64,000 bases of DNA from Mustelus asterias. Its lineage: Eukaryota. Numbering within the stretch: position 1 is the stretch's first letter; every line of letters begins with the position of its first letter. The notes below the pieces were generated by a model. That model was not told where the DNA came from. It did no database searches and worked only from the letters and a program-made list of their open reading frames with translations. The position numbers and the translations under genes were made by a program. This document shows positions 1-64,000 of the stretch, one piece after another. The stretch is from positions 44,392,001 to 44,456,000 of the forward strand of contig NC_135817.1 in NCBI RefSeq assembly GCF_964213995.1. Reading direction: 5' to 3'.

Positions 1-1849
1 TCATTGAACCACTCTCCAGATTCCCCCATTCCAACCAGCCAGGGATTGACCCGGAGTCTCCAGGAATTAAACATTAATCTCCACAATGTTGCTGAGAGCA
101 ACCCAGGAAAAAAAGATCACAAGAATGTTGAAAGGAAAATATTTTCCCCAAGCAAGTTCACTTATTAGTTCTAAAAGTATTGATGGAATAAATGGTTGTT
201 TGACTGAGCATGGCCTTGGAGGCAGAGATCATGTGGTGAAACTGATACATCGAACAGTTGACAACCCTATTCTGCCCTTGTTTCTTATCTTCCTAGCTTC
301 AGGACATTCCTGCTGCAGTAACTGTCTGGCTACCTCTCCTTCTAGAGTGTTGCTGGAATTTCTCGGTCAGGCCATGGGAGGCTCTCTCTTATTGGGGCGA
401 ATCCTGCCAGAAGTATGCTGTGCAAAATGGGTTGAACCCAAGACTGGGAAACTGGGCTATGTTTCGGTTAGTGCCGGAGGGTCAACAAAGTTCTGCTCAG
501 CTAGAACAAAGGTGCTGGATACATAATCCCAGTACCAGTGTCCCAACACTGGTAGACAAACACTTGACCTCGAATCTACCTCAGGCTGCTTGAATTTGGG
601 AATTGCCCAGATGAGGTGCCAATCAAGGCTGCTACCATGAATTGAAAATCTTCCACATAGTTCCTACACAGCCTGTTCAGATAACTTAGGCTGTGCTCAT
701 CCCAATTCAACAATTCCCAAAGTATTAATAACGAATGACAATGAAGCATCTAAACAACTGCTCCGAATTTTCACAAGCTGAAGTGATGTGCACGAAACAG
801 AAATTCTCCAGCTAATTCATTTGAATTTACTCATGTTCCATGAAGCAGAGTTGTTTAGATTTAATTCCTTGTGAGTGGAATTTAATGTAAGAATGTTGTC
901 ATGAATATTAACAACAAGAACAAAGAACAGTAGAGCACAGGCACAGGCCCTTCGGCCCTCCAAGCCTCCACCGATCACATTTACCTATCTAGACCAATCA
1001 CTTATATCCCTTTATTCCCCGTTTGTTCGTACATCTATCAAGATAAGTCTTAAATGTGGCTAACATAACTGCCTTAACCACCTCACTTGGCAGTGCATTC
1101 CAGGCTCCCACCGCCCTCTATGTAAAAAAACTTCCCCCGCACATCTCCACTGAACCTTTCCCCCCTTATCTTGAACTTGTGCCCCCCTTGTAATTGTCAT
1201 TTCTGCTCTGGGAAAAAGCTTCCAACAGTTCAAGTATTCCAGATTTTCCCAAAATGCTTTGCAGCTGTTAAAAGTGCACTTGAATGTATGATCACTGTTG
1301 TAAATTGCAGAATGCAGCAGCCAAATTGCGTACAGAAATATCCCCCAAACGCTAATGTAATAATGACTACATTATCTGTTTTAACAATATTGGTTCAGGG
1401 ATCAATATTGTCCAGGACAGTGTGGGTAACTTCCCTGATCTTCCCTCTGGTATCTCTTACATTCACCTGAGAGGGCAGATGTTTAGCATTTCATCTGCAA
1501 GACAGCAGTATTCGCTCATTACTGCCCTGGCAGTGTCAGTCTAGATTTTACAAACAAGTATCTGGAGTGCGGCTTAAACCCAGAACATTGGTGGAATTAT
1601 ACATGGACAGGATCTTATGGCCCCGTAAAAGTCAATGGACGTTTGAACAGCTCACTACATTTTATAGCTCTGGCCCTACGGGGCTTTAATATTCAGCCTC
1701 TTCTGACTCAGACATGAGAGTGCTACCACTGAGCCACAGCAGACAGGGTAATCCACTGTAACTAATAAACCTCTGTATATTTTAGAGCAGAATACATCAC
1801 AGAATGTTGGTGAACAATTGATGTTTTACTATAATTTTCTATTTCACAG

Positions 1850-2185
1850 GAGAACTCCTGGACGTAGAGACACAAGAAAATATGACAGCAGTTTTAGGTG
1901 GAAATGTTACCTTCAACTGTACTACACATTTAGAAGATATTCTACAGGTCACCTGGCAAAAGATAAACGGTCAATCTGAGGACAATATTGCTACATTTAG
2001 TGACCAGTTCGGATTCCATGTACTTGGATCATTTATCGATCGAGTTGATTTGATTCAATCAGGGGCTCAAGTCTCCTCTATTGTACTATCTGGAGTGGGG
2101 CATGAAGATGAAGGATGTTATCAGTGTGTCTTTACTTCATTCAGAAGTGGCCAAAGTATTGGGACGACCTGCTTCACTGTACATG
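1850..2185 (+). CDS. CD200/OX-2-like membrane glycoprotein, Ig V-set exon A (internal, phase 1-1)
   Basis: Acceptor tttctatttcacAG, donor G|gtatga, 336 nt open. Translation ELLDVETQENMTAVLGGNVTFNC...LQVTWQK...DEGCYQCVFTSFRSGQSIGTTCFTVH matches the recalled CD200 V-domain pattern (VTWQK, DEGCYxCxF, extra Cys in the G strand). Several N-x-T sequons. Signal-peptide exon not in window. Confidence 0.9.
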
Positions 2186-2841
2186 GTATGATAGATACTG
2201 TTGTGAATGTGTGATTGTTTCTGACCAATTTGACAACGAAGGAAAATGATTTCTGAGGTACTTAAACAAATCAATGCAGCTTTATTTACAAAGTGTTGCC
2301 TGATTGAAGACCAACATGGAAGAGATATAAAAACCCATGAATTCCTCTTGTGACATCATAGAATGTAATGTGTCTAATCAGAAACAGGCCGACTGAAAAT
2401 TGAGAGCCTGGCACTAACCAATTAATGACCAAATAATCTGCCTTAATAATGTTCATTAATGCATTTGTATTGACCAGACAGCAGAGGGGGAGAGGGGAAC
2501 TTTTCCACCGTTCTGGATCCAATATGGTATTTCTAACTTTCTCCTGAGAGGGCTGATGCAACGTGTGTTTAGCATCTCATCCGAAAGGCAGCACCTCCAA
2601 TAGCACAGTCCTCTCTCACTACTGTACTGAAAGTGTCAGTCTAGAGTTTGCAGTTAAACTTTGGAGAGCATCTTGAGCCAACAACTCTGTTGGGACTGAA
2701 TGTACAATGATTGAGCTATAGTGACATTCTAAGTCTTCTGCAGGCTGTAAACTTCCGAATACTTCAGAGATAAATGCATTACATAAAACGTTTGTGGAAC
2801 AATTGAGGTGTTTGACTGTCTTCTTTTTTTCCATTTCACAG

Positions 2842-3177
2842 CAAAGGACATATATGTGGAGACACAGGTGAATGTGACAGCGGTTTTAGGTGAAAATGTT
2901 ACCTTCAACTGTACTTCACATGTAGAAGACGTTCTGCAGGTTACCTGGCAAAGGTTAAGTGGAGAATCTGAGGACAATATTGCTACATTTGGTGAAAAAT
3001 TTGAAGCCAATTTTTTTGGGTCATTTATTGGTCGAGCTACTTTCGTATCATCAAAGATGCAAATGTCCACTGTTGTATTATCTGGAGTGAAACTTGAAGA
3101 TGAAGGATGTTATCAGTGTGTCTTTCATACATCCAGAAGTGGCCGAAGTATTGGGAAGACCTGCCTCACTGTACACG
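2842..3177 (+). CDS. CD200/OX-2-like membrane glycoprotein, Ig V-set exon B (paralogous copy of exon A)
   Basis: Acceptor ttccatttcacAG, donor G|gtaaga, 336 nt, phase 1-1. KDIYVETQVNVTAVLGENVTFNC...LQVTWQR...DEGCYQCVFHTSRSGRSIGKTCLTVH; colinear with exon A. Confidence 0.9.
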
Positions 3178-3997
3178 GTAAGACTGAAACAAATGTAAAA
3201 ATAAAAAAAGTTTGAAAGTAAAAAAAGTGAACTACATTATCAAGATCAATAGACTGTAACTTCCTAGTTCCCCAACATCAGATTTGGGGGTGCCCCAAAG
3301 ATACACTAGGGATTCCATCTCTGAAGGGCCTGAATGCAATAACTTCCTCCGGGTAATTGCGCTGCAATGGAACTACCTGAAAATGTGATTTAAATCGTAA
3401 TCTTCGGGTGGTTCCACCCTCCCTACAACTGTTCCCCCCACAGTTATTCCCCCCACTCCGACACCCCCAAGGTTTCCCCTGACCCCTGGCCTCCTGTCAT
3501 AACATGGGTTCTTTATGTTGCTGTGGTGATGTTCGATTGTTGAGATCTTGTGACTTGTATGTTTAAACGTAAACCTCTTTATTGGTGGGCTTTAGCTATT
3601 TACAGTTCCTGTATGCTCATGCATGGCATTAGCTCTACTGTGCAGGCTAGTTGCTTATAGAGTTTTTCTTCAAAACTAATCTCAAATAGGGGGGGATTCT
3701 CTGTGCCCCCCACAATGCGTTCTGCAGCAGTGGGAGGTGGCCTGCTGTTGGCTGACAGTGGAACCTTCTGGCCCTGCTGCTATTGATGGAATTTCCCATT
3801 AACTCCATTCCCCCCCCCCCCACCTCCAGGAAACACGCGGCGGGAGTTCACTGTTGGTGGACCAGAAGATCCCGCCAGCAAGAAAAGCCATAAAATTCCA
3901 GCCTGAGAGTATTTTACCATGTGTCTGTATACATCACACAGTGGGCAGTGCCACTCTCTAGCACCATGTTCACTCTTGCTCTGGCGAGCACACATCA

Positions 3998-4152
3998 AGA
4001 AGTTTAACAACACCAGGTTAAAGTCCAACAGGTTTATTTGGTAGCAAAAGCCACACAAGTGAGGCTACCAAATAAACCTGTTGGACTTTAACCTGGTGTT
4101 GTTAAACTTCTTACTGTGTTTACCCCAGTCCAACGCCGGCATCTCCACATCA
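3998..4152. mobile_element. Short PLE fold-back insertion
   Basis: Inverted arms of the AGAAGTTTAACAACACCAGGTTAAAGTCCAACAGG repeat plus tail ...CCAACGCCGGCATCTCCACATCA. Flanked by a near-perfect duplication GAGCAC(A/C)CATCA. Confidence 0.85.
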
Positions 4153-4745
4153 TGAGCACCCATCACACAGTGAATGGTACCACTTTCCAGTCCTACATTA
4201 ACCCTTGCTCTGCCGAACACCTTTACATTCTAATACATGCAGGCATATATCATCACCCCTGACCTCTGCACCTCCCGCCTACTTGAATTCCATCCACTTA
4301 CCTTTGGCACATACCTTCTCTCTGGCCTGTCAGATTCACTGGGTCCCATTAAACGTAACTGCTTTACAGCAAAACAGGGGATGTGGTCTCCTTGAAACTG
4401 ATGGAGCTGGACTGTGCTGGGGTCTGCGGAAACTCTTTCAATGCAGATCTCAAGCAGTTCTGGCCATTGGGGCTATCCATGTGGTTTTCAAGACCAGGTA
4501 AGTGGGCAATACAGATTTCTAATTCTAGTGAGCCATTTCTTTCTGACACTAATCAGAAGTTATGGCCTATTGAGTTAAATAAAAACCAAAAATGATGAGA
4601 ACACTCAGCAGATCAGTAATTATCTGTGGGGAGAGAGCACAGAGATTACATTTCATATTATTGACCTTTCATCAGAACTCTATCATCCACTGTGCAGCTG
4701 CAATTTTGCAGAGATTTAGGTGCTGTTGCAATCTCCATGGAGACC

Positions 4746-4972
4746 TGTAATAATTCCTGTTCACCAGTTAGGTAAATAACAACTGCAACGTTTATTTATA
4801 GGTAACTATAATACAGAGGCTTGCAGCCTCCTGGCTGTCAGTCAACTTCCAGGGCTAAACTGATACAGAAACCCACACCTGCTTGGGTGATTCTCCCAGC
4901 CTTGCCCCAGATAGATTACCCAGGTCACGTGACCCTCTCGACATATCACCCCATAAAGGGGCAAACACCACA
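4746..4972. mobile_element. Short solo LTR-like insertion (227 bp)
   Basis: TGT...ACA termini with a perfect 5-bp TSD AGACC (4741-4745, 4973-4977). Confidence 0.65.
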
Positions 4973-6142
4973 AGACCGATGACTTTTGAAGAGAAATTCA
5001 AACTTCCAGTTGATAGCTGAAAGAATGACGAGACAAGATTCCATGTTTTAAACCATTTACCATTGTTTCTTTTTTGCAGAAGACCTGTACATTAAGTTAC
5101 AGAGAGGAGCATTCCCCTTTTATACTTACCACGCATTGCACTCTACAGAATTACAATCTTTGTAGCAAATAGTCCATAGTTTTTCCTTGTTTATTCCAGT
5201 CGGTTCCCGTATCTTTGCTTTGCTCAGCAGTAATTTTAAATGACCATCTCCAGATGCCACTAGCAGCAGTAAAGCCTGTTGTGGTGATTTTAAGGCCATG
5301 CCAGAAAAAAGCTCCCTGAATCTATAGAAGGCAGCAGGGCACATCTTTTTGATGAGAGATTCATTTTGGCCACATCTCTGGGTGTGGTCACTCATAAGGT
5401 CAAGCAGTCTCTTTCTCTGCTGACCACACAGAACTGCTGATTATCTGAGAAATTCATTGAGTTGTAAGGAAGCCTGTAACCTGATCTCAAAAATTACTTC
5501 CACATGGCAATGTGTAACCTTGTATCAAGATAAAAATGTTAATTAGCTATCCTTGATCTCACATCCCTTTCATCTTAAGAGTACATGGATAATTTACAAC
5601 ATAATTGCTTATAATTTGAAACCTACAACACCTTTCTGGGATTTTGGGAGACTCTGGCTTTACTAATGGTAAACTCAGAGACTGCTGCCAGTGTTTCCAA
5701 GTGCAAATGCCTTGCAGTTTCTTCTTAACATTCAAACAACCCTGGCTTACTATCAGGCAGACTTCAGAACAGGTCACATGACACCCTTCTTGGCATCAAG
5801 TTGAAAGTTGAGCCATTAAAGTGGGAGAATAAGGGGATGAAGCTAAGGCCTTTGTAGAGGAGTGAACATATGGGGCTCATAGAGGACAAAGGTCATAGTG
5901 TATAGTGAAAATAGGGCAAAGATTAAAATTGGAGGGAAGAATGGGGTCAGAAGAAAATGCAAATGAAGGAGGATCAGGATGGAGTGTGCTTGGTATCTAA
6001 GAATCTTTGAAGCTTGCAGTCCTTGATACTTGAAGTGATAGAAAAGCAGTTTTATTAAAGCTTTGGTTGAAACAGTTCTTGAAATGAAACTGACTAATAG
6101 TTCTGAAGTAAAGTGAGTTAGCTATACTGAAGGTAAACGTCA

Positions 6143-6270
6143 AGTTCTGATGAAAGATTATCAACGTGAAATGTTAATCTGTTTCTCTCTCCACAAATGT
6201 TGCTTGACTTGCTGAAAGTTTTCAGCAATATTTATTTTTATTTCAGATTTCCAGCATCCACAATATTTTG
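6143..6270 (+). repeat. Second interspersed repeat family beginning with a degenerate hammerhead-like motif; copies at 4588-4679(-), 47731-47820(+) and 53190-53405(-)
   Basis: AGTT-CTGATGA-A-stem-GAAA-YGTT-AA followed by TCTGTTTCTCTCTCCACAGATGCT..., shared among the copies. Confidence 0.6.
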
Positions 6271-7463
6271 TTTGTCTAAATTAGTCAAATGACAAACAAC
6301 ACCCAACAACCATATCACCATCCTGGATTTAGCTTGTTTTTGGAAATGTCAAAGCTATGGCATTAGATTTTTCTGGGAAATATGGAAGTTGTGGCATTAT
6401 GTTAATGTTAGACTGGAAAGAGCCTAGAAAGACAAAGCATTCCATGTGAGTATTCAACTGGTTGTGGTAAAGTTGTGTGTGACATAAAACACCATAAACA
6501 TATACTTCAAGCCACAATTCTCCTTAAGATGTTGAATTTATTCCCTCATTTAGAAAGAAGATGCCTTAATATTAGGAATTGCAATGATCTGATCCACCAC
6601 TTCTTCCCATGTAACCCTGACAGACGCCTTTTGAGGAGAGAGTCGTTTACCTCTGAAGCTGATGCTTTTAGATAGCCAGAAGTGTCAGCTCTGCTTTGGA
6701 TCAGCTCCATCAACATAATTTCCAAGGCTCTTTATGAGAAAAGGCTAACCGCTCTAGGCACTTGCAAATTTCCAGCTTGTCCTCCAACAAACCTAGCACA
6801 TAAAGGTACAAAAGTCATCATCAGAGGAAATGCAGATGGCTTTTTAAGGAATAACATCTGCATTTTTAGCCTCTTGCTCTAATTCCTCCCTTCCCCAGGG
6901 CCACCACACTATCTGCTTTTCCAACCAATACTTTCTGCAAATAAGGGAAGATGAACTACCTGTTGGCACATTTCTGGTTTCACCATTCTGTCCATTCTGT
7001 GCACCCCCCACCACCCCCACCCCACCACCCCACAACAACCCAGATCCAGAAGAAATTTTCTTTTAATTTGCTTAGTGGAGGCTCCCATATATTTTGCAAT
7101 CATACAATTGGCTGGATACTGAAGTAACTCCTCAGAGGCAAATCTTGGATGAAAGGGGCTTCCTCTCTTTCCGCTCAAGCAGGGTGATCTGCCAAATTTT
7201 TCCCCCCTCCTTAAACTGCTCCCACCAGCCTCAAGATATGCAGCTGGGCTGCAAGCAGCATGTAAGTAGCCAAAAATTGGCCTCTCGGCCTCATCCAAAC
7301 TCTGTAAATTTACGGACAGGTTGGTGCAGGTGGGAGGGCACCTAAAGGATTTTATTAACCCCCACCACCTCACACTTGTAAAGCTACCATTGGGGAACCA
7401 TAAAATTCTGCTCATCCCAGTTTTCACCAAAGGCATTAATATTTCCCTTTTGTGTTTTTGCAG

Positions 7464-7575
7464 CACATACAAAGTCGCAGCTCCGTATCTGGATTATTTC
7501 AATAATGCTAACAATTCTGTTAGTTATAGCTGTATCCAGCCTCTACTGGTATAAAAAGAGGAGACACCAACAAAA
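7464..7575 (+). CDS. CD200-like gene transmembrane exon
   Basis: Acceptor ttttgtgtttttgcAG, donor AA|gtaagg. The phase-1 frame reads AHTKSQLR-IWIISIMLTILLVIAVSSLYWY-KKRRHQQK: a 22-residue hydrophobic stretch then a basic stop-transfer. In frame with exon B. Not in the ORF track. Confidence 0.85.
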
Positions 7576-9526
7576 GTAAGGAAACTTTATTGCTTTGCAC
7601 AATAGTGCAGAATGTTCTGGAACACATCTGCATCTAATGGCTTGCCCGTTGGACGTCTTCCCTCTTGCAGCTTGAAAATTGTCCGTGCCAAAAAATGGTG
7701 AAAGTGTGAGCTGGCACTGGTAATAGGGCATCTGGTAACATTGATTTTTGCTGAAGCAGCAAGGTGAATTAGAAACTGACTTGCTGCTATAGAAATAGGC
7801 CTCTCACAAGATTTTCCGCTCCCATTGCTAAACCCGCCCAAGAAGAACGGGAACGGAAAATCCCCGCCAATACAATTTCTTGGATTTTCCTAACAGATTT
7901 TCTTGACAGCTGGACTCCATGGATATGAGAATGCTCCTAGTGTGTGCTAATAATAATCAGATGTCTTTACTCTGGCAATCAATTTCATTTTCATTACATT
8001 CAAAGCCGGTCACTCCAGAGAAGTGTCACAAACGTTAAGGCCCAAGGTGTTAAAGATAAATTAGTGGTGTGGTTAACAGTTTGGTATAAATCAAAGTGAA
8101 TAGAAGTAAATATCTGTTTCTTGAAATGACAAGAATGCAATTAGCATTGTGTTCCAAGGACTGTGTTGTGACCTTTTGACTGTGTATAGATAAATGTTTG
8201 GCCATTAGCAAAGAAGCACATCAATATAAGCAATGGCATCTTTTACTCAGCAAATGCCAAATGATTGACAAAATTAAGTCTTTTTAGATTCATGTCCCTG
8301 TTAAATTTCTTGCAGGCCAACATATGACATCAATTACAGCAGTCTTCTTCTTCAGTGATCACTCACTAACGTGTATGATTGTCCACCTAAGAAACTCTGT
8401 GTCACTGGTCATGGGTTCTGTGGATCTTTGCATGGCTGATGAGCCTAGATTCTAGAGCCGCATCTCTGACTGTACATTTGGCAGGTGTTTCTGTGAGATG
8501 GGATGGGTTCTTGAACTCGAGATCGCTGGTATTCCTTTCTCAGGCTCCTTTTCCAGACCTCCTCTTGCTGTAATGTATTGTAGAACGTTATAGTGATCTG
8601 GATGACGTCTTCTGTTGGCTCCTGAAATAATACAGCGTTGAAGAAGTTGAGTACAGTTTTCACTTGCATTGCCTTTCAGATATTGCGGCATGACTGCATA
8701 TCTATTTTTAGGAAGTGGTACCGACCTGAAGTCATACCCTGTTGAGGCAAAGCTTACTTTTACACAATTGATCACTGAGTATGAAATATGTCTGCAGTAT
8801 TTACACTGTTGGAAAATAAGAACTTCAAAATATAGGCTTCTGATGGGCATTTTGAGAGATTAGGAAAAAGTTTAATGTCTTATTTCTCCGAAGCTTCTGT
8901 TAAGCAGAAGTGCACTGTTTTGAACCGTTGACTTATAGCACCTGCAGTATCACAAGTGGCGTTCTTATTGCTAAACAAGGAAGGAACAACATGAAACTCA
9001 GCTATTTTTGCCTTATGCACAAATGGCTGAAGGTGGTAGGGCAGGTTAAAAAAGTGGTTAAAATAGATACAGCATTATAAATCAAAGAAGGAAGTTAAGA
9101 TGAAGCTCTTTTGTAAAACACCAGTTGGACCTCAACTGGAGTCCTGTGTCCAGTTCTGGGCAGGGACTTTAGGAAGCAGTGAAGGCTTAGAGACGGGACA
9201 GAAAATATTTACAAATATGCTTCCGGGGACTTCAGTTACATGGATGGATTGGAAAAGTTGGGGCTGTTCTCCTTAGAAAAGGAAAGATTGAGAGGAGATG
9301 TGATAGAACTGTAAGTGGCCAAGATGGAATAGATAGTGTGAAACTGTTTCTGTCAGGAGAAGAGTCCAGAACCAGATGACACCAATTTAAAATGAATGGG
9401 GGAAAAAAAGCAACAGCAACATGAAGAGATCTTTTTTCAGATAAAGAGTGGATAGGATTAGGAAAACACTGTGTAAAACTGAGGTGCAGAGGCAGATTCA
9501 ATCATGGCTTTCCATGGGAACTGGAT

Positions 9527-9840
9527 AAGTTAAAGTTAAAGATTATTTATTAGTCACAAGTCGGCTGGCATTCACACTGCAATGAAGTTACTGTGAAAAT
9601 CCCCTAGTCGCCACACTCCGGCCCCTGTTCGGATACACTGAGGGAGAATTCAGCATGGCCAATGAACCTAACCAGCACATCTTTGGACTGTGGGAGGAAA
9701 CTGGAGCACCCGGAGGAAACCCACGCAGACACAGGAAGAATGTGCAGACTCCACACAGACAGTGACCCAAGCCGAGAATCAAACCCAGATCCCTGGCGCT
9801 GTGAGGCAGCAGTGCTAACCACTGTGCCACCGTGCTGCCC
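9527..9840 (-). mobile_element. tRNA-derived V-SINE (HE1-like), tail type B
   Basis: Head GGGCAGCACGGTGGCACAGTGGTTAGCACTGCTGCCTCACAGC (A/B boxes) and V-domain GGGTTTCCTCCGGGTGCTCC. Ends in AATAAA plus a short repeat. Confidence 0.85.
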
Positions 9841-10058
9841 CTGCACCTGAAGATGACATTTCCAGAGTAATGGGGTAAGGGTGGGGAAGTGGCATTAGTG
9901 GAATTGCTCTTGCAGAGAGCTGCACTGACACAACGGGTCAAATGGCTTCCTTTGGTGCTGTGTCCATTCTATAATTCTGGAAGATCCCGACAATCTGCCT
10001 GATGTGACATTGAATCAACCAGGTTATGATTTTCTTTTCTTGTTATTCTTTCTATTAG

Positions 10059-10112
10059 AAATTGCCAGACTTGATGGGACAGCCATGGTTCAGAATTCAC
10101 AACCTTTTTGAG
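10059..10112 (+). CDS. Candidate cytoplasmic-tail exon of the CD200-like gene (K-NCQT-stop when joined to the TM exon)
   Basis: Long polypyrimidine tract plus tAG, donor GAG|gtaata. The phase-2 frame stops at 10072-10074. Splice-signal evidence only. Confidence 0.45.
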
Positions 10113-10305
10113 GTAATAACTGCCGTATGATCTCTCATGGTTCCGCTTTGTGTTTTAATAAAAGCTTTAAATGGGAGAATGAAGACAATGTGAAAATTAA
10201 TTCATTGCTGAATTAACTTGCACAATTACTAAGCAACTCAAAATCAAATGCCACCTTAACACTAGGGTCGGATTCTAGATAGAATTGGAAATTCCCACTC
10301 GAAGT

Positions 10306-10620
10306 CATAGGATCCCTACGGTGCAGAAGGAGGCCATTTAGCCCATCAAACCTGCACCAACAACAATCCCACCCAGGCCCTATCCCCACATATTTACCCT
10401 GCTAGTCCCCCTGACACTAAGGGGCAATTTGGCATGGCCAATCAAACAGTAACCTACACATCTTTGGACTGTGGGAGGAAACGGAGCACCCGGAGCAAAC
10501 CCATGCAGACATGGGGAGAACATGCAGACTCCACACTGACAGTCACCCGAGGCCGGAATCGAACCCAGATCCTTGGCGCTGTGAGGCAGCAGTGCTAACC
10601 ACTGTGCCACCTTGCTGCCC
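10306..10620 (-). mobile_element. V-SINE (HE1-like)
   Basis: Same head and V-domain, CR1-like tail. Confidence 0.85.
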
Positions 10621-11015
10621 TATTCATCCCATCAATTTGAACTTTATCAAAATGAAGGTGTTAAATCTGAAAGAGCAATGCGTAATCTCACAATACAGCT
10701 CTCCTCCTGGTGAAATTACTTCTGATAAATTGACCGGAATTTTACCACCCCGCCCACCACAGGAATCAGAGCGGGCGAGGGGCAGACAATGGGAAGCAAC
10801 AGACCTTTGGCTGGTCCATCAAATTTTCCATCCTGTCTGTGGTAATTCCCACCGTGGGTGGGACCCGAAAACCACTTAATTAACATGCATTGGAAATAAT
10901 TGGTCCCAGGAGAGAGTTTAAGCATGTGGAGAAAAAGACCCAGAAGTTGCAGAAAGCTCAAAGCCCGTGGATCAGCTTCCATTGTATTTCTCGCTCAAGA
11001 CTGACTTCAGTTTTA

Positions 11016-11090
11016 AACCTGTTGGACTTTAACCTGGTGTTGTGAGACTTCTTACTGTGCTTACCCCAGTCCAACGCCGGCATCTCCACA
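11016..11090 (+). mobile_element. 75-bp 5'-truncated PLE end
   Basis: Same terminal sequence and tail. 10-bp TSD TTCAGTTTTA (11006-11015, 11091-11100). Confidence 0.85.
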
Positions 11091-13854
11091 TTCAGTTTTA
11101 TCACCATTCAACCTTAGTGGAAAATCTAATCTGTACATTGTATCCAAAAAAGGAGAGAAGGAAATTGGAAATAGATAGACATCAGTATTTTATTCAGCAG
11201 AAATGAATTAACTTTTCATTTTTCTAATTAAAACAAGAAAACGGAAAATATTCAGAGGGTGAAAATCAGATATTGTAGCGGATCAATGTTGATGTTGTTT
11301 GGAATTATTGATTCAAAAACCCCGAAACAAAAATCCCATCAAGTTTAAGAGAACCATTGTCTTTCCCCCAACAGGGGAAACTCGTGTGGGTAGGATGAGG
11401 TACTTGGGAAAATTCTGTAATGGGTCTCAAGAGACTGGAAGCAGAAGTTACAGAAGAATACCTTGGCACTCTAACCAGTTTTTAGCCATAATATTGTGAT
11501 GGGAAAAACCTTTTAAAATGTGGTTATTATTTTAGACTTAATTTACTACTTAGACTCACCACTTAGTCACATTGAAAACATGTTACAGTGAGAATATCCC
11601 TTCACTTGGTTTCCCCATAATGTGATACAGCAGGGTACGGAGGATGTTATGTAATAAAAGAATACCAGCCAATTACACACCTGCATAGCAAAAATAATCC
11701 TCTTCTGAAGTAAAATGAAAAAAAAAGTGGAGAATTATGTCTAAAGAAAGCTGTAAATTTTCTGCAACGCTTTCACAAAATCTTGCTATTTAAAAATATT
11801 TGAATAACTGTTGTTCAGTTCTTTCTTCCAGAGTTTGCATGAGCACAGAAATGACTTGTCTAATAGTTTTGTAGCAGGCGTAAGTTTGAATGATTATCCT
11901 TGCGTGTGATCTTTGGAAGACCCCATTCCAGGTTAAGCCCATTTAACAATAGGCACAGTTTGAAAAATTGATCATTGTGCTTGAGTGGAACTATACATTT
12001 TTATGGACATTAATTTTACTGGTCAGTTGTACCACAAATCAGCCAGCAGACCAACTCCTTTAACTCCATTTGTGTTCTCATTAAGTGAGGCTTCATTCTG
12101 GGATCAAAATCCTGCAAAATATAGTAGAACATGTGATTTAAGGAGCAGCAGGAATTTCCATATGGTGCTGTTTCCCATTCCACCACCGAATAAGTCAGCA
12201 GAAAACGCATAAGTACTGGGAACCCAGAAGAAAGAAGTACGGTGAGCGGGAGGGAGAGGAGGCAGCAGATTTTGTGGATGCAAACCCCAATCAGAAAAGG
12301 GGTTCTCGATTAGGAAAGTGATGGAGGCATCCCCACCCTTTCCCTGCACCAGGCCCAAAGCACGTTAACCTGCTGGCAACTGTGCAAGAAGGTCTGCAGT
12401 GAAAGAAGGTTTGGCTGAGCGCCAAATTCTCCATCCTCGCTGGCAGCGGCAGCAGGGTGTGAATGGTCAGAGAAGTCCAGCCCATATCTCTTCTCAGTTC
12501 TCCCAATGTTTTTATTTTGTCTTTTTCACGTCAATTTTCTTCGATGAACCGTAGTTTTGACACGTTGCTGAATGCCTACACCTTGTTCATGTGATTCTTC
12601 TGAATCCTTTCACAGCTGACGAGTGCATAATATTAACCAGGTGCAAGTCATCTGTCAGTCCTGTGCATGTGGTCCAGCTTACCAATCAAAGAGTTGGCAT
12701 CTTCTTCCTTTGAGTTGTTTCCTTGATGTGATGGATTTTGTTCATTTGTTGAACAGAGGATCTAATTTCCAAGACACATCAAAGTAGATGGACTGTGGGG
12801 GGTCAGCACCTTATTAGTCTGGGAGCTGCCTGATTTAAGTTGGCTGATGGCTAATATTTGGGACATGATGGTCCTTTCCACAGTCAGAGACAGTGTATCG
12901 TACCCTTTCTTTACACCAAGTCAGTTAAGCTCATCACTCGTGATTGCTGTCTGTCATGTTGTGCTAATGCTCTGCAGTGAAAAACGAGTGTCTTCTCCAG
13001 GGTTCAAGCTTGGGCAAAATTTATGGAGACTTTGGGCTGCCCAAATATCAGGGTCCCACTCTCATTTTCAGCCAACACCACTGGCGAGCAAAAACGCAAA
13101 AGAGAGGCCCCACTCCCGGCCTCCTCAGTTAAGTTGAAAGGAAAGCAAAGCACCATGTCTGGCACTAGCTTGGTTGCAGGAGTTGCCAAAAAGATAACAT
13201 GTCATCAGTTTGCCTTTGGGCTTCACTCCAAATATTTTTGTCGTATTTTATTCCCTTAGCCTTGAACTCTTTGCATGTGTCCACGAGGCAGTGGAGCTGT
13301 TCTCCCGTAGCTGAGAGTTTGGTTCATAAGGGCCAGGACATGTCTACATGTTGGTGGGCTTGTATTCTGATGTCTGGGGCCAAACCTCCTTCAGGTTCCA
13401 CTGAAGCTTTAGCCTGGGCCATGAGGGACTCAGTTTCAAGAAGGCACAGCTGAGGACTTGGCAATGAAGAGACTGGACATTGACAAAGAGACTTTGGCTT
13501 TCTCTTTCGCATTGTTGCTAGCCAATGGTGTAGACTGAAAATGAGAAGCAAACTAGCACACAGACGCATAAAATATGCTCTTTTCATCCACATATTCGGA
13601 GCATCACATTGACCTGTTGGATGACGTGTAGTCACTGTTGTAATGTAGGAAACATGGCAGTAAATTTGCACATAGCAAGCTCCCACAAACAGCAATGAGA
13701 TTGTGATCAGATGCAAAATACTGCATTCACTGGAAATTTGAAATAAAAATAGAAAATCTGGAAGTGATATGAATAGTGATGTGGTTGATTAAATCATCTG
13801 TCTTAGCGATGTTGGTTGAGGGCTAAATATTGATCGGAACACAACAACTTATAT

Positions 13855-14620
13855 TTAGATGTAAGTTACATTAATAAAATATCCCAAGTTGCTTCACAGA
13901 AGCACTATAAAACAGAATATGACATAAGCCACATAGGAAATATTAAGTGAGATGAGCAAAAGTTTGGTCAAAGATGTAGTCTTTAATTCTTAATGGAGGA
14001 CAGTGAAGTAGAGAGTTGGAGAGGTATAAGGAGGATATTACAGAGCTTAGGACCTGGACAACTGAAGACCCAGCTACCAATGGGTGATTAAAATGGGGGA
14101 TGCCCAAAGAGCCAGAATTAGAGGAGCACCAATATCTTGGGGAGCTGTGAGGCTTACAGAGATAGAGACCATGCAGTGATTTGAAAACAAGGGTGAGAAT
14201 TTTAAAATCAAGATGTTGCTTGACCAGAAGCCAATGCAGGTCAGGGGAATAGGACTTCGTGCAAGTTAAGATCAGGCCAACAGAGTTTTAGATTACCTTA
14301 AATTTACGGAGGGAAGAATGTAGAAGATCAGCTTGGAGACCTTTGTAATAGCCAGGTCTAGAGGTAACAGAGGCAAGAATGATATTTGAGCAGCAGATGA
14401 CCTGAGACAGGAATGAGGCTGGGCAATGTTACTAAGGTGGAAATAGACAGCCTTCCTGATGGTGTGAATATGATGTCAGAAGTTCATCTCCGGGGTCAGC
14501 AAGGTTATGAACAAACACAGCTGCTAGGAAGGGGGATGGCATCAGTCGCTGGGGTCAGAGTAGGAGTGGGGACTGAAAACAAGGTTATAGACTTCTCGGT
14601 ATTTAATTGGATGAAATTTG
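13855..14620 (-). mobile_element. Old L2-type LINE 3' fragment
   Basis: Degenerate L2-like 3' region splitting a Deu-type SINE. Confidence 0.5.
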
Positions 14621-16744
14621 AGGACACCAGGGAAACAATCCTCTTATTCTTTGAATAGTGCTGTGGGATCTTTTATACCCTCATGAAAGAACAAACAGGG
14701 CTTTGCTTTAATATCTTATTGGGTGGAAAGCACCCCCTAACGGTATGGTACCTCCTCAGTACTTCAGTGGGCATGTCAGCCTGGATTATGAGTTCAAGGC
14801 CTCTAGTGTGAGACGTGAACCTACAAGCTCCTGACTCAAAGGTGAGATTGCAATCACTGAGCTACAGCTGGCATTGCCCTGTAGCCAGATTACTATTACC
14901 TTTCCCAGTGGTAGAAGCAGACTGAATAGGAACCATTGTATGGATTTGGTAGAGAACAAAGCCCCTCCCTCTGTGGTTCCTGTTAAGTCTGTTTCTATTA
15001 GTATTAAGAGTGATTTGTTGTCAGCAACCTTGCAGCTAAGTAGGGACACTTTAAGAGAATGTTTGCATAGCATCATCAGAGATGACATAATTGGCTGTTT
15101 GCACGGGTAACTGCGCAGTGTAACTGGCCTGTCGTGTTAACATCTCCTGAATAAAGCTCTTAGTTTTTGTTGAATGTCCATGGCCTCCTAAGTCAATCCT
15201 GCAAACACCACAGTTTCTATCACCAGAAAACGTAGAAATAATTGATTGGCAAAAGGTGGCTCTGACTCTTTGTCCTGGTGGCCAGTTCCTGAGTATATGT
15301 CACCTTTTCTGGCTGCCCAGAAGTGTGATTATGCTCATCTACATACGTTTGAATTGGGTATATCCCATGTATACATCTACGCTACCATAATGACTGGACT
15401 TCAGTAACAGATTTGTTTCAGAGAGATTTATGTACCTGGAATTCTTATTTTCTTCTGCAATTTAGCATTTTTACTTTGCATTTGTTTAACCCATCCAGTC
15501 TTGTTGCAATCATCTTGTGACTTGATGTTAAAACCCTGAATGCAAATTCAAAAATATTTTCAGAAAGCAGAACCTTTTTTTTAACTCGGGTCGATTCCTG
15601 AGAAAATGTTTGAATGAATTACAGGAAGTGTTATGGTCTGATGCTCAGAAGATAAGCAGATGTGTTTGTATTTATTTGATAAGTATTATAACTTCTTCAT
15701 ATTGTAACAGTTAGTTACATCCCAACTAGATCTATCTGCTTCACTCCTTCACCCACCATTGATGGATCTATTAGTAATAAAATATGGTGTCATTGTTCAT
15801 GCAGGGTTCATATTAATTATTTTGAAAGGAAATTATTAAAGCACAAATAATAAACACAATGAGTTGCTGCTAGGAGAGTGGAAAATGAGAAAAGGTCCAT
15901 GTGGAGAAAAACACTGAAGCCAGCTTGATGGGTCATGTGACCGAAGGCTATGTTGTTTCAATCATTCTGTTCATTGAAAGGCAAGTTTGAAACTTTATAG
16001 GATATGTGGGTAGATCCCGAAGGCCAATTAAATATTCTACTAAGCAGTAAAACTGCCAGATGATAATATTGGTAGTTCCATTGTAAATTATTTTTAAAAT
16101 TCTTTCATGGGATGTGGGCATTGCTGGCTAGGCCTGCATTTATTCCCCATCCCAAATTACCTTTAAAAGGTAATGGTGAGCCACTGCCTTGAACTTCTGC
16201 AGTCCATGTAGTGGAGATACACCCATGGTGCTGTTAGGAAGGGAGACTTTTACCTGTATTGTAAAAGACCATAAATATTTGTGTGGGGGTGGGGTGGGGA
16301 GTTGTGGGAAACATCGTTCTACTCACCACTTGCCTGGATGGGTGCAGCTCTAACAATACTCAAAAAGCTCAACACAATCCAGGACAAAGCAGTCGGTTTG
16401 ATTGACAACCCATCCACTACCTTAAACATGCCCCTTCCTGTAATATGCCTAGAAACACTTGCCATTGATATTTGTGAGCCATTTAAAGGATGCTCCATCT
16501 GAAGATTTGCCATGAGAGTTCCGCCGTGATAGGTTTTTCTTAGATATGCTGGAGACCTTTGGCGCCCATACAGCAAGGGAGTATCCTTATTGCCTTCCTT
16601 TGGATAGACTATTAGCTCCTGGTGACAGACTAGTGAACTGTTCCAGGAATAATTAGCTACATAAACAGATGAAAATTTGATCTGTGCACCATCAGGTGCA
16701 GAAAGGTTGAGAGAGAGAGAGAGAGCATCATCATTTAGAATGAT

Positions 16745-18370
16745 GGGGGCGATTCTCCCATCCTGCTGCACTGATTCACTGAGCAGACAGACCTTTCAGC
16801 CTGAGCTCCCATTGCAGCATTCCAAGGTTGGGTGGCTTCTGTTTCTCCTGTAATGGAGGCTGGGATATCGACCATCAAACTGCATCGTGGTTGGATCTGC
16901 AAGTGCTCACGAGGCTGGCCACCACTGCTATAATGGAAAGGATGGCAAAAGCTCCGTGCAAAACCCTGTGACAAGTTGAGGTTGGACTTCTCCATGTTCT
17001 TGACATAACTACAGGCTCTCTGGCATGCCTGCATGTGCATCAAGCATTTGTGCATGTATATCCAGCTCTCCCATTAAAGTCCTCACTGAGTCCTGTGCAG
17101 CAAATAATTTGTGCAACCTTGCCCTCTGATGAGCCGGCATCTTCTTTGTCCCATGCAGGCTGTTTGCACCAGGAGTCTCACCACACACAGGTCCTGCTTC
17201 TTTGCCCTCCTCTAAAGTACTTGCTGTGTCAGTATCTAGGCTGCTGGCCTGCGAGTGGTGGGTGAATGGTGCTGTTTCATCCTCATCATTTCCTGCTTCC
17301 TTCACCTTCTTCCTACTCTTCTTTGCTTTCTTCTTCTCCCTCCCCTTCTCTTTTGCCATTGCCTGGCCAGGTGGTAGCTCTTGGGTATCTGAATAGAAAA
17401 AGGCACAGGTCTATGATGAGTAGAATGGATCAACAGTAAGAGGTGCATGGTTACACCATCTGCAACCTGTAAATATGAAGTGATGAGAAGGAAGTGGGAT
17501 GTAGAAAGGAAAATTAACTATGAGCATACTGCCACATTCAATGGTTTCATTCCCACCACTGGAAACGGCCTCAATTATGACTGCTCCAATGATGATGAGT
17601 GTTGTCCTTTCCATGGGTTTGCAGACTCACCTGCCCTCTTGGGTTAGCTGCTGTCTCCGGTTGTGCACTACCTTGTCCTGCAAGGGAGAGGGTAGTGTAT
17701 CAGTGAGTGTGGTGCAATGTGTTTGGCTAACATTGCTGTCATGACTGGCTGACAGTATATGCAATTTGTGTGAAATGTGTATCCGGGTTTCAGCAGTACA
17801 ATGTGTGAGGTGAAGCTAGAAATATTAGATATGAGTTGTGATTGAGAGAGGTTATTGGCTGGTGAGTGATTGTGTTGTGGTGAAATGAGCAGTGGCTGAG
17901 GCTATCTTTGCAGTTGATGGGATGCGACAGTTAAAGATGCATTCACTGACCTTACCCACTTGTGTGAGGTAATTGAACTTCTTTCACCACTACATCCAGA
18001 TCTTTGGAGCCACACTCGTGTCATTGACAACCACAGCTATCTACTCCCACTGCCTTTCGATAAGTTGTCCACTGGGCCTTCTGACCCTCGCAAAATATCT
18101 CTCCTCTTATATTCCTTCTCAACCACAGCTTCCAGTGCAACATTGGAAAACTTGGAGCCCATGTTGTGCCATCATTTGGTATTTTTCTTGCTCAGATTCT
18201 CTGAAATAACCAGTACCAGCACATGTTGCAGCCACTTTTTTAAGTGCAGGCTTGCTTTAAGTGGAGCAAGCTTCTCAGTATGGCACGCACCCTCCTTTGC
18301 CATGCAGCCATTCAACAGTGAGCACTGGCTGCACATAGAAATGATTGAAATGACCAGGAGCACCATGTTT
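16745..18370 (-). mobile_element. Degraded PIF/Harbinger Myb/SANT-like gene remnant
   Basis: Minus strand 17950-18172 reads approximately (AP)SFSNVALEAVVE..RRDIL...RQWE.IAVVVN..S..PKIWM...KKFNYLT, an MSANTD-type domain. It is followed by a small exon-like DKVVHNRRQQ segment with AG/GT borders (about 17633-17680) and a charged low-complexity region. Confidence 0.6.
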
Positions 18371-18397
18371 GTGTACTACCCTAAGCAGAAGCAACAT

Positions 18398-18740
18398 GGC
18401 ACGGTAGCACAGTGGTTAGCACTGCTGCTTCACAGCTCCAGGGACCTGGGTTCGATTCCCGGCTTGGGTCACTGTCTGTGTGGAGTTTGCACATTCTCCT
18501 CGTGTCTGCATGGGTTCCCTCTGGGTGCTCCGGTTTCCTCCCACAGTCCAAAGATGTGCGGGTTAGGTTGATTGGCCATGCTCAAATTGCCCCTTAGTGT
18601 CCCGAGATGCGTAGGTTAGAGGGATTAGCGGGTAAATGTGTAGGGATATGGGGGTAGGGCCTGGGTGGGATTGTGGTCGGTGCAGACTCGATGGGCCAGA
18701 TGGCCTCTTTCTGCACTGTAGGGTTTCTATGATTTCTATG
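18398..18740 (+). mobile_element. V-SINE (HE1-like), near full length
   Basis: tRNA head, V-domain, CR1-like 3' tail ending TTCTATGATTTCTATGA. Confidence 0.88.
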
Positions 18741-20631
18741 AGGTTTCATCGCATGTTGTGATCCCTGCATCCATTTTTGAGCCTGATACAATTTCTCAGA
18801 ATTACAGGTATGAACTGAAATTGTACTGATTTGTTCAGTCCGAGGAGACAAATGCAGTCTAAGAGTTAAACTGCTCGTCTTGATCCTGTGAGAAGTGAGG
18901 TGTTTACAACTTCAATTTTCTTTGGAAAGCCCACTAACCCTATTACACCTCAAAGAGGAAGCAGGTCAGGACCAGTTTCCTGTTACTTCAGGTGTTCCAA
19001 ATCATGGTTGGGCACAGGAAGAATTAATCTTACTTCCAGAAATTTAGAAGGAAGGAAATAACTCACTGGCCAGATCCACTTTTGATCATAGACGTTTTGC
19101 ACACTGAATATAAAAAGGAATTTTATGCGTACACAGTACAAATAATGGGTAGTTGTAGAATATTGGATATCTCACTTTAGCTCCTGTTTTCCTAAGCCCC
19201 CAAACTTTGATTCTGGGCAAAGAGTAGATGGGTTGTCTGCCTGTGGCTTGGTTTGTGGGCTCAAACCAGTTCCACCAGGGTTCTGCCTTGTTTCTTCCAC
19301 ATTTTCAGCTGTTATGATGACCAGGGGGGTTCATCTATAGACCTCCCCATGGGCCTTGTAGAATACAAGTTCCCCTATTAGACAAGTGGAGGCTTGTCCA
19401 ATCGGGAAGGAGCAGGTGGGGGGTTGTGGGTGGGGGGGGGGGGGGTTTGGTTTAAAACCAATTGGCTTCATTCAGGCTGGCAGTCGAAAGATTTTAAGGC
19501 ACTGCAGCCGCTGAACGGCACTTTGAACATGTTGTAAATAAAGGATGCTGGTGATGGAAGACTGACCTCAGTAAGATTATTACAGAGAAATAGATGCATC
19601 TTCAGTGATATACCAATGGTGTAGGCGGGTTGCTTAACAGGCTACCAAATGAATTTCCTCTAATCTCTCCTTTTCAAGTCCATGGAGAATTCTTGTCGGC
19701 TAACAGGTGGTTTGAAAGCTTTAGGAAAACTCAACCATTGTGAATGAAAGCTAGTCGATCCATAGGAGATTTATTGCTTATCACTGGAAGCCAAATGAAT
19801 TCCCACAAGGATATTGGCCCTTCCAGGGCTTACTTTTTTTTTAACCGATCTTCCAGATATTGGTGTCCTTACTGTCTTGACACCCTCGCCCCACATATTC
19901 AAGTGAATTCAGTTTTTGTAATTTAGGTTGTGGTCTGGGCCTGTCCACTTGGGGATTTAGGAAGTGGCATACAGGGATACTGTACCATTACTCTTTGGTA
20001 GACATGATGCAACATAGAACTATTGACCTCTCTTATTCCAGCTAAAGCCTTTGGACCAGCCAATTACAAACTACGTATCAAGACTCTTTGGGACTGCTTT
20101 TAGTGTCATCTAGCCAGTTACCCTGTGCCCATTTTCCAACAGAGGAGTCTGGGTAGCAAAAGAGAGCAGAATCAGATCCACACACTTTTCAGATTTGTTC
20201 TAGGCTCTACGTGAGAAGGCATGAAAAGCTTTAAGAGTTTTTGGGCCTGTTTTGCGTGACATTCTTTTTAAAATCTCTTCCTCTTTTTGAAAAGACAATT
20301 GACACGTAATTTTCTCGCCAGCTAATTGCATCATCTTGAAAACACATTTGAATTTTCATCTCGCGCTTGAACAATTATGCAAATGAGCTATTCCGGGCAG
20401 TCGAACCTGTATTTTTTGACTCAGATGGAGGAAAGTTCCCATAGTGAAAAGCTCATTCCTCGTGACTGAGTGAGATCATTCAAATTTTTAACACTTCAGG
20501 GAGTCCTTGGGGTAATGGGTATCCCACTCATAACACTTCCACATTTTATGTTGCTTTATAAAACTATCATATCTAATTACTGCATTTTGGTTTCCTTCTC
20601 TTAAATTTATTCTTTTTGCATTTTTCTCTAG

Positions 20632-21360
20632 GATTTATGAGTTTGGTGGTTAAATCCTCTCGGACCATAGCAGATCAGCTGACAACTGAGGAAGACTTTC
20701 CAATCTAACTTTTAACTACAAGCAGTTTGACCCAAAATCAGGATTTACAAGAAATAGCACCAGGCATGTGGTGACAGGCTTGCTGTAGACACTGTTTCCT
20801 GGCAAGGTTACTATTTGATTTGAATTAAACATTAGATGGTGTTACTTGCATACCAATGCTTACGCCATTCATATGAAATTGTTTTTAAAGTTGTTTCAGA
20901 ATTATTTCATTACTTGGTATCTGATTTATGGAATGGGACCGAGGAATTTTATATCTAAATGTTCATGCACAGCACAACGTCAATAGTATTAAAAATGTAA
21001 AATTGATTGAAGTTGCATTGTTTTTCTGTTTTCAATGCATAACATGAGAATTGGAAATATAGAATTTGATTGTGAACTCACAAGCTTTCCATATTTGAAT
21101 TGTATTTGAATTTCCTTTCATAACTATATTGTGGCTCTAATTTAATGTGACTATACTTGGTTACTGAGTCATATAATGTCAGTTTTTCATGTGATTGTGC
21201 TTTGCCTTCACTTTAGTTCACAAGCTGAAATATGAGCCTTTTTTATTCTGTCAGTTGGCTATATTGTATATCTTATATATATTCATACTCCATTCCTTTT
21301 CCACCATTAATAACTTCTAATATTGTTTAAACTCTATTTTTTTAACTGCTGTAACCAATG
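20632..21360 (+). other. Candidate terminal exon / AU-rich 3'UTR of the CD200-like gene
   Basis: Very strong polypyrimidine acceptor (tctttttgcatttttctctAG) followed by about 700 nt of AT-rich sequence with no recognisable repeats. The phase-2 frame gives K-IYEFGG-stop. The 3' end is uncertain. Confidence 0.4.
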
Positions 21361-22884
21361 TACAAAAAGAGAGATGGTTAATTACTTAGCTTTGAGTTTT
21401 TGATATTGGGCCAATTTTACAAAATTCTAGTGAGGTGGTGGTGAGCTGTCTTCTTGAATTGTTGGAGTCCACATAAATGTCCTCAGTGTTCTTAGGGAGT
21501 TCCAGGATTTTGATCCAGCGGCAGTGAAAGATCGGCGATATATTTCCAAGTCAGGATGTTATGTGGCTGGGTGGTGAATTGGCAGGTGGTGGCATGCCCG
21601 TGTCTTTTTTGGTGGCAGAGGTAACAGGTATGGAAGACACAGTCGAAAGAGCCTTGGAAAATTGAAGATGATCCCTACGTTCTGTGACTTTGGCTTTTAA
21701 ATCTCATTTCTTCCAAACCACAATTTATGACACATGCCAAATCAGTCATTCAGCTGGACATGGATATTATAAGGGGAAAAGTATCCGTCACTTTCCATAA
21801 GGGAAAAAAGGCATTGACTCAGCCGAGAACAGTACTTATTGTGGGTGGCTGTGATATTCACGGCAGAGTCACGGCAATGGAAGCAGAAGTGCACAGTCAC
21901 CCGTTCCTGCCCAGATCTCTTGTACCAAGTGCCAGCAGGCCAATGAGCAGCTGGCTGGTGGAACTGGATGGCCTGGAGTAGGACAGGGTTGAACAGAGAC
22001 AGAAAGCAGGAAACAATAGGCAGCTAGCCTAACATTTGTCATCGGGAAAATGCTAGAATTCATCATTAAGAACAAAGCAGCAGGGCATTTAGAAAATCAG
22101 AATACAATCAGGCAAAGTCAACATAGTTTTGTAAAAGGGAAATTGGGATTGACAAAATTATTCCAATTCCTTGAGGATGTAACAAGCAACGTGGATAAAG
22201 GGGAACCAGTAAGTGTAATGTATTTGGATTTCTAAAAGGCAATTTATAAGGTGCCACAAAAGAGCTGACTACACAAGGTATGAACTCATGGCATTGAGGG
22301 TAATATATTAGCATGGATAGAAGATTGACTAAGTAGCAGGAAATAGAGAGTCAGGATAAATGGGTCATTTTCAATTGTAACTAGTGGAGTGCCGCAGACA
22401 TCAGCTATTTGCAATTTATGTTAATAACATGAAAGAAGGGACTGACAGTATTGTAGACAAATTTGCTGATGAAACAAAGATAGATAAAAAGCAAGTTGTG
22501 AGGAGGATACAGTGAGTACGTAAAGGGTTGTAGGAAAGTTACGTGAATGGGTAAAAATTTGGCAGTGGGAGAATTGTATGGGAAATTGTGAGGTTGTCCA
22601 CTTTAGCTGGAAGAACGAAAAAAGCAGAATGTTATTTAAATGGAGAGAGACTGCAGAATGCTGCAAAAGAGTGGGATCTCTAGGTGTCCCTGTACATGAA
22701 TCACAAAAGGTAATGTGTAGGCAATTAAGACAAATGGAATGTCGGCCTTTATTGGAAGGGGGATAGAATATAAAAGTATGGAAATCTTGCTATGACAGGG
22801 CATTGATGAGATCACACCTAGAGTACTGGGTGTGTTCAGTTTTGGTCATCTTACTTAAAGAACATACTTGCACTGGAAGCAAAG

Positions 22885-23611
22885 GACAGGAAAGAGATAT
22901 AGAATCAGGTAAATGGTGCGATGACAATAATCTCTCCCTCGATGTCAGTAAAATGAAGGGGCTAGTTATTGACTTCAGATAGCATAGTGGAGGACATGTC
23001 CCTCTCTACATCAACAGTGGTGAAATGGAAATAGTCGAGAGCTTCAGGTTTCTAGGTGTCCAGATCAACAACAACCTGCCCTTTTCCCTCCATGCTGACG
23101 CTATGGCTAAGAAAGCCCACCAGTGCCCCTACTTGCTCAGGAGGCTAAGGAAATTCGGCATGTTGGCTATGACTCACCAATTTTGACAGATGCACCATAG
23201 GAAGCATCCTTTCCAGATGTATCATAACATGGCTCCTGCTCTAACCAAGACCGCAAGTGCATCACACAAACCAGCCTCCCATCCATTGACTCTGTCTACA
23301 CTTCACGCTGTCTTGGAAAAGCAGCCAGCATAATCAAGAACCCTACTTTCCTCTGTTGGGAAAAAGAGTCTGAGACCACGTACCAACCGACTCAAGAACA
23401 GCTTCTTCCCTGCTACCATCAGACTTTTGAATGGACCTGCCTCGTATTAAGCTGATCTTTCTCTGCACCTAGCTATGACTGTAACACTACATTCTGCACT
23501 CTCTCCTTCTCTCCTATGTACTCTATGTACGGTATATTTTGTCTGTGTTGCGTGCAAAAAACTATACACTGTATACTAATACACATGACAATAATAAATC
23601 AAATCAAATCA
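22885..23611 (+). mobile_element. Rex1/Babar-like LINE 3' fragment
   Basis: KKAHQ..Y.LRRLRKF and RCTI.SIL motifs, tail (AATCA)n. Same family as the copies at 36680 and 48875. Confidence 0.72.
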
Positions 23612-23988
23612 ATTCAGAAAGAGTTCACTAGACTGATTACTGGGACAAAAATGTTGTCGTATGAAGAAAGATTGAGCGGGTTGGGTCTATACTCATTCTA
23701 GTTTAAAAGAATAAGAGCTGATCTTATTGAAATATATTAGATTCTAAGGGAGCTTGATGGGGTGGATGCTGAGAAGATGTTCTCCCTTCTTGGAGAGACC
23801 AGAACTAGGAGACACAGTTTAAAAATAAGGGATCTCCTATTTTTGACAGAGATGAGGAGGAATTTCTTCTCTATCGGGGTCATTTGGAATTCTCTTGTTC
23901 AGCAAGTAGTGGAAGCTGGATCATTGGATATAGTAAGAAGTCTCACAACACCAGGTTAAAGTCCAACAGGTTTATTTGGTAGCAAATA

Positions 23989-24025
23989 CCATAAGCTTTC
24001 GGAGCACAGCTCCTTCGTCAGATGG
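23989..24025 (-). ncRNA. Minimal hammerhead motif, mirror copy in the left arm
   Basis: Reverse complement reads CCAT-CTGACGA-A-GGAGC-tgt-GCTCC-GAAA-GCTT-ATGG. Confidence 0.72.
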
Positions 24026-24917
24026 AGTGGATATCTGTTCTCAAACAGTGCAAACAGACACAGAAATCAAATTATAGAATACTGATTAGAATGCAAATCT
24101 CTACAGCCAGCCAGGTCTTAAATGTACAGACAATGTGGGTGGAGGGAGCATTCAACACTGGTTAAAGAGATGTGTATTGTCTCCAGACAGAACAGCTAGT
24201 GAAATTCTGCAAGTCCAGGAGGCAAGCTGTGGGGGTTACTGATAATGTGACATAAATCCAACATCCCGGTTTAGGCCGTCCTCATGTGTGCGGAACTTGG
24301 CTATCAATTTCTGCTCAGCGACTCTGCGCTGTCATGTGTCGTGAAGGCCGCCTTGGAGAACGCTTACCTGAAGATCCAAGGCTGAATGCCCGTGACTGCT
24401 GAAGTGCTCCCCCACAGGAAGAGAACAGTCTTGCCTGGTGATTGTTGAGCGGTGTTCATTCATCCGTTGACGACAACGGATGAATGAACACCGCTCGACA
24501 ATCACCAGGCAAGACTGTTCTCTTCCTGTGGGGGAGCACTTCAGCAGTCACGGGCATTCAGCCTTGGATCTTCAGGTAAGCGTTCTCCAAGGCGGCCTTC
24601 ACGACACACGACAGCGCAGAGTCGCTGAGCAGAAACTGATAGCCAAGTTCCGCACACATGAGGACGGCCTAAACCGGGATGTTGGATTTATGTCACATTA
24701 TCAGTAACCCCCACAGCTTGCCTCCTGGACTTGCAGAATTTCACTAGCTGTTCTGTCTGGAGACAATACACATCTCTTTAACCTGTGTTGAATGCTCCCT
24801 CCACCCACATTGTCTGTACATTTAAGACCTGGCTGGCTGTAGAGATTTGCATTCTAATCAGTATTCTGTAATTTGATTTCTGTGTCTGTTTGCACTGTTT
24901 GAGAACAGATATCCACT

Positions 24918-24954
24918 CCATCTGATGAAGGAGCTGTGCTCCGAAAGCTTATGG
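24918..24954 (+). ncRNA. Minimal type-I hammerhead ribozyme motif in the PLE terminal repeat
   Basis: CCAT-CTGATGA-A-GGAGC-tgt-GCTCC-GAAA-GC-TT-ATGG: stem I CCAT/ATGG, CUGANGA and GAAA core boxes, 5-bp stem II, palindromic AGCT as rudimentary stem III. Confidence 0.75.
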
Positions 24955-26177
24955 TATTTGCTACCAAATAAACCTGTTGGACTTTAACCTGGTGTTGTGA
25001 GACTTCTTACTGTGCTTACCCCAGTCCAACGCCGGCATCTCCACATCATTGGATATTAGCAGGGCTGAGTGGGGCAGATTTTTGATTGACAAGGGAGGCA
25101 AAGTTTAGTGGGTCAGGCAAGAAAATAGAGTTAAGATCATGATCAGATCAGCCATGATTTTATTGAATGGTGAAGCTGGCTTGAAGGGCCAAATGGTCCA
25201 CTTCTGCTCTTACTTCTTATGTTCTTTGATCTAGTGGTCAGTGAATCAGAAGGAGCTTCCAGCATCAGATTTAAAGGGCTGCCACTAGTGCTGCTCACAC
25301 AGTTGGAAGCAGCATCTGTCAATTGTCTGCCCACCAGCTCTGAGAAAAAGCAGCACTGCAGGAAAAGAAGGGGGTGGGGGGCGGGGGTTGGGGTGGAGCA
25401 TGAAGATCTTGAGCAGAATATCTGGCATCAATCTGGTAATTCCCGTGGCAGTTGCCATCCTTAACATCCCTGGATATGAAAATGGAAATAAAAACTGCTC
25501 CTCCAAGGCAACACTCCTGGATCAGAGGGACCTACTCCCATAACATCCACTGCCAGGAACAGTGGAGGAGGTGAGATGTCGGGTGGCCCCATGATGTTCA
25601 CTCTCTGTTTATCTTCCTCGCAGGCTGTTATTGAACAGTGAGAGATTCTCTTACTGCAGGTTGGCAAGAGGAAACCTTGCTGATGGATCTAGCTGAGCCT
25701 GGCTGAGGTGGAAGAGGAGGGTCAGTAGTCATGGGTGCTGCAATATGCTTTAAGGGATAACAGCATACCATCACTTGAAGGGAAGTGTATCATATGATTC
25801 ACCTTCAGTTTCACTTCAGCCTGGGGCAGAACAGAGACACACAGCTGTGCAGCTCTAACGCCCTCGAGGTTTATATACATCTATATTTGTTCACATATGC
25901 CGAGAATGGATAAATGAACCCAAAATGTGTTTGCACAAGCCCTTCTGAGTTACTGATGCCTTTAAATCACTAAAACACACGTGACATGGTGTGCAGCAGT
26001 GATTCCTTCCTAATGATATAGTTCTCAGCCTGGCAGCAAGATTCAGAACAGGTACAATATGGTGAACCATTTTACATCATACTACATGACATGAGATAAC
26101 CAGAGATGTTCTGGCCAGACCATAATGAAGCCACCATGTCAGAGTGTGCTGAATTCACAGCATAGTGAGTGATCTGA

Positions 26178-27572
26178 AAGGCTTTGGAAACACAAGACCA
26201 GGAAAGTGCTCCATTAAAGAGCCGGTAAGCAGATGGATCGTAGAGTTTTACAGCACCGGAAGAGGCCCTTCAGCCTATCTTGTCTGCACTGGCCATCAAG
26301 TACCAATCTATTTTAATCTCATCAGTGCTGAAGAGGTCATTCGTCCTATCGGGCAGCACTGACTCTCTGACAGAGTATCTTATCTCGGTCCTCTCCCCTG
26401 TCCTATCCCTCACAATTCCCATGGCTAATCCATCTAACCTACACATCTTTGGACATTATGGGCCTGATTTTACCATCAAGTTGCGCCCATTTTTGGGTGT
26501 GAAAACTTGGTAAAGTTGGGCGTGAGGCGAGTAGCATGATCCGCACCCACTTCCACACTGGTTCCCCCTTTACCAAGGCCCGAAAATGGCCACGATTGGG
26601 ACCCACCCGAAACGGGCGCGACAGCCATTTAAATGTATTTGCATGCATTTAAATTGACTTAATGGGCTGCACGCCCAACCTTCCCCTTTTACCGCCGCTT
26701 TCGCCCATCCAGAATCGGCGCGAAACAGACATGCTCCACTAAGGTCCGATTCGGGCGCTTCAGTGAGTGAGGAGGTAAGTGCCGCACGTCCGACAGCTCT
26801 CTGCTTGAGATCGGTAGGGAGGGGCGGGTAAGGGGGGGTCTGCGGCCACTCTGCCTGAGAGCAGTAAGGGGGAAGGGGGGGTCCACTGCCACTCTGCCTG
26901 AGATCAGTGGAGGGGAAGGGGGGAAGAGGCCTGCAATCGGTCTACATGGCAGAGAGGATGGGGGATAAGGGGGCTAGTAATGTTGTGGGGGGGGGGGTAA
27001 TGTCTGTGGGGGCCGGATAATGTCTGTGGGGGCCAGAAGGAGTCATTATCCATTCCTGGGAGCAGTGTGGCAGGGGAGCATTATTCTATCATTTTTCTTC
27101 TGCACGTGTGCAGTCGGAGACGCCAATCGGAGCTGCAGGATTTCAGGCGCGTTAAGCCCCGCCTGCAGGCTTGTGCAGTGCAATTCGGGCTCGCTGATAT
27201 TTATTCAGGCAGAGTGCTTATGGGTGCCCCCCAAGGGTCTAAATGGGTCTAAAAGTCGGATCTGAAACACTCCCAGTTTCAAGTCCGCTCAGCACTTAGA
27301 ATCAAAATAGTAAAATAGGGCCCCATGGGGCAATTTAGCATGGCCAATCCACCTAACCTGCATATCTTTGGACATTAAGGGGCAATTTAACATTGGCAAT
27401 CTCCCTAACCTACACATTTTTGGACTGTGGGAGGAAACTGGAGCACCTGCAGGAAACCGACGGTGACACAGGGAGAATGTGCAAATTCCATACAGATAAT
27501 GACCAGAGGCTGGAATTGAACCGAGTGCCTGGAGCTGTGAGGCAGCAGTGCTAACTATTGTGCCACCATGCT
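26178..27572 (-). mobile_element. V-SINE with internal tandem units, split by a MITE
   Basis: SINE head at about 27570, repeated CTAACCTACACATCTTTGGAC units, tail at about 26180-26340. Confidence 0.7.
26460..27323. mobile_element. Non-autonomous PIF/Harbinger-type MITE inserted in a V-SINE
   Basis: TIRs GGGCCTGATTTTACCAT and ATAGTAAAATAGGGCCC. 3-bp flanks TAT/CAT. GC-rich interior. The host SINE resumes afterwards. Confidence 0.8.
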
Positions 27573-28900
27573 ATCATCCTATTCTAAGAAATGCTCATTT
27601 TCGGGAGGCAGACGGACCCTTGGTAATATATTCTGCATTCTGAATTATTATTAATTGTTATTATTTTTGGACATGTGCATCATGACGTTTCCCATGGCTT
27701 CCTGACCCCACGTCATGACACCAGATGTTATTGAGGGCCAGGCGGAACAGCTGCTTGATCTGTACCCATTAAATTTAGTCCCATTAACGTCGAGCATGCT
27801 CAATGCATTTGCTGAGCGTCCAATGGCTCACTGCTCGAGACTGATCGTGTGTGGAATATTGAACTTGGCCGCCATCTGCTGGCAAACAAATATATTGTGA
27901 CACGAAAAGAAAACACATCTTAACTAAGAGAAAAGACAGGGGCTGGAATTCTTTGATTTGATTTGATTTATCATTGTCACATGTAGTGAGAAACAGTGAA
28001 AAATATCATTTTGCGTGCTATCCGTACAAATCATACCATACATTGCTCGTAAAGAATCGCCACACTCTCTCCGACCCCACCTGCAGCCGGGATTCTCCAG
28101 TTCCGCTGTTGTGAACAGAGATTTGGCTGAGCGCCAAATTCTCTGTCCTCAATGGCTGCGGCAATGGGGTGTGCAAGACTGGAGGAATTCCAGTGAGGGA
28201 TTCCAAACAGGGCATCACCCCACTTGCACGCATCTCATGATCGCCTCGCAAGCCATCAAACAGGAAGTGCTGAGTGTTGTAGAATTTTGGTCAGTTTTAA
28301 TGAAGTTTTTGTACTCTGAAGTAAATCAACTGTATGCACTTATTAACTATGAGAACTATGTACATACATACAGTATGTACATGCATATTATATACATAAA
28401 AGGGTTCAAACTAGGAGCTGTCTCCTGGGAGCTTGCTCGTACACAGGGCTCTGTCCAACACTAGACGGATCCCGAGGTGCGGGTCATGTGTTCTCATACA
28501 TCACCTGTACTCAGTCCCACATTAAGCCAGCACGGTGGCACAGTGGTTAACACTGCAGCCTTACTGTGCCAGGGACCCGGGTTCAATTTCAGAGTTTGCA
28601 CATTCTAATCACGTCTGCATGGGTTTCCTTCGAGTGCTCCGGTTTCCTCTCACACACCAAAGATATGCAGATTAGGTTGTTTGTCCATGCTAAATTGCCC
28701 CTTAATGTCAGGGGCATTAACAGGGTAAATACGTGGAGTTACAGGGATAGGGTGTGGTGAACCATCGTTGGTTCCCACTGGATAGTACTGAGCCAGGGTC
28801 TGGCCAGTACTACAAGGATGTACATATGTTACTGTTGGGTTAGGGATGGGTTGTGCTACTTGTTGCTGTTGGGGTTAGGGTGGGGTTGTTACACCTTTGT

Positions 28901-28939
28901 ATCGCTTCTCGGCCTTTTGGCTAAGATCAAGTGTAGTAT
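28901..28939 (+). pseudogene. U2 snRNA 5' fragment (nt 1-39)
   Basis: ATCGCTTCTCGGCCTTTTGGCTAAGATCAAGTGTAGTAT matches the vertebrate U2 5' end from nt 1 and then diverges abruptly. Confidence 0.93.
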
Positions 28940-29231
28940 GGATCGCCTGCACTTGGTTGAGGTCATTAGGTTACGCTGAGGCTTCATATGTTTCATATGA
29001 AGCAATTTTTAAAAGCGGCATCTCGGCCTTTTGGCTAAGATGCAAATGAGCTCAAGTCTTGGAGGAGGATCCTCCCCCTTCTCCAATCAGCTTGACTCAT
29101 GTAGATCAGGCCCAGGACAGGGTGGTTTTGGTCTCCCGTCCTGTCTTGTCAGCCTGGATCTGAAATGTCTCAACTTGTTGAGACTCTGAATTGGATTTGA
29201 TTTGATTGAATTGGAAAAGTATTTTTAAAAA
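28901..29231 (+). mobile_element. U2-headed structured retro-insertion (candidate SINE or chimeric retrocopy)
   Basis: U2 head, a second U2 stem-loop I copy at 29021-29041, several hairpins, a short A-rich end, flanked by TTGT (28897-28900, 29232-29235). Confidence 0.65.
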
Positions 29232-30384
29232 TTGTAGTGTTGTGGTACATCCCAGTCGGGCTCCGCCTCCTGGGAGAGGTATAAAGGTCCCTGCTCTGGC
29301 TGGGACCCCTCAGTCTGGGATCGTGTATATAATTATTGGCTGCTTCATTACAGTAAATAAAAGCCTTTATTTCCTGAGCATCTAGCCTCGTGTATGATAA
29401 CGCGCATCATAGGGCCTGGGTGGGATCGTTGTCGGTGCAGGCTCAATGGGCTGAATAGCCTTCTTCTGCACTGTAGGTATTTGGATATTTGCCATATGTG
29501 TATCTATCCTCTTTTTCCATACTTGGTATTGAAGCGCTTTTTGTTGATTTGACAGTTATAGTGATAAGTGGTTGTTGTTCCATCCTGTTTTTTGGCAGGC
29601 CATGCAAACATTGTGCTTACTTCATGTCATTTCTTTTCTCTGATTCTTTCATCATGTGAGTGGCTGCGATGTCCTCTGTGATGGAAGATGGCCTTTCCTG
29701 TTATGAGGATGTGGTTTTCAGTAAGGTAACCTTTGCATTTGGCTGTGTGCTGTTCTATCAGCAATAAATGGCTGCTACTTGTTTCCAGCATTGTCTGAAG
29801 AACTGACTTTCTGTTGGGGGTTAAAGCGTTTGCTCTGTCATTGCAGTGTTGACTTCATCAACCGTCATTGGTGCCGTAGATTGAAGATCTGCTGCTTGTT
29901 GGTTGCTTTACTGGCCATACTCCACTAACAGCGCCATGGTAACCATCTGTGTGGTTAACTGGTCTGACTAACGAGGGCTTTCCAGCACTGATAAAAAGAA
30001 TGGACAAATGTGCTCTGCAAAAAGAGAAGATAGTTCAGAGCTGAAGTCCCAGGCAGGATAATCTTTATTGTTTGAGCTCTCAGAAACTTGCAGTTCTATA
30101 TAACTTAAACAATAATTGTCTTGATTTCTTCTGCCATTTTGAGGAGATACAGGGCTACACCAGCATCTCTGCTCAAGAGAGAAAAAGGCTGGTTACATGG
30201 ATGACATATATCAGCTTGAAGATTTGTTTTCAGCCAATCCTTAGTGGTTCCAGCATCATGCCGATGACCAGAAGTCAGATTTCTCTGGGCCCATAAAGTC
30301 GTGTGTCTGTTGTTCACAGCCAGAGGTCTCTCAGCCATGGTTCTTTGTCCAAAACGACTCTAACACTGGCTCCCATGTCCATAG

Positions 30385-30903
30385 TATCAGAAAATTCCTA
30401 CAGTGCAGAAAGAGGCCATTCAGCTCATCGAGCCTGCACCGACAACAATCCCACCTAGGCCCTATCCCCAAAACCCCACATACTTACCCTGCTAATCTCC
30501 CTGATACTAAGGGGCAATTGAGTATGGCCAATCAACCTAACCCACACATCTTTGTACTGTGAGAGGAAACCCATGATGTGGAGATGCCGGCGTTGGACTG
30601 GGGTAAACACAGTAAGAAGTCTCACAATACCAGGTTAAAGTCCAACAGGTTTATTTGGTAGCAAAAGCCACTAGCTTTCAGAGCACTGCCCCTTCGTCAG
30701 GTAAGACTTACCTGACGAAGGGGCAGCGCTCCGAAAGCTAGTGGCTTTTGCTACCAAATAAACCTGTTGGACTTTAACCTGGAGGAAACCCACACAGACA
30801 CATGGGAGAATGTGCAAACTCCACACAGACAGTTACCCAAGGCCAGAATTGAACCTGGGTCCCTGGCATCATAAGGCAGCAGTGCTAACCACTGTGCCAC
30901 CAT
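30385..30903 (-). mobile_element. V-SINE split by a PLE insertion
   Basis: SINE consensus on both sides of 30574-30781. Confidence 0.82.
30574..30781. mobile_element. PLE fold-back insertion (tail on the left) inside a V-SINE, hammerhead cores at the centre
   Basis: Inverted arms centred at about 30705. CTGACGA-A-GGGGC-agc-GCTCC-GAAA-GCTA-GTGG at 30712-30744. Flanked by GAGGAAACCCA on both sides. Confidence 0.85.
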
Positions 30904-31323
30904 GTGAGATGGCCGTTAACTAGAATATCTACATTCCAATTATGAAAACCCAAGAGCCCTGGCCTCACTCAAGAAGCATGGCTGTGTAGCTTACTTGATG
31001 TGCCGTCTCAACCTCATGATTCTTTTGTGTATTTAGATGTTTTGCCTTGTACAGTTGTCAAAGTGTCCAATCCTGATACACTGAAAACATTGGGTTGAAA
31101 TTGCAGGACATTGAATGGACTGGAATGTGAGGTTTCCTTTGTACCACAGTTTACTTTCTTCTATCTATACATGGAGTTTAGGCTACCTAACAATCTGGAT
31201 AGCTTTCTCAGGGATTAAATCTTCCTTCATTTGCAGCATGTCACAGACTGTGTCATTCGCTACTCTAACAACTATGCTATTCCTGATAAGTTCACATTTT
31301 AGGTCTCTGTATTCACATTTTTA

Positions 31324-31468
31324 TGATGTGGAGATGCCGGCGTTGGACTGGGGTAAACACAGTAAGAAGTTTAACAACACCAGGTTAAAGTCCAACAGGT
31401 TTATTTGGTAGTTTGGTACAAATAAACCTGTTGGACTTTAACCTGGTGTTGTTAAACTTCTTACTGTG
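31324..31468. mobile_element. Short PLE fold-back insertion
   Basis: Tail plus inverted arms. TSD TTCACATTTTTA (31312-31323, 31469-31480). Confidence 0.85.
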
Positions 31469-33436
31469 TTCACATTTTTAGCCATCCTCTACAGATCATT
31501 AATGACTAAATCGATACGTTCTCCTGGTTGCTGGACACGCTTATTAAATTTAGCCCTTTTGAAGATTTTGTTGCTTCTTAGATTAAAATAAACATTGATG
31601 ATTACTGTACTTCAAATTTAGCAGATGATTTGTTGATCCATTGACCAGACGTTTTGGGCCCTTTTTGTTGCCAGGATCTTCTGAAGTACCTTTGGCTGGC
31701 CCAAAGCATCTCTGAATCATCTCCAGAAGTGCCAAATTCTTTCGTGCCTCGTGTTGTGAATACTACTGCAGAAGACTTCTTTGAATCTGAGTTGCCTGAG
31801 GATTGTGTCTTTGCTACTATACCATGTGAGAATGATGAAGAGTTAGTTCCAAGAGAAGAAGTGTCTACTAAAGTTCAAGTCATACTTCCAGAGTCAAGGA
31901 GCCAAGTTCCAAAATGTTGCATACAACGTAAGAGGAATAGACGTCCTTAGCTTTTTCACCCAAACAGTGGTGAGCCTGTGGAATTCATTACCACAGGAAG
32001 TGATTGATGCCAAAACATTGAATGTATTCAAGAGATAGCTGGATATAGCACTTGGGGCGAATGGGATCAAGGGTTATGGGGAAAAAACAGGATTAGGCTA
32101 TTGAGTTGGATGATCAACCATGATAGTAATGAATGGCGGAGCAAGCTCGAAGGGCCAAATGGCCTCTCAATGTCCTCCCCCAGCTCCTATCTTCTATGTT
32201 TCTATGTCTTCCTGATTGATTTTCTTATTGACTGGGTATTATGATTACTGATGCATAGCCTTGTGTCTAGAGTATTATTAATCCTATATATAACATCATA
32301 GTAATTTGTTGTTATGACCACAGAAGTAAAGGGAGAGGGATGTTATATATTTAAAAGGGTTGAAGATAGCTTTAAGAGCTGATCACATGATTGAAGGTGA
32401 TGCTATTAGGGTATTTGCCGAGGCTGCTGTTTTACTTTCGTTTTGTACTTTGTACAGGCCAGAACTCTTAGAATAAACCTGTTGTTGTTAGTCTGAATCT
32501 ACATGTGCAAACTACAGCTTTTTCTTTTCATTAAAATCCACAACCCCTAACATAGTTAGGACATTACAATGATTTGGCCAAATAAGTTCATTATCAACCT
32601 GCAAACCCTTCCTATACACCTGTGGAGCGAAGTGAGATCAGGAGAGTCTCCTGGTCAGCCAGAACCTGCAGAAGGCAAGGCACACTGCTGCAGTATCTTG
32701 CCAAGCATAACCATGGACCATCACATTGCAGTCAATGATTGCCAGTGTCCTCTCAGGGCCTGGTACCTAGAGAGAGAAAGGTTAACCTTTCTTTTCCAAT
32801 CTTTAGTTTTTTTTTACCTGATTCGGCATTGAATTCACTCATTTTATGTTTCATTCTCAGTCCTCCATAGTTACTAATGCTTCCAGTCCCCTGATTTTGT
32901 TTTTAATACTTTATGTCTTTACATGTTATACCACTCCATAATGATCCATTTTTTATTTGGATCACTGACAATTATTTTTTTCTTGTGATTTACTCAGTGA
33001 GTTGAGGGGAAGGAGGAAGAGGAGGAGGACGAGGTTGTGCTGACTTTAGTGGGGATGGGGGATTGCTGGAATTTTATATTTGTGGAGTTGGGTTGCTAGA
33101 ACTTGGAGTTTTCCATGCCTCAGTGGAGGGCTGATGTTATAAGGTTGCAGGTCCTGTGTCCTGTGAATTTTCTCTCAATAAGAGGAGGCAGTGTTCTAAC
33201 TCACAGTCCTGTCAATTAGTATCTTGACCACAGGTCCTAATCGGCTGGGGGACATTGAAACATTTGTTTCAGCACACAGATGGATTTACTGTATTTCTTT
33301 ACAGAACAGGCCATTTTCCTGACTGTTTTGCATTGGTAGCAATTTTACAACCCTTCAGACAAATGTTTAAAGTTTATTTATTATTGTCACAAGTAATAAT
33401 AAATAAACTTTAAACGTTTGTCTGAAGGACTGTAAA

Positions 33437-33629
33437 GGGAGAATTTAGCATGGTCAATGCACCTAACCAGCACATCTTTTGGACTGTGGGAGGAAACCGG
33501 AGCATCCGGAGGAAACCCACACAGACATGGGGAGAACATACAGACGCTACACAGACAGTGACCCGAGCCAGGAATTGAACCCAGGTCCCTGACGCTGTGA
33601 GGCAGCAGTGCTAATCATTGTGCCACTGT
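33437..33629 (-). mobile_element. V-SINE with a rearranged tail
   Basis: Head and V-domain intact. The tail is replaced by a fold-back palindrome. Confidence 0.8.
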
Positions 33630-34354
33630 TACTGCAACTTCAGAAGTTCAGAGTGCTGCAGGTTACTTTCAGCTCACTCCACAATATGCTTGCCATTCTT
33701 GTTTTGATTTTAAAAAAAAACATGTTCTGTTATTTTTAATGGCATCTTTTAAAACTTTATTTTTTCTTGTGCCTCCTATTATTTAAGAAGGCTGTGTTGT
33801 GTAAGGTTATATTATGTAATAATAGGTTCCCAACGCCACCTAAAGATACAATACCTTTGGCATGTTGCTATTGTTGGCATTTTTAAGATATATTCCCTTT
33901 AGATCCAGAATGAAGTATTGCTAGAAATTTATAATGGTTAAGGTCCTTGTATCTGGCTGGTGTGTTAGATTTGCTTGGGAGAGCAATAAGGAGTCATTTT
34001 GAGCTCCTGCCAGCTGCCAGCTCTCGTAAATATTGTGCAACTTCCTCCCTCTGCAATCTTAGTAACCCACTGTCTATGGACTAGACAGTGGGTTGATTTA
34101 ATTATAGACTGGAAGATTATTTTGTCTTCATTTTATATTCAGAGATTTTGAGAATGAATCACATACAGATTTTTGCATGCCCAATCGCTTCAACCCAATG
34201 CTAGAAGTACCTGCCTTAAAAATAATAGGCATATTTAAATAAGGTAATAATCATGCTGCAACATCACATGTTCTATTTTTCCATGATTTTTACCTCATTA
34301 AGGCCGATTATAAAAAACAACTGGAAAAGTAGAAGATCCGGTAGATAGAAAGAA

Positions 34355-35152
34355 AAGAAGACTTGCATTAATATAGTGCCTTTCATGACCACAGGTCATC
34401 CCAAAGTACTTTACAGCTAATAAAGTACTTTTGAAGTGCTTCATAGAATTCTATAGTGCAGAAGGAAGTCATTCGGCCCATCAAGTCTGCACCGACCACA
34501 ATCCCACCCACGCCCTATCCCCATAACCCCATGCATTTACCCTAGCTAGTCCCCCTGACATTAAGGGGCAATTTAGCATGGCCAATGCCCCTAACCCGCA
34601 CATCTTTGGACTGTGGGAGGAAACCGGATCACCAGGAGGAAACCCACACAGACAGGGGGAGAGCATGCAAACTTTACACAGATAGCGACCCAAGCTGGGA
34701 ATCAAACCCAGGTCCCTGGTCCTGAGAGGCAGCAGTGCTAACCACTGTGTCACCATGCCATCCATGATTGGTGTACAGTGTAGCCACTGTTGTAACATGG
34801 GGAGCATGCCAATCAACTTGTGCAGAGCAAAATCTAACAAACAAAAATGTGATGACCAATAATCTCTTTTTATGATGTTGATTGAGGAATAAATATTGGA
34901 CAGGATACCAAGACAACTCCCCCACTCTTCTTCAATATAGTGCCTTTGGATCTTTTACATACATCTATGAGAGCAGATGGGGCCTCCATTTAATATCTCA
35001 TCCAAAGATGGCATCTCTGACAAGTCAGTACTCTCTCAGTATTCTACGGGAGTATCAGCCTTGATTTTTGTCCTCAAGTCGTGGAATTAAACTTTGAATC
35101 ACTAATCTTCTAACTCAGAGGCAGGGGTTCTAACTACTTAATCCAGGCTGAC
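34355..35152 (-). mobile_element. Old Deu-domain SINE (SacSINE1/AmnSINE-like); related copies at about 1260-1740, 2545-2660, 13620-14870, 40225-40510 and 44015-44270
   Basis: Shared degenerate blocks (CACCTGAGAGGGCAGA, CATCTCATCCGAAAG, GTGTCAGCCTAGATT, TTCTGACTCAGAGG) among the copies. Family assignment is from recalled consensus. Confidence 0.55.
34442..34758 (-). mobile_element. V-SINE inserted in an older Deu-type SINE
   Basis: Full SINE pattern. The flanking older repeat continues on both sides. Confidence 0.82.
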
Positions 35153-36679
35153 ACTTGCTAGAAATGAAGACATTTGAAAGTTTATTTACAGTGCCAGCAG
35201 CTAATTTAAGCTCGAGCATAGGTTTGCCATTTTCCTACCCTAAACCTAAAGATGTAAAGATGTTACAATGCATTTCACAATGGGAACATACCTGCACCTT
35301 GTTCTTTAGAATAGGAAAAGAGCACCTTTGGAGGGTGTAGTAGGGCAAACCTAGGGAATGTGGGCTGCAGCAGAAGAGAAATGTATGGAAAGGGATAAAC
35401 AGAGAGCACTGTAGCATCCATACTCACTGCAGGCAGACAGGACAAAATACAAATAACTACATCTCAGATGGCGCTAAAGCAGTAACACCCCAGGTGGGAT
35501 TGTTCCAAGGTTACAGCAACCATAAAAGAATTGATATCACTTATCAAGGCTCCAAAAAGTCGAGAGGAACCATTGTGCCTCTGAAAATCTCAAGTATCCG
35601 GGAGACGGGACAATTAACACCCCATCGAAATCGATTTGACAAACACAACACTTTGATATTGTAAGCAGGTAGACAGGAGATGCCCAGAAAATAAGTAAAG
35701 CTAAAGCACACAAGATAATGGAACCATATAATGTAATCAAAACAGAACTACAACCAATTCAAAATAACAACTTGATGACCTGATATAAATATAATGCTTG
35801 GTAATGTAAAGAAAGGAATATAAGAATCTGTAAGAACCAATGCTCAGTAGAGTAGCTCGGAAGCAAGCAGTAGTTACAGCCATGAGTTCTGCTCTCCCTT
35901 CTGCATGTTGAATAAAGCCATTTTTGTTGAAGTTCTACACAATCTTGGAAGACTCAATTCATTCATTCCCTCCTACAGGGAGAAAACTTATTGGTCTGTC
36001 ACTACCCATCAGTTTTACAGCCACAGTAGATAGCTAAGGTTCTCCTTCTTCCTTTCAGTCAGGAGTTACAATGATAGACACTGCTGTTAACAAACATAAG
36101 AAACCACAAAATAACCCACCATGCACCTCTTTTGCAGACTCTGCCATTAGTAAAGTTCACAACTACCTTGAATTGCAATAATGCAGGGGCAGATTATTCT
36201 AGGCTGCCGCTGGTAACATCAGTAAGAATGGTGCATTGGCACATTCAACAAGTCAGAGGTGCAAGCCAATTCTCTTCAAGTTTAGAGAAAGGCAGAATTC
36301 CTCATTGTCTAAGAAGTCAGAAACATCACTTCTGACGTATCCCAAATATTATGGGACATTGTTCCCTTTGGATGCTCTCTCCTCTCGTGTGTGATTTGAT
36401 TTATTATTGTCACATGTATTAGTATACAGTGAAAAGTATTGTTTCTTGCACACTATACAGACAAAGCATACCGTACATAGAGAAGGAGAGAGTGCAGAAA
36501 GTAGTGTTACAGTCGTAGCTAGGATTTAGAGAAAGATCAACTTAATGCGAGGTAGGTCCATTCAAAAGTCTGATGGTAGCAGGGTTGTGGTCCAGGAGAA
36601 GGACTACTCAGTGTCTGCCAGTGTGCTTGAGCTCTTCTGCAAACAGTGCACATTGGCAGGGACTAGAGTGTGCAGTGGA

Positions 36680-37220
36680 AACTTTCTCAGAAGGCTAAGG
36701 AAATTCGGCATGTCCACTACAATTCTCACCAATTTTTACAGATGCACCATAGAAAGCATCCTTTCTGGATGTATCACAGCTTGATATGACTCCTGCTCTG
36801 ACCAAGACCACAAGAAACTACAAAGGGTCATGAAGAAAGCTCAGTCCATCACGCCAACCAGCCTCCTGTCCATTGACTCCATCTATCCTTGCCGCTGCCT
36901 CAGGTAAGCAGCCAGTATAATCAAGGACCCCATGTACCCCAGACATACTCTCTTCTACCTTCTGCTGGGAAAAAGGTACAAAAGTCTAAGTTCACATACC
37001 AACTGACTCAAGAACAGCTTCTTCCCTGCTGGCATCAGACTTTTGAATGGCCCTATCATATATTAAGCTGATCCTTCTCTTCACCCTATTCATACCAGAG
37101 ACACTACATTCTGCACCCTCTCCTTTCCTTCTCTATGAATGGTATGTTTTGTCTGTAACAGCTCGCAAGAAACAATACTTTTCACTGTACCCAATACGTG
37201 AGACAATAATAAATCAATTC
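36680..37220 (+). mobile_element. Rex1/Babar-like LINE 3' fragment (an inverted tail copy lies at 36393-36583)
   Basis: FLRRLRKFGMSTTILTNFYRCTIESILSGCITA followed by the family 3' UTR. Confidence 0.75.
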
Positions 37221-37409
37221 AACGATTCTATGAATGATTTAGCCTGCCCAGTTCTGCATGATTGGGAAATTTATTGGTCGTGCCTCATACCAACAAAAAA
37301 GGGTGGAGGGAGGCCCCTTCTGTTTGATATGTGTTTTCTTTGGGCTGCCCAGTATTCCCCTTGATAGAATGCCGTGTTAGTGAGTGCAGCTCTGGGGAGA
37401 GGGGGGGAT

Positions 37410-37500
37410 ACACAGTAAGAAGTCTCACAACACCAGGTTAAAGTCCAACAGGTTTATTTGGTAGCAAAAGCCACTAGCTTTCGGAATAGGCTGTTCCTTC
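37410..37500 (-). mobile_element. PLE terminal fragment abutting the ARL13B promoter
   Basis: ACACAGTAAGAAGTCTCACAACACCAGG...CTAGCTTTCGGAA. Flanked by a 13-bp duplication GAGAGG(G/A)GGGGAT. Confidence 0.8.
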
Positions 37501-37514
37501 AGAGAGGAGGGGAT

Positions 37515-37960
37515 CCCAGTGTTGCAGCCAGCGCGCGCGGGCTCAAGCTGCCGATGACGTCACCGGGACGACGCTGGAACCTGGCAACCCGCTTAGCAAC
37601 AGGCGCCGGGGTAACGGGGAGGAGGCGGGGATACCCGGATAAACACAGCGAGTGGGAGCAGCGGCCATGGGTGGGAGGTAAGTGCCGTTTCTCCTCTGGC
37701 TAACCTCGGGGGCAGGGGTGGAGGGGCAAGGTCCTGGGCCTTGCCGTGTCGGGAGCGCTAAGTTACAGAGACAGATGGCGGCTTGGATTCGCGGCCCAGG
37801 CCCCGGGATAGGGCATCTTTCTTTGTGTCGATTGCCGGGCCTTTGTGTGTGCCCGGAGCAGCACCGAGCGGCTGGAGGGGACCCCCGGACTTTAGCAGCG
37901 GCCGCTTGTCAGCTTCAGGCCGGCCAGTGTGCCTGAGCTTTGCTGCAGCCAGTGGACACT
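37515..37960 (+). promoter_or_regulatory. CpG-island promoter of ARL13B with CRE, RFX/X-box-like half sites and a GC box
   Basis: The only CpG-rich non-TE stretch in the window. TGACGTCA at 37555-37562; CTGGCAAC at 37581-37588 and CTTAGCAAC at 37592-37600 (RFX half sites, typical of ciliary genes); GAGGCGGGG at about 37622-37630. Confidence 0.75.
37600..37677 (+). other. ARL13B: ARL13B upstream first exon (start approximate) containing an ATG at 37667
   Basis: Consensus donor GAG|gtaagt at 37677/37678 inside the CpG island. The exon holding the canonical ATG starts with an acceptor (47591), so it needs an upstream exon. Confidence 0.7.
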
Positions 37961-38184
37961 GGCCGGCAATGTTATGATTCAGTTTGCCCGGATATCTCAG
38001 CTGAATAATTCCTCTGCTTCACTGGGCAGCAAACACTAATCCAGGGTTTTCACTTGTGATGTTGGGCAAAGGACAAGGCATGCAATGCAACTTCTTTAAA
38101 TAGACAGCACTTGGATGAAAATCTCATTCTTTTGAGGGGAGGGGAGAGGATTTGAGAAATAAAAACATGTTATATATGTTATCT

Positions 38185-38620
38185 GGAGGGTATTAGCTGT
38201 GAGGAGAGGTTGGGGAAACTTGTTTTTTTTCACTGGAAGGACAGAGGTTGAGGGGCGACCTGATAGAAATCTACAAGATTATGAGGGGCATGGACAGAGT
38301 GGATAGTCAGAAGCTTTTCCCCAGGGTGGAAGAGTCAATTTCTAGGGGGCGCATGTTTAAGGTGCGAGGGGCAAGGTTGAAAGGAGATGTATGAGACAAG
38401 TTTTTTTACACAGAGGGTGGTGGGTGCCTGGAACTCGCTGCCGGGGGGAAGTCGTGGAAGCAGATACGATAGTGACTTTTAAAGGGGCATCTTGACAAAT
38501 ACGTGAATAGGATGGGAATAGAGGTCCCCGGAAGGGTAGGGGGTTTTAGTTCAGTCGGGCAGCATGGTCGGTGCAGGCTTGGAGGGCTGAAGGGCTTGTT
38601 CCTGTGCTGTAATTTACTTT
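38185..38620 (+). mobile_element. CR1-type LINE 3' end; similar fragments at about 915-1225(-), 9030-9980(+), 31955-32207(+), 47218-47488(-) and 59005-59500(+)
   Basis: RLRGDLIE.YKIMRGMDRVD, FFTQRVV.AWN.LP and a CR1 3' UTR. Confidence 0.8.
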
Positions 38621-40910
38621 GTCCTTTGTTATCATCACACTTTTCTGGTCCCCTTTTAACTGTCCTCATGGACAAAAGTTTTTTTTTGCATTAATTATAT
38701 CATTTCTAGAAGTGTATTTTCAGCAGCTTTCCACTTTTCCTGCTCCTTCTGACTTTTCTCCAATGATTTGTTCTAACATTGTATTTTCCAAACCAAGATT
38801 TGCCCAAAGTGAAGCTGGAGCTTCTATAGGATGTACAACAGCACTGAAACAGAACGTTTAATCCAACAAACCTGTGCTACTGTTTACATTTCACACTAGC
38901 GTCTTCCTGTTCGATCTACCTCTCATGTATCATCTCTGCCTTTCAGCATATTTATTTTCCATTTTCTATCATGTATTTGTCTTGCTTTCTTTTCTTTAAA
39001 ATATCCAAGCTAGTTGCTCAACCACTTCTTGTGGTAAAGAGTTCCATTCTCTTAGTAAAGCAATTTCTTTTGAAATCCCTCCTGGATTTGTTAATAACCA
39101 TCCTGTATTTATGGCTCCTAGTTTTGGATTCCTCCCACACCTGTAAGTCATCTCTTTTCTAAAGAAAAATCCAAACCGATTCAATCTCCCTTGGTCACTA
39201 ATCTTAGTTCTGGTACCATCCTTTTAATTGCTTTTTATACCTTCTCCAGCATTCTCTCATTTCTTTTTATTGTATGCCGATCAGAATTGTGCACTCTTCA
39301 CTCTTGAGTGCAGTCTGACCAGGAACCAAGTTTAACATAACTTCACTATTTTTGAATTCTATTGCTGACTTACTTGATATAAGTGCACTCTGGGCTGTTG
39401 TTGATTGAATATTTTTAATCTTTAAAAAAATATAGTTTTATTCTTTATTTCAAATCTTCTGAGAACTTTGAATCCTATCCAAGGTTCACTGCAATGGGAG
39501 AGTTCATTCTTTTGCCACAGTTTTGGCCAACTGGCGCCTCTGAAACTACATGTGGCTCCTTTGTGGCTGAAATCTGGCCCTTTGACTGCTATACATAGTT
39601 TTCTTCTGTTCTGGGGCTATGTTTAGTTCCCCTGCCCATGTACTCAATACTGATGTAAGAGGTGAAGAATAGGAAAGAATGCAGTTGGCAAAATATAATA
39701 GCTTCCTTCATGAAGTTTATCAGTGTACCCTATTTGGCATTTAATTGTAAGATATTAACAAATTTGCTGCATATTAATTGTGAAAAACACCTTCAGACAT
39801 CTCAAGAATGGATTAAGCTGCTATATATACACGTGTTCTCTTTTTACAAAAATTCTGTTGTGCTCACTAATATACTGTGGCTCCAGTTAAGCAATGCCTC
39901 AGTTTTAAAATTTGCTTTCTTATATTCGAATCTCTTCATGGTTTCACTCCCTTCTTATCTCTGTAATCTTCTGCAGTCCTATAATCCTACAGGGTATCTG
40001 TGTTATTTCAATTCTGATATCTTATGTATCTGCAAACTTAATCGTTGCACTATTAGCAACCGTGCCTTCAATTGCTGAGGCTCTCAACTCTGGCATTCTC
40101 TCCCTGAATCCTCTATTTCTTTAACACTTTCCTCTTTTAAGACTGTCATTAAAACCTATCACTCTGACCAAGCTTTTGGTTATCTGGCTCTCTAATATTT
40201 TGTGCCCTATTATGTGTCTTTTGGATGCGATGCTAAACAGAGCCACCGTCTCCTTCCTCAGGTGAATGAAAGAGATCCCATGGCAGTATATCAAAGAAGA
40301 GTAGGGGAGTCTCTCCTCGGTGTTCGATTGGATTATGTTGATTTAGGCTTTCATTCATTATGATAGGCTATCTGTTCATTATCACATTGTTTTCAGTGCC
40401 CAAGTTGGCTACAGTATTTCCTATGTTACAGTAGTGACTACGCTTCTAAAATGACTTCTTAGGCTGTAAAGCACTTTGGATGTCTTGAGGTCATGAAAGG
40501 TGATACATAAACTCGAGTCATCTTTTTTCTTTACATGGTTCAGAAACCAATTTTGTTTGATAACAATCCTGTGAAGCAACTTGGGATAGTTTACTATATT
40601 AATGAAGCTACTTAAAGGCAGTTTGTCATATGTGCCATAAGAACTGGTGCAGTCCTTCACTATTTTGATTTTGATTTGATTTATTATTGTCAAATGTATT
40701 AGTATACAGTGAAAAGTATTGCTTCTTGTGCACTATACCGATAAAGCATACCATACATAGAGAAGGAAAGGAGAGAGTGCAGAATATCATGTTACATCAT
40801 AGCTAGGGTGTAGAGAAAGATAGTTTAAAAGAGTTAGAATGAAGTTTTAGAAGTATAGAACGAGAGTAAAAAATAGAATTACAAAGTATGTTGGGCATTA
40901 TCACAATACA

Positions 40911-41183
40911 GTAAGAAGTCTCACAACACCAGGTTAAAGTCCAACAGGTTTATTTGGTAGCAAATACCATAAGCTTTTGGAGCGCTGCTCCTTTGTCAGA
41001 TGGAGTGGAAATGTGTGTGGAAATGTGGAAAGAGTGGAAATGTGCATTTCCACTCCATCTGACGAAGGAGCAGTGCTCCGAAAGCTTATGGTATTTGCTA
41101 CCAAATAAACCTGTTGGACTTTAACCTGGTGTTGTGAGACTTCTTACTGTGTTCACCCCAGTCCAACGCCGGCATCTCCACAT
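40911..41183. mobile_element. PLE fold-back insertion adjacent to the hAT element
   Basis: Inverted arms with a hammerhead motif. 15-bp duplication CATTATCACAATACA (40896-40910, 41184-41198). Confidence 0.87.
41055..41091 (+). ncRNA. Minimal hammerhead motif in a PLE fragment
   Basis: CCAT-CTGACGA-A-GGAGC-agt-GCTCC-GAAA-GCTT-ATGG. Confidence 0.72.
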
Positions 41184-41199
41184 CATTATCACAATACAC

Positions 41200-43448
41200 C
41201 AGTGGTTCCCAAAGGGTGTGACGCGCCACACTGGTGCGGCGAGAGAGGATGGCAAGTGTGGCGGGAAGATTCAAAGACAATCAAAGAAACATTCAAACAT
41301 GAATAGATATTTTTCCAAAGTGAGAGCAAGAGCACCAAGTGATGCTGATCACATTGTGATCCAGAATCATCGTTCGGACAGAGTGCTGAAGAAGAGTTGT
41401 TTAATTCTACACCAGTAGCAGGCCCAAGCAAACCTCCAAAAAAGAAAGTTTGTCGACAATATATGGATAGCTATCTGAGTCTCGGTTTCACATGGACTGG
41501 AGATGAAAACGTACCTCGGCCTATGTGTTTGATCTGTGGTGAGAAGCTTTCCAATTCCAATATGGTCCCAAGCAAGATGAAAAGACATCTGTTGTCAAAA
41601 CATGGAAATCTGGCAAACAAGGATGTTCAATATTTTAAAAGGCTTTTGGAACAGCAGAAATGCCAACAATCATATTTCGAAAAACGAATGACAGTCTCAG
41701 ATAAGATGCAGATTGTATCTTACCAAGTGGCTGAATTGATTGCTCAACAGACAAAACCTCATACAATAGCTGAAAAATTGATTCAGCCTGCCTGCAGCTT
41801 GATTGTGAAAACTTTGGTGATGATGCTGAGCGAGAAGTTATGGAAATTCCTTTGTCTGATAATACAATTCGCAGAAGAATAGTTGATATGTCAGTTAATA
41901 TTGAGAAGCGTGTTTCCGAAAGTATGAAGAATTCTAAATTTGCCATTCAAGTTGATGAATCGACCAACATTAGTGGAAAAGCACAGTTGCTTGCCTATAT
42001 CAGATTCATTCACAATGACGAAATAATCTCACAGTTTCTATTTTGCAAGGAACTTGAAAAACATACCAGAGGACAAGATATTTTCCAAACCTTGTCTGAG
42101 TATTTGGAAAAAGTTGAGATTTCATGGGATTCTTGTATTGGAATTTATACGGATGGAGTGCCATGTATGATAGGGAATGTGAGAGGCTTGGCGGCACTCA
42201 TCAAACAGAAAAATCCAGGTGTAATATCAACTCACTGTTTTTTACACAGAGAGGCATTAATCACCAAGACCCTTGTAGCTGATTTGAAGTTGGTTCTAGA
42301 TCAGACTGTGCGCATTGTGAACTTCATCAAAGCAAAATCACTAAAGGCGCGGTTATTTGCTCAACTCTGCAAAGACATGGAATCAAACCATCAATACCTA
42401 ATTCTGCACTCGGAGGTTCGCTGGATGTCCCGCGGAAAAGTTTTAAATCGGGTGTTGGAACTGAAGAACGAATTAAGAGAATTTTTGGAACAAGAAGGGA
42501 ACCCATTGTACCACCAACTGGATGACAGACTGGTGTGCAAAGCTGGCATATTTGCCCGATATCTTTTCCCGGTTGAATGTGCTCAATGCCAGTATGCAAG
42601 GCCACGATGACAATATCCTCACAACTACAGACAAACTAACTGCGTTCAAAAAAAAAGCTTTCAGCTCTGGCTCGGAAGAGTGATGCAACGTAACCTCAAT
42701 GTTCCCACTTTTAAAATGAGTAATGAATTGTACGGCCTCATACAGGAACATCTTGCAACACTGGTAGAAAAGATTGATCATTACTTCCCATCGTTGTCTA
42801 CAGAAAAATTCGACTGGGTTAGAGACCCCTTTGCGAATTCCAGCTGTTCAGGTCTGACATTGGATGAGGAGGAGGAAATGGCCTTCATTTCGAGTGATCG
42901 CACCTTGAAAATGAAACACGGGAGTATGCCATTGGACTCCTTTTGGATATACAATCAGAAACCGTATCCACGCATCTCTTCAAGAGCATTAACTATTCTT
43001 CTACAGTTCTCCACGACATATTGTGAACAGGGATTTTCAGCTCTGACAAATATCAAAGACCAGAAAAGAGAGAGGCTTCTTTGTGTTGATGAGGAGATGA
43101 GAGTTTGTTTGTCTCAAATTAGACCTAATATAAATAAGATTACCCGACAAAAACAAGCTCACACCTCTCATTGAGTTTGTATACTTACTTAAGGTTACAT
43201 ATGTAAGAGGCTCGTCTATAAGTATGTTTTGGGAATGAATCATGTTTTTATGTAGCTGCATTGTCTTATACTTTCTGGATGTCCCATGATCATGTTATAA
43301 AGTAGTTGTGTTCTATGTTATGAATCAAGCACTGCTAGGAGTTTTTTTTGTTTTTGAATGTATTTCTTATCAATAAAAAATTTGGTGTGGTGCAAGCAAA
43401 TTTTTATTCCAAAAGTGCGGCCCAGTGAAAAAAGTTTGGGAACCACGG
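41200..43448 (+). mobile_element. Full-length hAT DNA transposon, Buster/Charlie group
   Basis: TIRs CAGTGGTTCCCAAA (41200) and TTTGGGAACCACGG (43435-43448), 13/14 match. Perfect 8-bp TSD CAATACAC (41192-41199, 43449-43456) with central TA. Internal transposase. Confidence 0.95.
41299..43174 (+). pseudogene. Frameshifted hAT transposase (ZBED5/SCAND3/Buster-like)
   Basis: Split over at least four ORFs. BED finger CLIC...KRHLLSKH, basic PPKKK, catalytic motifs QVDEST, YTDG, HCFLHRE, EVRWMS and C-terminal TTYCEQGFS. Confidence 0.92.
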
Positions 43449-45016
43449 CAATACACCAATAATACCAAGGATCCTTACCTTGAAATTCACCCTGACATTT
43501 AATGAACTCAATTTTAGGACCCAGATTTATTAAATTTTGTGAAGGGAATGTGTAACTTTTGGTTGACAAATTATTGCCATTGTAACATATTGCTTTTAAG
43601 TTGATTCTATTGCCTGATGAAAGAGGTTAATAATGTGACTTTTTGATTCAATATCCATTTTATAGTTACAGAAATAAGCGTATTGCTTAAGTTTGAAATT
43701 AGGTTCTCTTTTAGATTGGAAAACATTTGGTGATCTAGATTGCAATCTAGAGATCAATGGTTCTGTTTTCCTTCAAACTTTGTTTCAGAATTTCTGTGTC
43801 TCTGTTGTCCACATTTGCAAAAGATATAATTTAAATGTAATTCTCAGGATGAGAGTTGTTCTTGAATTATGGAGACAGAAACATTCTTATGATAGAAACT
43901 GCCTGCCAGATATTTTTAGATTGAAAGGTATATAGCCTTATCTGATATATGTAGAGTAACGATGGAAAATCTTTGTTATTTTGCGTGGTGAGGAGTAAAT
44001 GAAGCCCAGTGTTCTTGGTCATGTGGATGCAAAAGATTCCATGACACTACATGAAGAAGCCGAGGGAGTTCTGACAAGTGTCCTCATCAATTTTCTTCTC
44101 TCAAGTACCCTCTGGAAAATCATATTATCTAATTGTTTTAGCTCAGTGTTATGCATAGAACTATAATTTTACAACCTAGCAGCTGCATTTGCCAATGTAA
44201 CAACAATAATGGCACTTTGAAAACAAGCCATTAATTATAAAGTTTTGGGACACCTTGAGGACTTAAAGTTCTATATATCCACACCTTGGCATCACATAGG
44301 ATTAGAAAATAAAGGGACATGGCATAAGGAAAAAATGAAGAATAGCTCAGAAGGAAGAATTAAACATGTTGAAACTTGAAGAAAGGGTGTGACATAAGCG
44401 TGTGCAACTGGCTGTGCTGAACTCAGCCCAACTCAAGGAACACTGAAGATTAACAATAAGTCAGATTACAAAATGCAATATAACAGAAATTGGATGCAGG
44501 GTCTCTCTCGAGGCAGCTAGTTATTTCCTTCTACCGTCGCTGGGACAAAATTGCCCTGCACATGACATCAAAGCAGCTTTAGACCAAGTGCGGCATCAAG
44601 GAGTCTGAACGAAACTTGAGTCAATGGAAATTGGGGAAATTCTCCACTGGTTGGAGTCAAAGGAAGCGCCAAGGGAAATGCTTGTGGTTTTTGGAGATCA
44701 ATCATCTCAGTTCCAGGACATCACTACAGGAGCTCCTTAGGGTAGTGCCCTCGGCCCAATCATCTTCAGCTGCTACATCGATGACCGTCCTTCCATCATG
44801 TGGTCAGAAGTGGGGACATTCGCTGGTTGCACAGTGTTCAGCACCATTCGCAACTCCTCATTCTGAAGCAGTCCCTGTCCAAATGAAGCAAGACCTGGAA
44901 AATATCCAGGTCTGGGCTGACAAGTGGCCAGCAATATTTGTGCCACATAAGTGCCAGACACTGACTACCTCCAATAAGAGAGAATTCAACCATTGCCTCT
45001 TGACATTCAATTACGA

Positions 45017-47035
45017 TGACCACATAATGGAATTTGGGATTGGGAGAAAACAGGCTAAAATAAGGAAATACTTTTATTGGCCAGGATTGCATAAAGAGTG
45101 GTTAAATTCTGGCATACAAGTTGGGTAGTGGGTAAGCCCTAATCATCAATTAAATCTGCACCCTTAATTCTGATACCAGCTTTTGGAAAACCATTTAACA
45201 GGGTCTTAATTGATTGTGTAGAACCCCCTACCTAAAACCAGAAATTGGAAGCAGTATCTTTTCAACAATTATGGATATTTCAGTAAGATTTCCTGAGGCA
45301 GTGCCTTTGGGGAAAATTGCAGCAAAAATGGTAGTGGAGAAGTTAGTTCGATTCTTTAAAGATATGAATTGTCTAAGGAAATATCAGATCAACATTCAAA
45401 TTTTATGTCTCAAGTAATCAAAGAAATAAAGAATAATTGGAATAAAACAACTCAAATCTTCAGTTTATCATCCACAATTGTAAGGAGCATTAGAAAGATG
45501 GCATCAAATTTTAAAGACCATAATTAAAGCTTATTGTCAGGAATGACCTAATGATTGGGATAAAAGAATTCAATTTTTACTGTTTGCTATCAGAGATGCC
45601 ATAAATAATCCACAGGAGTTGGTCCTTTGGTCCTCCAATAAGGATATGAGTTGAGAGGATCCCTTAAATTAATTAAAAATTTATAAACCCAAGTTCAGAG
45701 ACTATACTTTTGACCCATGTGTCAAATTTCCACAAAAGATTAATCAAAGCTTGTGAGTTGGCTAAAGAACATTTGAAATCACTCAATAAACAATGAAAGT
45801 TAGAGCAGATAGAAATGCCAACCAAAGCTTGAGGTTTTGTTGCTAGAGACAAGGTGTTGGAGTTGCTACCTGTTTCTGGTGAGCCATTACAAGCGAGGTT
45901 CACCAGACCATACCAAATCAAAAGAAACTCGGTGATATAAATTATATAGTGAGTACTCCAGACGGAAGGAAATGTCAGTAAGCATGTCAAGTTAATAGGG
46001 TAACGTGATATTATGACAGGAAAGGTAGTCAGGAGAGGAGCGTGTCTGTTGTGGTAAAAGGTGCAGAGAGTGAGATAAAAACATGGAGAGTGATTTGAAA
46101 ATGAATCGGAAGTCGAAAATTCAGCAGTTGACCACCCAGTAATCCAGGATTGGAAAACACAGAAGTGCTTAAAAATTTAAGGTGTAATATGGTATCTTCC
46201 AGAAAACTGTTGAGGTGACTTACAAAAGCTGTTACAAATTGATTTCTGTGAATAGGCTAGGGAAAATGCCTCTGGCCATACATGATAACTTAGGAGATGC
46301 ATCTCCATAACGCAAGATCCTTACAGACTCGATCCATAGAAATTAGCCCAAGTGAGGGAAGGGATCAAGTTCATGTTGGAAAATGACATTATTGAACCCT
46401 GAGTCATAGTAGCTGGAGTTCACCTATTGTAATGGTACCAAAACCAGATGAGTCTTAATAAGTTAATTGCATAACAAAGGAAGATTCATATCTGATTCCA
46501 CAATGAAAAGACTATTGAAAAGATTGGACAAGCAAGATTTGTTACGAAATTTGATTTATTTTGGGGATATTGGCAATAAATATTAGCTTTTGTAACCCTG
46601 GATGGAGGCGGGATCAGGGATTGAATTTGTTGATCAGCCATGATCATAATGAATGGCGGAGCAGGCTTGAAGGGCCTAATGGCCTATATCTGCTTCTATT
46701 TTCTATGTATGTTTGTATGTATGTATGAAAGTGACTTATTGGGCCACTTTGTGGGGCAAGGCCAAGTAGCACCGAGAGAAGCAAAAATAAGGGCAATCTT
46801 GGATTTCCCAGTGTCTAAGACAAAACAAGACATTTTCTGGTATCCAGGCATGGGTGAAATCTGTTGGAAGTTTCTTCTGAATTTCAGCACTGCAGTGGTC
46901 CCCTCCAAGCTTATTAAAGAAAGGCAAGCAATTTGAGTGGCCAAAGGAGTGTCAAAGTGCCTTTGACAGCTTGAAAGCTGTACTGATTACCGCATCAGTT
47001 TTAGCAGCACTGAATCATGCTAAGCCATTTAATGT
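45017..47035 (+). mobile_element. Degraded Ty3/gypsy pol with integrase before RT (Gmr1-like)
   Basis: Integrase motifs (KYFYWPGL, PFNRVLIDCV, RFPEAVPL, YHPQ..GALERWHQ, PLQARF..PY) at 45.0-45.95 kb. Then RT (MLENDIIEP, WSSPIVMVPKPD, FVTKFDL..GYWQ, LGHFVGQG) and RNase H linker (ECQSAFDSLKAVL). Many stops and frameshifts; a CR1 tail is inserted at about 46606-46725. Confidence 0.82.
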
Positions 47036-47654
47036 CCGATATTAACATCAGCTGAAATCATAACAGTGAGTAATAATGAATGTATGTAAATGAAGTAATA
47101 ATTTGTCTAAATATGTTATTTGTATTTGTTTAGAATTTAAAAGTTACCAAAATCAATGTTTTTCTGCATGAAATAAATTTACTATGAACTGAGGTTTTAG
47201 ATTTTATAACTCGTTATACATAGAACATAGAACATTACAGCGCAGTACAGGCCCTTTGGCCCTCGACATTGCGCCAACCAGTGAAATCAATCTAAAGCCC
47301 ATCGAACCCACACTATTCCAATATCATCCATATGTTTATCCAATGACCATTTAAATGTCCTTAATGTTGGCGAGTGCACTACTGCTGCAGGCAGGGCATT
47401 CCACGCCCTTACTACTCTCTGAGTGAAGAACCTACCTCTGACATCTGTCCTATATCGAGCACCCCTCAATTTAAAGCTATGTCCCCTACAGAGGATCCTA
47501 ATTCTTCAGTTAGATCATTTCAAATTCAAACTTTATTTTGAAAGTACATTTGTAAACTCTGGCTGATGTTTTTTCTTCATCTCGTTGCAGGTGTTTGTTT
47601 CTCGGTTGTTGGCATATTTGCTGAAATCTGATCCTCACAGAATCCTGAGAAGGG

Positions 47655-47713
47655 ATGTTCAGTCTGATGGCTAACTGCTGCACCTGGTTAAAACGTTGGC
47701 GAGAACCTGTCAG
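47655..47713 (+). CDS. ARL13B: ARL13B first canonical coding exon (exon spans 47591-47713)
   Basis: [20 protein letters not shown], nearly identical to the vertebrate ARL13B N-terminus including the palmitoylated CC. 59 coding nt, donor AG|gtatc, acceptor ctcgttgcAG at 47590. Confidence 0.96.
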
Positions 47714-48874
47714 GTATCATTTAAGCACCTCTAATGAAAGGTTATCAACCTGAAATGTTAATTCTGTTTCTCTCTCCACAGATGCTTCCTGAGCTGACAA
47801 GTATTTGTAGCATTTTCTTTTTTTTTCCCCAAAGTTGCTGCGTTTGCGGTCCTTTTACTTTTTGTAAAACTACCGCAGTGCTGCTCTATTTGAGCCTGTT
47901 TAATATAGAAACTCCAACTATTTGGTTTGTAATATTGGCGAAGTGCTTTCTAAAAATTATATTTAAGATTTGCAGCTAGAGTTTTTGTAAGAATTGTTAC
48001 AATCTCTGTAGAGACCGATTTTTTTTTTTCCCCCCAGCAACCAACGGAAATAAACCAAGGAACAAAATTATAAGTTTTAAAACATTTACCATAATAAACA
48101 AACTAAAATCAAAAATTATTTAACAGACAACTAACACACCAAGCTAATCCGCACAATTGAGATATATCTTACAACTGCTTTCACTGTTCACTGCACTTGT
48201 GGCAGCTATTTAACCATACAAGATTGAGTCCCAAGTTGCTCCCAGCTTCCTTGTAGGCTCTAATCTCCCTGCCATGCCGGGTTTTAACTTCCAGTGTGTT
48301 TTGAAAATCACTCCACATAGTCCGAGTATGCCATGGCCAATTGTCACCAGCAACGCCCACCTCGGAGACTCCTTATTCCTTAGATCTCCAAAGGTCCATC
48401 TATTCTGCCTTTTTGAATTGAGAACCAGGTCTTGCCAGCATCCTGCATTGTTGCGTACACATTTTAAAAAAACAGTATTTTACTGTAACAGCAAGAGGTG
48501 CATTCGCTCCCTCTTTCTCTCCCTCATCCTTTGCTAGTTTCTAAAAATTCCCTACCTTTTTGAGCTACCACTAATCCTTGCAGCATTGCACAGCTTTTCA
48601 TTCAACTTGATATGTCTTTAACTTCTTTAGTTAGTCACGGTTGGTTTATTCTTTTTGTGGAATCTTTCTTTCTCAATGGAATATATTTTTGTTGAGAGTT
48701 ATGAAATCTCTAATGTCTGCCACTGCTTCTCAACTATCTTGTCTTTTAACCTATTTTTCCAACCCACTTCAGCGAACTCTGTCGTTGTACCCTTGTAATT
48801 GCATATATTTAAGTTTAAAACACTGGTTTCAGACCCATATTCCTCACCCTCAAAGTTGCAAAGCACCTTTCTAT

Positions 48875-49447
48875 ACACTATAGTTAAGAAAGCCCACCAA
48901 CGCCTCTACTTTCTCAGAAGACTAAGGAAATTTGACATGTCAGCAATGACACTCTCCAACGTTTACAGATGCACCATAGAAAGCATTCTTTCTGGTTTTA
49001 TCACAGCTTGGTATGACTCGTGCTCTGCCCAAAAGACCGCAAGGAACTATAAAAGGTCGTGAATGTATCCCAATCCATCACGCAAACCAGCCTCTGGTAG
49101 ACTCTGTCTACACTTCCCGCTGCCTCGGCAAAGCAGCCAGCATAATTAAGGACCCCACGTACGCTGGACATTCTCTCTTCCACCTTCTTTCTTCGGGAAA
49201 AAGATACAAAAGTCTGAAGTCGCGTACCAACTGACTCAAGAACAGCTTCTTCCCTGCTGCTGTCAGATTTTTGAATGGACTTACCTTGCATTAAGTTGAT
49301 CTTTCTCGACACCCTTGCTATGATTGTAATACTACATTCTGCACTCTCTCGTTTCCTTCTCTATGAATGGTATGTATTGTCTGTATAGAAACAATACTTT
49401 TCACTGTATGTTAATAAATATGACAATAAGTCAAATGAAAATCAAAT
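48875..49447 (+). mobile_element. Rex1/Babar-like LINE 3' fragment
   Basis: VKKAHQRLYFLRRLRKFDMS...YRCTIESILSGFITAWY plus 3' UTR. Confidence 0.78.
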
Positions 49448-51343
49448 TCACGCCATAAAACACCCCAAGGTGCTTCGCGAGAGCATTATAAAGCAAAATG
49501 CACTATAAAGCCACAATAAATAAGAGATCAGATGTACAAAAGGTTGGTCAAAGAGGTCAATTTTAAGAACATCTTGAAGGAGGAAAACAAGGTAGCAAGA
49601 TAAATGTGCACAGCAATTGAATACTGTTGTTGAAAGCTGATGGGCTGAGTGCAAAGGGGATGGAGGTTTAAATCCCAAGATGTAGTTGAGTCAGAAAATA
49701 CAGCTAACTATTTCTTAACATGCTAGGTTCCTGCACTGAATCCTAGACCCGGACACAGTGTTCCTGCTGCTCACCATCTTGGCTCACAGTTTCTTCCTTT
49801 TCCACAGCAATGTAACAAGCATGTCTGACTGCACCCAGCTACAATTCCAAATGCGTCACTGAATCTAGATGCTGCTTCACTTTATTTTCATCAACCAGCT
49901 GTAACATCTCCAAGTTCTAATACTTATTCTGAATTACGAAGTCAGCACATTGGACTTTCACAAAAGAATTGTATCCTCTGCAAACCTCCTGTTACACATG
50001 TTTACAATAATATAATTTGCCTAACACGATCAAGGGTGCTGTCCAAAAGATAAATAGATCATGTATTCATCATTATATTCACTTGTTTGGATTTCCACTG
50101 CAATATAAAAGGCCATTCTAACTGAATGAGCTTTTAATTGCTTCTCTTATCTCTTCCAGTTGCTGCAAGAAGTTTAATAATTTTTGTTAATGTTCTGCCT
50201 GGTTAATATTTGTACAAAATGCCTAAGTTAATGAGATCACTTAAGTTATTATTTTGCAAAAGCAGAAAATTAAGAGATTTTGTATGACAGCTCTTTTTCA
50301 CGGACGGTTTTGCATTAATTCTTGTACATTACAATTCTGCAGAGCTACACTCTAGCTGTTTAGATCAACATGTCAGTATCAGCTGAAATTATTTTTTTAA
50401 ACTTACAGAACTCTTACCACTGCACTCCCAATCCATCCCCTTAAAACATTCCAATCTAATAGTAGTCTTTTTTATTAGTTCTAAGGAACTTAAGGAGCAC
50501 CTTGGAATTGGGATATGGGCCTTGGGACTGCCACTAATAGAGGTTTACAGCATGAAAACAGGCCCATATGAATGATTAAACTGCTGTGGACTGGTTGATC
50601 GAGTGGTATCCTTGAGGACCATGCCCAGAAACCTGCGGATGTATTGAGTGAGATAAGGCGAAGAGACAAGGCTAAAGACAGTAAAGCATGTATTTAGTAT
50701 TGTCACATTGCTATGACCAATCTGCATGTCCCAGAGATTTTTTTTCTCACTCATTTTGGCTTTGAATCACAGAATGTTCTATAGCTTCACCCTTGAATGA
50801 TTTAATTCCTCATGTACTAACACAGTTAGCGCAACTTCAAAAAACAGTTTCCCCTTAGCCTCATTTACCTTTCCCCTGAACTTCCCAAGGATCTATTTCT
50901 AAACTCTTCTCCCTGTTCCTCATCTAAATTCAGCCTGTCCAACTTCCATAAGTATGGTGTTGACAGGTAGTTTCACCTCTTCATTCATTTGTAGACCATG
51001 CGTTATTATTGATAATCACTTTCTGGTTTGGCATTCGTAATTTGGTAGAATGTGGACTGCTGTGTATTGCCTCTTTGTAGCATATTCCAGCCCAAATATT
51101 ATCCAGTATTTTTACAGTCATCACACTAGTCCCACAGCAGAATTGTGTGTCGGGGATATTATAATTCTTGAAAATGTGATTTTGTAAATTTTGTAATCAT
51201 GGGTGTGTGTATATGTCTCCAACTTTATCACTATATAATATAAATTCTGAGATCTCTGGTTTAACATGTTTCTATGTTTCTTCTTTATCGTATTGTAAAT
51301 GGAAAAAGTAGCTTTACGCAGATGTAGCATGCTCTTTTCTCAG

Positions 51344-51414
51344 GAAGGTGACTCTAGTAATGGTAGGATTGGATAATGCTGGGAAAACCGCAACTGTGAA
51401 GGGAATTCAAGGAG
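51344..51414 (+). CDS. ARL13B: ARL13B coding exon 2 (P-loop)
   Basis: Acceptor cttttctcAG, donor G|gtaagg, 71 nt. [23 protein letters not shown] contains the ARF-family GLDNAGKT motif. Phases join exons 1 and 3. Confidence 0.97.
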
Positions 51415-51493
51415 GTAAGGAATTTTTGGTGATCCATTGAAACTTCAAACTATATTATTCTAACTCTCTGTGGTAATTGTATAAACATTGTGA

Positions 51494-52350
51494 GGGCAAT
51501 TCTCCCAAAAAGAATTAATTGCCCAACAGGCGGAAAAATGGGTGATTTTCCCGCCCGTTTTTTGGGAGTACTTTATTTTACGAATCTTTGGCACCCTGTG
51601 CTTCACATCCCACCTCCAATCAGACTCGTGCCTCATCCCACTGGCGAGGCCGGCAGTATAGCGCTGAGTGGGCCACTGCGCTTGCGACGATCTGTCAGTG
51701 AGGAGATCGGCGAATTTGCATTCTTCTCTCTCTCTTCCCCCCCCCCCCCCCCTCGCCAGCTGGCTTCCCAACCACCCCACGCCGCCCCAACCCACCCCAC
51801 CATGTGCAGCCCCAATCACCGTCTTCCTCCCTCTCCCATCAATCCCCTTGCCGAGTGCACAGCAGGTCTCCTCCCACCACCACGGATTGGCCCCACCCCC
51901 TTGACAATGCCATGGTGCCCAGTGGGCACACTGACGGTGCCCAGTGGGTGGTGCCAGGCTGGCACTGGCCAAGGGACACCCCCCATCCTGCCGCAACCTC
52001 CCAGGGTGGCCTCGATGGCCTCTGTTTCCACTAACAGGATGATCATACCTGATCCCTGTTGATGGGGACGAATTGTAATCTCCGCTGGTGGGAACCTCTC
52101 CCAGCAATGGGGGAGACACTAGCGAGCCCGGAGACTACCATCCTGGGCTCACTAATCATATGGAAAGGTGAATCTCCATATTGGAAACAGCCTTGCACCG
52201 ATTTCCAGCGTGAGACAGATTGCATCGAGAAATGTTGCCTGGGAGACTCACGATCGGCCGGACGCCAGTCGCAAGTCCCGCTATAGGCTCCCACTGATGT
52301 ATCCTGGCCACTGCACTACTCAAACAGCACAGCAGCTAGGAGAATTGCCC
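51494..52350. mobile_element. Harbinger-type MITE in the ARL13B intron after coding exon 2
   Basis: Perfect 12-bp TIR GGGCAATTCTCC/GGAGAATTGCCC, GC-rich interior in AT-rich flanks. TSD unclear. Confidence 0.75.
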
Positions 52351-53251
52351 CCAGTGAATTTCATGTGAAATCTTGTCTCATAAGAAATAACAGCTGTAGC
52401 TTTTAAATTATAGAAAATAAATTTAATCTCCTGTTCATAGCAGATCTTTCAAATATTGTAATGCAGGCATTGCTCCCAACTAACTGCTCTTAATGAGAAT
52501 GAAAACTACAAAATAGGACTCTATAATACCCATAATTCTGGCATGATGGGTACTGTTTTGCTAACAAAATGGCATCCATGCTGCACGTGCTCACCAGTAC
52601 AGGAAGCAAGATTGAGTCATTAGCTGGTAATGCTTATTTGACACCAGCGGTGTGATTTTTCAAGCTTGCCATTCTAGCATACGTCCTCTTTAACCATGTA
52701 CTGATGAATAAGAGTTCAGCAACAGGAAGGGATCCTCATCATTAATAAATGCAGAGGATGGTTGAACGCAACACAGATTGTTGTGGGATGCTACTTGTCA
52801 CATCTTGCTCATTAACATTCCTGCGCATTATTCCTATTCTCTGCCTTCCACTCAGCCAGTTTCCAAACTAGGTCAACAAAATCAATTCCAGGGGCTACAA
52901 CTTCAGTTAACAGTCTCTTGTGATGAATTTTATCAAACTCTTTTTGGAAGTTTTATAAATAACATCCATCGACATTTTCCAGTCCACTGGTTTTGTCACC
53001 TTTTTTATTTAAAAAATCAGTCAGGTTCCTGATATGACCCACCTTTTACAAATGCATGCTGGATTTTAAGGGAGTAAAATCACTTATCAATTATGGTAAC
53101 CCTGCGACGCACAGCTCTTTCTTGCCAGTTTATGTTGTCCACGAGAAGCCAGACAAATGCTTTAAATCTGGCAAGCATTTCATTTGTGATTCAAAAGAAT
53201 GCTAGAAAGACTCAACAGGTCAGGTGGAGAGAGAAGCAGAGTTAACGTTTC

Positions 53252-53377
53252 GGCTGGAATTTTACTGGCATGCTTGCCCGAGGCTTGTAAGATCGCACCC
53301 GAGGCCAACAGAGAATTCCGTTCTACGAGCCTTGCCCGCCCTGTTTCTGGGGCGGGTGTGTCGGTAAAATCAGGGCC
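53252..53377. mobile_element. 126-bp Harbinger-type MITE
   Basis: TIRs GGCTGGAATTTTAC and GTAAAATCAGGGCC. 3-bp TSD TTC. Interrupts an older repeat. Confidence 0.72.
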
Positions 53378-53615
53378 TTCGAGTCCAATGTGACTCTTCT
53401 TTGAAACCCATTTGTGACTTCTTTTTTGCAAGAACTCCCTGCAGCCATACTGCATATATCTTCAGCCTAAAATGTCTCTGCTACATAGGGATTCAGGGTG
53501 GTGGTTACTTTAACCTCTTCAAGCAATACAGTACCAGTTATGGGCTCCAACTGTTGGCAGTGTTCTATAGCTATCTGGTCTTGCCTCTTTGGGAATCTGA
53601 ATCTCTATAGCCAAC

Positions 53616-53855
53616 CATCTCTTTAACCTGTGCTTAATGCTCCCTCCACTCACATTGTCTGTATCTTTAAGACCTGGTTGGCTGTAGAGATTCGCATTCT
53701 AATCAGTATTCTGTAACTTGATTTTGTGTCTCTGTGCCCTGTTTGAGAGCAGATTTCCACTCCATCTGACAAAGGAGCAGCGCTCCGAAAGCTAATGGCA
53801 TTTGCTACCAAATAAACCTGTTGGACTTTAACCTGGTGTTGTTAAAACTCTTACT
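53616..53855 (+). mobile_element. PLE 3' region, single arm, related subfamily
   Basis: Colinear with 24771-25011. Hammerhead core mutated (CTGACAA), stem I CCAT/ATGG retained. Lacks the tail. Confidence 0.82.
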
Positions 53856-54539
53856 AGATTATATATGCAGGGTAAGTCTCTTTGTGAGGTGTGGTCCTCC
53901 ATCCTGAATTCCTGGCAGGGCCGTGTGATATTCCCTAAAGCTCCCCAAACTGATGCTGCTTTTGCACCTGTACCCCCTCTTCCTATAGCCAGTAAGGAGT
54001 GGCCAATATCACAGTTATCCATCAATAACGCAAATACTTCTCAATGCTGGCAAGATAGTTGAAATGTCAAAAATAGCACAATTTCAAATGCTGATCATAA
54101 AAGCTCCTTTAACTGTCCAGAAAGACACCGATGATCTGACTACTTGCAAATGAGTGTCCCATATCTTTAGCACGCAGTACAACTGTATGGGTCCAGCACT
54201 GAACATTCATGCTGAGCTCACCTGTTTTTGAAAGGAATTCCATTCACTTATAACTAGGCTTTGATGGCAGTCGGCAGATAGACAAGGATGGGGCAGTAAG
54301 TTTAGCACTTGAGTTTTCAAGCACTACTACTACATTCGTGCCTGATAAGGGATTGAAAACTGGTTCTAATGTACGTATTAAGAATATGATTGTGATTTCT
54401 AATTGGTTTTATTATATGTAAGATTCCATTTGGGGTCGATGCTGGAGCGGAGAAATGGGTTTAAAATGTTGAAAAAAGTAGCAGTTGGAAGTTCTTCATT
54501 GACCCATGGAGTATGCATACTTATTCTTTTCTTTTGCAG

Positions 54540-54789
54540 AATCTCTGGAAGATATAGCTCCCACAGTGGGTTTTTCAAGAATTGATCTAAAACAGGACAA
54601 GTTTGAAGTCACCATCTTTGATTTGGGAGGAGGAAAAAGAATTCGTGGTATCTGGAAGAACTATTATGCTGAGTCTTTTGGTGTTGTTTTTGTTGTGGAC
54701 TCCAGTGATGTTGATCGAATAGAAGAAGCCAAAGATATTGTAGCAGAGGTCATAAGGCATCCTCGGATATCAGGGAAACCTGTACTAGT
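54540..54789 (+). CDS. ARL13B: ARL13B coding exon 3 (switch I/II); gene continues beyond the window
   Basis: Acceptor cttttgcAG, donor GT|gtaagt, 250 nt. [57 protein letters not shown]...[16 protein letters not shown] (Gly in place of the catalytic Gln) is diagnostic of ARL13. Confidence 0.97.
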
Positions 54790-57700
54790 GTAAGTATTAA
54801 CTCTGAACATAGAAAAAACATCTTGCATCATAGATTGTTTATCTATAAACAACAGATAAACAGATCTATTGTTTATCTTATCCAATATTTATATATGCAT
54901 GAATAAAATGGTACAAGTATTCTTATATGCAGCAATATCGCAGGTCTTCTGTTAGTGTAACACTGAATGCCCAGTCGATGAACATTTGGCCTGTGTATTC
55001 TGCTTCTGTGCTCACTAGCCCACAATTTTCTACCTATTAATATAAATGGTTGTAGTTTGCACACGCTTGGATTATTATGATCAATCTGTTAGATTTTAAA
55101 TACTGCTTCTTAAAGTTAAATGTAAAGAGGAAACTGCATAATATCTGAAATATCGTTACTGTGGGGAAAGTGAACTTTTCTATAGTTGTAACATCCTAAT
55201 GACCTGATTTGGTTCATATGAACCAATGGAAATCATTTTATTGAGAGACCGTCTGCTTTTGCAGTAGAATGCTAGGTATGTCAATGGGTAACACAACTGC
55301 AATCTCTGACTGGACAGTTTTGACGTAATGGTGAGCTGTTCATGGGCAAAGTTGCAAATTAAACTGCCCCACCCCCAGTCATCAGTTCAGCACAGAACAT
55401 TTTCTCTTTTAAAAAATGATTTCTGTCCCAGCAAGTAAGCGCTAATAAGAATGAGAAATTTCTGCTGTTTGGCAGAATTCTAACTTTTGGGTCACCAGAA
55501 GTCCACCTTTTTTTTTCTGACCTCCACCTGGCCCAGGGATGCTATCCATCAGCCCCTCCCTCTTCAGTCTGCTGCCAATCTGACTCGCCTTTTGTGAGCA
55601 GGAGATGGAGAGGTCGTACCTCCAGTAGCTGCTGCCCCCAAGTTCAGCCTACAGAGCATCTTCCTGTGCGGGGCTGTCTTCCTGGCGCTGCCTCCGCTGC
55701 CAAAGAGTTGCTGGTGCACGACAGCTGGATGGTCTTGCTCAATCTGAGACTCCGTTACTAATGGAATGACTTGGCCCCCAACCCAACCGTAGCCTGCCAC
55801 TCAGATTCAGGATCCAGCTTCAGCCCTAGGAGGGAGGAAGATTCTTGGTCTTTGATTCTTTGGCCTTGACCAAATTCTGCCCTCTGCAGCACTGCCTCTG
55901 GCTCAACTTTCTCCAGATCCCAATGTTCCTAAGTGTCCGGTGATGGAAGAGGCTACAGTCCTATCTTATTGGATTCTGAACCCTAGGGCTGAGCTAAATC
56001 TCCTGGGGAGACAAGTTTACTTACCCCAGCAGTGCAGAATCAAGTGACACCGGCCAAGGAAGAGTCACAGCCGTCTACTGACAGTGGCAAGGAGGAGCCA
56101 CAGCAGTGGTTGAAGGAATTGTTATTAAAGGGTGAGGAGTGTTGCTTGGCTGCTGCGAGGGGTGAGAGTGTGAGTTGGTGGGCAGGGTAGAGAAGTGGGG
56201 CTGAAGCCTGGCATCTGGGTTTCAGGGCTTGGGTTATAGGCCTGGATAACTGCATCAATCAAGGTTTTATAAAGGATTGGCATTTGAATCTAATTTATAA
56301 AATGTTACTCTTTTATCCATGGTTATTATTGCTGTTTTTCCACTCCAGCTCCCCCACATTCATGCAGGGATAGTGAAATCCACATAGCAGGGAGGAGGAA
56401 GAGTGGATGAGTGAGGGGGTGATGGGGAGGGACGGAGGGTTGAATGCGTGCTGCTAAGTGGGAAAGGGGGATAGGAGTGGGGGGCTGAGTAGGATAGGAA
56501 GGCATGTGAATGTGTAGGGGTGGGAGGGAAGTCATGAATGAATGTGACGGAGGTGGGTGGGAAGAGGTGTATGTGTGTGTTTGTGGTGGAGGAGATGAAC
56601 TGATTACAATGTGTTTGGGTGGGGCGAGAGAGATATCTGACACTAGAAGATATGGAGAGTTTGGCTGATATTTATATATAATTGAACAAAACACAGATTT
56701 TATATGATGTAATATTATAAGCTGATCTATTAAAACACAAACTTTGGTAACATACCAAATGTTATTAGGCTGCTTTATTGTTTTATATTTGGTGTCTAGG
56801 GTCACAATTTTCAATAGTTATTTATATATACATATATTTATTCATGCTATGTGGGCATCACTGGCATGACCAGCCTTTGTTGCCCATCACTAATTGCTAT
56901 TGAGTGAGTTAAAATGAATCACATTGGAATATAGTTTGTGAAGCACTGCCATAATCCTTTGCTTTGCATGTACATAATCCAGCAAGGTCATGTTCTATTG
57001 TTAATATGGGCTTCATCCTGAATTACATGCACAAACTGCACTGAATGCTGAAAAGCTGAGATCGTTTTGGTGATTTGATACCAATGCATTGTTCCACAAG
57101 TGAAGAAAACAGCTGATGGCAAATGCTGGATTATTTCAAATCCCAAAAGGGAAACTTGGAAAAAACTGCCCTCACCTGTATTTAGCAATTTGAAAGGTTT
57201 GAAATCCAGAGAGTTATGTCCCAGACGTTTTGTGGTGACTTTTAAAATAAAATAAATGTTTATTAGGCAATAAAATAAACTGGAAGTATCCTTAACTAGG
57301 ACAATGGCTAGACACAATAACTAATTTCATCTAGTTCCAAACACCTTTATTTCAGTGCCTTCGGAGCTAATTCTCCGCAAGTGTTCCACAAATATCTTAG
57401 ATGTTTAAAACTATTAACAATCCAGTAACTATTACCATACCAGGCCGCTTTATCTCTTTGGGGTTTACTTCTCGGGTAAAACAAACAACTGGCTTCTCCA
57501 GACAGACTTTCTTCACAGACACGGCTTGCTAGGAGTTGAACAGCTATTCCTGCTGTGTCTGAAAAAACTACCCTTGCCTTGATTTAATCAGCTTCTGGTA
57601 TACAGTTTTTCCCTTTTGAACTTGCCTTATCTGAACTGGTCTCTTCAGAAGTCAAACTTAATTGCCTTCATTTCATGAGGCTGGCTGCCTTTTAGAGTGT

Positions 57701-60391
57701 AAATGAAAAGTTCACACCTCGTCTCCTCCTTTGAACCTCATTCAAAGCAGTTTATGTTCTGTTCATTGTTACGAGGTTGCCTTAGATAAATATCTATTTG
57801 AAGTGTTGCTAGGCTCATCAGTATATCAAAAGCACTAGTTCTATTAGCATAACCAAACTGTCCCTGCCTTAAGCAGCTATTTCCATACTTTTTGAAAATA
57901 TATAACAGAAAATATTGCAATTTATTGGATTTCCCCTAATATGCTCATGCAATTGCTATTTTTCCTGACAGTCTTGATATTTATAGAAGATAAACAAAGG
58001 GAAAACTAACTTTTCTATCCATTTGAATTAATTCCACCCATTTGAAATGGCTGAGAAGCATTTGCATTTCTTTACAGATCATTAAAAAGTGCTATCACTT
58101 CATGATTCCTTGCCACAAATTTTCAGACCTTTTTTACCTTTGGTGACTAATTTCAGATTTATTTGTCTTTGGCCACTGTCAATCCTGCAATAAAATCATT
58201 TTCAAGTTATTACAATGTTAAGTATAGCTGCAGTTTCTCATTTATGGTACCGAATATAGTGACCTTGTGATCTGAAACAGGACAGAAAACTGTCATTCCT
58301 GCACCCACCAGCAGAGAAATAATATGATTTAATTCTGATTATCTGAAGTTGTTCAAATTGGCTCATTTGAATCCGTACTTAGGCAAAATCAGCTGCATTT
58401 TCAAAGAGTAAACTGGCCATCATGGGTCCCACTTGTGGAACTAGGAACAGAGATTTGGTATTTTTTATTTCTTTCCGGGGTGAACTGCCACAAAAACTCT
58501 GCAGAATTTATGTAGATAGTCCAGCTATCTGTACAATGTAGATTGGTCTACACCAAGCCTCTTATTGCCCATTCATTCATCTTGACTTTGCACACCTAGT
58601 GGTGTCATCTCAGCAAAGCAATCTGATGATATCACTTGCCCTCCTTTTAGATTGTAGCCTTGTGTTCCACCTAATTTAGGATTTAACTTCCTGATATCTA
58701 TTCTGTAACCTGTCGCTACACTGGTACAGGCTCAAAGGATGTGGATTGAACATGTGATTTGGTGAGGGATTTGCCTTCACACTGAAGGACATCAGAGGAA
58801 CACCATAGAAAGTAATCATTGTAAGCAGAAGGGAACTTTATCTGTCAGTAATGTTATCTCATTTCATTCACGTGCAACATATCTATGAAAGCAATTTTAA
58901 AAAAAATAATTTATGGGATGTGGGTTTCGCTGGCTCGCATTTATTGCCCATCCCTACTTTCCCTTGAGAAGCTGGTGGTGAGCTGCCTTCTTGAACCACT
59001 GTGCTGGCTTTGAAGAGGGTCCAGAAGAGGTTAACGAGAATGATTCAGGAATAAAAGGCTTTGGTGTTTGAGGAGCATTTGAGGACTCCGGGTCTGTGCT
59101 CGATGGAGTTTAGAAAGTTGAGGGGGGATTTCATTGAAACTTACAGAATACTGAAAGGCCTGGATAGAGTGGACGTGGAGAAGCTGTTTCCATTAGTAGG
59201 GGAGACGAGGATCCAAGGGCCCAGCCTCAGTAAAGGGACGACCCTTCAGAACCGAGATGAGGAGGACTTTCTTCAGCCAAAGGGTGGTGAATCTGTGGAA
59301 TTCATTGCCACAGAAGGCTATGGAGGCAAAGTCATTGAGTGTATTTAAGACAGAGATAGGTTCTTGATTGGTAAGGGGATCAGATGTTACGGGGAAAAGG
59401 TGGGAGAATGGTGTTGAGAAACATATCAGCCATGATCGAATGGCGGAACAGACTCAATGGGCTGAATGGACTAATTCTGCTCCCATATCGTATGGTCTAT
59501 GGTCACTGCAGTCACCTGAGGTGTATGTGCACCCACAGTCGGGAGGGAATTCCAGGATTTTAACTCAGCGACAGTGAAGGAACGGTTATATTTTTCCAGC
59601 TCAGGGTAGTGAGTGGCTTGGAGGGGAACCTCCAGGTGGGGATGTTCCCCGTTATCTGTTGCTCTTCTGCCACTTGTTTGTCAGTGGTGTAGGGATTGAA
59701 TGTTTGTGGATGCGGTAGCAATCAAGCGGACTACTTTGTCCTGAATTGTGTCGAGCTTCTTGAGTGTTGTTGGAGCTGCACTCACCCAAGCAAGTGGAGG
59801 GTATTCCATTATACTCATGACTTGTGCCTTGTAGATGGTGGACATTGGGGCACCAGGAGATAAGTTACTCGCTGCAGGATTCCTAGCCGTTGACTTGCTC
59901 TGGTAACCACATTATTAATATTAGTCTCGTTCAATTTCTAGTAACCCCTAGGAAGTTGATAGTGGGGGATTCGGTGATGGTGATGTCATTGAATGTTAAG
60001 GGGGATGATTGGATCCTCTCTTGTTGGAGAGGGTCATTGCCAGGCACTTGTGTGGTTACTAATATTTGTTACTTGCTGCTTGTCAGCCTAAACCTGAATA
60101 TTGCCCATGTTAATTTCTAGCTTATCATTTTTAAATGTCTCCATATTAGTGAGTAGTAATTATAAATTCTGTGCAGGGTACATGTTTCAGGTGAAGACAT
60201 CCCCTTCAGTTTCTGACTCCAGTATGACTAATTTTCATTACCATTTTAGAGGCCTCGTCAATAATTTGAACTCAAATTTACTGTGTACTGTATATCACTA
60301 AGAGGAAAATGTGTTTGTCAGATGCTATGTAGGTATGGAATATGTCTCATCTTTGTTAGTATGCTTTGAAATTGCTGCTTTGAATATTGAG

Positions 60392-60490
60392 TAAGAAGTT
60401 TAACAACACCAGGTTAAAGTCCAACTTTAACCTGGTGTTGTTAAACTTCTTACTGTGTTTACCCCAGTCCAACGCCGGCATCTCCACATC
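60392..60490. mobile_element. Minimal PLE fold-back insertion
   Basis: About 30-bp arms around a 3-nt loop plus the tail. TSD TTGAATATTGAG (60380-60391, 60491-60502). Confidence 0.85.
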
Positions 60491-63400
60491 TTGAATATTG
60501 AGGTCAGGGATCCAATGCTGCATGTAGTCTCCCAGCTACCAGTCAATAGGTGGCACTGCAGTACTTAAGTAAATCCACAACAAGATTTCAGTATCTGCAG
60601 TAGCAAGACAATGCAATGTAGAATAGGAAATTATGGGCTGGATTTTGCTCTCAAAATTGAGTTGAGATTAATGGTGCTCACCATTACTCATTTGAAAATG
60701 ATGTCGCAGCTTCAGTTGAGAGAGAGATTCACAGTTTGATCAAGATATTAAAAAATTATGATGTGAGTTGCCCCACTCTTCTCTTGGCTTTGCAAAAAAT
60801 GTCATTTCATCGTTTGTTTCACTATTGAAAGGGATTGAATAACGTAAACATAGAAACATAGAAGACAGAAGCAGGAGGAGGCCATTTGGCCCTTCGAGCC
60901 TGCTCCGCCATTCATTACGACCATGGCTGAGTTGCTGTACTTGAGTGCAAGGTACAAATTAAACTGGCCACAGAAAGTTAAATCTCGTCATTTAAACTGT
61001 AAATACCTTTTTAACAATAGGATCATTGTTGTTAACTGTGAATCAACCTCTCTGGCAATGGAAATTAGTTTTGTTTATTTGTTCAGGAGGTGTAGATGTT
61101 CATGGCGAGGGCAGAATTTATTGCTTTCCCCTGGTTGACTGAGAAGGTGGTGTTGAGCTGCTCTTTTGAATTGCTGCAGTCCATGTGGTACAGGTACTCC
61201 CACAAATCTGATAGGATTTCCAGAGTTTTGACACAGCGAAGACAAAGAAATAACTATGTGCCTCCAATTCCAGATGGTGTGCCTTGCAGGGGAACTTGCA
61301 AGTACCGTTCTTGTGCATCTGCTGCCCATATCTTTCTAGGTGATGGTGATCACAGGTGCAGTTGAAGACTGGTTTTCAGATCATTCAGGTTGTTCATGGG
61401 ATGTGGGCATTACTGGCTAAGCCAACATCTATTAGGTACACCTAATTGACCTCGAGAAAGTGATGGTTCCTTAACTACAGTAACCTATATTTTGTGGGAG
61501 CATCCATGTGCTGTTAGAAAGGGAGTTTCAGGATTACGACTCAGCGACAGTGAAGGAACAGTGATATAGTTCCAAGTCAAGATGGTGTGCAGCTTGGAAG
61601 GGAACTTGAAGGTGGTGGTGTCCCCATGCATCTGTTGCCCTTGTCATTTGGGACAGTAGAGGTCATAGTTGATGCCGTTGGAAGAGAGTATTCCATCACA
61701 CACTCCTGACTTGTGCCTTGTAGATGATGGGCAGGCTTTGGTGAGTCAGGAGGTGAGTCACTCGCCACAGCCACTAACTTGCTCTTGTGTGTACCAGTTC
61801 AGTTCCTAGTCAATGGTAACCCCCAGAAAGTTGATAGTAGGGGATTCAATGATAGTAATGACATTGAATGTCAAGGAGAAATGGTTGGATTCTCTCTTAT
61901 TGGAAATTGTCATTGCCTGGCACTTTTGTGTCATGAATCTTTCTTGCCACTTAACAGCCCAAGCCTGAATGTTGTCAAGCTCATGCTGCACATGGGCACA
62001 GACTGCTTCAGTATCTGAGGTGTCTTGAATGATGCTGAATATTGTGCAACCATCAGCGAACATGATGGAAGGAAAGTTATTGATAAAGCATCTAAAGATG
62101 GTTGGGTCTAGGACACTACCTAGAGGAATGCCTGCAGTGATGTCCTAACGCTGAAATGATGAACATCCATTACCATCTTCCTTTGTGCCAGTATGTGTCC
62201 AACTAGTGGAATATTTTGCCAGGACTCCTTTATGTCACATTCAGTCAAATGTTTCCTTGATGTCAAGGGCAGTCACTCTCCCCCTCACCTCTTGAGTTCA
62301 ACTCTTTTGTCCATGTTTGGACCAAGGCTATAATGAGGTCAGGAGCTAGGTGGCACTGGTGAAGCCCAAATTGAGCATCTGTGAGCAAAGTCCAAGCTGA
62401 TATAACATGCCAAATCTCATTAGCCTTAATTTGTGGAATAATCCCTTATGTGGCACCTTATCAAATGCTTTTATTTTTGAAACAGTGCACTACAATCACT
62501 AGTTCCCACTTATCTATCCTGCTAACCGCAACCTCAGCAACTAATAAATTTATCAAATCTTCTTTCCCTTTCATAAAACTGTATTGACTCTGCCTAATCG
62601 AATTATGATTTTCTAAGTGCTCTGTTATCATGTCCTTGATAAATTCTGGCATTTCCTTGGTACTGATGTCAGACCAACTGGCCATTTTCTCCCTCTCTCA
62701 TTCTTCCTTGAATTGCAGGGTCATGTTTGTTGAATTCCAATTCACGTGGAATCTTGACAGAATAGGGAAGTCTGAAAGATCAAAAGCAATGCTTCTGCTA
62801 TCCCTCAAACTACCTCTTTAGATGGACATCAAGTCACTAGGTCTGGAAATTTGTCAGTTTTTCATTCTACTAATTATTTTAGTGCTTTTTTTATGGATAC
62901 AAATTTCTTTAAGCTCCTCATTCTTGCTAGACTCCTGGAAGCTACTTTTTCAGGAATTATTTTGTCTTCTGCCATGGAGACACTACTTGTTCAATATTTT
63001 TCCATTGTCTTACCTTTCATTATAATTTCCCCTGTCTCTGCTTCTGAAGGATCCATGTTTACTTCTACTCATCTCTTTTATACATACCTATAGGAGATTT
63101 TCCAATCTTTTTATATCTCTCTCATTTATTCTCATATTCCATTTTCTCTTTATCAATTTCTTCTTCATCATTTGCAGAATTCTAAAATTGTCCCATTCCT
63201 CAGGCTTGCTATGTTTTTTGACAACTTTTCTGACAAGCCTCTTCTCTCAATCCAATGCTATCTTACTTGTGAGGCACAGTCGTACCATTTTTCTGATGAG
63301 GGTTTTAGTCCTTAAAGGGGCAATAATTGTTTTAAATGATGAGTTGTTTAATTGTTTGTCATTACTAATCAACCAAAATATATTTCAATTTGGCTTCCAA

Positions 63401-63508
63401 TGTACCTTAGCGAAGATTCCCTTCATACCTACATAGTCGTTTTGCTCAGATCAAAGCCTATTATTTCAGACTTAACTACATCAAACTGGAATGTTAAGTA
63501 AAATTCTT

Positions 63509-63707
63509 CCACATCCTGATAACTCTTCCCTAGAGTCTCCTCTACCACAGGAATAACAAAATAACCTGTTCCCTAGTTGTTTCCTCAACATACTAATCTA
63601 GAAAGCTACCACATCCTGATTACTCTTCCCTGGAGTCTCCTTTACCACAAGAATAACAAAATAACCAGATCCCTTTTGTTTCCTTGTCACACTAATCTAG
63701 AAAACTA
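63509..63707. repeat. Two-copy tandem duplication, period about 100 bp
   Basis: CCACATCCTGAT.ACTCTTCCCT.GAGTCTCCT...CTAATCTAGAAA.CTA starts at 63509 and again at 63609. Confidence 0.85.
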
Positions 63708-64000
63708 TTTTGTATACATTCAATTAACTCATCTTCCATAATAATCTTTGTAAATTGTGAGAAGGACAGTGTAGAGCTTCAAAAGGACATAGACAAGTTG
63801 GTGGAGTGGTTAGATGGGTGGCAGATGAAGGTCAGTGAAGAGTGATTAATTTTGATAGGGAGAACATAGAGCAACAGTATAAAATAAAGGGTACATCTCT
63901 AAAGGGGCTGTAGGATAAGGGGACCTGGATGTATATGTGCATAAATCATTGAAGGTGGTAGGACAAGTGGAGAGTGCAGTTAATAAAGCATACGGTGTCC

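Follow-up and report, generated by a model that had tools for sequence, protein, structure and literature searches.

Minimal type I hammerhead ribozymes have been known from the terminal repeats (pLTRs) of Penelope-like elements (PLEs) since 2014 (PMC4209133), and their role has been termed unclear (PMC8557442). The described motifs combine a CUGANGA core, an unpaired base before stem II, a G10.1-C11.1 pair, a short stem I, a UH cleavage site and a palindromic 15.2/16.2 stem with a location in the pLTR. Several consensus families occur per genome, and motifs lie in opposite-strand pairs 100–700 bp apart (PMC4209133). The shark element described here shares all of these traits. Its AGCU palindrome is not new either: the turtle (Chrysemys) motif in Fig. 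S3 of that paper has the same GAAA-G-C-U-U-AUG, followed by CCAAAUAAA, as in the shark motif. The examined part of Fig. S3 holds no shark row and one searchable supplement has no match to 'shark'; supplement file 1 of that paper and the bioRxiv supplements may hold shark motifs. One chondrichthyan was sampled in bioRxiv 10.64898/2026.07.22.740005.

For PAc, a Poseidon PLE of Anolis (Frangieh et al. 2024, PMC11167929), reverse transcriptase (RT) initiates internally at two sites bracketing a 30–40-nt tail downstream of the hammerhead, both target strands are cleaved and uncut RNA is the main substrate. The shark element appears to resemble it in each respect. The PAc hammerhead is assisted by protein, and in vitro insertion does not depend on it (PMC11167929). 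The PAc ORF starts inside stem II, whereas in a full-length shark copy the ATG lies at the tail end, 97 nt downstream of the predicted cut; the shark element also has a CX4CxxC linker, which Poseidon lacks. The endonuclease-bearing (EN+) Neptune and Nematis PLEs share with it a C-terminal GIY-YIG domain, a CX2-5CxxC linker, partial tandems, an inverted 5'-truncated copy, a one-sided tail and a target-site duplication (PMC8557442, PMC3846280). What is new relative to the available parts of those papers is that the one-tail rule (33/35 pairs) and the modal 12-bp duplication are counted. The same papers note TATA and Inr-like motifs in a rotifer pLTR, and in D. virilis the promoter of Penelope is internal and TATA-less, with an intron ahead of the hammerhead (PMC2377424, PMC4209133). 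Cap-independent translation has been linked to type I hammerheads in the 5' UTRs of viruses (PMC13725137). These are likewise weak motifs without loop–loop contacts upstream of an ORF, with cut and uncut RNA coexisting, but they are monomeric and belong to fungal and plant RNA viruses.

Here we analysed a 64,000-nt stretch of the Mustelus asterias genome (the window), together with copies of the same element elsewhere in that genome. The motif itself is ordinary, and the added value is a census of where copies of the element end; its 5'-end counts point to templates that were for the most part uncut, a subject outside the available parts of PMC4209133.

The carrier element and its head-to-head insertions

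Judged from its sequence, the carrier is a Neptune/Nematis-type EN+ PLE with the hammerhead in its pLTR. A genome search gave 43 matches among 40 scored candidates, most of them 96–99% identical. We extended 14 loci, among them a near-full-length copy, L031, which is a partial tandem (pLTR 3777-4320, ORF 4319-6994, pLTR to 7337) with a hammerhead in each of its two pLTRs. Its ORF has 892 codons with one stop, matches Pfam RVT_1 (1e-07) and contains DKG, GTAMG, YIND (a catalytic-site variant) and YIGET motifs, with the CX4CxxC linker at residue ~754. The GIY-YIG domain was recognized in L031 by the YIGET motif; Pfam itself made no GIY-YIG call there, and relatives of the protein carry PF01541. 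The protein is 74–91% identical to named shark proteins and ~40–43% identical to turtle proteins; a PDB sequence search with the ORF gave zero matches. All EN+ PLE traits are present: a single ORF with RT and C-terminal GIY-YIG domains, pLTRs, an inverted 5'-truncated copy, a one-sided tail and a target-site duplication. A CX2-5CxxC linker before the endonuclease defines Neptune/Nematis rather than Penelope/Poseidon, which have no linker zinc-finger (PMC8557442), and we assign the element to the former type because the linker is present; the assignment stops at the Neptune/Nematis level. Two candidates were discarded. The ORF of another locus (L036) is an unrelated LTR-type pol, and a non-LTR retrozyme would form head-to-tail non-coding arrays, whereas we found 5 direct against 35 head-to-head pairs and long copies that carry ORF sequence.

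The element is abundant. In a random sample of 160 evenly spaced 10-kb stretches from contigs C1–C25 (1.6 Mb in total), an anchor downstream of the motif occurred 124 times and in shuffled DNA 0 times, or ~78 per Mb, which extrapolates to ~285,000 PLE 3' ends genome-wide if the sample is representative. One 21-nt pattern of subfamily A, the window's main subfamily, has 37,858 exact genome matches. The original prediction called the family young. This holds for the window's subfamily, whose two arms differ at 6 of 538 sites and whose best genome matches are 96–99% identical, but not for the family as a whole, for which the median identity to L031 was 86% among matches in the first 0.8 Mb of the sample.

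The hammerheads at 23989 and 24918, which the original prediction listed without stating their relationship, are the two arms of a single head-to-head insertion (Table 1). The arms, 23932-24469 and 24474-25011, are 538 nt long and 99% complementary, and the first 5 nt of the left target-site duplication double as the end of the element tail, a microhomology. This architecture recurred in the random sample, where adjacent copies formed 35 head-to-head, 10 tail-to-tail and 5 direct pairs. One arm was tailed and the other tail-less in 33 of the 35 head-to-head pairs (p=1e-8), and 26 of the 35 were flanked by a 7–14-bp duplication with a mode of 12. In PAc the tail lies between the two RT start sites (PMC11167929), and we infer priming from both DNA ends, one per RT start site.

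Several smaller observations concern the ends of these insertions. In random-sample pairs, 2–5 nt of the target duplication often recur at both the tail end and the tail-less end, and such short target–tail overlaps, common in the shark element, suggest microhomology-assisted priming, unlike the non-homologous priming of PAc in vitro (PMC11167929). Arm junctions (L235, L243, L253, L215 and L219) often hold short repeated re-copies of an arm 5' end, which suggests repeated template jumps of the RT before joining. An AATAAA at 24968-24973(+), ~18 nt past the predicted cut, is a candidate poly(A) signal, and at 24977-25032(+) a predicted stem pairs pre-tail sequence with the tail; it is kept across subfamilies and is a candidate RT-binding structure.

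Hammerhead motifs in the window and their conservation

On inspection of the sequence, all five hammerheads of the original prediction were found, with core, stems and coordinates as given there. Aligning the motifs bore out the stem II loop variants TGT/AGT/AGC, the cleavage triplets CUU and CUA, the difference in stem I between subfamilies (AT..AT versus AC..GT) and the AGCU stem III palindrome, and the motif at 53762 indeed carries a core change, G8A. Three remnants had been overlooked: 30668-30704(-), 40967-41003(-) and 37467-37514(-). The core pattern CTGAYGA-N-GAAA matched at 24922(+), 24021(-), 41059(+), 30712(+) and 30700(-) in the 64-kb window. This loose pattern alone gave 7 matches against 2.5 expected, a number that 1 of 100 shuffles attained, and two of the 7 (4651 and 6147) are without stem II. 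An Rfam scan of the window found zero hammerhead families at E<=10; its microRNA matches were rejected, as they are fold-back pairs. Very short fold-back stubs of the PLE without a hammerhead lie at 4013-4154, 31323-31468 and 60387-60494, and some of them score microRNA-like in Rfam. The window's PLE copies are dead insertions.

Table 1 Features of the hammerhead-bearing insertions in the window
Feature	Position	Strand	Basis
Left copy of 12-bp target-site duplication	23920..23931	+	
Tail-less arm: 5'-truncated PLE 3' end (GIY-YIG coding end and pLTR)	23932..24469	-	
Minimal type I hammerhead, intact core, N7=C, triplet CUU	23989..24025	-	sequence pattern
Tailed arm of the same head-to-head insertion	24474..25049	+	
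Last 75 codons and stop of PLE ORF (GIY-YIG endonuclease end)	24477..24704	+	
Minimal type I hammerhead	24918..24954	+	sequence pattern
Stem I of 24918 hammerhead	24918-21/24951-54	+	
Core of 24918 hammerhead	24922-28	+	
Bulged A of 24918 hammerhead	24929	+	
Stem II of 24918 hammerhead	24930-42	+	
GAAA of 24918 hammerhead	24943-46	+	
AGCU palindrome of 24918 hammerhead	24946-49	+	
H17 of 24918 hammerhead	24950	+	
Predicted cut of 24918 hammerhead	24950/24951	+	
Tail of + arm, ~38 nt, ending where full-length copies have the ORF ATG	25012-25049	+	
Right copy of 12-bp target-site duplication	25045..25056	+	
Hammerhead, left arm of short head-to-head pair, AC..GT subfamily, C11.1 -> T	30668..30704	-	
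Hammerhead, right arm of 30.7-kb pair, triplet CUA, stem I AC..GT	30708..30744	+	
Copy 5'-truncated within hammerhead, directly upstream of ARL13B first exon	37403..37514	-	
Mutated hammerhead, G8A and G12A, antisense arm of intron-1 pair	40967..41003	-	
Intact hammerhead, sense arm of fold-back pair 40905-41187, ARL13B intron 1	41055..41091	+	
Hammerhead with G8A in tail-less 244-nt copy (53616-53859), ARL13B intron	53762..53798	+	

Across the random sample, 90 of the 124 copies had a parsable motif, the other 34 being truncated inside it or too mutated; the parse tolerates one mismatch per core half and is biased to intact cores. Among the 90, N7 is free (C32/T31/A27), H17 is T in 42, A in 28, C in 20 and G in none, and 88 copies have T at U16.1. 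At the first pair of stem I, 61 copies have C-G, 24 have T-A and 5 another combination, and the palindrome's G and C are kept in 89 and 87. Thus, variation between subfamilies obeys hammerhead rules: N7 is free, H17 is never G and the stems covary.

Because the parse favours intact cores, we also aligned 59 copies picked by flanking homology with the core unused, and called a column polymorphic when a second allele occurred in at least 6 copies. None of 11 core columns was polymorphic, compared with 24 of 62 upstream (p=0.012). The genome-wide excess of core over flank conservation that the original prediction proposed to look for was thus found relative to the upstream flank; the region 3' of the motif, part of which was used in copy selection, is also conserved (6 of 52 columns polymorphic). 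A set of 47 distinct motifs has 95.5% of its stem cells paired, a level reached by 0 of 500 shuffles, with slid controls at 29–68%. Only 3 stem pairs change on both sides, which 78 of 500 shuffles equal, so there are few independent covariation events (about four lineage events).

The G10.1-C11.1 pair and the unpaired base after A9 are present as in PLE minimal hammerheads, and the motif is without a stable stem III, having instead the palindromic 15.1-16.1 AGCU. A swapped-dimer fold reaches -18.1 kcal/mol versus 2 x -9.6 kcal/mol for two monomers, and calculation alone thus gives the dimer no advantage. The 137-nt leader, which runs from the inferred RNA start to just past the tail end, folds unremarkably (-34.2 versus -28.0 +/- 3.4 in 100 shuffles), and the hammerhead is absent from its minimum-energy form. 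These comparisons of sequence agree with the original prediction of a minimal hammerhead in a PLE pLTR, apparently under selection in the element lineage, whose palindromic stem III would imply cleavage as a dimer.

Where copies of the element begin

Copy 5' ends were counted with a mapping that replaced a first one, discarded as confounded by partner arms and SINEs. The random sample has 14 copy 5' ends in the 6-nt interval +33..+38, where 3.9 would be expected (p=6e-5; the interval was chosen post hoc). This pile-up, seen in the subfamilies with a TATA-like box, coincides with an initiator-like A (CCA-CTC) that precedes C3 by 6 nt and the cut by ~35 nt. Long copies from subfamilies B, C and E have the box 30 nt upstream of the A, and 12 of 13 long copies assigned to subfamily A lack it; both labels follow the general initiator and TATA consensus sequences. 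In a separate set of exact-motif copies of subfamily E inspected by eye, 17 of 30 end within ~5 nt of the start site, and most long copies have the TATA-like sequence at -30. Subfamily C has a TATAAG-like box yet few ends at the start site (1 of 27). We sought the pile-up in 25 further copies of subfamily A and did not find it there. The evidence for a start at this A therefore comes from TATA-bearing subfamilies and does not extend to A. The window's 30.7-kb pair belongs to the start-site class, its right arm beginning at +1 and its left at +2.

We then counted the base before the initiator-like A genome-wide. Of 83,736 copies of subfamilies B, C and E, 76,604 have the templated C, 4,906 have G and 2,226 have A or T. 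Of the 23 G-junction copies inspected, 22 were true ends; 7 had no partner arm within 150 nt, and at 15 of the 23 junctions an upstream partner arm could supply the G. In the TATA-less subfamily A, 693 of 38,551 copies have a base other than C (by eye, G23/A19/T58 among the first 100). At C3, used as a control, 1,553 of 28,128 are non-C (G39/A20/T41 among the first 100), so that G makes up ~2.2% there versus 5.9% at the start site; a surplus of G is thus also present away from the start site. Ends at the initiator-like A, often after an extra G, are what one would expect if the RT had run off the end of capped, uncut RNA. An extra G through copying of the cap is known for other RTs (PMC4038843), and we found no published report of the start-site and extra-G pattern of PLE copies in the mainly open-access literature. 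The idea of a conserved splice acceptor preceding stem I, like that of D. virilis, was rejected as a general feature because its AG is present in some subfamilies and missing in others.

The footprint at the cut itself is smaller. In the random sample there is no peak, with 3 ends within 2 nt of the cut versus 4.6 expected from neighbouring positions. In genome-wide pattern counts of subfamily A, U16.1 is non-T, and hence non-templated, in 2,688 of 49,395 copies, whereas an equivalent control placed 3 nt further downstream gave 1,178, with a denominator assumed to be similar. There are thus ~2.3-fold more starts at the cut than at the control, in a few percent of copies. By eye, 36 of 100 listed cut-site matches begin with AA and may be hairpins from a 2-nt microhomology, and G-first matches are ~3x commoner than in the control (100 rows each). 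Most copies extend across an intact motif. Probably, then, some templates had been cut but the majority had not, as in PAc (PMC11167929). The earlier statement that self-cleavage processes the element's RNA thus seems to fit a minority of reverse-transcribed RNAs, as the subfamily A excess indicates, and not the majority.

What cleavage may do, and the copies in ARL13B

The motif, a minimal type I hammerhead in the pLTR of an abundant shark PLE, likely occupies the first ~35 bases of the capped RNA, likely cuts a minority of transcripts and is predicted to need a second copy (AGCU:AGCU) or an element protein; we consider this account fairly probable. The pLTR promoter would start RNA at the initiator-like A, 6 nt before C3, helped in subfamilies B, C and E by the TATA-like box at -30, which subfamily A would have lost. 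The element's protein would make a staggered cut of ~12 nt and prime from both DNA ends, each end using a different RT start site of the two flanking the tail, which would yield head-to-head arms, one tailed and one not. When priming falls on the 5' pLTR, the RT would run off the RNA 5' end after ~95–130 nt and would often add a G by copying the cap, and such templates would be uncut; a few percent of templates would have been cut beforehand, and their copies would start at the cut site. The hammerhead would be the first structure of the pLTR transcript, cutting weakly and needing a partner AGCU or protein, because monomers are inactive and dimers weak (PMC4209133) and PAc cleavage is protein-assisted (PMC11167929). 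Cleavage would strip a cap-bearing 35-mer, 97 nt before the ATG; cleavage is therefore most likely a partial switch on RNA fate (translation or stability) that insertion does not require. By analogy with viral 5' UTR hammerheads (PMC13725137), cleavage may play a role in translation.

A further-reaching reading, which we put forward tentatively, is that the genome is a mass fossil record of PLE RNA 5' ends, with thousands of strong-stop-like run-off copies of capped, uncut RNA starting at the hammerhead's 5' edge and a smaller class starting at the cut. In that case the hammerhead would act as a decapping switch, gated by a dimer or by protein, and would direct RNA to either translation or templating, and a protein dimer would prime both DNA ends from two tail sites. 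Hundreds of thousands of copies, in subfamilies that differ in their promoters, turn the role of PLE hammerheads into a matter of counts, and two exact bases can be tested, the one 6 nt before C3 for a capped start and N1.1 for a 5'-OH end.

The proposal of Cervera and De la Pena, in which dimeric self-cleavage routinely turns tandem or read-through RNA into a unit-length, perhaps circular, template, agrees with the conservation of core, H17 and stems across lineages, with the 2.3-fold excess at the cut in subfamily A and with the existence of partial tandems such as L031; a circular template would also let the RT cross the re-ligated site and leave motifs intact. We regard it as unlikely, since copies starting at the cut make up only a few percent, and the many ends just upstream of an intact motif, often after G, are explained by neither a cut nor a circular template. 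Moreover, PAc mutants insert normally in vitro, and the available part of that study reports no RNA-seq ends at the PAc cut (PMC11167929).

A similarly doubtful explanation is that the motif owes its retention to a structural or promoter/RNP role, or is a passenger, and hardly cleaves in vivo, with both 5'-end excesses arising from RT stalling and microhomology fold-back. The G excess at C3, the frequency of fold-back junctions and a truncation rate raised across the whole motif (~0.8% per nt versus 0.1% far upstream) are what it would lead one to expect; Naiad PLEs thrive without hammerheads (PMC8557442), and minimal hammerheads are weakly active in vitro (PMC4209133). However, H17 takes three bases but never G while N7 is free, as catalysis predicts, and stalling should halt the RT 3' of a structure rather than just beyond its 5' edge. 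The pile-up also follows TATA/initiator spacing and is missing in the TATA-less subfamily, and 7 G junctions have no partner arm.

The original prediction placed the copies at 41055 and 53762 in sense orientation within ARL13B introns, and exon mapping and a spliced-contig match agree. ARL13B coding exons lie on the + strand at 47655, 51366 and 54560; we take the gene to be ARL13B on the basis of Arf-family motifs and its earlier label. A 1,738-nt contig of sequencing run X1 (presumed RNA) covers 37646-37679, then an exon at ~47592, then 54538-54789, which puts 41055 in intron 1 and 53762 in a later intron. That the host co-opted these copies to cut ARL13B pre-mRNA is a reading we reject as highly implausible. 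The 41055 motif is intact, sense and in intron 1, and the 53762 copy is also sense and intronic, but at ~78 anchors per Mb several copies per gene are expected, so the intronic copies need no special explanation. In addition, 53762 has G8A, and 41055 is paired with its own antisense arm in a fold-back of -206 kcal/mol (40905-41187), which is predicted to bury the motif in a long pre-mRNA hairpin; a lone minimal motif is not expected to cut in any case (PMC4209133). Both intronic copies are probably inert, and their location is probably incidental.

Three other features of the window were recorded. At 28901-29080(+), a U2 snRNA-derived piece scores 49.3 bits, above the Rfam gathering score, and apparently contains the U2 5' end twice; it is possibly a U2-headed retroelement or a pseudogene. 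ARL13B intron 1 also holds a frameshifted transposase remnant (41349-43174(+)) with a BED-finger-like start and many close copies in sequencing-run contigs, which we take to be a hAT-like DNA transposase. Finally, 1822-3215(+) contains two tandem immunoglobulin V-like exons, 78% alike, that presumably resemble CD200/OX-2.
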